The notes under the pieces: generated by a model | Database searches by the model: none | The model's input: the letters and a program-made list of their open reading frames with translations, nothing else | Told to the model about the DNA's origin: nothing | Position numbers and translations under genes: made by a program | DNA from: Gnetum montanum | Lineage: Eukaryota; Plantae; Gnetophyta | Assembly: GCA_015680685.1 (NCBI GenBank) | Contig: MNCI01002529.1 | Location: 6,069 to 70,068 of the forward strand | Direction: 5' to 3' | DNA length: 64,000 nt | Part shown: in pieces, positions 1-64,000 of the stretch | Layout: each line of letters opens with the position of its first letter | How positions within the stretch are numbered: the stretch's first letter is position 1

Positions 1-138
1 AAGCCTGGGAAGACAACGAACGATTAACCCCAAGCGTTCTTTGTGGCGTTAAGGCATTTAGTCTGCGGAGTTCGACCGGATCGCACGTACACGCTCGTAT
101 TCGTATGGTTGAGTGTAGGGGTACCTCGCCACTCATCA
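1..138 (+). mobile_element. 3' end of an LTR (same family as 1655-2434)
   Basis: Ends GAGTGTAGGGGTACCTCGCCACTCATCA; aligns to 2296-2434. Confidence 0.75.
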
Positions 139-902
139 CTAATGTTTGGTTTTTACCTTTGAGTTATAATGTTGATACTAAGGTATGGCTCTTTTGATAT
201 AATAGGCAATGAGTCTACATCATCTATGCATTCATGAATTTCTATGGTCTCTCTTGGCTTGGAATTGTACGGTCCCTTTGTCAATAATAAAACTATTAAT
301 GAATTGGTGACTGGGCATTTCTCAAACTGAGAAAGGACTCAAGGACTGAAAAGGGTGTGATTTCAAAGAGATTTGATGCGTTTGTGTTGGCCATTCTCTT
401 GGGTGCTTGGATGTTTTCTTCTTGAGTTTTCCTTACCATTCTGACATTGCTCCATTATCGGGAAGTTGAGCTAATAAAAATAAGTCTTTGCATGGTGTGG
501 TTCTCACGTAAAAACAAAAAACAAAAAAAAAATAAAAACAAACAGTGAGAATTCAAAGCACACCCCTTAGACAAAATAATCATCTGGGCTACAAGCATTG
601 GTTATGGAACTAAACAAACATGTTCCCGATAACTAAGGCTCTTTCTCACTTCCTACTTTTCCCTTTCTTGTTTCCTCGGAATGGTGGTGACTCTTTGGTG
701 GAAGCATTCTTGTTACTTCAAGTGGATGAATTGGCCAAGTATATTAATGAGAAGTCACTAGATGTGAATTGTTTAAGGCTAGATTTGGAATAAGATCTAC
801 TTAGTCACATTAACCATAAATACACAAGGGACTATACACCACCTTGTTCTTGGGATTCCATTCCATTCTCTTCTTCCCATCATTCTTTCTCCATTTTTCA
901 CC

Positions 903-1485
903 NNNNNNNNNNNNNNNNNNNNNNNNNNNNNNNNNNNNNNNNNNNNNNNNNNNNNNNNNNNNNNNNNNNNNNNNNNNNNNNNNNNNNNNNNNNNNNNNNN
1001 NNNNNNNNNNNNNNNNNNNNNNNNNNNNNNNNNNNNNNNNNNNNNNNNNNNNNNNNNNNNNNNNNNNNNNNNNNNNNNNNNNNNNNNNNNNNNNNNNNNN
1101 NNNNNNNNNNNNNNNNNNNNNNNNNNNNNNNNNNNNNNNNNNNNNNNNNNNNNNNNNNNNNNNNNNNNNNNNNNNNNNNNNNNNNNNNNNNNNNNNNNNN
1201 NNNNNNNNNNNNNNNNNNNNNNNNNNNNNNNNNNNNNNNNNNNNNNNNNNNNNNNNNNNNNNNNNNNNNNNNNNNNNNNNNNNNNNNNNNNNNNNNNNNN
1301 NNNNNNNNNNNNNNNNNNNNNNNNNNNNNNNNNNNNNNNNNNNNNNNNNNNNNNNNNNNNNNNNNNNNNNNNNNNNNNNNNNNNNNNNNNNNNNNNNNNN
1401 NNNNNNNNNNNNNNNNNNNNNNNNNNNNNNNNNNNNNNNNNNNNNNNNNNNNNNNNNNNNNNNNNNNNNNNNNNNNNNNNNNNNN
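903..1485. other. Assembly gap (others at 24103-24413, 35255-35358, 45925-45951)
   Basis: N runs. Confidence 1.
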
Positions 1486-1654
1486 TATTGTTCACTCTTG
1501 TAGTCATGAACACTAATGTTGCCATGTATTGTAATGTTGATCCGTTCACGCGTCACCCCATTCACCATTAGTTGTCATTCAAGTCAATAATCCCATACCT
1601 TCCCAATATTTTGTAAGGAACTTGAGGACGAGTTTTCATTCAGTCATGGGGGTA

Positions 1655-2434
1655 TGATGAGCCGCGATATCGCGTACACGACATTGCATCCTGCCTCATC
1701 TTCTATAAATAAGAGGCAGCGCCCTTTGTTCCCAGGGAGTTAGACTTAGACCCTTAGCCAGATTCTTGTAGTTTAGTCATTCCAGAGTTAGAATAATTTC
1801 TGTGTGCCCGCAGTAGGAGTCATAGAGTGAACAGATCTTTATTCGAGCAATTTGTACCTGAGCACACATTTGTGTACGGCAATAAAGATGAACTTTATGA
1901 TAAACCTTGTAGCATATAGATTAAGCTAATTAGTAATTAATTATTGTTTAATGTTTAATGCTTTCCTAGTTAATTAATATTTCTCTCAACCTTCGATCCT
2001 CTTAATTAAATACACTCAGTACGACCGCTTCGAGCATGCGTGTAGCGCTTGGTAACCTAGTAACGATTAGCGTTTGGTAATCCCAGCATCATTGCACTGG
2101 TTTAGGATGTGTACAGTAAGTGGGAATGGATACTAGTGTTAGGAACATCTAGAACTTAGTTAATGAATAGTTAATGTAAGTTAGTCACTTAGTTCTCTCT
2201 CCCTCTCCTTATTAGTAGAAGACTTAAAAAGACAAAAGCTATAAAAATCACATACCTCAAGCTTACTTAACCATACAATCGTGACAATACAAGTAAGTTT
2301 GGGAAGACAATGATTGATTAACCCTGAGTGTTCCATTAAGGTGCGTAAGCACTTAGTCCTTGGAGTTCAACTCGATCATGCGTGAAACACTTGTATTCAT
2401 ATGGTTGAGTGTAGGGGTACCTCACCACTCATCA
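1655..2434 (+). mobile_element. LTR (~780 bp), probably gypsy-type 3' LTR
   Basis: TGATGAG...CTCATCA terminal inverted repeat; preceded by CTTGAGGAC...GGGGGTA (PPT-like); CTATAAATA near 1703. Confidence 0.78.
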
Positions 2435-4896
2435 CAAATTAACCTTGATATGCTAATTTAGGAATGAGATTGGAACTTTTAGGTGATTTTACTCCAATTA
2501 TGAAGCGATGGATAAACTCTCATGGCTATATTATTAGTGAAGCTAAGGGAATAAGGATTATCAAGCTCTATTTGTATAGCTCTATGTGAAGACATTAAGA
2601 GGGAGAGATACATTATTACTATCGTTATAAATATCAATTTCCCTACCAACCCCTTGTTAATGACCTTTACTAGTTAAGTAAAGGGAATATATAATTAGCT
2701 TGACTTTTTTATATTAATCTAACAAGGTTTTCTAATTGATTTTTATTAAAGACTATTCAGTTTGAAATAGTATGAAATATTCAGTTTGTGACTATTTGGG
2801 GTTTGTGTATTTAGGGATGAAAAACTTAATAATAAGGCAAACTTATAAAAGACTTTGAGAATGATTACTCCTATGAGAAAGAAGGGTTTCTAATCTTATG
2901 GAAATTACTAAGGATTTTTTTTTTTTGTAGAAAGACCTAACAATTTGGGTCCTTACCTAACTATGGGAAAATCTAACACTTGAAAAAAAGAAGGGTTAGA
3001 GTTATCTAGAAGGAACATTGCCCCTTGTCTTACTAGAGTCTCCCATAATTGATGTTCCTTGTTGATTCTTTGTTCCTATGATATTGTTGGAGTTTGGTTA
3101 TTGGTTTTCACAAAAGACAATGTACTCCATGGGCATGATTCATCTTGGACATGATACACCTTTGATAAGGGTTTGCAGCTCATCCTAGATTGTGGCTCAG
3201 AGTTCATTATGGGATTGTGGTCAGCTCTTGATTTTAAATAATCCTAGATTGTGGTTTGCTTTTAAACTAATTGTGGCATCTCTTTCTTAGATGTGAGGGA
3301 AAATGCCAAATATACATTACATTTAACATTACATATAGAGAACATAATAGGAAAAATGCAGAAAAAAATGAAAAGAAGCTTTATTAATGAGGGAATTGGA
3401 AAATGAATAAGTGTTTTTGAGTCATGCTCTAAGGCTTCTTTGGGGTTAGCTTCCTTTAGCATCTATTCCTTAAAAGCAATCTAACACTGTCACCATGGTT
3501 AGGCTTAGACCCAACTAGCAGGGATGGCCTATGTTGCTCACCTTTATTAGCTTTGCAACTTCATGCTGATACAACTTCTAATTAGCAAGTATAAATATCT
3601 CAAGTCAAATCCGTAGAGATCCTTTAAAGAGATATGTCTATAATTATAATGTGCTCATTCATTAAGGGTCTTATTATAAGAATTACATCACTTGATTACA
3701 AAATAATACCATCTTGATAATGGAATGACACCATTCAGAATTGGGGATGTGACATTGATGATGAGGATGAAGAGAAAGATGGTGAACTACAAGAGCTATG
3801 TTAGCTTGCTCTCCTTCCCTAGTTCCTTCAATGGGCTTGCATTTATCTATTGGAAGACTTAGGCTTCAAGGTCATCCTGGTTCTGAGACTGATTCCATTT
3901 TCTTGAGGATTGCTTGCCAAGGTTAAATGTAACCTTAGATTACCCAAAGCATTAACGTTGAATATGGAAGGTTGTTAAAGTTGAAATCTTTTTAACTAGT
4001 AGCCCATATCCTCCCTATTGGACTAAGAAGGGATTCGAATAGTGCCAGTGTCTTTTTCTTTTTGCTATGTATACCAAGCTTCTACTAGCTAGTCTAATCT
4101 ATGTTGAGCTTCTATAGGTTAATAGGTTTTGGCTATGTTTTTATCAACATAATAACCTTTGTAAAATTGGCCAATACTAGATTTCATAAGTGCAACATGG
4201 AGCATAGATGAAGCTACCTTGTCTAATGACATTATAATATTTTCCATGTATGTTAATCATCCTAATGAAATATGAGGTTGAAATCATATATGTAGAGATC
4301 ATGATGGACAAAAGAGACATTTGCTTACAACATGACATTGGTTGAACTAAGTAATAGCATTGTTAGGATTACCAAATGAATATATATATACTTTCAAAAT
4401 TGGTGGTCCTCATTCTACCAAGTGACTAATGTGCATAGGAAAGTAAGTCATTAAGCTAAGTGCATTAGAAAGTAATGACATCGGAAAGTAAACACTATTA
4501 AGTAAATCTAATTAATTCATTTTGCAATGGATGGGAATCAATCTTGATTTTTATTTCCTTCATCCAATGTTTTCAAGTACATCATACTCAAATAAAGACA
4601 TTGAACAGTTGACTAAAAACCACATTGTGGGCAAACATTGACTAAAAACCACATTGAGTGACTATACTAGAAATTATGAAAACACACTCCAAAAGTTTTA
4701 CTACTTACTACATTAATGGATACCATTAATGTAGTAGGCAAGGGATATTTATAGTTGAAAATACTGATGTGATATTGTGTTTGCAACATCATAGGTAGGT
4801 TTATGATATCACACTTGTGGAGGGTGTTGAAACCTAACAAAAATGAAATATAGGTACACCTCAAGATTTATAAAAGCTTGTAACTCAACGCTACTA

Positions 4897-4955
4897 CAAA
4901 ATTGAACCTATGACTTGGGATTATTAGGCCAAGATTTTTACCACTAGGCTATGAA
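4897..4955 (-). mobile_element. Degenerate tRNA-like or SINE head
   Basis: Minus strand TAGCCTAGTGGTAA (A-box) ... AGGTTCAATT (B-box) at tRNA-like spacing; no full cloverleaf. Confidence 0.4.
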
Positions 4956-5810
4956 ATCACATCCAAGATATTGTTGCCTCACTTATTAACTCTTTGTCAA
5001 GTAGAAAGTGAAAACTCAAGATAGTGCTTTTGAAAGAGTGCAAGGTTTGATCATTTTCCTTCCTAAGTGCATATTAGTTGTAAGGATGAAAATTCGAAAG
5101 AATATCCCAAAATGGTTGAGCCTTTTCTTTGATGTTGTGTTGGAATTTTAGTTCTCTTTTCTAATTATCCTCTTAAAGGTTGTACTCTACCAACAATTTC
5201 ACTTACTCAAGCATTGCCCAATTAGAACTTTATAACTTAGTATTGCCTCCTAGAATTAGATCCATGACTTAGAGCTTTCAAATTAAGAATCTTACTAAGA
5301 GAAGGTTGAATAATAAGGGAGTAAGGATACATGCCACTGATTGGTAATAGGAGGGGTATTGATGCTTAGAAATAACAAGATGTTAAAAATTTCATACCTG
5401 GGTAATAGTAGTAATAAAAATTTATTTTTGAAGTAATTTACTCTTCGGCAAAGAAGCAATATGGAGAAATTATTATAAGTCAAGCAATCAAAAAAATAAT
5501 AAAGAATGGTTGTGAGGCCAATAAGAAAGAATCCCTCTTTCACAACACAAGTATACATTGAATCATTTAAATGGTTAACTTGGCAACATAAAATGAAGCA
5601 AACTATTACTCCTGCAATCCAAATGCCATTAAACAAGAACCCACAAAGAAGAAGTTTAAACTCAGGCACAACTATCTATCACAGAGAATAAATGAATACG
5701 TGCATTTCTCTTTTTCACTTATGCTGTAAAAACTCCAATTTGAAGTAATTTCGCAAAGCAAAGTGGAAATTGAAGAAAAAATTAAAAAACAATGGTAAAA
5801 ACAGAATAAA

Positions 5811-6050
5811 AAATTGCCTGCAACAATGTACTTCTTCAGGGTTGGGGCTTTACTCAGAAAAGAATATGTTGCAGGGAATATTAAGAAATGTTTCTTCCCA
5901 TGCAATGTGTGCTTCTACGAGGCTTAAAAGTTGCCTACAACAATGTGCTTCTTCGGGGCTGGGGCTTTACTAAGAGAAGAATATGTTGCTGATAATATTT
6001 AAAAATATTTCCTCCTATGCAGTGTGCTTCTATAAGGCTCAGAAAATAGC
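5811..6050. repeat. Tandem duplication, 2 x ~117 bp, upstream of the MTM1-like gene
   Basis: AAATTGCCTGCAACAATGTACTTCTTCAGGG at 5811 vs AAGTTGCCTACAACAATGTGCTTCTTCGGGG at 5928. Confidence 0.85.
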
Positions 6051-6615
6051 TGAACTGAGAAAATGGAGTTATATTCCCTTTTTCTGCCTGGGCTAAATAA
6101 TTTTTGCCTGTGTTAAAATGCATAAAATAATTGCCAAGGGAAACCATTGTGAATAATTATGAAACCAATTACTACCGTAACATGTACCCTCCCCTATTGT
6201 TCAACCCTCCCCTTACTGCTAAATTTAGGCTTCATCGTTGCTGGAGAGCTTCATAGTTTCATAGTTTCATCTACTTCCAGGTTCAACACCACCATGTTCC
6301 CATGCAAGACGTTCGAACATCTAGTTTGGAAGACTAACATCTTATTCACAGGAGGCTCATTTTCGAAGCCAATAAAATGCATTCAAAAAAGCCTTTCAAA
6401 TGGCGGTAAAAAACGCCTCCATGTTGAATTTCAACCATGGTTGAACCGTTAGCGACAGAAGCGTGCAAAATGAAAACAGCATATCTGAGCATGGAAGAGA
6501 TGCCGGGACTTTCAAACTTTTTTTTCTTTTCCGTTTCGGAAAGGTAGAACCCAGAATATTGGTGCACTGCAAACATCAACCTCCTGCTGCTGCTCCTTTT
6601 TTCTGGGATTGAATC

Positions 6616-6768
6616 ATGACTGAAACACAGGCAGAAGCGGCATCATTCTCTTCTAGTTTCGCCAAAAATTTGGATGAAGACAATGTGAGACCACTGCAGA
6701 GGATATTGTCTGGTGCAGGGGCTGCCGTTTTCTCGGCAGTTATATTCAATCCTCTTGATGTACTCAAG
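6616..6768 (+). CDS. MTM1: MTM1-like exon 1 (MTETQ...NPLDVLK)
   Basis: ATG at 6616, 51 codons, donor AAG|GTTTGA. The start codon is the least certain part. Confidence 0.85.
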
Positions 6769-9700
6769 GTTTGATCTGAACTAATGTTATTTTAGAATTA
6801 CAAATTATCTGTATGTAACTTTTGTGGGTTGGGTTGTAGCACACGATTTGATGCCTCGAATTTTGATGCGTTATTTGCAGATTTGTGATTTTAGATTTCT
6901 TAATTTTATGGTTTTCTTTGCAACATGACCTTGTATGATCCAAAATTTGTGGGGTGGTCAGCAACGAGCAAATTTATGTAGTAGAATTTGTTGATTTATT
7001 GATACATTTGATTTCTTACTTTAACGGTCAGGCCATAAACGGCATAAAAAACATCATGATGATCCGTAACATTTAATTTCTTTTCAGACTCGATTGCAAG
7101 CTCAAGGGTCCCAGATGAGAAAACCACCAGTTGCAAAATCCCAATTCGGTTATTCGGCCTCTATAGAATCATACAGGGTACATGAAACTTCTACCAAGTT
7201 TGTTGATTTTCCATTAGCAATTTCTGGTATCATAGGATGTAACGTTCTCTATGTGTTGAGTTTTTCAGTACAAAGGTGCATTTGATGGACTCTTCAAGAT
7301 AATTCAGCAGGTCAGTTGAGAGAATTAACGCGTATTGTTTGTTGTCCTTATCATTCTTGTGATTTTGTTTTCACCTTTATATTCATTTCTAATGAATATG
7401 TGTTTTCGATTGTGCAGGAAGGGGTTTTAAGACTTTGGAGAGGCACAGGTGCCGGTCTATTATTGGCTGTTCCAACTGTAAGCTATTTCAGTTTGTTTTG
7501 AACTTTTCCTTTTTACAAAGTTGTCGAATCTTTGTTGTTTGTTGTTGAAAAATACAAAATAGTTTTGGTCTTAGTGTAACTGTTATGGATTTGTGGAGAT
7601 ATTACTTATTTACATAGAATTTTATTATCTTGAGATTATTCCTTAAAAGAGAAGCTGAATATGGATAATGCAATGATTTGCATTCATAAGAATTATGTGC
7701 CTTATTTTATGTTTCCCTTTTAATTGAAATTGAAAATTGGCATACAATTCTCAAATCATAGATCATTTTCATATCAGAAATTCCAGATCATGTCCCAAAA
7801 TTGCTTGAAGTTGTGATATTGAAAAAATATAAAAAAATGTCATTTTTTTCATTTGAAAAAAAGCATACCTTGGATGCTTGAAAAAGGGCAGAGATTTGGA
7901 TCATGATCCAAATTTGCTTGGAGTCATTTCTAATAATTAGAACAAAAAACATATACAATTCTATTGGTAAAATATAACACACGATCAAAATTGCTTGGAA
8001 TCATCTTAGCATTGTTTGAAATTAGAGTTGTGATTCTAGCATTGATATAACTTGCAATTTCAGATTGCTATAATTGCAATCCTGATATGTATTTTATAGG
8101 TATGACAAGCTATACTTTACAAGATATAAATTGAAACCGAAACCGAAACTGTAGTTCAATTACGTTAGTTTGTATAAAAATAAATCAATAACCATAAAAC
8201 CTGAGTATAATTGGGGTGTCCAATATTTATGTACTTTGAACAGTTATTCTAGATAATCACCTAGAATTAGGACTGCTAGCTTAAATAATCCATACAAAGT
8301 ATTACTTGAGATTTTCCGTTTGCCTATGAAGAAATTCATTCTATAACATTCTAATAATATATGTTATGTAATTGGCATATTCTGTTCTAATGCTTTACAT
8401 GATTCCATGTTTCAGTTTCAACTTAAAGGTGATGTGATCTCTTTTTTATGCTACTAAACAGTGTTTACATGGATATAGGAATAGTAGCACATAAATGTTC
8501 TGTGTAATAATGCATACCACCTCTAATGTTTTTCCAATAAATTTTGAAGCTCTGTTTGGTTTTTGTACTTCATTTTGTAATACCCCCTTGTTAGAGTTTG
8601 GTTTTACGTTACTCAACAACTCTATTATACCCAAGGATCTTGTGGTTAGGAACTAAATTCCTAACTATACAACTTATTCTCTTTGTAACAATTTTTGTAA
8701 CTTAAGGATATTCATGAACATCATAGATTATAATATATAGCTTAAGTGTTGGACTTACGATGGGGATCATAGTCATCCCTAGCTAACTTGTGTACAAACT
8801 TTGTGTACAGATCAGCAACTCTTTATTGTAGCTCCATCTTTACTCTAACGAAGCCTCCTGGGTGATCTTCTCTTCTTATTTAAGAAACTAGATTAAGCTT
8901 ACACTTGGCTCAACTTGGACATTCTCTTCCTCTTTAGGAAACTAGATCCTTACTTTTTTTCAGAGTCTTACTTGGCATCTTCACTTCTTTGGCAAATGAT
9001 GCTTGACAACACCTTCAACTATTTAGTTACGAAGTTTGTTATAGGTTACGATGGTTGATCATTGTAACTTCTTTGTTCTCACTCCTTATGATGCTCAATC
9101 GTTCATTATCTTGATCTTCTTCTCCTTTTTTCTCATTCGATCGTCGATTACTCAAACTCATACTCTTACTCTTCTATTTCTCATTTTCTCTCTACTCACT
9201 TCATAACTTAAATGATGCTTACTTTTTTTTTTGTAAGAAAGGTTATGATGGTTCACAATTGAATGTTACAACCTTAGAAATAGTGACAAATTGGGATAGC
9301 AGGTTAGGAATCATCATACCAAGTTACAAAACTAATGATTGAACATTATAGCTTCCTCAAAGTCTAACACCTCTAACCTACACTAGGTTAGAAGGTGCTA
9401 CATGGAAGATCTAATACAATACCATAAATTAGAGATATAAATAAAAAGGCATGTATAGGTGAAAATTTAAATGAAACATCTACTAGGCATTACGTGAAAG
9501 TAAAAAGGCTCGAGAGGGTAGAAAATCAATAATTGAAAATCCATTATCAAAATAGTAGCCCTTGGAATACATGAAACTTAACTTGTATACTATTAGAGTC
9601 ATGCAAGCCTAGTGCTTGTGAAACAATCCTAGAACAAATCAGAACATCCAGCTTCCAAATATGGAACTTTGACTTGTCAGCCAATGTAAAGAAATGCATG

Positions 9701-12700
9701 AAAGCACATAAAATACATAATTTAAGCTAGTTTCCTATAGGTAGCCCTTCACAATTTGTATGCCATCATAACTCTAAAATAAGAAAATACACAGAATAAA
9801 CATGCTCCGTCATAACCAAAAAAGTATGACCCTCCTATGAACAACTCTAGGAACCCTAACATGTATTTCTTTTGGGCTGTAGATCCTCTAGCTCCACCTA
9901 TAAATAAAGGAATGTCACTACATGCGTCTAATTAGGAATCTATTATTACATCCCTTGTTGAACTCATAGAAGGGAACTATGGAGCTGTGATCACAAAGCA
10001 TAGATATAGTCTTACACAACATGTTAGTGTACACAAACAACACACATGTAAATATGCTGAATCAAGATGCATATCAAAAACAACCTCTCATCCTGCCATC
10101 ACCAACCAATCACAAACTCTAGAGTTTAGCACCTTTTGCCCACTGTAGCATGTGTAATAGTTGCCATGTGTACTCATAATAATCCATCAATTTGCCAATC
10201 ATGTACCATTAAAACCTTGACTACATGACTTAGTCAATTTTAGATTTCATCCTACAAGGCCTAATCCTTGTTGTCACAAGACCAATCTATCACCTAGTAT
10301 TAGTAGCCTAGACACGTTGTCAAAAAAACACTGAATTTTTGGAGTTGCAAACCTACTAGAGACTAGAACACGTTGTTACTAAATTTTCATCTTCCTTGGG
10401 TTGAGGCTGGTGCAAGAGCCTTTATCGCTGCTACGATGAGGGTGAATCTAACCATGAACTCTACGATTCCTAGTCAGCAATTGGTCTCTTCCTTGGTCCT
10501 AGCTCTATCACAAGGAAGCACATCCAACATCAACAGGTGGCAAGACATAACAATCTAATCATTGAACATCAATCAAACACAACATAATAGACATCAATCA
10601 TGTTTTGGTGGTGGGTGAGTATGAATCTGTTTCACACTAAGTGTAATATCATGACCAACACATCCTTTCTCATACGTACATTCTCATTGTTCCCAACTTA
10701 ATGTGCAAGCTTTATTACAAGCTCTTAAGCTTTTCTGTTGGACATATACACATCCTACAGACCATTAGTAACCTATTTATCATGTTTGTTCAGTCACCGA
10801 TTGCTTTGTCAGAATATAGAATTGTGACTCACATTCAACTGATCCTCTCTTCACTAGGTAACGAGGCTATTTTACAAAACCTCAACTACCTTTCTTAGGT
10901 TGGACTTCCAACAAACCACAACCTAACTATGATGTGTAGTAGCCTGCTTTTCAAGTTACCATGGGTTGATCATGACTAGTGGTGAATGTCGTTTCTCTTC
11001 ATTGCAATTGGATAATGACTTGGGAAGATGCCAATCACAAAGACAAGATGAGTCACAAGTTTGATTCCAGTAGGCAACACTAAGTTATAAATTTACAAAA
11101 TTCTGTAAAAAGGAATTTTGAAATTGGCCCAATAGATCCGAAGGGTCTTAGGGGACAAGTAAAAAAAATTCAGTCTCATTATTTGCCATCTAGGAAACTT
11201 TGAATTCAACCACTGTAATCCTTGGTGAACTTGTGAAAAAATGATTGCAACCTCATCATGACTTATGTTTTCTCATAATTTCTTACCATTTGTGTCCTCA
11301 TCGGGCTTGACATTTGAGATGGCTGTTGATTTTGTATTTGTTGCAATGGATACCTTAAGAGGACTTATTCTTTCTTTTCTGCTGACTGTTCAAGCTGTCC
11401 ATACATTGCATTTTCATTAAAATAAACATCTCTACTTCTGAATAGTCTATCAACAACTGTATCCCATAATTTGTATGCCCATATCATCACCTCCATAGCC
11501 TACAAAAATGCATTTGTGTACTGTATCCTTAAGTTTAGATCTATTTTCTTTAGGAATATATGCATATGCAATGCAGAACGTTCTAAAATGGTTATAACTT
11601 ATTCGCCTTCCACTCTATTCAACCTTTGGTATTTTTCTATCCAATGGTCCACTAGGACATTTATTAATCAAATACATAGTAGTTTTTGCAAACTTATGCC
11701 AAAAATCTTTTGGTAATCCAGAATGTTTTAACTTGCTTTGAATCCTATCTAGGATTGTTCTGTTGCACTTTTTGGTAACACCATTTTGTTATGGTGTGCT
11801 AGGGACCATCCTTTCATGTTTGATGCCTATTTAAGAACAAAGTTTCTCAAAGAGATTGGAACAAAATTCTCTTCCAGTATTAGTGTGCAAACACTTCATC
11901 TTTTTGTTGGTCTCATTTTCAATCCTAGTTTTTAACAATCTAAACATATTGGTAGCTTCATCTTTGCTTTTCATAGCATATAACCAACATTTTTGAGAAT
12001 AATCAACAATAAACATTATGAAGTAACAGTCACCATTAAATGACATAAAATTTATAGGACCAACAACATCAAAATAAATTAATTCTAAGTAACCATTCTT
12101 CTTATGGGATTCATTTTTTTTAAAGGAATCTTTATGACTTTTGCCAATAACACAATCTTCACAAAATGGAATTGCAGCTAAAGTAAATTAAGGAATAAGT
12201 TTTTTACATAGCAATACCTTTATTCCTTTTTTGTTCAAGTATCTTATCCTTTGAGGCCAAAGCTGAAGATCTTCATTAGGGTCCTTTGTTACAATGATAT
12301 GCCCATTTACCTAAGTTCCTTTTAGTACATACACAGAACCCGTTTTCTCTCCTTTCAGGATAGTCATGATTTCTTTTGTGATCTTCCAAGAGGCCTCTCC
12401 CAATGTAGTTTTGAAAGTAGCAGTATCTAATTGTCCTGTTGAAATCAAATTTCTTTTTAAATCAGGTACATACCTAACATTTCAGAGAGTTAATTGCCTT
12501 CCATCTTCTTGTTGGATCAACACATCATCAATACTTTTGATTGGGCATTCATGTTCACTACCCAACTGAACATGAGCATCTTTGATGAGTGGTGAGAATC
12601 TCAACCCTCAATCATACAAGTCACAAGTGTTTACGTGCGACCAGATCATAATTTGTAGATGTACAATGTAAGTATACTAGTGAGTTGATGATAAGTTCAT

Positions 12701-15700
12701 GATCGTTGTCTTCTCACTTGGAGCTAGGGAAGTGCAAAACGTATGGTTTAACTCTTAGTGAGACATATGATTAGATGATGTGATTGGCTCTAAGTGTTCT
12801 ATCGGTAAACATGGTGAAAATGAATATAAATCCTATTACTAAAAACAAAGAAAATGTAAAGCTATTCTATCCTACTGGCGATAAGTATTCGGTCCTGGCT
12901 TTCTGTACACACCTTAGGCTACTATAATTGTTATTGGGATTACTAAGTAACTCAACTACTGAGTTGTTAGCACTTGTCAACTATTGCATCCGTTCTCATG
13001 GGAGGAGTTGCGGTGGGCTTGAAATCCATGTAGTCCAACAAGGCCGAAAGACTGGATGGATGGTTGATTGAAATTTTTAGGGAGTATGAGGATCTCGTGG
13101 GATCCAATTTGCTGGATGCATACAATAGTATGCTCACTTGGCAGTAGGTTAGGGGGAAAATCATTTGCTCAAGGGTGTTGCTGCTTTTCAAGGTCCCAAA
13201 CTTGATAGCTCCAAGGCATTTTCGACCCATCAAGGTCTGCAACACGTTGCTACATGTTTTCTCCAAATTGTTGGTTGGATGCCTTGTGCCACTAATGGGG
13301 AAGTTGGTTGGGGAGCATCAGGTGGGGTTCGTTAAGGGTTAGTACCTGCAAGACCAGGTGTTGCTCTTGCAAGAGATCTTACACTCAGTTAAGATTGCTA
13401 GATTTTGAGACATGTGCATCAAACTGAACATAACCAAGGCTATGACATTGTGAGTTGGACGGCACTTAGGATGGTGATGATGGAAAAGGGGTTCGATGCA
13501 AAGTTTGTCAATCTTTGCATTCAAATGCAACGAAGTGGCAGGTATTCCCTTGACATTGATGGGAGGCTATGTGGGTTCGTGAGAACAAGATGTGGACTGA
13601 GGCAAGGGGATCCATTGTCACTGCTCCTGTTTATCATGGTCATGGACTTGTTCAAAGGCTATTGCCTTGACGAAGGTGTTCAAGTTCTGCAGGTTGCTGG
13701 AGTGCATAGTGTGGTAGCCCATTACGTGGATGATATGATGGTGTTTTCTAGGGCTGTGGTGCCATAGGCTGTGGCCTTGTTATTGGCAATGGAGAGGATG
13801 TAGCGGGAGGTAGGCCTAGAAGTCAACAAAGGAAAATCAGCCATTTATTGCACCCACATGGAGGGAAGGGTGTAGACCAACATTATATAGACGTTGGGCA
13901 TCCTACTAGGCCAAGCGCATGACACTTATCTAGGAATGCCTATTTTTGATTGGAATAGGCAGAGGACTTGGCAGGGACTGATAAAGCAGGTTTAGCAGTG
14001 GACCACACTTTGGACTAGCTACTTTCTGTCTAGGAAAGGGAAGATGGTATTGGCTGTGATGATATTGATGGCAATTGCCTGGTTTATAGTGTCCATGGCA
14101 ACACCTTCGGCCATGGTGGTGCAAAGAATTGATAGCATTGTGAGGGAGTTCGTGTGGTCAGGGGGTAAAGGGGGTAGGAAGATGCACTTGGTGTCATGGA
14201 TGGTAACAATGTGGCCCAAACTAGCGAGGGGCATTGGTATTCTGGGGCTTCGAGACAAGATGGCTTTGGGCACACACCATCTACTGAATAGGTACATGGC
14301 ATAGGTTGAGGGGGTAGCACCATGGGTGCAGATGCTACGGTAGAAATATTAGTGATGGGAGGTTCATCGGGAGTGCTCCCAAGTCTGGAAGAATTTCTGC
14401 TGCCATGCTGTTATGGTGGAGTAGCTCGGATTATTGGCGTAGTACCCAAAGGAACTGGTTAAATTTTGATACCTACAGGTAGAGGGTTGGGCAGCAATTT
14501 GGAAGGGTCGTTTCCCTGAAAAGGTCACGATGTTTGGATGGTTGTTGAAACACGAGGCATTCCCAATGAGGGCCACATTGAGAGAGAGGGGGATTAGGTT
14601 GGAAGTTAGTTGTCCACGCTGCTAGGAGGTGCCTGAAACATTGCATCATCTCATTTTTGGGCGTAGGTTCTCTCAAGAGGTGTGGCTGGTTGCAAATATC
14701 TCCCCCAGCGCAAGTTTCCATAGGGACTTTTTGCACCTTGCTACATTGTGGGTCCTGTGGAAATGTAGGAACTCTCTGATTTTTCGGGGACAACCACTTC
14801 CTACGGCCATGGCAGTGGTCAGAGAAGCATGTGGGCTATGGAAGGAGGCCACAAAGGCCATGGAGCAACACCTACTTTTTGAACCATCATGAACATAATT
14901 CTCTAAATTGCCTAAATTATGGGTGTTGGTTGCACGGATGGGGTGGGTGGAGATGCTCAAGTGCATGGAGGGAGAGCCGAACCTGCCTACTTAGCAGTTC
15001 TACGATAATTGGGTGGGAGACACTACACAATATAGGGGTAGGAGGATTGAAATCATAGTGCAAATGTTGGTTGTTTACGTTGGGGGTGGAGGACATAGGG
15101 GAATAATGGCCTTGGTTGTGAGGGCATAGGATGACGTGAGGGAGTTTTTCACAGGACACATTCCCAAGACTGCTAGGGGGGCACATTTGGAAGTTTGGAC
15201 TACGAGGGGTCTGGAGAGATGCAGCGCTCTTGGTGGAGTAGTATTTTGTGCAATCCAGGTACCCCCACAAACTGGTGGGGTGCATTTCACTTTTCTCAAG
15301 CACCTTTGGTAGGGCTCCCCAGTAAACCTGCCCCATTTTTTTGGGAATCCCTTCGTAGGAGGCGATTGGGGTGGCACCCTAGGGTGATCCTCGCACTATG
15401 GTGTGGGGGTGTGTCGACTATTCACCTGGTGCCAATGATTGTTTACCAAAGAAGGCAGCGCCAAGGGTAGTCTACCAGGGCACAAGTGCAGCATAATCGG
15501 GGCCCCAAGGTGGAGGGCATAGGGGCGGAAATGTCCATAGCCATGGAGGAATGGCTATTGGAAGAGTGCTGCTTGGCGGCCGAGCAGGCACAGCTGGAGG
15601 AGCAGGTGCAGTGGTAGCTCAAGTGGGAGAACATGCTGCAGGAGGCCTGAAGAGCAGCAAATGAGTTGTGCCTATAGGACCTCAGGTGCATGGAGGTGGT

Positions 15701-18700
15701 GATATTAGAGCACTGGACAGGATTGGCACAGCTTAGAGTAGAGAACCAATGACTGGCACTTGGGCTGGGATTGACAGGACAACAGATTGTAGTTGGCACA
15801 GATGCCTTAGAGACCTTGGCTGCGGCTGAGAGTCTGGGGTTTGGGTCGTAGTTTGTCGAGATTGTGGGATGCAGTAGTTTGGGGCTAGACGTGGGTAGGT
15901 AGTGCTATGGCCCCGTCGATAAGGGAGGGGGTGTCCTAGGCATTCCGTGGTGCATGTTGCATGTATGTCCCCTACTATTGGAAATAGGGGTTGAATATAT
16001 GGGGTGATGGTACTAGGGTTGTGTGAGAGGGCTACGCTGTGCAGGTGCGTAGGTGATCATGTGGTACGTTGCAGGTGACCGTTGTGTCACGTGGATGGGT
16101 TGTGTCGACTCCAGTCGATGATCTTTGTGTACATTTGTACATTATTTTTCTAGAATAAAATCGCTCGATTGTTTTCCAAAAAAGAGAAAAAAAACTCAAC
16201 TACTAAGCAAATCAAGTAAAGTCACTACTGGGTTACCAAACAACTACACTTTATGCTCAAAACCAATCGTACGTATTTTGCCCATATTAATAAACAATGG
16301 AATAGTAAATGACTTAAGAAGTGTAAATGACAAAGTAAAAGTAAAAGACATAGGAGTATAAATCTATTCTATGTAAGATGTTGCAATGATGAAGAACAAT
16401 CTCAATTTTTATTAGTGGTAATGAATTGTGTCTAGGAACAATTCACTTGAATAAAAATGTTGTACAACTATAATATGCCACATAGTAGGCATTCACAAAT
16501 AACTCTAAATTCACGAAAATAAATTGCAATACTTTTGCTAAAGGTTGGCAAAAAATGTTCCTTTGATACGATGGTAGACTCGTATTTATAGGCATGACTA
16601 TGGCCCACTACATCATATATTGAGCTACAATATCATATCTATGATATTGTAGTCGTTTACATCAAATGTTTTATTAATCTTCAACTTCTACAAATATCCT
16701 AAAATATTCCTTATATGGACATACATGAAATGATGCTTTAGAATCCATTATCCATTCATCAGATTGACTAAACTCACTTCTACACAAAGTATTATCAAGA
16801 GTGATCAAAGTTACACCAACTTCACCATTACTTTGATTACTTGATGATTCTTGGGAAGTAGCCTCCTTTGCTTTGCTCCTTTTCTCCTAATCATGATAGT
16901 TTCTTTTCAAATGACTAGGCTTGTGAAAATACCAACAACCTCTCTCTTTGCTTTGTGAACATGGCCTACTCTTGCTTTTGGCATCATCTCTGCTTCGAGT
17001 TGCTTGCTGTTGTGATCTACCTCGATTTTCAATGTTTAAAGCCTCTTTTCTAGATGATGTTGATTGCATAGATGCCTTTCTGTTTTTAGCATCCAACAAG
17101 GCTACCACACTAGATTTTGCCACAATAGTGCCAAGATCCAGTGTTGCCTATGCTACACTAATTGTTGTAACTATTGTTTCCCAACTCTTTGGAAGAGACC
17201 AACAACAAGGATTTAACCTCATCATCCAATACTACTTGCAGTGCTTTCAGTCCTAGTATAAGGAATCCACCATGGTGCTCTGGGTGAGCACTTATAGTCA
17301 AAGATCCATTCATCATATCTTTTTCCTACTATCACGTGCGTAATCACACTTATCAAATAAAGCTCCTACGCTATTGTACGATGCTATTGTATACTAATAT
17401 ATCCACATATATTTGTGGTATGTAGAGATTTCATGTTTCAGTGTGAAAAACAATTGTTAACTTCAAAGAGGTGCTAAGCCATTGTATTATTGGCCTTCAT
17501 CTTGAACTTGAATAATATTCTCATTTCATAAATTTTGTTTGCCCTTGATGGCTATTCATACAACTGATTAACTTTTTCTACAAGCCTTTTGCTATACTCT
17601 TAGCAATTAGTGAGGTTTGATCAAAGAGAGAGCTTTTTGATTCAACTTATCCCACTCTTTTTGGAACATGTTTTGAGGCTTCCTTTTTGCCTCCTCCGTG
17701 ATGGGAGGTTCACATTCTTTCTGATATAGAATATCTGTCATTAGAATTTTCCAAATCTGCTAATACACTACTATCTTTGTCAACCATCTTCAATACACTA
17801 CCAGTAATCTATAGGAAACCTTGCTTTGATACCACTTGTTGTGCTTAAAAATTAGGACTGAAAAATAAATTCACTCATGCAACCATTGACAACAGAAAAT
17901 ATAAGACGAGACAGATTTACATGGGAAAACCCCTCAAGGTGAAAGGAAATAACCACAGGAAAGTAGGCAGATTATTTTCTTCTTGAGAAATGAATTTCTT
18001 GCTTCATCTATTACCTCCCTCCCTCTCCTTCAAATAACCTTCAATCCCATAATTTTAGACATTTAATCAATAGATTAGGCAGTTAAAGATAATGATCAGC
18101 CTAACTGAATATCAGTGACTGATAACTTATTAGTCACATCTCATCAATCTTACTGACTTAAACACAGCAAAGAAGAAACTAATTACAAATTTCTTGATTG
18201 GAGATTAAAGAGAGAGAGAATCAAGGAATAGATTTTAGTTCATGGTTCAACAAGTAGGAAAACCAGAAATTAGATGTTGCACATTAATAATCTTGTTTAA
18301 ACAAACAATTGGCCTGCAAGCTCAATAATCATGAGGAGCAATAACTCATAAATCAAATATTGAAACTCTAATGGAAGGATCAAAACAAGTGCAGCCAACA
18401 TCAATCAACAAACAATGATGAATAATGTTAACAGATAATTTAATAGCTTTTTAAAATATTAGTATAGATACGGTATTAGCTTTTCTGCCTTGGATTTTGC
18501 TTATGCTAATAAATAAATGAATTTTGATTTTGCCAGATCTCAGGTTCAATTTCTTCAGATCAGAAAATTGATAATTATAAGACATTCAACATAATATCCA
18601 TTTTTGTTCTTTCTTTTTGTATTAATAACAGATCATTTCTAATTTACCAGTAATAATTATGTAGTTGTGCTTCTCGTTGCAGCTGCATCCCTTCTTTTGA

Positions 18701-20750
18701 ATTATATCATAAGATGCAAAGAAAGAGGTTTCAAAATGAAAACATGATAAACTGTAAGTCTAGGACATAAAACCAAGTAAAACACCTTCTCTTTTGGGCC
18801 ATTAATGATGCAAAATTTTCTATTTGATATTCATGACTTATTATTGCATCATTTGATGCCATGCAACCTTTCTACATCTATGGAGGAGCAACTTATATTC
18901 TACTAGCTGATGAAACTCTAAAGAATCATGCATAAAAAACATACAGAACATTCCCCATGATCATTACTTAAAAACAACACAACCATGATAGCCATAGTAT
19001 TCCTGATTTATGGGCCAGGTTCCTTCCACTTGATTTATTGGTTAAGTTTCTCAGCAGTGCATGTGTATATAGTTTTAAAAGAATCATTTATGCTACGCAA
19101 ACATGCTTGTTTCAGTCTTTGAAGCATAACATAACATCAATAAGAGATTTATGCATGACTGAAAATACAATCCTGGATCTCCACAGTTTACTAGTTAAAC
19201 AAATACATGGGAGATTAATGAAAATGGGTTTATTCATATTCTGAAGTTGGTCAAGTTTAGAAGAATTTTTTATGAGTCCCTCTCAGTATGTGAAGGAATG
19301 TGAATAAGCAGGTCATGGGTTTGCGATAGTTTTTTTACTTATTAGACTGTAATATTGAAGGGGAGAAGGGATAACAATTACCACTGAGAATTTAAGAGCT
19401 GTTATAATAGTTTCCAGATGTCTTTAAAACCTAGGTGGAGCATTTTCCATTAGTGATGAATATTCAGTATCACATTAACTTTATACTAGGTGCCACTATT
19501 CCAAATGAATGTGCCTATAGTATGTTGTTAATACAAGGGGGAGAGCCTAGTAGGTAGGTAACTGAGCTATTCTCTCAAAGTTTTATTAGAAAAATCATTT
19601 CTGGTATTTTGTTTTTTTCCAGAGGGTAATGTTAAGTCTACCTACGACACACCTCTAGGTTGGCAGCATAACAAGTGCAAAGGATGCAAAGGGTGCTAGT
19701 ATTGAACTTTGAACCTACTACCTTGATTACAAGGCTGTGCAAGTGTAGGACCCCTAATAACCACCTTTTAAAAGTCAGTATAATTTTTTTTTTTGTTTTC
19801 CAGTCCTCTAAAAACATAGGATTATACTTGCATTAGCAACTAATAAGAATGTGACTCATAATGATGGGATGATTATAGGGCCTATGTACCTCATTCCCTC
19901 ATTAGACTTAACAAGTTATTGATAGAATTAGACTTTGCCAATTCTCATAATCCCAAGGATTGATGCATCTATTGCATATCATCTATTTGTAGTAGTACTA
20001 TGATACCTTAAAAACTAGCTTTGTCCAAGGTGATTGCTAATACTTTGCATCACTTGCGAAGCTAAAAACCATCAAACATTTGTGTGACTCACTTGTTTCA
20101 AATTTTATTTATAAGCAGCAACAATGAATGTGGTTGGATGTACTCCTAGTCCTCCACTATAATTCTACCATACAAGATCATTTAGTCTATAATATGCTTC
20201 AAACAATTGTTGGGAACAACTTTGCCCCTGCAATGTGGCATTGCATTCACACATTAAGGGCCATCCAACTCGAAGAATCTGGTTATCATTTGGCCATGAG
20301 TGAGATTATCTTTAGGTTTTAAACTACACAAACAAAGTTTGGCTTAACCATCATTTTTGGACTATACCTCGATATAAGCCCAAGATAGGTGACCAGGGAT
20401 CATACATGAGGTGGGTACACACTTACGAATGACACCTGCATCATTGAGAACCTTCGGGTATTGTGCAACTCAACCCCCTTGGGTCCAATAGTTTAGGATA
20501 TTAAGTCAAAGCAACCATGTGCATGGGTAGGGTTGAATAGTGGTGCTTATCTCCACATCTAGGGCAGGGTAAATTTAAGTTTGAGAGAAGACGAAGATAC
20601 TGAAATAAATCTAAAATTATAATTATCAACACAGTTCATGGGAGTTGGGATTTAACAATTTTTCCCTTTCTTCTCAGCCTATGACATTTTTCATGCTCTT
20701 CAATGTCTGTAATTGGGAGATGAATCTTGGAAAGTAAATTACCAGCCTTT

Positions 20751-20784
<34 letters not shown>

Positions 20785-23700
20785 GTAACTGTTCTTGTTA
20801 TTCTCAGGCCAAAACAGTGAATGGGTAGTCTTTAATATCATTTCCAGAAAACAGAAAAAAAGAAACAAAGGGAAAATTCTATATGTGACTATTATCATTA
20901 TCATTATTACCATTCCCTATGAAATCAGAAAACAGTGAATAGTAAATAACACCCACACTTCCAGACCATTCAGGACCAGGTTCTCCTCATGTAGGAGGTG
21001 CTTCACTCGCTTCGAAGTTCGGGTTTCCCTAGGCTTTGCCTCAAGCTTGACATTACTAAGGCATACGACACTCTCAGCTGGGAGGCATTGCAGTCCATTA
21101 TGCACCTGAAAGGGTTTGATCAGCAGTTTATCCAGCTGTGCATTCACATGCAGTCCTCGGCCGATTTTTCTTTCGATGTGGGGGGGCGGTTGTGGGGCCT
21201 CTCCTCTCCAGGAAGGGGGCTGAGACAAGGGGACCCGCTCTCACCCCTTCTTTTCATCATCGCCATGGACTTAATGCAGCACTACTGCAGCACATTCAGG
21301 GTGGATGGTTTGGACATCGTCGGGGTGGCATATTGGGCCGAACACTATGCAGATGATACAATGCTGCTCAGTCGGGCGGCGGTCCCACAGGCACGATGCA
21401 TCAACGTTGCTCTGTCCCACCTGGCTACTGAATTAGGGCTGGAGATTAATCGGACCAAATCTTCAGCTCATTTCATTAATGTTGATGAGCAAATTAAAAA
21501 TCGGGTGGTGCAAATCCTGAACATTTTACCCAAGATGGGCAATGACACCTATCTGGGCATCCCCCTCTTTCGGTGGGGGCGAACCATGTCATGGGGACCG
21601 CTATTGGAAAAAATTGAGAGAAGAATGGGCCACTGGGCAAATCGATTCCTGAGCCGCAAAGGATGCCTGCTTGCGGCAACGGGGATCCTCATGGCAATTG
21701 CCCGATTCGTGGTGGCCGTTGCCACCCCCCTAGCGCCATCATCAATGAAATTAACATGCTGGTCCGTAGCTTCATCTGGGAGGGGGGCAATTGGGGGGGG
21801 GCAAGATCCACCTGGTCAGTTGGGAGCGGGTAGTGCACCCCCGGAACGCGGGTGGATTGGGCATCATGTCCTTCGAGGATGAATTGATGCTAGGACAACA
21901 ACGGTTGGTGCTTCAGTTTATGTGCTCACATGGAGAACTGATCGAGTGGATCCACATCATGAATGCAAAATATCTACGTTGGGAGGTGGAAGCGCGGGAT
22001 TCTAGGCCTTGGCAGGCGCTGTGCCGGCATGCTCGTGCAATGCAGATCCGCGGGTGGTTGGGTCTCGAGCCGCGCACCCTGTTAGCCGCCAAGTACTCCC
22101 AAATCGCCGGCTGGCAATAGATTTGGAAGGGTTGGCTACCCGAAAAAATAAATTTTTTTTTCTGGTTGGTTCAATGGGACACGCTACCCGTGCATGCCCT
22201 CCTATGTTGGCGCGGGATCTTACAGCACGACACTTGTCCCACATGCGGCGCGGCGGCAGAGATAGTTCAACACTTTGCGTACAACTGTGTGTGCATGCGC
22301 ACCACATGGCGCGCGACAGCGGTGATCCCTCATGTGCCTCACCGGCGATTCTTGGGCCACACTACTTTTATGGGTAGCGTGGAAAGCAAGGAATCACACT
22401 GTTTTCCTGCAGAAACGGCTCCTGCCCCCCAGCGGTTGGTCCTCTAGGCTCTCCATGCGTGGAAAGAAATCGAGGCGACGATGGGAATCACGCCTACATT
22501 TGAGCTGGACTGTGCCACGTTTCGGGAGGACGAAGAGCTCTGGCAGATGGTGACACAATGCGGCTGGTCTGACCCTTTGCAGTGGCTGGTCGGGGACCCA
22601 GATCTGGCAGACGACGCATTCTTCTCCAACTGGGCCGACGACCGCACCTTTTTTTGAGGGCGCGAGATTCTGATCATCGAGTCCTCAATCGCCAGCTGTT
22701 TGGGGGCCCAGATCGTTGGGGAGGTCATTCTGCCGTCCACCCGCGGCTTGCAGGACGTAGAAATGTTCTTCGACGGGCTCGTACCTCGAATCAGGAGCTG
22801 ACAGGTACCTAGATCTTCCCTGCCCTGTCTCTAGGCCCGGGTAGCAGATTTGGTGGACAGATTTTTTGTCCAGTCTGGCAACGGTTGCAAGCTCCAGGGC
22901 CTACACTTTGCTTTTCTGCGTTGTCTGAAGTTAGGTTGCCAGGTCAACCTCCCCTGCTTTTTTCTGAAGGCCTTCCTGCTCAAATGACGTGGCCGCCATT
23001 CTGGGCTAATTCTTGCCTTGTGGTAGGGGGTAGAGGGGGGGCAGCACCCGTTGTCTTCTGCCCCCCCGCGGGGGTCCCTTGGATTGCCCCCCTGTTGCAA
23101 GCCCCTAGGGCCCTGCAGTCTCGCCCGGCCAAGGGAGCCACTGGTCCCTTTGGGCTTCAACCTTCACGCGGGGCCGGTGGACCCAACGGGAGCGGCACCC
23201 CCTGCTCGCCTTGACAGACTAGTTTCCCCCCCACTGGAGACCTTTGGCCATAGGAGTTGGCACGAAGAGCTATGGCAAGCCATGCAGAGGGCTGCAGACG
23301 AGGCGCGGGAGGCTGAGCGGCGGGAGTGGGAAGCCAAATGGCATGAAGCCCTTGCGTAGGCCCAGGCCGACCTGGAAGCCCAAGTTTCGGAACGAGAACA
23401 TGAGCAGGTGAGGCAGCAGGACCTCATGGTCGAGGCTGCCAAGGCCCGCTTAATTGACGAAATTCGGGCCCAAGTGTGGGAAGAGTTGATTCAGGAGGAC
23501 TCGGCCCAGAGACAACGTCAGCAGGTGGAGCAGGCGAAGCAGGAGCGGCTTCAAGAGGAGGAGGATCAACGACAGCGGCAGCTCGATCGGGCTCACGAGT
23601 ACAACGCCCATCAATGGCTAAGAGGGGGGCGGGTCCTTGGCATCAGCTGTGAGAGCTCCTGGGGTGAGCTTAGGCACCATATCCGCCGGACCTCGGTGCG

Positions 23701-26700
23701 CTTCCATCCGGATGCAGGTGCCTTGCAGGCGGATCGGAATTGGCGGGAGTCGGCCATGCCGGGTATCTAGCAGGCGGCCAGTTTCATGGACACAGAAGAC
23801 CACCGGAACACTCTGGATCTTCTCCATGAGCTAGAGCGCCCTCACTGTGCCGTTGACAGCTTTCGACGAACCCCTAGGGGGGGGGGGTTTTGGCCCCGGG
23901 TCATGGGTGATGCTTACCCCTCCCCCCGGGCCGGTGCTGCTTCTGTGTCCCCCTGCCCTCCCTCCCCACGCTGTCGATCATTGCTCCCCCGTTTCCTTGC
24001 TGGTCTGGTTCCCCCATTGTTTTTTGGGGGGGCCTCTTCCTTTTTTGGGTGGGGGGTGGGGGGAGGGGGGGCGCCCCCTTGTGGGGGGGGTGCACACCCC
24101 CCNNNNNNNNNNNNNNNNNNNNNNNNNNNNNNNNNNNNNNNNNNNNNNNNNNNNNNNNNNNNNNNNNNNNNNNNNNNNNNNNNNNNNNNNNNNNNNNNNN
24201 NNNNNNNNNNNNNNNNNNNNNNNNNNNNNNNNNNNNNNNNNNNNNNNNNNNNNNNNNNNNNNNNNNNNNNNNNNNNNNNNNNNNNNNNNNNNNNNNNNNN
24301 NNNNNNNNNNNNNNNNNNNNNNNNNNNNNNNNNNNNNNNNNNNNNNNNNNNNNNNNNNNNNNNNNNNNNNNNNNNNNNNNNNNNNNNNNNNNNNNNNNNN
24401 NNNNNNNNNNNNNAAAAAAATTTAGAAATCTAATTTTTGGGAGCAGACAAGTGGCAAAATTCCATGTGCTCATGTGCAATATGGAAAGGAGAAACAACAA
24501 TAAAATCTGATATACGCTAAGTTTGAACACCATGATGGATTAACATGGTTCCAAACTTTGACATCTTTGTTAATAAAGTTTCCAGCCTGTAATGTTTTCA
24601 CATTGAGAGAAATGTAGGCTTTGAACAAGGGACCATTTAACAATGATTTGAGATATGACAACTCTCTTAGAAACCTCTCAAAATTGATCTAAAAATGATC
24701 AACAAAACATAACATGTGCACTTAACAAAAGACACCAAAAATCCTAAATATGCATAGCTTTATTTTTAATATTAAAATGAGTACTCAATGGACACTTTGG
24801 CCATCCAGCTGCGCTACACCAAGTTTTTCCAACCCTACAACATCTTGTAGCCCACACAAGAGATCACCAGCCTTGGATAGAATGATGTGGGGCATTTCTT
24901 GTATAAAACAAAAATGATCACAAAAACAAGAAATACCAAGTGCACATGACACAAGAAAATGCTAACTCATAAGCCCAAAACATGCATACCAAAAATCAAA
25001 TCCAAGACACATGAGAGACTTCATGCATGACTCACACTTCATAAGAAATCCCACATGCCCTCATGAAATAATGCTCACTTTTCCAAGCCAATACAACTTC
25101 AAACACCTACTAAAAATTTTGTACAAGGGTTTGAAATATACAACTTTAAAGTTGAACTTGACCAATTTTGGGAGCAAGAAGATACCTCAAAGTTGGGTTG
25201 TTGTCCAGCTAATAGCCTCAAAAAATCAGCTTCAAATTGCAGATTCAAGGTGATGCCAAAAACTTCTCACAAAATCAGAGAAAACGGTCCCTTGAATCAG
25301 CCAAACAGTCCCCAAAAATCAGATCCAAAGCCTCCAACAGCAGCAAGAAAATCCACCTTCCAAGAGCCCACAAGAACACTCAAGACAGCCGAAGAGATGG
25401 CCAAGAACAAGCAAGGAACAACCACTCTTCCTCTCCTCTCCTCCACTCCTCACCCCTCCAACTAGCATAGTCTCCCCTTTCTTGGCCAGAAGTGAAAATG
25501 AGAGCAAAACACCCCCTTGATTTATAGGATGGAGGAGACCCTAGGGCTTTGATAAAGACTTATGCACAAAAGTTTATACAATGGACAAGGAGTAGACAAT
25601 CCATTTTTCAAAAATCCTTTTTTTTATTCATGACATCATTGCTACTTGACTTGGACAAGCAAGCTCTCATAAGGAAGTGGACATGTGAAATTGACAACAC
25701 TCAAGAGAGTCACATGGCCCCTATTAAATGAGTCATTGGTCCCTTTTCCAGCCATTAATATGAACTGGACAATTTTCATATATAAATAAAATAGATTACT
25801 TTATAAATTTCATTCTTCTTAGAATGGATGATACTGCGAATGTTCTCTCATTTTGATGTATTTAATAAAATTGATTTTAAAAGTAGATATCATCATATTA
25901 AAAGTGAAGAGGAGGTGAATGGAAAACTTGTTTTAAAATCCTTGATGCTTTCCATTTAAATGGCTTGTGATGTCATTTGTGTTAACCAATGCTTTTACAT
26001 TTTGTGGTTGATGTAGTGTGTATTGAAGGAATTAATTGGAATATGTTGCATTGTGCTTTTTTAATAATATTTTGCTTTTTAGCAAGAATAAATATGAGCA
26101 CTTTGCATATTTGACTTTGGCTTTCAAAAAACCTAATGAAAACCAACTAATTATAATCGTCAAGCAGTGTTAATTCTTGATAGGTGATGTCAGCTACTTC
26201 GGTTGTGTGGCATAAAAGATTGACATATGGATGGCACCTTCAAAGGTGAACTGAATCTTGGAGTGGCCAACTCCAATGAGTATTCATGATATCATAAGCT
26301 TCTTTGGACTAGCAAGTTTCTATCGTCAATTTATTTGAAGATGTGTGGTTATAGGTTTTCAATGCTCAGTTTGTTGAAGAAGGATTGATTGTTTCATTGA
26401 TTGAAACCAAGGAATGATAGTTTTGAAGAGTTGAAAAAGAATTGACAGCAAACTGGCGTTGGCCTTGTCTGAGCTTTGAAACCTTTAGAGGAGTGTTCTT
26501 TAGGATTTTACTGAACTAGCTATTAGAGGACTGTTGTTCAGGATCGAGAGTCAATTGCTTACTTTTCTGAAAAATTGAATGACAACATGAAGAAATATAG
26601 TGTTTATGTGAAAGAATTATATGTAATTTTGCAAGCACTTATATACTGGAGGGCACTATCTTCTTTCTAAAGAATTTTTGTTGCTAACTAATCACGAAGT

Positions 26701-29700
26701 ACTTAATCTTCCTTTGCAAGTTATGAATATTCATATCTGATTTGAACTATGAGTGTTAACCTAGCTGTAAGACTCTTGACATGGAAACCACAGGTAACAG
26801 GTTCAATTCTAATGGGCAATGCTATGCTATGGAAAATTTTGTACAAGGAATTTCTGATGTTGCTGTGGCTCAACAGATCCAGAGGGTCTTAGTAGATGTA
26901 ATTAAATACATTTTGTTTGAGTTTCATAAATCCATTCTTATCAAGAAATGAGCTGGAGATCAGTTCATTTGAGGCTTGGAACATATCTTACACCGTCAGG
27001 GTTTTAAGGCCACCGTTGGCTTTTACTTAATATACACATAAGTCAGCTACTACCTCTCACAAGATCTAAATATTCCATAAAATAATCATGATGTTTGTTT
27101 TCAAGTTCTATCGTTGCTTTTATAATGTGCTAATGAAGTGAATATTACCGTGTTCTTCTCAGATGGAAAAGTAATTTGATAGTTTATGTATGTCAAATTG
27201 CACTACGAATTAACAAGCATTAACGTTGTTGCAATTTTACTGTCATAGCTTTCATAGGATCTGCCTTTTGATTATTTTAGTAGAACTGGGGTTTCTCACT
27301 AGGGAATCATTCTAGCATACCCAGAGCTGACACAATTTAGACAGGAACTAAGTGTTCAGACTTCAGATGCAGTAATTTTTTTGGCGTGCTCTTACATTTA
27401 ATGGTAAATCAAGAACTGTACTTTGATGTTGTTTATAATAGCATTAGTGAAGTTATTCTTGTTCTGTTTGACTGAGTCAGGTTGGTATATATATGCCTTC
27501 TTATGATATTATACGGAATTTTCTTGAGGAATTTTCATATGTGAAGGCACCTCAGTTAGCAGCATATTCTCCGTTAATTGCAGCTTCTATAGCACGAGCA
27601 TTGGCATGTATAGTCTGTTCTCCTATTGAACTGGCAAAGACTAGAATGCAGGTTAGCAGCCATTGTTTACTTTCTCGATTCTGTTTTGTTTGATGAAGGC
27701 TGATATTTTCAGGTTATGTTTCACATAAATTTGGCAAATTTTTAAAGATGATGTAATTATGAAAATAATTTTATCCTAAACTTTTGTTGAATTTCTGCTT
27801 GATGATTGTTGGTGCCTAAGACCTTTCAAACTTCAAAATTTTTAACTTGTCGATTGTACCCTCTAGCTTATCAATTTACAGTAAGTAATAGTTTCAAGTC
27901 ATCACTGGATCTATCATCAGCCATAGTTTGATGTATTACAAGAGTTGAGAGGATTTGAATATGTTCAGAGTTGTTAAAGGTCATAAGTTGCTAATTTTGC
28001 TTTAGATATTCAAGTACAATTATTTTTTTTTCAATATTAAAATCAGGATAACTTCTATTATAAAGTGAAATTTCACGTATATTGCTATTTATTGCTGTGA
28101 ATTGTATTGCAATCCCAACTTATATAAACAACGTTAATTATATTTATTCCTTTTATCATAATGTTCATTGTTTGTTGTATACTGCTATGAAGGCTGAGAA
28201 GGTTATTCACTTTGGTAACAAGCCTCGAGGAATGTGGAACACTTTAGCTGATATTTGGTTTTCTGTAAGACGTTCATCGACACAAGCAAATGGTGAGCTT
28301 ATTTCTTTTTGAAAGGAGTAAAGGGCTGTGTTGCTGAAACTTTTATTTTGGAAGAGGTCAGGTTTCAGACCTAGATCTTTTGTCACTCTGTAATCTAAAA
28401 TGTGACTTCCAGTTATTTATTCCATTTCATCTTCTATGTTTTAAAGCCATCCTAAGGTTTTCTTAGGTTATTTTCAAGAAGAAGCTGTCTTTAACTTACG
28501 TTGAACATGACCAAATCATCATTCAAAAATCTGTTAAGTTAGAGTATAGCGGAATAGTTTATTACTAATAAGCATTGTTGAACTAATTATGCAACTATGG
28601 AGAACAAAAAATTAAAATGCATTTATTAAATTTTTTAAAAAGTGCAATCCAAACGTGAAAGGAGATAATTTTTCCTGGCAAAACATAACCCATCAAGGAA
28701 CTTTGCAATGGCATGATGAGGACATATGGAAAAAAGCAATTAGCCAAAGCTGATAAAACAAAGAAGGTACTCAGCTGAAGAAGTTATCTCAGTAATAAAA
28801 CATGAGCTGAAAGATTCACACAAAGATGTGAAAACAAAAGAAGAAAAGGAACAAATTGCAAAAAAGCAATTCAAAACTGGTCACTCACGGAAGTGAACAT
28901 ACACTGCACTTTTTTTCGAGGTAAGGTTGGGGATATATTATAATACAAAATATACAAAGTCCAGGCCAAAAAAGAGAAAAGGCGGGGTGCGGAGGGATTT
29001 ATCCCTTTCTGGGGGAAGTAACTCCCGTAACAGCTGCAAAGAAGAGGGAGGAATCTCCTTGTGCATAGAGACTTACAACTAAAAAAGACAAGTCATACAA
29101 CAACATTTGAAACAACATATTGGCTCCATCTCATGTCCCTGATCTTCCTGAAAACCGAAAAACCTCATAGATGAGCCTTTGACAAATTTACAAAAGATAG
29201 AGACCATTATGGAAACAACAAATAAATACAATGACATCTAGGCCTCAACTCCTACCGAGTCCCAGTCAATGTGACCCTCGCCTCCTTGGAATTGATGAAA
29301 TATGCCACCTGTTTGAAAACATGGTATTTCTCTTTCTTCTTTTTCTTCTCTGTGTCACTGAGGCCAATTCCCTTGTCTAGATGGCAGGTGAAAGAGACAC
29401 GTCGGATGTAGGCATGAAGATCATCTTAGGAAGCGTAGCACTTAATCTTCATTATCATGTATGGGCACATCTTGTTGGTCTGATAGTCTTTGACATTAGC
29501 TGCATGTTACTTTTGCAGGTGCCTCCTCATTTTTTTCTATTCCTGACATTCAACTTCATGTCTCCTGATTTCCTCCTGCTTCTTCAGGTGAGTCTCTTCC
29601 ACCACCTGTAAGAGCTCTACCTTGATGCTCTTCTGCAACTCATGCTCAATTCTGAAATGAAATTCCATCTGTTGTCTCCCATCTCACCCTAGTCTCTTCC

Positions 29701-32700
29701 TCCTAGATTTGTTGCCCTTTTTTTTGGCCTCCCATTTGAGGTGGATCCATATCCTCTGTGGCAATCATGAGATCAGCCTCTGCTTGTTGCTTCAACTGTT
29801 GTTTGATTTCTGCAACCCATTGCTGAACCTCATGAGTGAGCTTGTTCTTTGCCTGCATATCCAAGAATTCTCCTAGTTTTTCCAACTCTGCTCTACTTGT
29901 GGTTGAGACTAGGTGGCCATATTTGCTCTTTGTTGATCCACCAAGCTGGATGACAAATCCCCATTGTCTACATGCAAGCCCTAAGGCCCCATCTCATCCT
30001 TCGTGTGCACCTCTGTTAGGGCTTGTACTAATAGCAAAGGCCATGGAAGTCCACATCATGGGCTCACCATTCATAAATAGTGGTAAAATCTCAGACTTCC
30101 ACGGTGCAGACAAAATAATCAACTTAGAATGTTTGCTAGTTTGTTACTTTTCTAGGATAGCCCCAAAATTTTTTGGTAAGTTAGATAGTCTCCAAAGTTG
30201 AAGGCATTGCATAAGAGCAAAGTGCATTTCCTGCAACTTATGAGCATTCTCAGACTGCAAAAAAAAATTTCTCAACCAATTTTGCCACTCGCTGCCAAAA
30301 AAGAGGGAATTTGGATCTCGACACCTAGCCTTTAATAGTCCGTGCAACAAAGCCTTGAAAGAAGGGAGTGGCTTTGTGTAAACTGCACCTAGATGGAAGG
30401 ACTACGTCACTGGAGCAAGGGATTCCCAGGAAGTCCCCAATGGCCTCTTTGCTTTGGAGAATGTAGGTCTTGTGAAAGCAAGTTTCATCCCTGTGCCATC
30501 TCAAAAATAATTAGGTGCATTTAACATACATTGCATTATGTAGGTTCAGAGTTGGGACCTTTCACCCGCTAACGAGGATGCCTTGATGCGGTTGGGACTT
30601 GTGGGGGGCCCAGGGGTTTGGGTCCGTTGTCGGTGTGGGGTCAGCTGCCCTCGCCTACGCTATACCTTTGTATAGTTGTTCTTTTTGGGAATAAATTTCG
30701 CTTGATTTTTTCCAAAAAGAAAAGAAAAGAAAAACATACATTGCATTATGTAGTGTCAAGAGTTGAAGTTGTGAAGCAGTAGCTTAACATAATTGAACTA
30801 AAGTTGCAAAGTACTAGCCTAGTTCAGACTTTGGAGAACTTTGTAGTATAATAGAAGATGGTGAAACCAAGCTTTAGTACACATTGACAAATGAGCTACT
30901 TGGGAACCTTTGAGCTTAGTTAAGATGTAGCCTTTAAGTTGCATCACTAAACAATTGGTTACATTATGAAGGATTTGAGCTAGTCAATTTAGCCAAAACC
31001 TCTAATGAACCCCGAAGAAGTTAACAATCTCATAATACAAATTGTGTTATGGATTTGATTAACAATTGCAATATTCTTTTGTTATGAAATTGGTTAATAA
31101 AGAAATTTATTGTTTTAATAAAAATTGTGAACATAATTCTAATCCTATGCAAAGGTTTACTAAGTAAACACTCTTAATCATTCTAGCCTTGTCTCAACAA
31201 AATGGGGTTGGCTACATTATTTAACTTTTTCTATCCATCTCTATTAAGAGATAGATTTTTATCTATTTGCAATTTCTTTAAATAATCTTCAATTGTTTTT
31301 TCCATGTCTTTTTTAACAAGTAAACATTGGTTTATGGAACTTGGATTCATCTATGGATGAAAAATTGATATGGTATTAGAACCAAAGGATTTGATGAGCC
31401 CCGAGTCCCACGGTCATTTCGCTTCGAAGCCGCTTGGTTAGCTAAGCCGTGGTTGAGGTCGTTGGTGGAGGACATTTGGGCAGATTACCGGCCTAGCCAA
31501 GGTGATCCCCGGAATTTCCTTAAGGAGGCCTTGCTTTGTCTGAAGTGGGCCATTCGAGCACTCCCAGTGCATGATAAGTCCTCCTTTTGGATGGGTTAGA
31601 GGACTCTCCGAGATCAGCTTGGTCAGATCCAGGCCAGGCAGGAAGCTGGGGAGGACTTACACGAGGAGGAACAACACACGTTACGTCAGCTTCAATCCCT
31701 TGACTTGGAGGAGGAGACATATTGGTGGCAACGCTCCTGGGTCAGATGGATCTGGGAAGGGGACAGGCAAACAAGATTTTTCTTTGCCATGACTAAGACA
31801 CGTGGGGGGAGCCAACCACGTTGTCTTTGCAATCAGGATGGGGAGACTATTGATGATCCGCAGAAAATTGCAAATGAACTGATGCAGTACTAGGGGAGGA
31901 TCTGGGCCAAACGTCCCACTAGGCCCATCTCGGTCCACGTGGCGTGAGTGTTGAACGAGAGGGACAACATGCGGCTGCTGGCCCCTTTCTTGTGGCAGGA
32001 ACTCACTGCCACTATCAACAGCATGCCAGGAGGAAAGGCACCTGGTCCTGACGGCTGGAGCCTTGAGTTCTTTAAGACGTTCATGGATATTGTGGGACCC
32101 AATATCCTAGATGCGTTCAATCTCATGTTGGCCAAGAGGCAGGTCCGGAGGGAACTCAACTGCTCCTGCATTGTGTGCATCCCGAAACAATCAGATGCAC
32201 ACTGCCCTAAACACTTCCGCACTATCGGTGTATGCAATGTACTCATTCGACTCTTCTCCAAACTGCTGGTGCATAGGCTTGTGGGGATCAACCAGGCGGG
32301 CTTCGTGTAGGGCCGGACCATTCAGGACTAGGTTCTCCTCATGCAGGAGGTGCTTCACTCGCTTCGAAGTTCAGGTTCCCTGGGCTTTGCCTCAAGCTTG
32401 ACATTACCAAAGCATACGACACACTCAGCTGGGAGGCCCTGAAGTCCATTATGCAACTGAAAGGTTTTGATCAATAGTTCATCTAGCTGTGTATTCACAT
32501 GCAGTATTCGGCCGGTTTCTCTTTCGACGTGGGGGGTGGTTGTGGGGTCTCTCCTCTCCAGGAAGGGGGCTGCGACAGGGGGACCCACTCTCGCCCCTTC
32601 TTTTCATCATCGCCATAGACTTAATGCAAAATTATTGCAGCACATTCGAGGTGGATGGTTTGGACATTGCCGGGGTGGCATGTTGGGTTGAACGCTATGC

Positions 32701-35700
32701 GGATGATACAATGTTGCTTAGTCGGGCAATGGTCCCACAAGCACGGTGCATCAACATTGCTCTGTCTCGTCTGGCAGCTGAGTTGGGGCTGGAGATTAAT
32801 CGGACCAAATCTTCAGCTCATTTCATTAATGTTGATGAGCAGATTAAAAGCTGGGTGGTGCAAATCTTGAATATCCTACCCAGGACGGGCAATGACATTT
32901 ATCTGGGCATTCCACTCTACCGATGGGGGTAGAACATGTCGTGGGGGCCACTGTTGGAGAAAGTTGAGAGAAGAATGGGCCATTGGGAAAATCGTTTCCT
33001 GAGCCGCAAAGGACGATTGCTTGTGGCAACGGGGATCCTCATGGTGATCGCCCGATTCGTGGCGGCCGTTGCCACCCCCCCTAACGCCATCATCAATAAA
33101 ATTAACATGCTGGTCCGTAGCTTCATTTGGAAGCGGGGCAAAGGGTGGGGGCAAAATCCACCTAGTCAATTGGGAGCGAGTAGCGTGCCCCTGCAACGCG
33201 GGGGGATTGGGCATCACATCCTTCGAAGATGAACTGATGTTGGGACAGCAATGGTTGGTGGTTCGGTTTATGCGCCCGCATGGGGAACCGATTCAGTGGA
33301 TCCGCATCATGTGTGCAAAGTATCAACGTTGAGAGGCAGGGGTGCAAGATTCTAGGCCCTGGCAAGCGCTATGTCGGCACATGCATGCGATGCAGGCCCA
33401 AGGGTGGTTGGGCCTCAAGTCGCGTGCCCTGCTGACTGCAAAGTACCCCCAAATCGTTGGCTGGTAGCAGATTTGGAAGGGGTGGCTGCCCGAGAAAATA
33501 AAGATCTTCCTCTGGCTGGTACGGATGGACGTGCTACCTGTGCGAGATCTCCTGTGTCGGCACGGGATCATGCAAAACGACACCTGTCCCAGATGCGGCG
33601 CCGCGCCAAAGATAGTCCAGCACTTCATTTACGATTGTGCATGCATGCGTGCCACGTGGCACGTGGCGGCGGTGACCCCCCCGATGTGCCTCACCGGTGA
33701 TTCTTGGGCCACGCTACTTTTATGGGTAGTGTGGAAAGCAAGAAATCACACTGTTTTTCTGCAGGAACGGCTCACCCCCCGGGTTGGTTCTCCAAGCTCT
33801 TTGTGCATGGAAAGAAATCGAGGCGGCGATGGGAATCATGCCAACATTTGAGCTAGAATGCGCTGCGTTTTAGGATGACGAGGAACTCTGGCAGATGGTG
33901 ACACAGTGCGGCTGGTGTGACCCTCTGCAGCGGCTGGTCGGGGACCTAGATTTAGCAAATGATGCTTTCTTTTCCAATTGGGCTGACGACCAGACCTTTT
34001 TTCGAGGGCACAAGATTCTTGTCACCGAATCCTCAATTGCCAGCTGTCTGGGGGTCCAAATCACCGGTGAGGTCATCCTACCGTCTATCCGTGGCCTGTA
34101 GGATGCAAAACTATTTTTCGACTGGCCCGTGCCACGTACAAGGAGCTGACAGGTGCCCCGATCTTCTCTGCCCCATCTCTGGGCCCGGGTAGCAGATTTG
34201 GTGGACAAATGTTTTGTCTAGTCTGGCAACGGTTCCAAGCTTCAGGGCCGACATTTTGCATTTCTGCGTTGTTTGAAATTAGGTCGCCAGGTCAACCTCC
34301 CCCGCTTTTTCTTGGAGGCCCTCCTGCTCAAGCGACATGACCGCCATTCTGGGTTAATTCTGGCCTTGTGGCGGGGGGTAGAGGGGGGGCAACACCTGTC
34401 GTCTTCTACCCCCTCCTCCCCCCCTTGTGGGGCCCCCCCTGGATAGCCCCCTGCTGCTGCCCCCCAGTCCCTACGGTCTCGCCTAGCCAAGGTAGTTGCT
34501 GGTCCCTGTGGGCTTCAACCTTTACGCGGGGCCGACGGACCCAACGGGAGCGGCACCCCCCCGCTTGCCTCGACAGACTGGTTTCCCCCCTGCCGAAAAC
34601 CTTCGGCCACAAGAACTGGCATGAAGAGTTGCGGCAGGCCACGCAGAGGGCCGTAGACGAGGTGCATGAGGCTGAGCGACGAGAGTGGGAGGCTAAGTGG
34701 CATGAAGCCCTTGCATAGGCCTGGGCCGACTTGGAGGCCCAGTTTTCTGAGCGGGAGTAGGAGCGGGTGAGGCAGCAGGACCTCATGGCTGAGGCTGCAA
34801 GGGCCTGGTTAATTGACGAAATTTGGGCCCAAGTGCAGGAAGAACTGAATCAGGAGGACGCGACCCAAAGAGAGCGTGAGCAGGCAGAGCGGGTGGAGCA
34901 GGAATGGCTTTAGGAGGAGGAGGAACAACAGCAACGGCAGCTCGATCGAGCTCACGAGCACAATGCCCGACAATGGCTCAGAGGGGGGCAGTGCCTGTAA
35001 CTCATCCTTGGCATTAGTTGTGAGAGCTCCTGGGGTGAGCTCAGGCACCATATCCGCCGAACCTTGGTGTGTTTTGATCCTAATTGGGGCACCTCGCTGA
35101 CGGATTGGAACAGGTGGGAGTCGGCCATGCAGGGTATCCAACAGGCGGCCAGTTTCATGGACATCGAAGACTACCAGAACACCTTGGATCTTCTCCATGA
35201 GCTAGAGCGCCCTCATTGCGGCTGTCGACGAACCCCTAGGGGGGGGGGGGGGGGNNNNNNNNNNNNNNNNNNNNNNNNNNNNNNNNNNNNNNNNNNNNNN
35301 NNNNNNNNNNNNNNNNNNNNNNNNNNNNNNNNNNNNNNNNNNNNNNNNNNNNNNNNNNCTCGATTTTTCTTGGGTCTGTTTCCTGGTCATAACATGACTA
35401 ATAGGGTGCTGAATATTTTGTGACTTAGGGGTTTTTTGCCCTCCATTGAGGGCCATTGCTGATGGCCCACGATTTGTAATCTCATGTACTATAGTCTTTC
35501 TTTCTCAGTAATATAATCCTGATTATTTTCTCAAAAAAGAAAAGAAAAGAAAAAAGATTTGATGAGAAGTTGTGTTGCGGTGGCAAATGGAGGATCAGGA
35601 GAGCGAGTGGATTATGGACAAGGGTGACCTGGGAGCCTTCAGGTGGGAATTGCAACAATAGATTGGTGTCTCCTCGTTTTTGCATAATGGATCACAAGGG

Positions 35701-38700
35701 GTGGTATATCGTTTGTGTTGACTATTTATGGTGGTATGGTTTTGGGTTACTGAGTTGGATTAGGGGGTCTTAGGCATGGCGTTGGGGATGTGGCATTAGC
35801 TATTGAGGCATGGGAATTATGTGCTTGTTTTGGGGGGCTGGGCCAGCTTGTTTTGGCCATGTTGGGGATTTTGTTTTGGGGTGGGGTGGGGCTTATGGGG
35901 GATGTGGCTGCCTCGGTTGGTGGTGCCCTTCTATCTTAGTTTGGCTTGTGTGGCCGGCTTCTGTTTGGTTGGTGCCTGACGGGTGTGGTGGTCTTGATTG
36001 TACATACAATTTTTTTTCTTTAATAAATCCCGAACTTTACTAAAAAAAAGATCTGATGAGAAGTTGAGAACTATTGCAATGGTGCAGTGAAATAATGTGT
36101 CTTTATGTTGAACAACTACTTCCAATGGTTATGGAGGTTATCCTCAACAAAATTGTAGATGAGATGCAAAGGAGATAACTCACAATAGAAACGTGGAAGC
36201 AATGCAAATGATATTTTAGAGATAGAACTTTGGAAGAGAAGGCAAGTTGCTACAGCAAGGAACCATCTGGGGCAGCCAATATTCACCTTGAGGGACTTGC
36301 AGCACAAAATTGAATGGTTATTAAAATCCAAATTGGTGTTGGTAGTAGAAGAAAACTAACAGACACATGTGAAGTGGCAGAATAAATGGAACATGATTTC
36401 ACGGAAGACAAAATCAATGTTCTAATTATTAGCAATGTTAGAATAATTAGCTGTAGTCTTGTCTCTTGAGAATGCTAATTGCTTGTAACAACTATATGCT
36501 TATGTTGTTAGAATTGAACAAGGAATTGAATGGTTGAGGCATCTGTTAATTGAAGAAACATGACTGAGGCAATTTCACTAACTTCAAGGCAATGATGACA
36601 AGCATGTGAGCTTTAATGACCTGTGAAATCAATACCGACACCTATTGTCCATTGGCTGTTCTTGATCTTCTTGATGTCCTCATTAATAACCACTCCACAC
36701 AATGTCTACTTAAAAGAAAAAGTAATAACAACTACAGAATTCACAATTTATGACAGGAGATTGTATATTTGCCATAATCTTTTGAAACGAATGCTAACCC
36801 TAATTGAAACCTATATAAGTGCATCATGACTCTTATTTTCTTGCATGTGTTTGCTGCTTTCAAGTCTTATGCACACTAGTTGATCTCTAATGATTTCGGT
36901 ATCTTTTGGCAATCTTAGAGTCCATTGAGGTTGATGGAGTAGAGTTTGTTGCATGTTTCGTGCTTTGGTGTGTTGTGTTTTGTAATTGCAAAGCTCCAAT
37001 TTGTGTCAGTTTGGCTTAGATCTGTGTTGGTGCCAAGGGCAAGCATCCGCTTGGGGAAGGAGAATCATCAAAGCCAACTATGACTAAGACATCCAAATAG
37101 ATGAAGTTTTACAAAGAAACTTCGTCCATGTTCTACAAGAGGCAGGGTGTCATTCAACTTAGTAGCCTTCTTTGAGTGTAGTAGAAGGTAGACACCAAGG
37201 TTGTCCCAATTTCACTATAGGTAGTAAAATATTACACTATCGTAGTGCACTATTTCACATGATAGAGTTATGGAGAGCTTGCAGATAAGCATTGCAAATG
37301 TTTTGGTGTGCAAGGTTTATCAGAGCTAGATGAGAAGACCTTGGCAATGGACAATCTATCAAATGAGGAAGTTTGTACCATCCTCTTGTCCTCAAATGAA
37401 TGCATGGTCAGCTATACTTTTCTTGATGGTGTGGAGGTGCAGGTACCCATGGTTCCACCAACCTTCTTTGCAATATTTAAGGATGTCTCCTCGAACAGGT
37501 TTTTATGTTCAAAGAGTGATGTAGCACAAATTCATTTTCATAGTGTCTAGCACATTGTTACATCACCATAGGAAATGGAGGTAATCCAGAACCCTAAGGC
37601 CATCTACGTTTTGTTATCTATCTTGAAGACTACATATAGGAAGATCTGCAAATTGTATTTCAAATTTGTAGATCTGCAAGACAGGTTGGGTGTGATAAGT
37701 ATAAGCAATGTGAAGTGGATTCACTTGCTTTCTGAGAAGGTGTAACATTTTTGGTTAGGGTATACTGATCATCCAAGATTTGCAAGACTAGTTGATGAGA
37801 GATTTCTCCCACTTGTTTCTTCACGTTTTTTCTCCTACATATTGGTACTTCAGTACTGCCTATGTTGAGCTACATCCGGAGGTGCTTAACATACGTTAGT
37901 TGTGAACCAAGGTATTTCAGGAGCACATGGAGAAGTAGATGACAAAACAAGAGAAGGAATGATAGGTGAAAATCCTAATCATATTGGATACATTAATGAC
38001 AGATGATCCAACGGATTTGGAACATATTTGGTATAAATGCTTGCTAGTGAAGGGGATGGAGAGCTCAATGCATATCGATGATAAAGTATGGAATTTCATT
38101 GTATTTAAAGATTATGATGAGCTCTTGAGCATTAATCATCAATTGGACCAAATTTGCATCCACATGGACCAGACATTTGTGGCAACTTGGTATTATCTTT
38201 TTATTGTGTTAGATTATGATATTGAGTTTTGGCTAAGCAGGAAGTTATGGATCAAGATGGCTGAAAAGCAAAGGAGGACATGGAAAGGCAATTTTGATAC
38301 CACTTTAATCTACTTCTTGGCCTGTCCAAAGAACTCTGTGAACAATGCCTATGTGGTTAGGGAAACGGTCATTAAGGATATAAAAGATATGATATTTTAT
38401 ACTTTGTTTTAGATGATCAATTTAGGATAAGGAACTTTTGGAGGAGCTATGAAGGAAGAGTTGAAAAAACTTCAAGAAGAGCTAGAGGCAACAAAGAAGG
38501 AGGAAGAAGATTTTAAAAGTGTCTCTACAAGAGTCTCTGGGGAAAGGCAGCATGGAAGCAACTAGTGAATGATCATGGAGAGAAAACTTTGGCAAAGTTT
38601 CTCCAAAGGTAAGAGGACAAGGCCAACATTGCCACAACCACAAATGTTAGTTTACTTGAGCTCATTTTGAAGTTGGACGTGGAATTGGTAGAGACGAAGG

Positions 38701-41700
38701 ATGAGTTGTAGGGAGGAAGACTTCAATGAAAGATCTCCAAGCTGAGGTAAAACGCCTTATGGAGGAGATGAAGATCAAAGAAGCAACTCATGTTGATGAA
38801 GTTTTAAAGGCGTGCAATGAGGTAAGCAAAGGTCAAGTCATTGACTTCAAGGAAATTGCTCCATTGCCTCTGAAAGGTACAAGTCCACCTAAGCCTGTTG
38901 CTATGAAGATCTTTTCTGTTCTTTGCTAATCCTCCTCTAGAACTCTTGTTTGTATCTGCAGATGATGAAAAATATGAGTGATTGACCATGGATTTAATGA
39001 CCACGGATTTACGAAGTGTTGTAATCCTCCATATTAGAATAAAGAATAGGTTCTTTGCCTGCTGTTGTTTCTATCTCATGTTGTAAAGTTTGTTAGAGAT
39101 AGTGTGAATTTTTATCATTTCCATCATTCCTACATGAAGCCATGAAGAACTTATGAAGACAAAGTCTTGAACCACATGCTAGATTAGTTAGGCAATTAGT
39201 TATTTTTGTAATTAGGGTACAAAGGCATGTAAAACCATGATTATTTTAATTATCCAGTAGTTACAATTCCAAGAGTCATCCCAAACATATTTTATTAAAT
39301 TGTAAAATTTCACGGGTGGATGTGAAGGAGAAAAGCCCCAAAACCTAAGGTCTCTGCATTATTTATGTCCATTTCAATTGGACAAGTCTTCCCTCATGAA
39401 CATAGAGTGGCCCCAAAGCCAAGTCTATAAATATGTATGCGATTTCTTATTGGAATGAATAAAAGTTTCTTACCGAAACTTCGCCAAATTTTTGTCTCAA
39501 ATTCTGTAACAAATTTGGAATAACAATTAAGTACCATTCTTTTTCCTTGCGTTAAGTACCACATTGAAGCAACATTCAAGCACAAAGTACTGATTATTAA
39601 ATTTAATTCAAGTTGCTTATGATTTCTGGGCAGTCTCCCATGTTATTTGAGGTTGCATAGTAAGCATGAAGCATTTGGCATCTTGAAATCATTTGATTTC
39701 AATTCAAACCCTTTGAATTTCAGTTTCTACTATTATTCTACGAGTTGAACTGCACTCACAGTTCATTGTGACCTATATTGGGACCTGCCATATCTTCAAA
39801 TTTGTAATTTTCTGTAGAAGACAAGTTGTAGTCCCGTTGTGAAATTCATCGTAATCTAACCGTGAGTTGTGGTAATCATTGCAACCTGGCTGCTAGTTGC
39901 GGTTAATATTGCAATCACCTTCGTGAGTTGTGGAACTGATAAAATCTGCAGACTAAATTCCTGAGAGCAACTGCAACCTAGCTGCGAGTTACATTCAGCT
40001 CGTGGCATTCAAATTTCATCTTCAGGCATCTACCACAACTTCAGTGTGAGTTGCCCCTCTAGTTGTGATTTTATTAGAAATCCAAGAACCGGAACTTATT
40101 TCATCTAATTGGTTAGTTGATTTTAATTCTTTTCTATGTTAACTTTGGTAAAATGAAGGGGAGTAGAATATATCAGTTGAATGGCATTATAAAAGTGATG
40201 AATTGCGTAACTGGCCTTTATGAAGGTTCATTGTTGCATGAATATAGCGATTGAAAAGCACTTCACTAACATGTTTTATCAATTAAATGAGAATGTTTAA
40301 CTAATTATACAGAATAATTGATTAAAAGGCATTTGTTAACTCCTAACAAAATGGTGCAACCCAAATGTGAAAGGAGATAACTTTTTATGGTGAATCATAA
40401 ACTATTCAGGAACTTTCTAATGGCATGATGATGTCAAATGGAAAAACACTTAGTTGTTTTCAGCACCTTATAAAACAAAGAAGGTACTCTGCGGAAGTAG
40501 TTAACTCAGAAGAGAAACGAGAGATGGAGGATTCACGCTAAGATGCCAAAATGGAACAAGAATCAAAAGTGCAAGTTGCGGAGAAGCATTCCGATGAATC
40601 ATTCATTCACTGAAGTAAATATACACTGCATTATGCATTGTTGAGAGCTAAAGCTGTGAAGTAGCAGCTTATCATAACTGAATTGGAGTTGTGAAGTACT
40701 ATGTTAGTTCAAACTTTGGAGAACTTTGCAATGCAATGGAAGATTGCGAAACCAGCCATGACTCCATATTGATTATTGAGCTACTTAGAAGCCTTTGGCT
40801 CAGTTAAGATGTAGTTTTCAAGCTTAGACCACTAAACATTTAGTTACGTTATCAAGAAGTTGAGCTACTCAATTTAGCCGGAACCTCTAATGAACCCTAG
40901 AGAAGTTAACAATTTCATAATACAAGTTGTGTTAAGGAATTGATTAGCAATTGCAATGTACTTCTGTTACAAAATTGGTTAATTAAGTAATTCACTGTGT
41001 TAATGAAAGTTCTTAACTTAATCCTCTTCCCATGCAAAGTTTTACCAAGTAAACACTGGTTTACGGAACTTGAATTAACCCATGAATGGAAAACTGACCA
41101 TCATGAAATGCTATGTATACAACTCCCATGGATACATTTGGTGGTCATTGCAGACTGGATTAAGTCTTTTAGAACATTCTGTGAGTAAAATGTTTACAAT
41201 AGAAGACACTACATGACATCTTGTAATGCAGAATTTTCTGTTTAGATTTGCAAATCTTACAGCAGGCATTATTAATACGTTTAGGGTAGGCAAATATGAT
41301 ATTATCAGTTTCACATTATATCTCAGCAGTTGCTTGTACAGTTCAAAATTGTGACATAATACAGTTTGATGGTTATTGGATATTGAATTTATTCATGACT
41401 TCACATTAATCAACTAAAATTTTATATATCAGAGTATTATTTTATCTTTTCAAGAGAATATGCTAAGCCGTTTGACAGTACCATTCCCATCTAAATCATC
41501 TTTTCATAACTGTTGTCTGTTGTTAGTTTTATCACTTTGTCTGTCACCAAGGTTAAGTGGCTTTCATGATTTGTTTATCACTTTGTCTGTCACCAAGGTT
41601 TTCATATTTGTACCATACTTATGTTCATGTAGCTTTAGTAATTCACTTCAGGAAAGAAAAATCTTATAATAGTTTGAAAAGCTAGAATAGGTATTTATGT

Positions 41701-44700
41701 ACACCAACGCTAGGAGATATTCATTATTGTTTTGTATTTTATTCCTTGCAGAACAAGGATTGCGTGTTCTCTGGACAGGAGCAGGTGCTCAGTTAGCACG
41801 TGATGTGTCATTTTCTGCTATTTGCTGGGCTACTCTGGAACCGGTAACTTTTTTGCTTAGATGACGCTTAGACATTTATAGAATCTATATATGTATGTAT
41901 TGGAGAAAGACTGGGAAATACATTGCAGCATAGAATTGCAAAATACAAGTATACAAAATGGGAGGGTTTACCATATAATGTATTTTCTTTGATAATATTA
42001 GTGATTTTGATATTTTGGCAATAACATACATCTGAAAATTTTCTGAATTAATGGGATAAATGGCTGAAGGCAATGACGATGGTATACCTTGAAATTCCTT
42101 TAAAATCTCTCTGCTAGACAAGTGTAACCAATGAGGTGTTAGCTTTGTGCTAAAGGTCTTGATATGGAAGTCCCAGGTCACAGATTTAATTATATTGGGC
42201 AACACCGAGTTATGTACAAATTCTTGTAAAAAGAATTCTGGAATTGGTGTGGTTGAACAATCTAAGAAGGTTGTAGTGGACGTAATTAAATACAGTCAAT
42301 TTCAGTTTCATATATTTGAGAATATTTTCTGTTATGTAGTAATTGTTATATGTGTTACTGAGGCATAGCTTACTTGGTTGGAGCATGTGGCTTGTGGGTG
42401 TGCAAGTCATAGGTTTGATCGCAATGGGCTATGCCAAGACTTGTCACCTAGTGTCATTATAAAGATGCACATTCATGCTGTGGTGTTAGGCCAATAGCCA
42501 ACCATGGAAATCATCATCAAATCCTTAACCTACCTTAATAACTTAGTCCATGTTGTTGGGATGCAGTCACTATAATGAAGATGAGCAATTTTCCTATGTG
42601 GCTGTGATAAAAGCAAACATTGAAGCCTGCCAGTATGTCTACTAGGCCATTGGTAAGAACATCTATCATAAATTTGACAGCATCTTCTAATGGAATTTGT
42701 CATACATTATGACCTTTTGGAAAGGGGAATGTACAGAAATGAAACTCAAGTGTATGATTGTGTCCATAGAGACCCTTGGCATCTATTGGACAAAGTCAAC
42801 TTCATCCCATTTTTTCACTGGAATTTCTTTGTATAATTTTTTTTTGGAAGTTGAGGTTTGGGGGAAGGATATGGTGACTATGTAAATTCTAGTTTTCTTA
42901 TTTATGTTATTGATCAAATGACACATCATCGGGAAGGAATGCAATGGTTGAAACAAAACTGCTTTTAAATGTTGCAGTTTGGTCTAATAAGAAGCAACAG
43001 ATGATTAAGTAGAAGAGAATCAAATTTAAAAGCAGTAGAACATCAAGTATGCTGACGATCAGATTGTCAGGTCAAAATAGACTTGATGACACAACTCTGA
43101 GGAAATGGCCTAGCTAGGTAGAAAGCTAATGCAAAGAAAAGACAGAAGGCATATGAAAATATAAGATGATGATGACGTTTTGAAGAACATCCTTTGTAGG
43201 ACCCCTAGTAACCACCCTCTAAAATTCAGTACAATTTTTTTTTTCTTCTACAATTCTCTTAAAACATGAGGCTATGCTTACACTAGCAACTAATAAGGAT
43301 GCGGCACATATAATGATGGGTTGATTACAAGGCCTACATACCTCCTTCCCTCATTAGACTTAATAAGTTAGCGATGAGATAAAACCTTAGCACTCCTCAT
43401 AATTCTAACGATTGATGCATTAATTATGTATTGTCTATCTTTAGTAGTACCATGATACCTTAAGGACCAGTGTAGCCAAGGGTGATGGGTAACACTTTCC
43501 ATCACTTAGGAAGCTAGATACATCAAACATTTGTGTGACTCACTTGTTTCATGTTTTATTTTACAAGTAGCATCAACAGAGGTGGTTGGATTTGAACCTA
43601 ATCCTCAACTATGTTTCCACCAAACACCTCAACTATGTTTCCACCAAACAGGATCATTTAATCTATAATGGGCTTCAAATACTAGCTGGGAATTAAAAAT
43701 ATATAGGTTTCAACAACTTTGCCCATGCAATGTTGCATTGCATTCACACATTGAGGGCCATCCAACTTAAAGATTCCAGTGACCATTTGGCCATGAGTTG
43801 GGTTATCTTTGGGCTTTAAACTACATACACAAGGCTCGGCTCAACCATTATTTTTGGACTACACTTGGATATACCCCCTAGATAGGTGACAGGGGATTGT
43901 ACGGTAGGTGGGCATACACTTATGAATGGTGCTTACATCATTGAAAAGCTTTGGGTGTTGTGCAAGTCAACCCTCTTGGGTCCAATGGCTTAGGAAATTA
44001 AATTGAAGTAAGCATATATGTATGGGTAGGGTTGGATAGTGGTGTTCATCTCCACATCTAGGGTAGGATGTATGCAAACTAAGTGAACAATGCAACCCAT
44101 CCATTCAAGATATGAGGATCAATACATTATTATTAATATGATTAGTAAATGATCCTTACAAATATTACCTACTTACTAGCTATGAATTTAGGTGAATTAC
44201 TTATTCTAGGGCCTAAAGGTCTCATGTGGGTTTATTTTATAGAAAGCAAATAAACATACATGATCAGCCATATATTTTCTTTTGTTTCTTTGCACAACTA
44301 AAAAAATATATCTACTGATAAATAAATGGGGTTAGCATATTAAAGCAACAATAAATAAATAGGGTGTGGGTGAGTATGAGGTTGTTAATGGTCTTTGATA
44401 GTTAGGTCATGGGGAAGGAGCGGTAGGCATCTGATCACAAATCTATTTTGTGTTGGGTTGGAACTATTCAAGGGCAGGCTCCGAGATCTTTCCATTTCAA
44501 GTGCATGTGGTTGGGTAAGCCTTGGTTGAGGCTGCTGGTACAGGATATCTGGTAGGAGTACTCAATCACCCATGAGCCGAGGGTTTTCCCGAAAAGAGGG
44601 CTAAAACTATTGAAGCAAGGAATCAAGGCCAGAGCCTTGGAGGAGAAATACGGTTTCAAGGCATACAAGGCATGGTTGCTGATTATTCTCTAAGAGGTTC

Positions 44701-47700
44701 CAGAGCTTCAAGAAAATGGCACCAACTTGTCTAAAGAGGAGCGAGAGCTGTTGGGAGAGCTACAAGAGTTGGATAGATAGGAGGAAGGTTATTGGCGGTA
44801 GTGGGCTTGTGTTTCTTGGTTACACAAAGGGGATTGGAATATGTGGTTCTTTTTTGCCACGGCCAAAGGTCGTGGGGCAACGAAAAAGAAGCTCCAGCAT
44901 ATGTTTGCGGGGGAGGCAGGGGAAGGACCGGGAAGAGGGATGCAAGTGGTGGAGGCTATGCAGGTGTATTGGGAGAACATTTGGAGGGCAAGGGCAATGG
45001 CAAAGATCTCTATTCTAGTGCAATGGGTCTTGACTGACGAGGACAACCATGGCTTGAGGCAACCATTTTCTAGGATGGAGCTGGATGCAACTATGAAATC
45101 GATGTAGGCTAGTAAGGTGCTAGGGCTTGGTGGGTGGCCCATTGAATTTTTCTGGGAGTTTAATGATATTATGGGGGCTAATTTGTTGGATGCTTTTAAT
45201 AGCATGCTTTATTGCCAGTAGCTGCGTAAAGAGCTCAATTGCTTGAGTATTGTATTGCTGCCAAAAGTGTCAATCCTTCTTTATTGGCACATTTCAAGCC
45301 CATTGGTGTTGTCAAGGTTATTTTCCAAGCTCATTGTTCATTGTTTGGTGCCGTTAATGCAGAAGTTGGTGGGAGTGGGGTTTGTTAAAGGTTGCTTCTT
45401 GCAAGACCAGGTCCTCCTACTTCAAGAGATTATGCACTCTTTGCGGAGGTCAAGGTTCCTCGGGATGGCTGTAAAGTTGGATATCACCAAAGCCTATGAT
45501 ATAGTGAGTTAGATTGCACTGAGAGATTATGCTTCTGAAAGGTTTTGACCTTGCGTTTGTGACTCTTTGCATTCAGATGCAAAGTTCATGAAGATACTCA
45601 TTTGACATTCATGGGAGGTTGTGGGGTTTCAAGGTGTCGGGAAGGGGGCTGAGACAAGGTGACCCATTGTCCCCCTTACTATTCCTCTTGGTTATGGATA
45701 TGCTGCAAGGCTACTATTTGGCTAAAGGGATATAAGGGTTGAATGTTGCTGGTGTTCACTATCTTGTTGCTCACTACACTGATGACACCATCATTTTTTC
45801 CTAGGTGGCGGTTCCTTACGCTAAGGTGCTCAAGAAGGGCCTGGATAGGATGGAGATGGAGCTAGGCCGTGAAATCAATAAGGGGAAGTTTGCCATTCAC
45901 TTGATTAATATGACAATGTTGGTTNNNNNNNNNNNNNNNNNNNNNNNNNNNGTGTGGGCGTGGGTGGTGGGGGTGGCACGGGGAAGGATTGTGTAGCTCA
46001 TGGGGATTTTGCTAGGTTGGTTGGAGGACTCATGTTTGGGGATGCCGATCTTTGACTGGTAGTTTAAGAGAGCGTGGTCAGGGTTCGTTGAGAGATTGCG
46101 TGCAAAGATGACTCATTGGAGTAACAATTTCTTAACAAGAAAAGGGAAGATGTGTCTGGCCTCAACAATGCTTTTGGCTATGGCTAGGTTTGTGGCGTCC
46201 ATGGCTAGCCCACCGGAAGGGGTTATTCAAAAGATTGACCAGATCATACGGCAGTTTGTCTAGTTGGGTGGCAAGGCAGGAAGGAAGCTCCACTTGGTAT
46301 GCTAGGAGCTGATGATGAGACTAAGAATGATAGGGGGAATTAGGCTGTTGTCCTTCAGGGATGAGGTTAAGTTGGGCTTACAACTTCTAGTTAATAGGAT
46401 GTTGGGATAGGAGGAGGGGTAGGCACTGTGGGTGAGGCTGCTATAGTAAAAATATCGCAGGTGGGAGGTTGAAGCATGGAGCTCATATTTATGGAAGAAT
46501 ATATGCAGGCATGCTACAAAGATGGAGGCTAAGGTGCTATTGGCACAACATCCATTAGAGGTGATTAAGGCCATGTACCCACTAGAGGTGGGGTGGAATG
46601 ATGTCTGGTAGGGGAGGCTGTCTGGGAAGCTTAAGGCTTTCGGGTGGCTCATCAGGCATAAAGTGTTGCTAGTGTGGGATTTATTAAGAGTCCGAGGGCT
46701 GAATATAAATGTTGTTTTCCCTCTCTGTTCTGCAACCTCAGAGATGCTTGAACATTTTATGTATGGTTGCAAGTTTATGTAGGAGGTCTGGAGGGAGGTT
46801 GGGATTGGACCACCGATAAGCATAAGTGGTGATTCTAAGGCGTTGGCTATGTTGTGGGCAAGATGGAAGAGTGAAATCATTTGGTGTTTCATGGGCAAAG
46901 ACTACTGGTGCTGATTTTTGTGGCTAGAGCTGGGCTGCACTTGTGGACTGAAGTGACGAACCAGGATTGATTTTTGAGCTTGGGGTTCCGCTGAGCTTTG
47001 GTAGATGCTAAGGAGGGTGGGATGGGTTGATATGCTATAGTGAATTGAGGGGGAGCTAGGGCTGTCCACGAAGGGCTTCTATGATAACTAGGTCGAGGAA
47101 GAAACATGGTTTTGGGGCAAAAGGATTAAGATGATAAAGGCGACGTTGGGGGAGGTCCTGGGGGTCTTGGCGGAGGGGGAGGTCATCACCCCGATGCCCT
47201 GCAATCAAGACTACACCGCTGAATTTTTCCATGGAGTGGGCACATTTGGAAAAAAAGGGTTGACGATGGTGTGGTAGAGTGCAACGATGGTTGGTGGATC
47301 AGTTTTTTGTGTAGACAGGCTACCCCCACAAGCTTTTGGGTGTGCATTTTATTTTTTTGAGGTGCTTGAGGCATGGAATTAGGGTTAATATGCCACGGTA
47401 TTTTTTGGACTCCATGTTGCAGAAGTGGCCTGGGTAGCATTCGAGGGTGATCTTAGTGCTATGGAGGGTTGGGTTAGAGGAGATGCCTAGGTAGTTGCGG
47501 TTGGAGCTAAGACTGGTGTATCAAAGGAGGAGAGGAAGGTTGGCATAGGGGACTATATTGCTCACGGTGGAGCAGCAGGACACGAATGGGGAGGATGTGG
47601 CTCCTTGTGGTACTGACCGGGATGAAGGGTTGGGGCTCTCTAGGGAGACTTTGTGAGGGGGTTTGGAACATGATGCAGGCACTTAGGAGCAACTGGCCGA

Positions 47701-50700
47701 GGCTTGTTGGCTTGCAGCGGATCAGGTGTGTGCTGAGGAGAGAGTAGCGTGGGAAGATTGGTGGCACAAGATGTACGTAGAGGTCCAGTGGGAGGTGTGG
47801 ACCTTTAGAGGATACATGATTTATAGCAAATGGAGTGGGAGGCAGACCTTTAGAGGATATGTGATTTACAGCAAATGGAGTGGGAGGTGGACCTTTAGAG
47901 GATATGTGATTTACAGCAAATGGTGGATCTATTGGAGAGGCATCAAGAGGAATTATAGCAGATGGTGGAATACCATTGGAAAAGGGAAGAAAAAGTGACA
48001 ACGTAGGAAGATCTTGGGGCATTGGCGTGGGCACTGCAGGTCGATCAGGTGCTTGATGATGAGATGGGGCTGCATGAGGCAAGGGTGCCGAAGGCATGAT
48101 TTTGGATTAGGTTGTGGTTTGAGGGGTGTGGGGGCATGTTTTGGCCCTAGTGCGGTTTGGGCTTCTTTGTCATTGTCGTGCGAGTGTGCGGGGTTTTTCT
48201 AGTGTTTGGTGCTGTTGGGTGCAGTGTGCATTTTTGGGGTTGTTGTGGCTGAAATGTTTTGTTTACATGTCTGATGGTTAGGAGGTTTTGCCCTAGGCTC
48301 CATGCCTTTGTACATATATTGTTTTGAGCTAATTTTTCTCGATTTTTCTAGAAAAAATATAATGTTTTACCTTGTATGGAAGGAAAATCTAACCATGACA
48401 AAATGTACAAAACATTTATTTATAAAACACTTACTCCATGAAGACTTCTAGGCTTCTAAGATTCCACTATCCTCATCACACAATTGAAAGAAGGTAGTTG
48501 TGCATCTCAAATATGTTTTAAATTGTATAGAAGAACTACCTCACATCAGACAATGGAGTTACAACCGTTAGGTTTGCTTTTCATGGGAAATTCAACCAAT
48601 GTTTTTCTCCAACTTTAAGCATCCTAAATTTGGCAAAGTCTTGAAGTAGGGCTTGAATTTTTGGCAGAAATATCTGAGTAGAGAGGACATTGAAGCCTAA
48701 AATAGATCTGAAATTATAGTTATCAACACAATTTGTGAAGGTGGGAATTTAACAAGGTTTTCCTTCATAACTTGAAAGTGATAACAATTCTGAAGTATAT
48801 GCATACTATAAATAGAGTACAGACTAAGGTATTGTTGGTGATGAGACACATAAGCTAGAACACATCAACTGCAAGAAAAGTAAGTCTCTAATTTTTTTTA
48901 TTAAACACATGACAGATTTACAGATCCAGCTAGAGTTAGAATAAATCAAAGAAACCAAAAGTCTGCAAACCATAAGGAAAATAACAGTCTCTAATTCAGC
49001 TGTCATCATCATGGGTATTAAAATGTGAATTTTGAGCAAATAGGGAAATAGAAAAGAAGCCTTGAAAATAACATTGCATTTAGCTAGAAATCTTTGTGAT
49101 TCAAGAACTAAAATCTGATATATCAGAAAACAGAACTAAATCTAATTTATGTGCAAAAGAAGGAGTGATTTTGATCTGATCATTGTGCCAAAGTGGAGCA
49201 TAAAAACAAGGAGAATCAGCACAGTGACAGGTGTATTCTAATTCAAGCTTGACCATTTGTAATTCAATTCTTTAGCTCACATTATTACCTTTTTTTTGTT
49301 TTGGCCTTTTGGACAAATATTAGCAACAGCAAACAGGTGCTTAAGAGTGCATCAAATAAGAGGTATTGACTATTCAACGATAAATCCAAACTCAAAACAG
49401 TAGTCATGAAGGCAACTCTATCACTGCATGAGAACCTTCATTATTAAATAAACTCAAAATTATTTCCTAAGCAAACAGAAACTTTAAATCCCCAAGTTTA
49501 AATCAACGCAATTCTAAATTATAGCTTTCTTGAGCAGCTAGATTCCAACCAAAAGGGGGAAAAAGAAAAGAACCAGAGAAATGGAATTCTGATTTATTTT
49601 ATATTAACAAGAGGTAAATTTGCAAAGAGGAAAAGAGATTTGCATTCTAATATTTACCCCATTTATTTTCCCATAGTATAGAATAAACACAACGTTTTTT
49701 TCCTTTCTTTTTTGCTACTGATAAGATGAAACACAAATTCTAGAAAATAAGATCCATGGAAAAGTAACGCTATCCTTAGTTATGACTGATCCTTATCAAG
49801 GGCATAAAAATTTGATTTCTGGAAAACAGAAAAGTAAATTTCATGTGCTTGAATATCAAATGGAAAGGAAAGGTGCAAATAAAATCTACAATGTGCCATT
49901 GCTTATTTGCAACCCAGCTTGACCACCATGATGCATTAACACAGTGCCAAACTTTTTAAATCTTTATTATCAAAATTTTCCAGCCTCTCATGTTTTCACA
50001 TTGTGAGAAATGTAGGCTTGAACAAATGACCATTTAACAATGAATTGGGATATGACAATGCTCTTGAAAACCCCTCAAAAACTGACACAGAAATACTCAA
50101 CAAAACAGAACATGTGCACTTCACAAAGATAACAAAAATCATCAATATCCATAATTTCTTTTTATTTTTAAAAGAATTCTCAATGGACATTTTAGCCATC
50201 TAGCTGTCACACACCAAGTCTCTCCAACCCTACATTATCGTGTAACCCATACAAGAAGAACACTGGGGTTGGATAAAATGGTAGGGCTAACACCGTCAAA
50301 CACCTCCAAGAACTAAGCCCTTGTAGTCGACACAACAAATCACTAGCCTTGTATAGAATGATGGGGGCCATTTCTTTCTTTAAAAAAATGATCACAAAAA
50401 CATGAAATACCAAGTGCACGACACAAAGAAAATGCTAACTCATAAGCCCAAAACATTTATGCTAAAAGATTAGATCCAAGACATATGAGACTCTCCATGC
50501 ATGACTCAAAACTCACAAGAAATCTCACATGCCCTTATGAAATAATGCTCACTTGTCCAAGCCAATACAACGTCAAACACCTATTAAAAATTTTGTACAA
50601 CAAGGGTTTAGAATACACTCTAAAGTTGAATTTGGCCAATTTGGAACAGAAGATACCTCAACCTTGGCTTGTTGTCCAACTAGTAGCCTCAAGAAATCAG

Positions 50701-53700
50701 CTTCAAATTGCAAGTCCAAGGTGCTGTCGAAATCCTCTTATAAAAATCAGAGAAAATGGTCCCCTGGATCAGCCAAACAGTCCCCAAAAATAAATCACAA
50801 AAGGCTCCAACAGCAACAGCAAAATCAACCTCCACAAGACCACTCAAAACAGCCCAAAAGATGGTTGAGAACAGGCAATGAATAACCACTCCTGCTCTCC
50901 TCAACTCCTCACTCCTTAAACTAACATAGTCTCCTCTTTCTCGGAAAAGGTGAAAATGTGAGCAAACCCTCCTATTTATAGGATGGATGAGACCCTAAAG
51001 CTTGGACAAAGATCTGTGCACAAGAGTTTACACAATGGGCAAAGACTAGATAATCCATTCTCCAAATTTTTTTTATTGATGGCATCATTGCTACTTAACT
51101 GGGACAAACAAACTCTCATGAGGGAGTGGACATGTGAGAGTGACAACACTCAAGAGTCACATGGCCCCTATTTAATGAGACCATTGTGCATTTTTGAGCC
51201 ATTAATATGAATTAGACAATTAGCATATAAGTAAAATAGATATTATCATAAACATGTTATAGAGCATAAATCACCATCCCTCATTGACTTTTCTTATGGC
51301 CCCACTTTTTTGTCTTGTTTTAAGTCACTTTTTACTTTATAAGCTACCAGGGTTTCTATGTTTTTTTGGCCTTTTATCTATTTTCCACATTTCTCACAAT
51401 TTATCTAGTACAAATCATTAATATTAAACATGTTGTACATCCAACATTTTACACATATCAAGTTGGTCATAACAAGCATAAACATGCCATAGCTACCATG
51501 CTAGAAATTAATATTTTAATTGAATTAAGGAAAACATTGCCTTACAAGGTACTTTTTTTAACCGTTTAATCTTAAAATCTCAAAATTTAGACTCGAATTG
51601 AAAAACTAATTGTAGATCTATACTATGGGTGTAAAACTGAATTAGTCCACCAAATTTGAGTGTGATCTGATAACTTTATATTTTGATGTATTTTAATTAA
51701 TTAAATATTCAATAATTTAAAAATTCCAACTAAACGCCAAAATAAACCATGGATCGACATTACATTAAGTTTCTAGTATTATTCGAAAATAATACTAGAC
51801 TTTCACATGCTCATTCATTAATAATATATATATATGTGTGTGTATATATTAAACTTAAAATAATAAATAATTAGACAAAACTTAGAAATAAATAGTACTA
51901 TTGCTTGTCGCCCAAACCAAAGTCTTTTTATTACTTATGAAAATCATGTCGGATTGGATCGTAGATTGTTTTTTTATTTCTATGATTCCAGATTGTGGAT
52001 TGTGATTTGAAATCACATGGGATTGTGATTTTTAAAAATATTGATTTTAAATCATTTTCAAAAGTAAATGCAATTAAAATAGAAATTTCTAAACATATTA
52101 ATATAACAACATTGCATTACATATGAGCATCAACATAAATTCATTGTTTATACTCCTATATATATCACAAAAAATTTTAAATGTAAGTTACACTGCACTA
52201 TTCATTAACTGTCAACTAAAACAAATGAGTTGAGGAATGTTTGAAATCAACTGTTGAAGTGATTCAAAATGAGTTGAAGAAGAATGTGTTGTTGAACTCC
52301 CAAAAAATGTTTTGCTCTTTGCAGAAAAATGTGCACAAGTGCCAAAAATCTTGAAACTGCTAATGACGCATATTGAGAATGTTCTATGCTCATTCTTTCT
52401 ACTTTTATAGCTGTATTGAGTTATGAATTTTGTTATTGAGATGGTGCTTTAATGTTTAATCCTAAAAAAGTGTAAACTTCTAATTGGTGTTTTAAAAGAT
52501 TCTGAAATTGTCTGGAATCATTAGGAATCACATCACGATTCGGAATTGCTTGGAATCATTCGGAATCGTGATTTGGAACTTGATCACGATCTAGAATAGA
52601 TCCGGATTGCAATTGTTCAGATCACAATCTTGAATTGCCTAGATGTTGATCATAAATATGGTAATGACCTCGTAAATCTGTCACACCGAAGGTATGCATC
52701 TAAAGGTTCCATGATTCGTTTGAAGATTTGTTCATCCTAAATATTGAGATCCAATTTGAACCCATGTACATTTCCAAATATTTTGTAACGAAAAATGTCT
52801 TCTTTTTGAATATTGAGTTTTCATGGATGAACTAGTCAAATGAAAGAGGACTTGACATTGCAGGTCAACTAGAATTTTTTTTTGGAAGAAAAGGGAAACC
52901 GAATCTATAGAACCCGGGGCACATTCGGAAAAAGGTAATATCCGATCATAGTACATCTGTATAAGGCTTGAAAATCTAGAATAGAGAAACATACAGTACC
53001 ATCAGTGTTAAAGGAAACCAAAATAGCAACAAAAAAGAGTACTGCCATGATTCCGCAAAGTTGCACACCAAGAGAAGAGAGCTATATTTACAAAGTGAAA
53101 CCCTGAAAGGCTTTTGTCTGTGAAGATGGAGAGATTTCTGTATTGCCTGATACAATAGTCATTCAGCTGTGGGCATAAAAAGATCAAAGGAGAATCTCAT
53201 TTTTTAGAATAATAATGCAAGAGTTCCAACTTTTAACTCAATTACTCATTTCATATTATGATTATCTCAATAGTGTCCAACAAATGCCGCTTTTTCCTTC
53301 TTCCTAAAACATCAAATTCTTCCTCAGATATTAACAAGGAGCATGCCATTGATGATCAGTATTTTTGTGAGAATGCATGGTCCTTTTCCTGATAAATCCT
53401 CTTTTACCAAGTTTGTTTTATCCGTCATCCATAAGGTTTTTTATTTTGAAAAAAAAATTTTAACGTGAAAATCTATTTGCTTGACTCTCTCCAAAATTGC
53501 TGTTGAAAAGCCTTGGTTGTACCTGTAATGAATTTTTCTTTTTGTTTCATACCCTAGTTGAACAACCACCTGAGTAATTTCGGCAAGAATCCCAATGATT
53601 TGACAAAGATCACAGCACAAATATCCCTGTTTTGCCAAGCATGCCTCAGAGTTGAAATCCTCTGAGCAGCCATAGCTATGCCCTGAAGCTGACTGCTCAC

Positions 53701-55445
53701 CGGTTTTTTCCCATCATCCTCTAATGGCGCTATTACTTGTATTTATACAGTCACTAATATTCATAAGAAAAGTACCCTGCTACGTCCTATTGTTGATCAT
53801 GTTTATCACTGTTACTAGAAGGCTTAAACCTGACTTCAAGTTTACTTCATTTTACAGTTATTTGCACCGTAGATGTATAGCGGCTTTTGAGATATATCAT
53901 TTGTCATATTGGCACTCTTTCCAGGTCAGATTCTCGGTCATTTTTCACATTATATATATATATATATACTGCTTAAGCCTAATTGCTTATCTGATTTTAT
54001 TTATTGCTGATGTTTTGATTTTCTAATATGTATTGTGCCATAATGATTTGTTGATTGTTTTGACATACATTATCCTTGTATTTTTTTGGGACATGTTTAG
54101 GGGGTTTTGGGTGGTAGCTCTTTCTACCTAGGAAAGGACGTTGAATAAAAGCCTTATAAACATTATCGGAAGGTGATTTTTCCTAGGTTTATCTTTTATG
54201 TTGGCTACGACATCCAGCAGTATCACTTGAAAAGAAGATTGTTAACAAGATCATCAAATACATTAATGATAATTTCATTGATCAAGCCAATTAAGACTGA
54301 TTAATTTATTGTTGCAAAAATATTTTATGGAGTTCGTGGATTGTTCCCATCTTTACAGGCTTTCCAACTGACCCTCTTGCATACACATTAAGGAATAAGA
54401 AATAATAGATACACTTTGCATCATATCAGTACATAGCCGTTAGGATTAAACTAATCAGTGATGAATTACAGGATGCAAGTCTTGGCAACAAGTTTCACGT
54501 CATTGAATTTGGTAATTTGGTTGTGTTTTTTTTAGTGGGGTTGGAACCCAAACTTTGAATATATACTGGTATAACATAGGTCATAAGATGGATGGTGCCT
54601 CAACAATTAGAATCTGCAACCTGTTATAAAAATTGCAACAGGCAGCCATTTGCTTGTGTTTTTCAAGCATTTATGCTTCCAGACATATGAACATTCATTA
54701 TAGAGCAACTCATTTATGATACGTACAGCATCCTTTATCTTTTTTGTAAATATATTTAATATTTAAACCTATTTATCAAAAATTTTTATCAATCAGAGTA
54801 TATGATCTTTATTTTTGAAGAGAACCTATTTTTTTTTTCATGTTTTTGTTTTTGATAGTTGCGTCGGCATCTTCTTAGTCTAGCTGAGTCGGAAGCCAAT
54901 GTGCCAGTTATTTTGGGAGCAAACTTCTCTGCTGGAGTGATAGCTGGTGGAATTGCTGCGGCTGTTACTTGTCCTTTGGATGTTGCTAAGACACGTCGCC
55001 AGTTAGAGGTGTGTATTTGAAAAATATAAAATCATGATTGTGGCATCAAGCAATTTTCTGAATTGAATGCTATTGGACAGTCCATCAAATAGTTTCTATT
55101 TTAATTTAGTGTTGAGGGAATAAGCCATCAGCTTGAACTCTATGCAATAACCTATTATGCATTATTTTCCTAGAAGAATCCAAGCAAGGTGATCGGAACA
55201 AGTATTAGGAAAACCTTGTTGGAAATTTGGCGGTAAGTTGTTGAATATATATATTTTAAATATTTATGGGATAATTTTTTTTGGGTTGAATTCTTTTCTG
55301 ATATGAAAACATTATCATGCCCAGAGATGGGAAAGGACAGGGCTTGTTTGCAGGGATGGGTCCAAGGGTAGCTCGGGCTGGGCCTTCAGTGGGAGTCGTG
55401 GTTTCCTTTTATGAAGTCCTCAAATATTTGTTGCACAGATCATAG
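6616..55445 (+). CDS. MTM1: Mitochondrial carrier family protein, MTM1/SLC25A39-40-like; 10 coding exons, 1038 nt, 345 aa
   Basis: Exons 6616-6768, 7088-7177, 7269-7310, 7418-7477, 27481-27651, 28193-28292, 41752-41843, 54859-55008, 55174-55232 and 55325-55445 all have GT-AG borders and join in frame without stops. Three carrier signatures: [74 protein letters not shown] and [25 protein letters not shown] match Arabidopsis MTM1 as I recall it. Confidence 0.93.
7088..7477 (+). CDS. MTM1: MTM1-like exons 2-4 (7088-7177, 7269-7310, 7418-7477)
   Basis: TRLQAQ...SYR / [14 protein letters not shown] / [20 protein letters not shown], separated by phase-0 GT-AG introns. Confidence 0.88.
12583..16664 (-). 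mobile_element. Solo LTR related to 1655-2434, inverted, inserted in the copia protease region and itself interrupted by LINE copy 1
   Basis: 12583 TGATGAGTGGTGAG...CTCAATCATAC resembles the reverse complement of the 2434 LTR end; other end TACATCA; minus-strand CTATAAATA near 16590; copia reading resumes on both sides. Confidence 0.68.
12961..16192 (+). mobile_element. 5'-truncated L1-type LINE copy 1: RT, zinc finger, accessory domain, coiled coil; no recognisable J-domain
   Basis: GLRQGDPLS and HYVDD motifs; [12 protein letters not shown]; 3' AATAAA plus A-rich tail; 12-bp TSD AACTCAACTACT at 12949-12960 and 16193-16204; many stops. Confidence 0.92.
20752..20784. repeat. (ATA)n microsatellite, ~11 units
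   Basis: Read directly from the sequence. Confidence 0.95.
20961..24420 (+). mobile_element. 5'-truncated L1-type LINE copy 2 with accessory domain, coiled coil and J-domain; 3' end lies in an assembly gap
   Basis: ORF 20998-21882 has [29 protein letters not shown]; CPTC...HFAYNC zinc finger; FHPD at 23702-23713; an A-run follows the gap. Confidence 0.92.
23633..23849 (+). pseudogene. DnaJ-type J-domain encoded at the LINE 3' end (copy 2)
   Basis: [61 protein letters not shown]; the stop at 23768 is CAA (Gln) in copy 3. Confidence 0.8.
26160..26705 (+). mobile_element. Ty3/gypsy RT-RNase H fragment
   Basis: [27 protein letters not shown] and [29 protein letters not shown]...LLTNHEVL. Confidence 0.8.
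27481..28292 (+). CDS. MTM1: MTM1-like exons 5-6 (27481-27651, 28193-28292)
   Basis: [13 protein letters not shown]...[12 protein letters not shown] / [18 protein letters not shown]...QAN(G); phase-1 donor G|GTGAG. Confidence 0.88.
28909..30522 (-). mobile_element. 5'-truncated antisense LINE copy 5 (diverged subfamily): accessory domain, coiled coil, J-domain
   Basis: T-run at 28910-28916 is the poly(A). Minus-strand translation FFQGFVART...[39 protein letters not shown] is collinear with copy 2. TSD AACATACA(C/T)TGCA at 28896-28908 and 30523-30535. Confidence 0.85.
29230..29470 (-). pseudogene. DnaJ-type J-domain encoded at the LINE 3' end (copy 5)
   Basis: [67 protein letters not shown]; HLDK at 29383-29372 is one C>T away from HPDK. 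Confidence 0.78.
30544..30732 (+). mobile_element. 189-bp 3' stub of the same LINE group
   Basis: Same tail as copy 1 (AATAAAtTTCGCTtGATTTTTTCCAAAAAGAAAAG); perfect 21-bp TSD AACATACATTGCATTATGTAG at 30523-30543 and 30733-30753. Confidence 0.88.
31173..31317 (-). mobile_element. 3' fragment of an RTE-clade LINE
   Basis: Minus translation [42 protein letters not shown] resembles the plant RTE C-terminus; TSD AAGTAAACA at 31162 and 31318; absent from the other LTR copy. Confidence 0.72.
31399..35551 (+). mobile_element. 5'-truncated L1-type LINE copy 3 (same subfamily as copy 2) with degenerate J-domain
   Basis: [32 protein letters not shown]...HFIYDC; alignable with copy 2 throughout; TSD AAA(G/A)GATTTGATGAG at 31384-31398 and 35552-35566; contains gap 35255-35358. 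Confidence 0.92.
34992..35225 (+). pseudogene. Degenerate J-domain at the LINE 3' end (copy 3)
   Basis: [32 protein letters not shown]...[24 protein letters not shown]...PHCGC; HPD is mutated to DPN. Confidence 0.72.
35573..36044 (+). mobile_element. 3' stub of a related LINE (end of coiled coil plus GT-rich 3' UTR)
   Basis: TGTACATA...AATAAA...A8 tail; TSD AAAAAGAT(T/C)TGATGAGAAGTTG at 35551-35572 and 36045-36066. Confidence 0.8.
41752..41843 (+). CDS. MTM1: MTM1-like exon 7
   Basis: TTGCAG|AACAA acceptor; [31 protein letters not shown]; donor CCG|GTAAC. Confidence 0.93.
42361..42440 (+). mobile_element. Degenerate tRNA-derived SINE-like head
   Basis: A-box-like TAGCTTACTTGG and B-box-like GGTTTGATC, followed by AATGGGCTATGC; a similar arrangement occurs at 26750-26825. 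Confidence 0.4.
44362..48357 (+). mobile_element. 5'-truncated L1-type LINE copy 4 (third subfamily): end of endonuclease, RT, zinc finger, accessory domain, coiled coil
   Basis: ASDH motif near 44430, [24 protein letters not shown], and VGWVDML...FYDN...RVNMPRYF; tail CTCGATTTTTCTAGAAAAAA; 5' border approximate, no clear TSD. Confidence 0.88.
47800..47923 (+). repeat. 45-bp tandem repeat (~2.8 copies) in the LINE copy 4 coiled-coil region
   Basis: GACCTTTAGAGGATA...GCAAATGG units start at 47800, 47845 and 47890. Confidence 0.9.
51945..52640. repeat. Probable non-autonomous DNA-transposon remnant with clustered GATC/GAATC subterminal motifs; related sequence at ~7780-8090
   Basis: AATTGCTTGGAATCAT occurs at both ~7989 and ~52544, with repeated GATT/GAATC motifs; TIR and TSD not resolved. 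Confidence 0.4.
54859..55445 (+). CDS. MTM1: MTM1-like exons 8-10 (54859-55008, 55174-55232, 55325-55445)
   Basis: LRRHLL...[14 protein letters not shown] / [19 protein letters not shown](R) / [23 protein letters not shown]...LHRS*; phases are consistent. Confidence 0.93.
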
Positions 55446-58400
55446 CCGTATCACTTCAAGGAAAATGAGAATTTCATTTTGGGTAATTGACAGTTCAACG
55501 GATTGGAGTTTTTCTTGCACAGATCAAATGCATTCTTGCAATTGTGAAGAAAAAACTTGTTCAAAGTCGTATCATCAAACCATTCCTTATCTTCACACCA
55601 TCTTTGAAATTAGTTTGCAGTGTATACAATGACTCGATTATAAGCAAATTTAGACTTTGAATCCTTCATCTAGTTGTGATAATTAACAATGTAACACATT
55701 GATTTCCGTTATAGCAAAAAATAATTTGAACATAGCAAGAAAAAATTAGATCAAAATAAAGCAATTGTACATCAATCAATATATTAATTCTACTAGGACA
55801 ATGAAGTGCCAAGGGTTTATTGTTTATACTCAAGGTTAGAGATTGTCAATGATAATGATTGACTAAAGGTTGTCAAAATCAATTCTATCAAGCTTCCAAC
55901 AAAGATATCCTTTAGACTTTATACTAACGTTTTGGAATTCGTTGGAAAATGTAAGAACCTTTTGTTTTGAATTTTAGTAGGTGAGAAAACCATGTTGCTC
56001 TAATACAGTACTTTAGAACTTCAACATGTTGAGTTGGGGTTATATGTTCTTGCACTTCATCATTGTGATGAAGTTGTTTAGCTTTTCAAAGGTTCGTGTG
56101 AACATTAAGTTCATTGTGTAGTAGACTTGCTACTACATCAACAACTTCTTCTACCATTCATGTGATAATTCTATCATTGTTGCTCTATTGCCTTCTTCAA
56201 AGGACTACATGCAATGATGTAGTATTTCTAGAAAGTTGGTATCATTAGTCTAAAAATCTCATTGAAACTCTTTTATTGGCAAGATCCATATGGACTTGGC
56301 TAGACTTTTCTATTGTGGCAATTAAGAATTTTGAAATGCCCTTTCAACTATATTCTTTTGTAGTTCCCTACATACCATTCAACATTTGTTTAAATCAATA
56401 GCCACAATAGTAGCTATTAGATCTTGCACAAACCTTTTCCAAAACTTGTAGGTCCTCCCCATATCAAGCTCTTCCCTTCTTATATCCTTGGATAGTCACT
56501 AACCAAGGATAAGTCACCCTAGCAGGTTAATGTCAATAAAAATCACTATCAAAAGAATGTTTATAAGTTGTTTGCAAAAAAGCATAACATATTATCACAA
56601 TTTATAAGGAATTTATCAAAAAAAAAAAAATAGTGAGGTAAGATGTTAGAATAGGAAAGTAGAAGCAAGACCATGAGGTGCTTTGGTTATAAATTCAATG
56701 CTTCATTTGTATAAGATGTGATTAAGAAATGACATCTTATAAATTTGAAACCAAAATGTACTACTTATTAGTGACATCCCATTACATCATCCTCAGACTA
56801 TCATCATTGAGTCAATTTTAGAACAAACTTGGCTACATTATATTCAATTATTATTTTGAACATAGGGACCATATGAAATGTGCTTATTAAAGTGTATTCT
56901 TGGCTCATTTGTTAGGGGTACACCTTCAAACATGGGTGTATTCCTTTCTAGTAACTTAACAAATGCTAACCTTAGTAAAGAAGTATCTTTAGACAAGGGT
57001 CACATGCCTTTCTAGTCAAATGTTGAGATTATTCCCTAGCAAATTTTCATGATAAGAGGCCTACTTTTAGATGAGTAACATGCTTTTACAGTGATGTGTT
57101 ATATGGATACCTTCTTATTAGTTTGTTTCCTTTTATCTTTATCTTTTTTTTTTGTTGAGTTTTATCTTTTATCATTTTTGTTTTTATCAATGTAACAAGT
57201 TGTATATCATGTCTAAACTCAAAATGATGTATCAAAGATTCAATAAATCCCTTGATATCATATCCTTTATCTCAAGTCCTATATCCTTCATTTTAAGTTT
57301 TGGTGATCATGAAAGTTGATTTAAATTTGTTAAGAGTATAATGACCACATTGCATTCATAAGCAGTGACCTCTTATTAGAGTGGAAGATGAAGGGATGAC
57401 TAGATTTGTTTATTGATGTCTATAAATTAGATACTTTAAGTAGATAATATAAACAAGAATTGGTGCATATTCATTGTGCATTGATGCATGCTAGAATTGT
57501 GAAACTAGTGTATTTGGTTTGAGAATTATGATATTATGATGGTCATGTGTATTTTATTTTGATGTACCATGGATTACTTTCAATATTACTATCATATAGT
57601 AAGATAATATATCGTTATGGATTATACTTATATTGACAGATGTGCACTAATCTTGTTTGACTTTGTAGATAGGAATAGTCACACTATGGGTAAGTCATTA
57701 GGTATGACTATTATATTGTTATTAATATGGTGCTTGATTCTATATGCTACCTTAGGCATGATCTTTTTTGTATGCTTGATTGGAAGAGATAGTAGTAGGT
57801 TTTGTTAGTTTTTTGTAGCTTTAAACGAATTTGGAATTGGGTTTTTTTGTTTAGGAGATATAGTCATTTAAATGTTTATCATTAATAAAAAGTCTTAAAT
57901 TAATTAAAAACCTTATTAAAGGTACTATTGTAAAATTTTAATGTGGAATATTTTGGTTAGCTCATGGAAATTATAAAGTCAGACTAGAACAATCAATGCA
58001 AGATTAAGTCATAGTTCTCATATTAGAAGCAATGACTTTTTATACCTTAGTTTGTTTTATCATTTGGTTTATGCGACATCTAGAAGATATTCAAAGTATG
58101 AGACTTTTGTGGAACAATGAATAATCAAAGCAAAAGAAACTTTTGGATATTAAAAGAAGAGTTCTACAAGCATTAGATCTATTTCTCTTATGAACTATTA
58201 TTTATGTTCTTCATGTTATGTTCTTTTCCATGTCTTAGAGTTACTCTCATGTTATATTTCCTAGTTTAAACTTTGGAGTCATGTGGAATCTTTAGGTGAT
58301 TAATTTTTTAAAGTTTATATTAAGAGCTTATGCTAGCTTTATACACATTTCCCTTAGAAAGGGCCAATGCTCTCTCATGTAAGCCTCATCCCAATTAAGG

Positions 58401-61400
58401 CAACTTTTGGACCATTAAAGCTATAAAAAGGAGTTCTCTCCTTCCATGTAAGCTTGATGAGAGCTTTTATTTCATTTTGGAGATGAATTAAAAGAAGAAG
58501 AGTATGTTGGTGGTTCTCTAAGTTCTTTATGTGCTTTCTCTTTTTTTTCTATCTTGCTTTATTGCATCATTATGTTCTCATAATCAATTAAGATTCTTAA
58601 TATTCTTTCATTCATGTTTCTCACAATTCTCACAATTTAAATTCTCAAATCTCACAATAGTTCTTCTAATCTTACAAATGTTTGTCATGTTTTAGTTCTT
58701 GTTTCAAGCATATATATAACTCGCTAACCTAGGCTTCGGTTAGAAAAGTATTACTTAAGAAAAATTAAATTGCAATCAAATAAAATTGATAGGATGCCAA
58801 AAGAATGATAGACAAAGCAATAGGCATCCATAAACAAGTGCAAATGGGAAAACAAAAAGAAACAATTTAATTATAACATTACATTACCAAGAGCCCTTTG
58901 CATACAAAATCTACCCTGTTAATTAGGTGTAAACAATTTGCATGACCTTGATGCCCATGCAAAAATATCCAGTATCAAAAACGCAGGATGCATCTATCGT
59001 ATAAAATGATATTCAAATAACAAATACCAAGTTAAATGTTCAAATCTTAAAACTTAAATAAATATTGAAAAGTAAAGTTGGGTCTCCATGAAAGACAAAC
59101 AAGTACAAAGTCTACATGTGCTAACCCAAGGACATTCCAAAGTACATCTACTAAATATTAAAATTTAGAAATTACACATCTTAAATATTAACTGAAATGC
59201 TAAAAAAGCATAAAAATATAGTTTAAGCATTAGCTTCTCTCTCTACTCATATTCACTAAAATCTATTATACCTAGGAGGCATAAATAAAGGAGAAAGTTA
59301 GTCCATGTGACTGAGTAGGGAAACTAAATTATAAATACTGCCTTAAGGGTTTTGGAACCAAATATTAGGTAGCTAAATAACCATGCGTAGGGGTTGCTGC
59401 ATCCAAAATGTTTGTCCCAAATAACCATACAAATATTAAATTGTCAAATAAATAACATTATAAGGCCAATAAACTAAAGTGAACTTTGACCAGCATCCCA
59501 ATTCCAAATTTTTTAGAAGCTAATGCCATTTTCAAATATGTTAAGGTTTGAATGTGTACTCATTATGCACAATAAGATTTTATCTAAATAAAATCCAAAC
59601 AAACCAAAACGTGCCGGCATGAATTAAATTATTGTTTATTAAATTCGATACCAAAATCAATCAAAATACCACCCTATTTTCTGTTGTTTACCAAAGGTGA
59701 TCAAATCATCCTCATTGTATGGGAAAAGGGCCATATGCATAAAGACTTTACGACTACAAATAGTGAATGATTGTCAAATGGCTCAAGATCTCTTTAAACT
59801 AATTAATCACTCCTTTTCTACTAACTCCACTAAACAAACATATACTTACCATGAGATTCTTCATGCATACAAATTATTAAATAAAATCAAAAGATGCTTA
59901 CTATGAGATGCTTCACCCATAAGAATCATTAAACATAAACCAAAACCAAAACCCAAGGTGTTGGGGATACGTCATCAAATGAAATGTTTGTCATTTGTAG
60001 AATAATTCTAAATTTTCCCAAATGGATTTTTAGATTTTAGGGTTTATCTCTCTTTCATTTTTCAAGTCAAAACTACATTTTTGATGTCAAAACTTTGCAT
60101 TTAAGATCTTAATGATTGAAATGACCCTTTGCTTCGTCTGTTCTTGCTAGTGGCATTTTGGCATGTGCACATAGAGAACATCATGACTTTTGTTGTGACA
60201 AAACTTATTATAGTCATACATCCCTATAAAAGCATCTTATGATCCGTGCTAGCATGATTAAAATTTTCTCCTTTAGTATGCAAGCTACGGGAAGAGTAAT
60301 TGGATTGGAAATTCTAAAATGAAATAGAAACCTTGAAAAACATTTCAAAAATTTGACAGAGAGTAACAAGTTTCAAAGCAGGTTGAAACGCAATGAAATT
60401 CATAATGACATCTCATCAAAAAAGTAGAAATCCAAATTAAAAAAACATGCATCTCCAAAATTATTTTTTCAAACATATACCATTAGAAAAAAATATACAT
60501 TAACCTTGTGACACTTAAACCCATAAATGAGCATTGTAATAAATTTTTCTTCTTGGAAGGAGGCACTATTGATCAAATCCTTGTGTGAGTGAGATTTCCT
60601 AAAATGGATTTAACCCTAAGTGAAAGTGAGAGATCAAATATTGAATATAATAGAAATCTAAAAAATGAAAACTTGGAAGGAAATAACTTCCATAGATCTT
60701 GAAAGATTGCATAGGCTTGGTTGTGGCTCTTCTCCTAATTGGCAGGGTTTCCACCTTTGTCTATCTCCCAAATATTGATGAAGCAAATGGATAATTTCTA
60801 ATTGAAGGATTGCTAGGTATTTATACTCACAAAGACATCCTTATGCTACTGGGTGATTATAGCTCATAGAACACATGTAGCTTGAATCTAAAATTAAAAC
60901 ATAAAATTTATTTCTAAAAGAATCTATTTCCAAGGTTTTTCTATACGTATAATTTTTAATTGCTACCTAGCAAGCTATATAAGAGTCATTAACTATACAA
61001 GGTCTAAGTTTTGAATCCCAACATAGCTATCTACAAGGTACTATTCTATACTATCACTTTAGCAAATAAAATAGAAAATATTCTAAGCAAGCATTAATAA
61101 TAATAATAAGAGCACAGGGGATGTCAAAACCAAAACTAATAAGAATCAAAGAAAATTTAGAGTACATTACAAGCTTGACACAAAGTAGACGTCATTATAA
61201 AAAATATGGAAAGAAAAATCTTTTTGATTTTAGGATTGTCTACTCAAGTGTACAACCCTACAATTCATACTTTGAAAAAATAACAAAAGAAAATTAATTA
61301 TTCGTAGGGAGGAAGATCCTAGCCCTAACAAAATTTACATTACTTTCTAACATTCATGCTTGAAATTAAAATAACAAAAGGATTTGAGATAGAGAGCTAT

Positions 61401-62779
61401 AGCTTAATAACAATATTTATTTCAAAGCAAGAATGTGGTACCATTTGTGGAAGATATTTAACTTGTTGATTGTTATTGATCTTACATTGAGAATCTATCA
61501 TCAACTATAACCTTCTTTTCAACACTAGTTTTAATCTTTGAGTTATAGTATTCTTGGCAGACAAGGAAAAATTTACCTTATGAGCCATCTTTCTAGCATG
61601 CTTAATACTTTCTCTACTACTAGAAAAAATATACATGGGAGCTTCTATCTTCTCTAGATTCATTATAGCCATTTGATCATTCTTATTGTTGACATTAATT
61701 AAATTTTTTATATCTTCAACTTCAACACATTTTTTCTTTTGTTTAAAATCTTTTTTCTTGAGCAGAAAAGAATAAGCCTTAACTAAATATTCTTTGCAAT
61801 GGTAAAAGTTGCAAAAATTAGAAAGATTATAATATGTAATTTGCTGAGTATAAGTCTTTTCTTTTGCTTGTAATAGTAATTCCATTTTATGATTACAAAA
61901 GTTAATGTTAACCAAAAAATGTGTATGAAAACCAAAAGTTGTAGAAATATACTCTATATGCTTAATGGGACTGAGAAGATTAATAATTTCTTAACTTTTT
62001 GAAAAATCAACAAAAGATTATATAACTCGACAAAACATGAAACTTTAGCATATTTTTTAGATTGCACATTAAAATTTGAAACCCATTTATGAATGATCAA
62101 CACTACATGTTAACATCTTCTCTTCTTTCTTTTCCCCTTCTTTGGCTACATCCTTACGATGCCTACCTTTTATTGTTACTCATGATAGGTCTTGTAGGAA
62201 TTTTCCCTATTGGTTAGTCCTATGTGGGTTGGCTCCTTCTTGGACTCCTTTAACAATCCATAGCTTGACCTCTTATGGACTACTAGATCAATCATAGCCT
62301 ATCCCTCTTTTGGATGGTTTTCTCTTCCTCTTTAAAAGACTAGACCAAATTACAAATCTCCCACCTCAGGTCTTCTTGTCCTATTTAGGAAACTAGATTC
62401 TTCTTCACTTTTTCTTCTTGTAAAAGACTTAATAACATTTTGGTTTTGGAGCTTTGGTTCTTGTTACAACTTGTATGCTTCGTAATATCTTCCTTCCTTG
62501 TTGCATACTACTATTCAGTCTTTTATAATTTTATGAATTGTTGTGGTTCGTAAATGCTTATGTATTACGAACATTGTTGTGGTTGTTGTTCCAATGTTAC
62601 TTCATATTCATATCTTCTTTATTGTTGTTCCATTGTTATTCCTTATTGTTCCATATTATTTCACCACTATATTTACTATTCCATCATTGTTCTACATTAT
62701 ATATATTACGAAGTATGAACTTGTGTTCTTTTATCCTTCATAAGCAGTTGTGACTTTTTACTAAACCATCACAACCAGT

Positions 62780-64000
62780 TATAATTATTGATAGATTAAG
62801 TTAAGAAACTAATTATTGTACCTTGACTTAGGAGTATGCTCTAATACTAGTAGGCCCAAGAAACTTCTAACTTCATTAAGTATGGTTAAAATAAATTAAT
62901 TCTTAATTATTGATACTTTTGAAGGTCCCACTTCTATACCTACTCCTAACACCACATGACCAAAATACTAAATTTCATTCTTCTAAAAGGCACACTTAGA
63001 AGCATGAGCAAAGAGGAGTTATTCCCTTAAAGCATGTAGCACTATCCTCAAGTGTTTCTTATGTTCTTTCTTATCAATAAAGTAGGCCAAGATGTCATTA
63101 ATGAAGATACTAATAAATTGGTATAAATAACATATTATTCATCAAAGGCATTAAAACTACTAGAACGTTAATGAGCCCAAAGGACATGACTAAGAACTCA
63201 TAATATCCATATCATATTCTAAAAGTTTTCTTAGGCACATATTCTTCTCTTACTTTAACTTAATGATATCTAGAACACAAATCTATCTTAAAGAAAACTC
63301 TTACTCCCCTCAACTAGTTAAACAAATCATCAATCCTAGGTAAAAGATACTAGTTATTGACTATCGCATGGTTCAACTACTTGTAGTTTATGCATAGCCT
63401 TAAACTTTCATACTTCTTCTTAACAAAGAAAATTGAAGCATCCCAAAGAAAAACATTGGGTCAAATCAAACCCTTATTTATTAGCTCATGAAGTTGTAAC
63501 TTAAGTTTCACAAGTTTCATGGGAGACATCCTATGATGTCTCTTAAAAATTGGTTGGGTTCTAGGCTTGAGAGTAATCTCAAACTCGATGTCTCAATTAG
63601 GATGTAATATGGGAAGTTCATTCTTAAAAACATCTATAAAATTCTGAATCATTGGAATCTCTTCCATATCCTCCTTAGGTTCATCATGACTTGGTACTAT
63701 ATAACACTTATGACTTGCTTAAACAAACTCTTAAACTTTTTGGCTATCACCAAGTTCGGTTTGATCTATCTCTTACTTAGATTGTAACTTCTTTTCCACA
63801 AAGGGATTAAAGTATGAGGATCTTATTTCTATGATTTAAATAATCTTCATAATTAGATAATTAGTCCATCCCAAGAATCACATCATATACTCTAAGGTTT
63901 ATGAGTATGAGGTTAGTACTCCACTAAAGCCCCTAGATCATCACTTTTGTTGAAGGAAAAATTTATTTAACCATTTTTCTAGGAGAGTTGGCTAATTGTA
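62780..64000 (-). mobile_element. Degenerate Ty3/gypsy pol (protease-RT)
   Basis: YDVILGMD, IPMIQNFIDVFKNELP...IEFEITLKP and VFINDILAY (decayed FIDD) on the minus strand. Confidence 0.8.

Follow-up and report, generated by a model that had tools for sequence, protein, structure and literature searches.

The LINEs of this window—the whole 64,000-nucleotide stretch of DNA that was analyzed—continue past the last L1 helix of ORF2 into a coding tail that has evolved under purifying selection. We lean, though not heavily, toward reading them as L1-clade elements whose ORF2 is likely in frame with this tail of ~460 codons, and whose tail comprises a likely LTR-derived domain, a Pro linker and a predicted coiled coil, followed in one branch of the family by a likely J-domain, whose role would be to draw host Hsp70 to the particle of ORF2 protein and RNA. 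The parts, copy by copy, are as follows, 'domain X' being our name for the domain with which the tail begins:

Near 20961 to an N gap at 24103, + strand: copy 2, a 5'-truncated L1-clade LINE
20995..21750, + strand: copy 2, RT and start of the thumb (Pfam RVT_1, E 2.9e-15)
22094..22309, + strand: copy 2, zf-RVT zinc finger (Pfam PF13966, E 2.5e-12)
22371..22468, + strand: copy 2, terminal L1 helix, WxxWxxRN...WKE, holding a C run of variable length at ~22419-22432
22481..23035, + strand: copy 2, domain X, ~180 aa, starting at a Met
23036..23251, + strand: copy 2, Pro-rich linker, stop-free, in the domain X frame
23252..23599, + strand: copy 2, long helix, likely a coiled coil, rich in E, Q, R and A, in the domain X frame
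23600..23848, + strand: copy 2, J-domain-like module, in the domain X frame, with HPD at 23705-23713
12961..16192, + strand: copy 1, 5'-truncated LINE, target duplication AACTCAACTACT
31400..35551, + strand: copy 3, LINE from the endonuclease end to an A-rich tail, target duplication GATTTGATGAG
33829-34383, + strand: copy 3, domain X, with the coil next
34959-35219, + strand: copy 3, J-like part, motif reading DPN
44310..48350, + strand: copy 4, an older LINE, from the endonuclease end
46987-47473, + strand: copy 4, domain X
28909..30522, - strand: copy 5, A-tailed 5'-truncated insertion inside an older repeat, 13-bp target duplication
30510-30084, - strand: copy 5, partial domain X (the element begins inside it), followed by the coil and then the J-like part
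29500-29234, - strand: copy 5, J-like part, motif reading HLD (NCBIfam ActJ, E 1.1e-5)

The DNA of the window is eukaryotic (37.7% GC, with four N gaps). RT and zinc finger are present in four of its LINE copies, all 5'-truncated; the fifth insertion, on the minus strand, is without RT. Copies 1-4 belong to the plant L1 clade: a non-LTR RT is followed by zf-RVT and the WxxWxxRN helix, and their nearest relatives are plant L1s—all 120 relatives listed for the copy 2 RT carry RVT_1, and those with names are plant L1-type proteins, 27-37% identical. Copies 1, 3 and 5 arrived as non-LTR insertions, as is clear from their target duplications (11-13 bp) and from 3' ends rich in A. Copy 4 has an A/T-rich 10-bp candidate only, and the 3' end of copy 2 runs into an N gap, so that its target duplication is not readable. 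Every copy is 5'-truncated and ORF1 is absent from the window; copy 4 retains an SDH motif at its endonuclease end, which we take to be the end of the AP endonuclease. RT, zinc finger, domain X, coil and J-like part are found together in single elements in copies 2 and 3. All five copies are dead, and among the copies examined none is intact and full-length. The family itself is high-copy: 6,811 and 6,484 contigs align to 1.9 kb of copy 2 in two DNA runs that bear different organism labels, and abundance is similar in a third organism's run; tblastn against plasmids gave no match. RNA reads of the family are present in runs with the same species label, 43 in X17 and 1,799 in X20 (1,539 of the latter are <90% alike, and both strands are represented); they come from other copies and allow no inference of translation or of full-length RNA.

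Two of the long copies have short companions. A-tailed fragments at 30544-30732 (+) and 35573-36043 (+) each adjoin a long copy and re-duplicate the same target, and because three target copies are present each time (28896/30523/30733 and 31388/35556/36050), the same site was struck twice in both cases. Older dispersed repeats, 71-83% alike, occur as the pairs 19744-20568 and 43195-44067, 24520-25796 and 49916-51241, and 28576-31368 and 40294-41097; the repeat at 28576-31368 is the element that received the copy 5 insertion.

An initial annotation of this DNA had reported a domain common to all five long copies, situated after the zinc finger and helix, and so it proves. When the copy 2 domain, with stops read as X, is used as a tblastn query against the window, it recovers copy 3 (33805-34383, 78%, E 1e-96), copy 4 (46921-47238 and 47291-47464, E 8e-24), copy 1 (14839-15357, 29%, E 3e-16) and copy 5 (30507-30262 and 30266-30114, minus strand, E 3e-15), the sole further match being the frameshifted end of copy 1 (E 0.34). 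The motifs that had been quoted were all found in their places, Pfam zf-RVT lies directly 5' of the domain in copies 1-4 (E 2e-12 to 6e-9), and copy 5, an A-tailed insertion without RT, does begin within it. The domain is real, but it spans ~180 aa rather than the ~150 proposed, starting in copy 2 at the Met at 22481, and the coding tail extends ~270 codons past the end it had been given, through a coiled coil and a J-like domain that had been overlooked.

From domain X onward, the tail of copy 2 amounts to 460 codons with seven stops and zero frameshifts, and includes a coil of 116 residues whose composition is E 0.20, Q 0.16, A 0.16 and R 0.13. The J-like part is restricted to copies 2, 3 and 5; the tails of copies 1 and 4 lack it and end in an acidic, helical stretch. 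In copy 4 a 45-bp tandem repeat (2.8 copies, 47800-47923) forms a 15-residue repeat that lengthens the coil. Copy 3 contains an N gap at 35255-35358, and in copies 2 and 3 alike the assembly breaks off in a gap where the sequence turns G/C-rich, just 3' of the J-like part. A quick RT tree, built from copies 1-4 plus the top 60 among the 120 relatives, groups the four as a single long-branched clade (SH-aLRT 100); within it (2,3) separates from (1,4), a split that agrees with the presence and absence of the J-like part. Because the lineage sits on a long branch, loss of RNase H within it is not inferable from the tree.

That ORF2 and tail were fused in frame in the active element we consider likely, and hold to with some confidence. 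RT, thumb, zinc finger, helix and domain X (14860-15410) share one frame in copy 1—as had been noted earlier for the zinc finger and the domain—with a single frame running from the RT motif LRQGDPLS into domain X (13429-15360, 644 codons, 18 stops). The helix of this copy is without the C run and fits the profile of 43 L1 relatives up to WKE, and domain X begins six residues later; in the relatives themselves, the protein ends within ~40-70 residues of the WxxWxxRN helix, or else RNase H follows. The continuation into the domain that the initial annotation ascribed to copies 1-4 is in frame in one of the four RT-bearing copies, but broken in the other three. In copies 2 and 3 the frame is lost in the C run inside the last L1 helix, where the W-to-W distance is 80 nt and 76 nt, respectively, versus 81 nt in copy 1, and the homologous last turn of the helix (WKE) is in the domain X frame. 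The junction of copy 4, read by hand, has three frameshifts and a 10-nt deletion, and so is uninformative on fusion. Variable-length C/G runs occur at several places in the copy-2/3 subfamily (22325-22332, 22419-22432, 23068-23099, 23198 and 23878-23890), and many of its frameshifts can be traced to them.

The same junction invites another reading, in which the tail is a separate protein—an ORF3 from its own Met, or the product of slippage or frameshifting at the C run—that acts in trans, with ORF2 mostly ending near its usual place. We think this unlikely, although it deserves to be taken seriously: copies 1-3, like the stand-alone relatives, have a Met at the start of domain X, tail-only 5'-truncated copies exist (copy 5), and just four of the 24 junction-spanning contigs listed have the in-frame length, 13 being copy-2-like and seven copy-3-like (20/24 off frame, 13 belonging to a single class). 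Those 24 contigs come from ~1,350 records and represent old, diverged loci, some perhaps shared between runs, and the aligner favors copy-2-like lengths, a bias that leaves eight records at -3 unexplained. The break, moreover, falls within a conserved L1 helix, the last turn of which shares the frame of domain X; copy 1 is in frame and free of the C run; and the shift in copy 2 is not that in copy 3. Most of the readable loose-end groups are in frame, too: nine among 24 listed were framed by hand, and of these, seven, with 37 contigs and 14 RNA reads between them, are in frame, and the two that are not both show low agreement.

Fused or not, the tail has been kept by purifying selection, to a degree in domain X comparable to that in RT. 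Between copies 2 and 3, dN/dS is 0.16 in RT, 0.25 from thumb to zinc finger, 0.18 in domain X, 0.17 in the coil (over 23201-23599) and 0.29 in the J-like part. Shifted-frame controls gave 0.82 and 1.32 for domain X, and 0.70 and 0.62 for the J-like part, whose pN/pS interval is wide (0.19-0.65) and reaches these controls. At five stops of copy 2 (22445, 22655, 22985, 23024 and 23768) the other copies mostly have a sense codon, in contigs and in RNA reads alike, and these stops are private decay. The TAG at 22445, for instance, reads CAG in ~66-81% of contig depth in three DNA runs and in 15 of 24 RNA reads, and a conserved stop right after the zinc finger is absent. Two stops common to copies 2 and 3 (22799/34147 and 23357/34716) count against the preferred reading; they would most simply be explained as repeated methyl-C decay.

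The searches found few relatives of domain X. The initial annotation likened it to the Transposase_32/ATHILA accessory ORFs, a kinship that is plausible by way of its relatives' language-model neighbors, but that Pfam does not register: PF20167, PF03078, PF10536 and RVT_3 matched no copy, PF20167 and PF03078 gave no gathering-score match in the relatives either, and PF10536, the plant mobile domain, is absent, too, among the Atlas families listed. No Pfam family matched domain X at E 1 in the five copies or in the relatives P0002, P0004 and P0005, nor at E 10 in the relatives P0006-P0008; NCBIfam yielded no family for it, and a PDB sequence search found nothing at E 10. Searched against 1.84 billion representatives, the five-copy profile gave four matches at E 0.001, namely P0002, a Welwitschia transcript ORF whose start resembles that of domain X and which points to a gymnosperm as the likely host, P0004 and P0005, two short unnamed ORFs, and P0003, an ankyrin-repeat protein that was dropped as a spurious profile match. 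A second-round profile search added only P0006-P0008. Domain X aligns with the short stand-alone ORFs P0004-P0008 at an hhalign probability of 97.8% (E 7e-13, 168 columns), a result that is not independent of the first profile search because P0004 and P0005 were found with that profile. The Atlas neighbors of P0004 include clusters in which ATHILA ORF1 (0.91, 65% of members) or Transposase_32 (0.90, 47%) is frequent, and those nearest P0002 are unnamed plant clusters (0.94), followed among named families by Transposase_32 (0.89) and ATHILA (0.88), scores near 0.9 being leads rather than family membership. A word-index search of proteins of 351-2000 aa with the copy 2 domain scored none of 433 candidates, which is weak evidence, and metagenome scans for loci of domain X relatives confirmed none among 274 and 172 pattern matches. 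Structure models are poor (pLDDT 53.7 for domain X, and 46.8 in a second model); at this low confidence domain X is predicted to be helical with one beta-hairpin, and Foldseek against PDB and BFVD, and VIA-align, run with such low-pLDDT models of domain X and the J-like part, returned no match (best Z 4.9), an outcome uninformative for either part.

From these sequence relationships, domain X appears likely to have been captured from an accessory gene of the LTR-retrotransposon type. Other histories are conceivable—an origin in a gene of the host, in a DNA transposon, or as an old LINE part that LTR elements took up—and two points fit them: no genomic context was observed for P0004-P0008, and the nearest Atlas clusters are unnamed plant proteins. 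We judge them quite unlikely, nevertheless, since the named neighbors are two families of LTR accessory ORFs, the succession of domain, linker and coil is the usual plan of such ORFs, and the domain X profile matches none of the 120 L1 relatives (best E 0.23).

The terminal module of copies 2, 3 and 5 is likely, by sequence, a J-domain. It reads RFHPD in copy 2, the one copy of the three in which HPD is intact. When a profile of the three copies was compared with PDB, the best 20 rows were all J proteins, as were 25 of the 41 rows overall, at a best E of 0.008, which is weak. Pfam DnaJ (PF00226) matches copy 2 at E 0.012 and 16.1 bits, below its gathering score of 27.8, and does not match copy 5. 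The NCBIfam matches of copy 2 are confined to ActJ, which we take to be a small J protein, and four DnaJ families, and that of copy 5 is ActJ; all of these J-like scores fall under curated cut-offs. At 23632-23634, before the LG of the J-like part, copy 2 is without 12 bases that are present in copy 3 and many other copies; other copies read Pro-Tyr at this site, the pattern with which J-domain helix I begins. A possible sixth, very old fragment of coil and J-like part lies at ~6400-6770 on the minus strand, with a local score versus copy 5 of 81 against a maximum of 48 in 300 shuffles, to which a Lys run contributes in part.

A J fold need not imply a J function. The tail might be fused and selected as we propose and its J-like part yet be independent of Hsp70, a drifted fold serving as a plain interaction module, with domain X and the coil giving the tail its role in chromatin targeting or anti-silencing. 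The (1,4) branch manages without the J-like part, and HPD is altered in copies 3 and 5 with scores under cut-off, as such a role would allow. Those alterations, however, amount to one base per codon, in dead copies, and the J-like part has been retained across copies that are just ~27% identical, and so we regard an Hsp70-independent module as distinctly improbable. Least credible of all, and to be dismissed, is that domain X is a very divergent RNase H: it occupies the position of the RNase H of Ta11-type plant L1s (PMC5348765), but its hhalign probability against an RNase H-region profile of 15 L1 relatives is 0.14-0.22%, compared with 99.4% for the positive control, RVT_3 (PF13456) matches no copy after the zinc finger, the PDB search at E 10 was empty, and the low-confidence prediction of helices and one hairpin does not suit it. 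'In place of RNase H', the phrase used initially, is thus correct as to position only.

If the preferred reading holds, of a selected tail likely in frame with ORF2, an L1 ancestor would have acquired a whole accessory ORF—domain, linker and coil—probably by template switching or 3' transduction, and this would have become fused in frame to ORF2 at the accessory start codon. Joining at the ORF's own start codon is suggested by the Met that copies 1-3 and the stand-alone relatives have at this point. The J-domain would have been gained later by one branch, or lost by the other. As to function, each step of which we infer, the tail may be an adaptor on the ORF2 particle, in which domain X and the coil form a nuclear protein-interaction scaffold, and the J-domain a tethered Hsp70 activator beside RT that folds, activates or remodels the particle. 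By analogy with free Hsp40/Hsp70 acting on hepadnaviral RT, the J-domain would stimulate Hsp70 next to the RT. The fullest form of the proposal is a gymnosperm-type L1 with a giant ORF2, to which a whole LTR accessory gene and then a working J-domain were fused, so that RT has its own Hsp70 co-chaperone in cis; this we put forward tentatively, as a possibility somewhat short of an even chance. Were it true, LTR and non-LTR elements would have exchanged a gene that selection then kept in a successful family, and one natural construct would make the function of the Transposase_32/ATHILA accessory domain testable. The need of LINE particles for Hsp70 would become testable, too, because sister branches with and without the J-like part share one genome.

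Full-text searches brought up no LINE that has either an ATHILA/Transposase_32-like domain or a J-domain; Repbase, Dfam, supplements and most subscription journals lay outside their scope, and the repeat databases and supplements may hold the family. The portions available of PMC4441479 and PMC9289625 hold nothing on J-domains in LINEs, and those of PMC8275611 no passage on LINEs. That LINE ORF2 can end in an added domain is already known, from RNase H and from a viral helicase. The name of Smyshlyaev (2013) is reportedly associated with the RNase H-bearing plant L1s of the Ta11 type. These have an archaeal-like RNase H at the C-terminus of ORF2 (PMC5348765, PMC4408406). Like them, the present elements consist of a putative endonuclease, RT, zinc finger and WxxWxxRN helix followed by an extra domain at the ORF2 C-terminus, and show 5' truncation, target duplications and an A-rich tail; unlike them, the extra part is not RNase H but domain X, coil and J-like module, ~460 codons in all, and the RT lies on a long branch apart from all 60 relatives in the tree. 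Insect R1/TRAS LINEs have a viral SF1 helicase at the ORF2 C-terminus, an end that tolerates additions (PMC4686597). In them, too, a domain of foreign origin has become fixed where ORF2 ends, but clade, host and domain all differ from those here, the donor here was likely another class of retroelement, and what was added likely includes a chaperone adaptor.

On the LTR side, the ORF(+) of sunflower Athila 14 is a Transposase_32 (PF20167) accessory ORF with a predicted nuclear signal (PMC11728184), and the origin and function of the accessory ORFs of plant LTR elements are described as unknown (PMC7264820). Domain X likely belongs to the same domain superfamily as the accessory ORFs with PF20167/PF03078, by way of its relatives' Atlas leads; there, however, the domain is a separate ORF of an LTR element, and here it is joined to LINE ORF2 and gives no direct Pfam match. 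In bdelloids, types of ORF3 are common to LTR and Penelope-like elements (PMC5408684), which is likewise a case of the same accessory gene types across retroelement classes, although in another host, with other genes, and as separate ORFs.

J-domain (Hsp40/DnaJ) co-chaperones share with the terminal module a helix-HPD-helix pattern, and differ from it in that the module is LINE-encoded, scores under family cut-offs and has a putative activity. Polyomavirus T antigen carries a J-domain in cis. The Hsp70 system, with Hsp40, suffices to activate hepadnaviral RT for RNA binding, according to PMC2094093, and the ORF2 protein would join hepadnaviral RT and T antigen as an RT or replication protein that uses, in this case putatively, Hsp70.

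Follow-up and report, generated by a model that had tools for sequence, protein, structure and literature searches.

A Module of Probable J-domain Kinship Near the 3' End of an L1-type LINE Lineage in Gnetum montanum

Does a plant LINE encode its own J-domain, the Hsp70 co-chaperone module? The question is raised by a 64,000-nucleotide stretch of Gnetum montanum DNA (assembly GCA_015680685.1, contig MNCI01002529.1, positions 6,069 to 70,068; from here on, the window), in which a preliminary description had reported such a LINE family and had held that no non-LTR retrotransposon with a J-domain had been described. Our literature search likewise found no description of a LINE with a J-domain. 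Because the stretch was chosen by that earlier reader for its J-like look, the E-values and significance figures given below overstate the surprise of the similarity.

Results

Three truncated LINE relics carry the module in the same place

The module is found in three LINE copies in the window, referred to here as copy 2, copy 3, and the antisense copy. The features are as follows.

20961-24420, + strand: copy 2, a decayed, 5'-truncated L1-type LINE with RT, zf-RVT, accessory region, helix, J-like module, and 3' UTR
23231-23611, + strand: predicted long helix of copy 2, E/Q/R/A-rich and coiled-coil-like (from composition and AF2)
23633-23818, + strand: J-like module of copy 2, about 62 residues (from the PF00226 match and a local J model)
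28911-30293, - strand: 3' part of a diverged antisense LINE, with accessory region, helix-rich tail, J-like module, and A-run
29270-29461, - strand: J-like module of the antisense copy, with one in-frame stop and HLD followed by KG
31399-35555, + strand: copy 3, a 5'-truncated LINE of the family of copy 2, with an A-rich tail at 35533-35555 and flanking target-site duplications (TSDs)
35001-35189, + strand: J-like module of copy 3, stop-free, with DPN at 35076-35084

Copies 2 and 3 are alike, with 82.2% identity across 2955 nt. The RT of copy 2 was recognised as RVT_1 (E 5.3e-15), with zf-RVT (E 6.5e-11) located 3' of it, and its nearest relatives are plant LINE RTs, with 30-35% identity to angiosperm L1 RTs. 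Judged by their sequences, copies 2 and 3 are relics of an L1-type (L1-clade) plant LINE. The parts of the element follow one another in the order RT, zf-RVT, an unnamed accessory region that matched no Pfam family, the long helix, the J-like module, and, about 340 nt downstream of the module, the A-tail.

The 3' end of copy 2 consists of a G/C-rich 3' UTR, an assembly gap (24103-24413), and an A-run (24414-24420); no clear TSD was found for this copy, and nine in-frame stops lie within 21770-23899. The 5' end of copy 3 falls in the region immediately before the RT, and the copy is bounded by 11-bp TSDs (GATTTGATGAG, at 31388-31398 and 35556-35566) that occur nowhere else in the window. Its module lies within these TSDs, 344 nt 5' of the A-rich tail, as in the preliminary description (there 34992-35225, before the poly(A) and within the TSDs), but its motif reads DPN and not HPD. 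The antisense copy has its accessory region at 30174-30293 (tblastn with the accessory piece of copy 2, E 7e-8) and an A-run near 28911-28917, at its minus-strand 3' end, which leaves 353 nt between module and A-run, nearly the same distance as in copy 3. Its tail aligns with that of copy 2 over 140 residues at 24% identity (tblastn, E 7.1e-4), and the HLD of its module is found at 29375-29383 with KG directly after it (H-x-D-K-G). We rejected the reading of this copy as a deaminated member of the same subfamily because its DNA identity is 46% and substitutions of every kind are present.

All of the module-carrying copies in the window are 5'-truncated and without an APE-type endonuclease and ORF1, and all three are dead relics. 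Two further stretches of the window, 13.4-16.1 kb and 45.4-48.1 kb, contain related LINEs that have the accessory region and no J-like module, and the module is therefore dispensable for the wider group. A weak profile match on the minus strand at 6349-6642 (E 0.0047) was set aside because its score is due to a run of lysines. A library of 1.84 billion proteins contained no LINE protein with such a tail, and neither a protein scan nor a 23-nt exact-pattern scan found relatives of the tail in metagenomes.

The module lies in a formerly selected coding frame

In copy 2, a single frame extends from zf-RVT through the module and is interrupted by point stops only. Upon re-reading, the sequence of copy 2 proved to be as quoted in the preliminary description, with the module following a long E/Q/R coiled coil and with HPD (CATCCGGAT) at 23705-23713. 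The residues E, Q, R, K, A, and D make up 69% of the helix stretch, and AF2 predicted residues 2-89 of the piece 23360-23767 to form a single helix (block-mean pLDDT 92-98). The helix is broken by a TAG at 23357, which is also present in copy 3, and the module of copy 2 is itself split by an in-frame TAG at 23768. Because copies 2 and 3 have two stops in common (TGA 22799 and TAG 23357), two arrangements remain, and the module would be either the C terminus of ORF2 or a short, separate downstream ORF.

The differences between copies 2 and 3 are distributed over codon positions 1, 2, and 3 as 32, 27, and 53. The dN/dS of the module between these copies is 0.30 (15 synonymous differences per 50.5 sites and 19 non-synonymous differences per 180.5 sites), and that of the long helix is 0.08 upstream of TAG 23357 and 0.25 downstream of it. 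This pattern indicates that the frame of the module was formerly under purifying selection. It also bears on the alternative that the region is a non-coding 3' UTR, with a frame left open by accident in DNA of 60% G+C, where stops are rare in every frame. Consistent with an accident, 22-24 kb is covered by many overlapping ORFs in several frames on both strands, and the frame of the module continues stop-free into the G-rich UTR; however, the excess of third-position differences, the low dN/dS along the frame (0.08-0.30), and a protein similarity to the antisense copy that persists at such low DNA identity make a non-coding origin highly improbable. The earlier view of the module as a part of the element is supported by its location inside the TSDs of copy 3, by its matching position in all three copies, by its being in frame with zf-RVT in copy 2, and by its dN/dS.

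Sequence comparisons point to J-domain kinship

The sole Pfam match of a 53-residue piece of copy 2 was PF00226 (E 0.049, profile positions 5-33), in the correct register. At 14.2 bits it falls below the curated cut-off of 27.8 bits, its score being lowered because the stop splits the domain, and neither the module of copy 3 (84 residues) nor the antisense piece (57 residues) had any Pfam match at E up to 10. None of the three copies reached this gathering score. When the copy 3 and antisense pieces were compared singly with PDB sequences by phmmer, nothing relevant was found. With a profile of all three copies, J proteins accounted for 12 of the 14 matches to PDB sequences (best DNAJB12, E 0.019), and the 1.84 billion proteins of the library yielded just three matches under E 0.001. 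The first of these is a canonical DnaJ protein (profile positions 2-63, E 5.2e-5; 85 bits in its own right against Pfam DnaJ), and the second is a J-like protein (E 6.4e-5). Alignment against 30 DnaJ proteins by hhalign gave P 2.8e-5 and a probability of 74% over 61 columns with one 3-residue gap. In the ESM Atlas, the copy 2 piece gave only leads below 0.9, among which DnaJ (0.83) was the first to bear a name, and the copy 3 module had no usable match.

Within the window, a J-domain model run against the 1487 six-frame pieces ranked the copy 2 piece first (14.9 bits; runner-up, 7.4). Against the local J model, copy 2 scored 16.9 bits and the antisense module 9.1 bits (p 8e-5, in the same register), scores equalled by 0 of 5000 shuffles in each case, and copy 3 scored 1.8 bits, equalled by 6 of 5000. 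The part after the HPD position (helices III-IV) did not score above shuffles in copies 2 and 3; the corresponding antisense part, 3' of HLD, was equalled by 13 of 5000 shuffles. It had been claimed that the spacing of all four helices and of HPD matches the J-domain consensus. The 61 columns aligned by hhalign agree with this, but the shuffle-level score of the post-HPD part in copies 2 and 3 does not.

The motif reads HPD in copy 2, DPN in copy 3, and HLD in the antisense copy, so that HPD is intact in one of the three, and H, P, and D are each held by two of the three copies at their respective positions. At the sequence level, helix II is basic, with four K/R and two H against one acidic residue in copy 2, and three K/R and two H against one acidic residue in copy 3. 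AF2 predicted helices at residues 11-23, 33-51, and 55-69 of the copy 3 module, at low confidence (pLDDT 59.9). The best 20 Foldseek rows for this low-confidence model were all J-domain entries, every one with an E-value of at least 0.1, and with the geometric aligner VIA, J-domains reached Z 4.1-4.8 and were outranked by generic helical bundles, with Z up to 7.5; a wide VIA-align search returned generic helical matches only. The predicted structures are of low confidence and are not diagnostic for a J fold.

These results have to be weighed against the view that this LINE lineage has at its C terminus a conserved helical domain with another role, such as binding protein or nucleic acid, whose likeness to helices I-II and HPD arose by chance or convergence. 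The sub-threshold Pfam score, the lack of post-HPD J signal in copies 2 and 3, the generic structure matches, the absence of HPD from two of the three copies, and the selection of the stretch for its J-like look would all fit this view. Against it, two J-type proteins head the search of the library (E about 5e-5), the hhalign similarity runs along the whole domain, and the diverged antisense copy aligns independently in the same register, unequalled by shuffles and with H-x-D-K-G. We regard a non-J domain as unlikely. In our assessment, the kinship of the module with J-domains is supported at moderate significance, and the module is probably a diverged DnaJ-type J-domain; what the preliminary description had stated outright thus holds in this qualified form, with hhalign, library, and shuffle results in its favor and the missed Pfam cut-off, the weak structural matches, and HPD in only one copy against it.

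Alternatively, the module could descend from a J-domain, as a captured host fragment, and now be a passenger or degenerate pseudo-J that does not engage Hsp70 and is kept for other reasons. The module has moved far from the canonical J-domain sequence, and in copies 2 and 3 its helices III-IV can no longer be recognised; this would fit such a remnant, as would the two related LINEs that share the accessory region and do without the module. Yet its dN/dS, its retention in lineages whose protein identity is only 24%, and the survival of H, P, and D, each in two of the three decayed copies, speak against this reading, and we consider it improbable, more so than a non-J origin.

Discussion

We favor, as fairly likely, the reading that a plant L1-type LINE lineage encodes a 3'-end long helix and a diverged J-domain that serves for Hsp70 docking in the active element. 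The J-domain of the active element would most likely dock host cytosolic or nuclear Hsp70 via the HPD loop and the basic helix II, and the docked domain would trigger ATP hydrolysis by Hsp70, which would thereby be clamped on a neighbouring client. The client would most plausibly be the large protein encoded by ORF2, or its RNP, whose folding, assembly, or remodelling may be helped in this way. Both the Hsp70 contact and its purpose we infer from the dead copies in the window. That a non-angiosperm-like plant harbors a LINE lineage, active now or until recently, with a working J-domain that recruits host Hsp70 in cis to the ORF2 protein or RNP is a more specific proposal, which we put forward tentatively and with slightly more doubt than conviction.

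Like the J-domains of DnaJ/Hsp40 proteins (PF00226), especially the type III proteins in which the J-domain stands beside other modules, the module has about 60-70 residues, an LG[IV]-type start, a basic helix II, two further predicted helices after the motif, and, in copy 2, an HPD whose next residue is small or basic. It differs from them in being located in a retrotransposon, in scoring below the Pfam cut-off, in lacking a J signature over helices III-IV in copies 2 and 3, and in the altered HPD of two of the three decayed copies. The large T and small t antigens of polyomaviruses carry their own J-domain and use host Hsc70 for the replication cycle. Here, too, a selfish element would have its own J-domain; the polyomaviruses, however, are DNA viruses with an N-terminal J-domain in a regulatory protein, whereas the element described here is a non-LTR retrotransposon with the module at its 3' end. 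Plant LINEs have reportedly acquired RNase H as an extra ORF2 domain. As in those plant LINEs of the L1 clade that carry additional domains in ORF2, the copies described here have an RT and zf-RVT core with lineage-specific additions after zf-RVT, but, unlike in the RNase H-bearing elements, the additions are the unnamed accessory region, the long helix, and the J-like module.

The ORF2 proteins of LINEs are of large size and low abundance and do not fold easily. To our knowledge, human L1 encodes no J-domain and is reliant on host factors. Human L1 ORF2p co-purifies with HSPA8 and HSPA1A (ORF2 interactor table) and with HSP90 (PMC5821459). There, the ORF2 protein is linked to Hsp70-family chaperones; here, the recruiting module would be built in. 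Were a LINE to supply a J-domain of its own, this would show that chaperone supply can be limiting for retrotransposition to a degree on which selection acts, and HPD mutants would offer a natural handle on chaperone action at ORF2p or the RNP. Should the J-likeness be only chance, the module would still be a conserved C-terminal domain not described before, in a deep-branching lineage of plant LINEs. If the proposal is true, a new class of domain would be added to the known LINE repertoire, and this LINE would become the first known case of a transposable element that encodes a co-chaperone module for Hsp70; its strategy would mirror, in a retrotransposon, that of the polyomavirus T antigens.

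A LINE family with a J-domain-like module

The window is AT-rich in background (about 30-38% G+C) with interspersed islands of 50-63% G+C, two of which are copies of one LINE family. These, referred to here as copy 2 and copy 3, are 82.2% identical across 2955 nt and carry, at the 3' end of their coding part, a J-domain-like module of about 62 residues.

Features of copies 2 and 3
20961-23887 (+): copy 2, with a reverse transcriptase (RT; RVT_1, E 5.3e-15) and a plant-LINE zf-RVT region (E 6.5e-11)
23633-23818 (+): module of copy 2; HPD at 23705-23713, in-frame TAG at 23768
31388-31398 and 35556-35566: 11-bp target-site duplication of copy 3, GATTTGATGAG, with no third occurrence in the window
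32313-35249 (+): copy 3
35001-35189 (+): module of copy 3, stop-free, with DPN in place of the HPD of copy 2
35533-35555: A-rich tail ending copy 3

Among 5.8 billion proteins, a collection from which the host's own LINE proteins are absent, the nearest RT relatives were angiosperm L1-type RTs, with only 30-35% identity. Copy 2 is 5'-truncated and its 3' UTR enters an assembly gap; no clear target-site duplication of this copy was found in the window. We noted that the 3' UTRs of copies 2 and 3 open with long G runs and G/C-rich tracts (23880-24102 and 35240-35254, respectively) and are interrupted by gaps (24103-24413 and 35255-35358), suggesting that this sequence, which is possibly quadruplex-forming, is hard to assemble.

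The copy 2 sequence quoted in the preliminary description matches exactly in the frame of 23231, where E/Q/R/K/A/D make up 69% of a 127-codon stretch; for the piece 23360-23767, AlphaFold run on the single sequence predicted one helix across residues 2-89 (block-mean pLDDT 92-98). The sister module claimed for copy 3 is also present, inside the duplications and 344 nt upstream of the A-tail. The J-domain tripeptide HPD is present in copy 2 but in neither copy 3 nor a third, antisense copy, which reads HLD.

Coding status of the tail

An ORF by itself is uninformative here because G+C-rich DNA yields long chance open frames. Differences between copies 2 and 3 at codon positions 1/2/3 numbered 32/27/53, and dN/dS was 0.08 upstream of the TAG at 23357, with values of 0.25 for the helix and 0.30 for the module, which points to a coding tail frame. 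In copy 2, zf-RVT (21770) and the module are connected by a single frame with nine interrupting stops, seven of them private (copy 3 there reads CAG, CAA, CGA, TGG, or CGG). The other two are common to copy 3 (TGA 22799-22801/34147-34149 and TAG 23357-23359/34716-34718) and may have arisen by parallel decay at mutation-prone positions or may be genuine ORF ends; dN/dS in the flanks of both is below 0.3. If they are true boundaries, the helix and J-like part would form a small separate downstream ORF; otherwise, the module would be the end of ORF2.

Antisense copy and distribution of the module

When the copy 2 tail was used as a tblastn query, a match was obtained on the minus strand at 29653..29234 (E 7.1e-4, 24% identity over 140 residues), and the copy 2 accessory piece matched just upstream on that strand, at 30293..30174 (E 7e-8). 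At the motif site of this antisense copy (29375-29383, minus strand), HLD is followed by KG, and an A-run lies 353 nt beyond the module. Its DNA is only 46% identical to that of copy 2, with substitutions of all kinds; we therefore rejected the idea of a deaminated twin of copy 2 and regard it as a separate lineage. Found via homology to the tail, it is the most independent witness for the putative J kinship. A weak tail-profile match at 6349-6642 (minus strand; E 0.0047, 13.6 bits) owes its score to a run of lysines resembling that of the antisense copy; it is probably a chance match but may be an ancient relic. A short G+C-rich fragment with a terminal A/G-rich run, located between copy 3 and the antisense copy (30393-30780, plus strand), resembles the 3' end of a further LINE.

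Other LINE features of the window
13405-16130 and 45426-48150 (+): more distant LINE copies of a strongly G-skewed family, sharing RT, zf-RVT, and accessory region
22448-23211 (+), 33796-34570 (+), 30174-30293 (-), 15277-15357 (+), and 47291-47425 (+): accessory region, downstream of zf-RVT

The accessory region is common to all these copies, and decayed pieces of it used as queries gave no Pfam match. The RT protein of the two distant copies is 42-43% identical to that of copy 2. Neither of them has the J-like tail or module, which thus marks a sub-lineage. In the copy at 45426-48150, the tail frame contains a tandem repeat of 45 nt (47800-47923, 2.8 copies).

Kinship of the module to J-domains

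The sole Pfam match of the 53-residue piece of copy 2 was PF00226, aligned in the correct register over profile positions 5-33, at 14.2 bits, below the cut-off of 27.8, and E 0.049, bearing in mind that all E-values here are inflated because the stretch was picked for its J-like look. We used a profile built from the window's own module pieces (A2) on PDB sequences and on 1.84 billion proteins. J proteins made up 12 of the 14 PDB matches at E up to 10, among them DNAJB12 (E 0.019), dnj-12, SEC63, DNAJC8, and Sis1. Three matches in the larger collection had E < 0.001: a 114-residue protein with 85 bits to Pfam DnaJ (profile positions 2-63, E 5.2e-5), a J-like protein with only 21 bits (E 6.4e-5), and a repeat protein aligned in short pieces. 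From the same search, P0002, a small 157-aa protein (Pfam DnaJ 21 bits), has a J-like stretch of pattern SSW-PEIRRH-RRSS-HPD-GG that is closer to the LINE module than canonical DnaJ is.

Alignment of A2 with 30 DnaJ proteins by hhalign gave P 2.8e-5 and a probability of 74%; the 61 aligned columns extend from the initial LG through to the last D. With a separate J model built from 119 DnaJ proteins, the copy 2 piece ranked first of 1487 six-frame window pieces (14.9 bits; runner-up 7.4). When stops were read through as X, the scores were 16.9 bits for copy 2, 9.1 for the antisense copy, and 1.8 for copy 3, in one register throughout; they were matched by 0, 0, and 6 of 5000 shuffles, respectively. 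The pre-motif half carried signal in copies 2 and 3 (5/5000 and 2/5000 shuffles), whereas their post-motif half showed no J signal against 5000 shuffles; in the antisense copy the halves were reversed (post-motif 13/5000; pre-motif 275/5000, hardly any signal). The preliminary claim that all four helices match is only partly borne out: the hhalign span agrees with it, but the post-motif part of copies 2 and 3 does not.

The AF2 model of the copy 3 module was poor (pLDDT 59.9), with helices at 11-23, 33-51, and 55-69, where helices II-IV are expected. The best 20 Foldseek matches listed were all J-domain entries (E 0.10-0.64); a geometry-only aligner placed generic helical bundles on top (Z up to 7.5), with J-domains at Z 4.1-4.8. 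Overall, with the family represented by the three copies of this window alone, all of them decayed, we consider the module quite likely to be a genuine J-domain descendant; the J-domain reading is probably right but unproven.

Proposed function

A full-text literature search, incomplete in coverage, found no LINE or other non-LTR retrotransposon with a DnaJ or J-domain, in agreement with the preliminary description. J-domains engage Hsp70 where its nucleotide-binding domain meets the linker, using the HPD loop together with a basic helix II; this triggers ATP hydrolysis and locks Hsp70 onto a nearby client. Helix II of the module is basic, and at each motif position the canonical residue (H, P, or D) occurs in two copies out of three. 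HSPA8, HSPA1A, and HSP90 are among the proteins that co-purify with human L1 ORF2p (PMC5821459). In an active element, the module would recruit Hsp70 of the host to the element's ORF2 protein or RNP, where it would serve folding, assembly, transport, or remodelling; the long helix may act in multimerisation or as a spacer for the module.

Follow-up and report, generated by a model that had tools for sequence, protein, structure and literature searches.

The window, by which we mean the whole 64,000-nucleotide stretch of Gnetum montanum DNA analyzed here, is plant-type nuclear DNA with a GC content of ~33% outside repeats. It contains remnants of five LINEs, of which c1, c2, c3, and c5 lie on the plus strand and c4 on the minus strand. 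c2, a younger 5'-truncated LINE (20961..~24420, with an N gap crossed at the 3' end), and c3, also 5'-truncated and ending in an A-rich tail (31399..35555), belong to the same J-bearing family and are 82% identical in DNA over 2955 bp in a window self-blastn. c1 (12964..16194), which is complete at its 3' end, and c5 (~44680..48370, with approximate ends) are copies of sister LINE families. A reverse transcriptase (RT) of the non-LTR type followed by zf-RVT is present in c2 (RVT_1 E 4.5e-15, zf-RVT E 6.5e-11), c3, and c1, and the closest database relatives are plant L1 ORF2 proteins with 27–37% identity. c4 has lost the RT/zf-RVT part and was assigned to LINEs through downstream homology. The combination of 5' truncation, target site duplication (TSD), and A-rich 3' tail was found in c4, c3 (11-bp TSD at 31388 and 35556), and c1 (TSD at 12951 and 16195), and no TSD was found for c2 or c5. 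All copies in the window are 5'-truncated, and no full-length or intact element was seen among them.

c4 (28909..30522) is a decayed, 5'-truncated copy nested in an older repeat. It is bounded by a 13-bp TSD with one mismatch (28896..28908 and 30523..30535 on the plus strand), and its flanks, 28576–28908 and 30732–31172, match an uninterrupted copy of the repeat at 40294–41057. Its own TSD, its A tail, and the interruption of the older repeat identify c4 as a separate 5'-truncated insertion. A sequence-only reading that preceded this analysis had likewise taken it for an independent copy; the label "antisense" given there holds merely in the sense that c4 was inserted in the opposite orientation. 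On the minus strand, c4 comprises the C-terminal part of a Transposase_32/PMD-like domain with one frameshift (30093..30510), a helical, coiled-coil-like segment spread over two frames (29468..29900), a decayed J-domain-like region with two in-frame stops (29228..29467), in which HLD replaces HPD (29375–29383), the end of the frame (29207–29209), and a 3' UTR with a short poly(A) tail (28910..29206; T7 on the plus strand at 28910–28916). The insertion with its flank is also present in run X6 contigs of organism B at ~99% identity. We consider c4 older than c2 and c3 because its CG o/e is lower (0.18 versus 0.68 and 0.61), and its mostly single-locus depth at an 80% identity threshold indicates that it has few close relatives. 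c4 itself is a non-functional, dead copy, whose HLD and stops most plausibly arose by decay once it had inserted. A TAXi_N match in the c4 linker (E 0.006) was treated as noise.

Other repeats accompany the LINEs. Two dispersed repeat families with 71–83% identity are represented by 19744–20568 with 43195–44067 and by 28576–31368 with 40294–41097; c4, c3, and a short insert lie within or adjacent to the latter. This insert (30545–30735, plus strand) is 190 bp long and A-tailed, has a ~21-bp duplication, and shares its target site with c4, its immediate neighbor. Over its final 65 bp it resembles the 3' end of c3 at 77%; it is either a LINE remnant reduced to a very short 3' piece or a SINE mobilized by these LINEs. 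A 1.3-kb dispersed repeat pair (24520–25796 and 49916–51241), ~81% identical, is possibly LTR-like, and an integrase (rve) fragment on the minus strand (11831–12187, E 1.5e-7) is an LTR retrotransposon remnant, copia-like by eye. Three tandem ~45-bp units (47787–47923) occupy the part of the c5 tail where the J-bearing copies have the coiled coil and J.

Domains of the ORF2 extension

The frame of c2 runs ~470 codons past zf-RVT, interrupted by seven stops and, immediately after zf-RVT, by a brief compensated shift. The extension consists, in this order, of a ~190-residue Transposase_32/PMD-like domain (22448..23035), a proline-rich linker, a coiled-coil-like stretch (23234..23572, delimited by sequence composition), and a J-like domain (23633..23848), all on the plus strand. 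Apart from the compensated shift, c2 has zf-RVT, the PMD-like domain, and J in a single frame, and in c1 the frame passes from zf-RVT into the PMD-like domain without a frameshift. Two in-frame stops upstream of J, at 22799 and 23357, are common to c2 and c3. A single deamination separates each from a sense codon, and at these two positions c4 appears open; parallel decay is the likely explanation, and the shared stops would also allow for a split frame in the family.

The PMD-like domain is present in all five window copies. Pfam gave no match to it, either in the window copies or in the proteins P0001–P0004, and its identification as an RNase H was rejected, as there was no RVT_3 match. Relatives are few: four weak matches among 1.84 billion representatives, comprising one unnamed JGI fragment, one Taxus protein, and two Ginkgo proteins, the Taxus and Ginkgo proteins being matched by the c2 domain in phmmer at E 1e-4 to 9e-4. 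The PMD-like assignment is a lead that runs through the Taxus protein, which is ~25% identical. Atlas feature scores of 0.88 for Transposase_32 and 0.85 for ATHILA were obtained via P0002 only and lie below the tool's naming bar, as do the predicted-model TM values via P0002 of 0.79 to a Transposase_32 cluster and 0.71 to a cluster with 14% PMD. The JGI fragment P0001 (86 residues, on a 13.4-kb contig) is ~40% identical to the C-terminal part of the PMD-like domain, closer than the gymnosperm matches, and may come from a related LINE of another plant.

The complete tail was not encountered elsewhere. Protein databases yielded no LINE with it, which, given word-limited searches, is weak evidence, and none of 120 database L1 ORF2 proteins matched the extension profiles (best E 0.8). 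Among viral contigs, 0 of 213 stretches were confirmed, the Rfam search found nothing, and two metagenome loci, L001 and L002, were rejected as chance 7-residue matches in bacterial DNA.

The J-domain-like region

The sequence-only reading had proposed that c4 conserves the 3' domain of c2 and c3 at the protein level, while its DNA does not visibly align with theirs, and both halves of this proposal were borne out. The minus-strand translation of 29467–29228 is exactly as quoted there, and the window self-blastn (word size 9, E ≤ 1e-4) gave no match between c4 and c2 or c3, yet the protein similarity is beyond chance. The J-like region of c4 is 29–30% identical in amino acids to those of c2 and c3, with local scores of 67 and 64 versus 21 ± 4 for shuffled sequences (reached in 0 of 2000 shuffles). 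With c2 as the query, c4 is the best non-self segment of 2550 overlapping six-frame segments of the window and scores 70, versus 45 for the best segment outside the three copies. A profile built from c2 and c3 alone finds c4 at E 2.9e-9 (25.9 bits) and nothing else under E 6, and the three-way alignment of c2, c3, and c4 has 21 invariant columns, some of them before and after the J core.

The homology had been placed at 29230..29520; it stands but extends further, to 30510, and is stronger there, where the PMD-like part of c4 is 38–44% identical to that of c2 and c3. J is thus the least conserved part of c4. In tblastx, c4 matches c3 at E 8e-21 and c2 at E 2e-16. The helical segment of c4 shows 25% identity to c3 over 96 codons, the start of the J region included; its register relative to c2 was read by eye, and the coiled-coil profile of c2 and c3 did not detect it.

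The H[P/L]D motif that had been proposed to unite the copies applies to two of the three: c2 has an intact HPD (23705–23713) and c4 has HLD, but c3 reads FDPN, so that its J-like region (35004–35225, plus strand) carries DPN instead of HPD. The leucine codon of HLD is CTA in a C-T-A-G context; a single C-to-T change at a CHG site separates it from CCA, in agreement with the one deamination noted earlier. c2 and its family carry HPD where J-domains have it, between helices II and III.

On sequence comparison, the 3' domain shared by c2, c3, and c4 is J-like. The c2 region, which has one in-frame stop, aligns with positions 5–63 of 63 of the Pfam DnaJ profile (PF00226) at 15.9 bits (E 0.014), under the gathering cut-off of 27.8 bits, and Pfam DnaJ gave no match for c3 or c4; because the scores fall below the cut-off, we file the region as J-domain-like and not as a member of PF00226. 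The main support comes from the fact that two diverged copies separately point to the same fold. All 13 PDB matches of c2 are J-proteins (best E 0.23), dnj-12/DNAJC8 being the closest, whereas all six PDB matches of c4 alone are Sec63 (E 0.065–0.071, 17.1 bits), in an alignment that spans the Sec63 J-domain and sets HLDK opposite HPDK. With a three-copy profile, J-proteins take the first 21 of 38 PDB rows (best E 0.01); Rab-8A rows in this search were treated as noise. For the c2 stretch, Atlas ranks a J-domain cluster first (0.84), which counts only as a lead. Translated by eye, the consensus letters at the loose ends of other copies give RYHPDG in organism C; ahead of the domain they give CPYLI, a match to CPYMI of c4 and DPYEI of Sec63. 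AlphaFold produced two low-confidence models, with mean pLDDT of 40.8 (three-row alignment) and 40.4.

Selection and copy number in the J-bearing family

Ka/Ks ratios were calculated by the Nei-Gojobori method with bootstrapping over codons. Between c2 and c3, Ka/Ks of the J region is 0.28 (bootstrap 0.13–0.67), and the other domains give 0.26 (RT), 0.20 (zf-RVT), 0.18 (PMD-like), and 0.16 (coiled coil). For the J region of c4, the values are 0.49 (0–1.08) against c2 and 0.72 (0.18–1.51) against c3, with a saturated Ks of 1.3–1.8 and both intervals spanning 1. Thus, the Ka/Ks check suggested by the sequence-only reading gave a clear answer for c2 and c3 and, with saturated comparisons, none for c4.

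Variants in sequencing data of the family point in the same direction. The variant table holds the best-supported 40 of 103 variants, of which 38 inside the domain were used and two upstream rows were left out. In this set, 25 of the 38 common family variants are synonymous, versus 12.7 ± 2.8 expected under a null matched for base change and CG/CHG/CHH context (0 of 20000 simulations reach the observed count). When sites with c2 as the odd copy are removed, 23 of 31 are synonymous. In the other plus-strand frames, 6 and 10 variants are synonymous; in the antisense frame with the same third positions the count is 23, in line with expectation. The sole variant listed in HPD, among the best 40 of 103, is a silent change of the proline at 30–36%. 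Read depth near the HPD loop is ~1,700 versus 27,300 at the flanking helices, ~15-fold lower, so copies more diverged in the loop are under-sampled. In the J region and frame end of c4, 7 of 17 variants are silent versus 10 that are not, a sample from 1–4 contigs per run that is too small to draw on.

These data show purifying selection on the J region in the c2/c3 family, a conclusion that does not extend to c4. The earlier claim that the J-like domain is under long-term selection and is not the trace of a one-off 3' transduction is therefore upheld, on evidence from c2 and c3 and not from c4, the copy on which it had been based.

The family is large. At 80% identity, the 273-bp J region of c2 is matched by 1510 contigs in run X1 (organism A), 1204 in X7 (organism C), and 457 in X11 (organism F), and the summed depth peaks at 27,300 where a single locus has ~10, a ratio suggestive of thousands of family copies, with the caveat that depth is not a copy number. 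A search of sequencing runs listed no RNA holder, a result that is silent on expression. RNA run X20 contributes 378 reads to the c2 J region, 171 in one orientation and 207 in the other, mostly less than 90% alike, and c4 received one read each in runs X20 and X17. This pattern fits read-through of many copies and does not amount to evidence of an autonomous transcript.

Origin, possible roles, and known systems

When 24 of the 120 database L1 ORF2 proteins are placed in an RT tree with the four window RTs, the latter group on a branch of their own (100/100), which splits into the J-bearing c2 and c3 (100/99) and c1 and c5 (96/88). c1 and c5 have the PMD-like domain, and profile and Pfam searches detected no J region in either, c1 being complete at its 3' end. 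Since the c1/c5 families spread without a detectable J, J is not essential. From the same position, the same flanking domains, and the shared non-J residues of the three J-bearing copies, we infer a single capture before c4 and c2/c3 diverged. The PMD-like domain tree neither shows nor rejects a c2+c3+c4 clade, leaving an open fork (p-AU 0.42). c4 is of value as a dating point: it places the J module earlier than a deep split between subfamilies.

That c4 and c2/c3 captured J independently, from different host genes, we regard as very unlikely. The best PDB matches do differ, Sec63 for c4 and dnj-12/DNAJC8 for c2, and the PMD-like tree does not force the three copies together; but differences among PDB matches at E near 0.1 are too weak to name a donor, and J sits in the same position after the same domains in all three, with invariant columns that include residues flanking the J core. 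c4 also scores 25.9 bits against the c2+c3 profile and 17.1 bits against the best PDB J-domain, two values from different kinds of search. Still less probable, and largely refuted, is that J is a passenger, a host DnaJ fragment acquired by 3' transduction and carried without function. 3' sequence transduction by LINEs is well established, J-less sister families exist, and the Ka/Ks interval of c4 includes 1. Against this stand the in-frame position of J in the ORF2 extension, the c2–c3 Ka/Ks of 0.28 with 25 of 38 synonymous variants (best 40 of 103), and the retention of J in a subfamily whose synonymous sites are saturated. That the LINE carries a captured, selected J-like domain, taken as a structural claim alone, appears highly probable to us.

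What the module does is a separate matter. J-domains bind Hsp70 through helix II and HPD, and the same elements of the LINE module would be expected to do so. In the model that we favor, a J-like module likely captured once from a host DnaJ gene would be translated with RT, zf-RVT, the PMD-like domain, and the coiled coil as one ORF2 fusion; the tethered J would bring host Hsp70 to the element's own RT–RNA particle, and the benefit would be an RT folded or activated on its RNA. This reading of J as a tethered co-chaperone of the ORF2 protein–RNA particle is drawn by analogy with the duck hepatitis B virus RT, reported to be activated in vitro by Hsc70 and Hsp40 (PMC7396710), and we give it about an even chance of being correct.

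It is possible, if on the doubtful side, that the PMD-like and J parts instead act on chromatin, targeting insertion or countering host silencing by mimicking or competing with plant J-proteins at methylated DNA. Plant J-proteins and PMD proteins are both described in TE silencing and anti-silencing pathways (PMC8616336, PMC6711733): anti-silencing by Arabidopsis SUVH1/SUVH3 needs DNAJ1/DNAJ2 (PMC6711733), the J-protein SILENZIO silences TEs together with MBD5/6 and Hsp70, and TE-encoded PMD proteins have been proposed as counter-silencing factors (PMC8616336). In the LINEs, the domain adjacent to J resembles Transposase_32/ATHILA ORF1/PMD clusters, the two parts are under similar selection, and the family has a high copy number. 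However, the PMD-like assignment is a lead via a Taxus protein at ~25% identity without a Pfam match, and the heavy CG depletion of the copies indicates that they were methylated. A self-chaperone also accords better than a trans-acting suppressor with the usual low abundance and cis action of ORF2p. A counter-defence in which the tail of a high-copy LINE lineage, with a Gypsy-type PMD-like domain, a coiled coil, and a working Hsp70 co-chaperone, would turn the J-protein/Hsp70 chromatin machinery against silencing seems to us similarly doubtful. We consider it unlikely that the J-derived domain has become independent of Hsp70, for example as a helical RNA/DNA-binding or oligomerization module. 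Its strong divergence from canonical J-domains, below the Pfam cut-off, its basic helix II and lineage-specific EL...C.C tail at the end, and the loss of HPD in two of the three window copies would fit such a change, but HPD is kept among the common variants of one RNA run and three DNA/contig runs, where the loop that follows it varies, and the HPD losses of c3 and c4 are in dead copies with many other lesions.

If the co-chaperone model holds, the J-domain would link LINE ORF2p directly to Hsp70. Retrotransposons rarely fix a new domain, and such an event points to a host pressure that the element answers. J-bearing and J-less sister families in one genome offer a natural comparison, which makes testable both the need of a LINE RT for chaperone activation and the role of TE-encoded PMD-like domains. 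In the J-less c1 and c5, the Transposase_32/PMD-like domain, otherwise tied to LTR elements, is kept in the ORF2 frame, an arrangement that looks unreported in its own right.

The full-text literature searched, mainly open-access papers, contained no LINE with a J-domain or PMD-like domain. The terms 'DnaJ' and 'PMD' are absent from the main text of an L1 survey across eukaryotes (PMC5203782), the supplements of which may bear on the matter, and a DnaJ mention in PMC9004415 proved to be a gene name in a table.

The window LINEs are best compared with elements that carry additional domains. In plant L1-clade LINEs, ORF2 can carry an additional RNase H at its C-terminus (Smyshlyaev et al. 2013, cited in PMC5203782 and PMC4686597). 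The window copies resemble these in having RT, zf-RVT, and then a foreign domain at the ORF2 C-terminus, as well as 5' truncation, TSD, and an A-rich tail, but in c2, c3, and c4 the slot is filled by a Transposase_32/PMD-like domain, a coiled coil, and a J-like domain, and the window RTs branch separately (100/100) in the tree with 24 database L1 ORF2 proteins. Lepidopteran R1/TRAS LINEs carry a captured viral SF1 helicase at the ORF2 C-terminus, for which a counter-silencing role has been proposed (PMC4686597); there too the captured domain lies at the end of ORF2, behind a long spacer, whereas the clade, the host, and the cargo differ, that of the window LINEs being a chaperone cofactor-like domain. 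Among plant Ty3/gypsy elements, those that carry additional PMD or AlkB domains (PMC9289625) have likewise captured a host regulatory domain, and these elements and ATHILA ORF1/Transposase_32 (PF03078, PF20167) bear a similar-looking mobile plant domain on a retrotransposon. In contrast to the window LINEs, in which the domain, its family assignment only a lead, lies in the ORF2 frame, those retrotransposons are LTR elements with mostly separate ORFs.

With J-domain proteins such as Sec63, DNAJC8, DNAJA, DNAJ1/2, and SILENZIO, the LINE module shares a length of ~65 residues, a PY-I-LGIS-type start, a basic helix II, and the HPD loop; unlike them, it lies below the Pfam cut-off, is fused to a retrotransposon protein, and has lost HPD in c3 and c4. 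J-domains also exist in viruses, for example in the polyomavirus T antigen. Domain capture at the ORF2 C-terminus is thus already known, and the J-like module, judged from the literature and databases searched, appears to be new as the cargo of a LINE.
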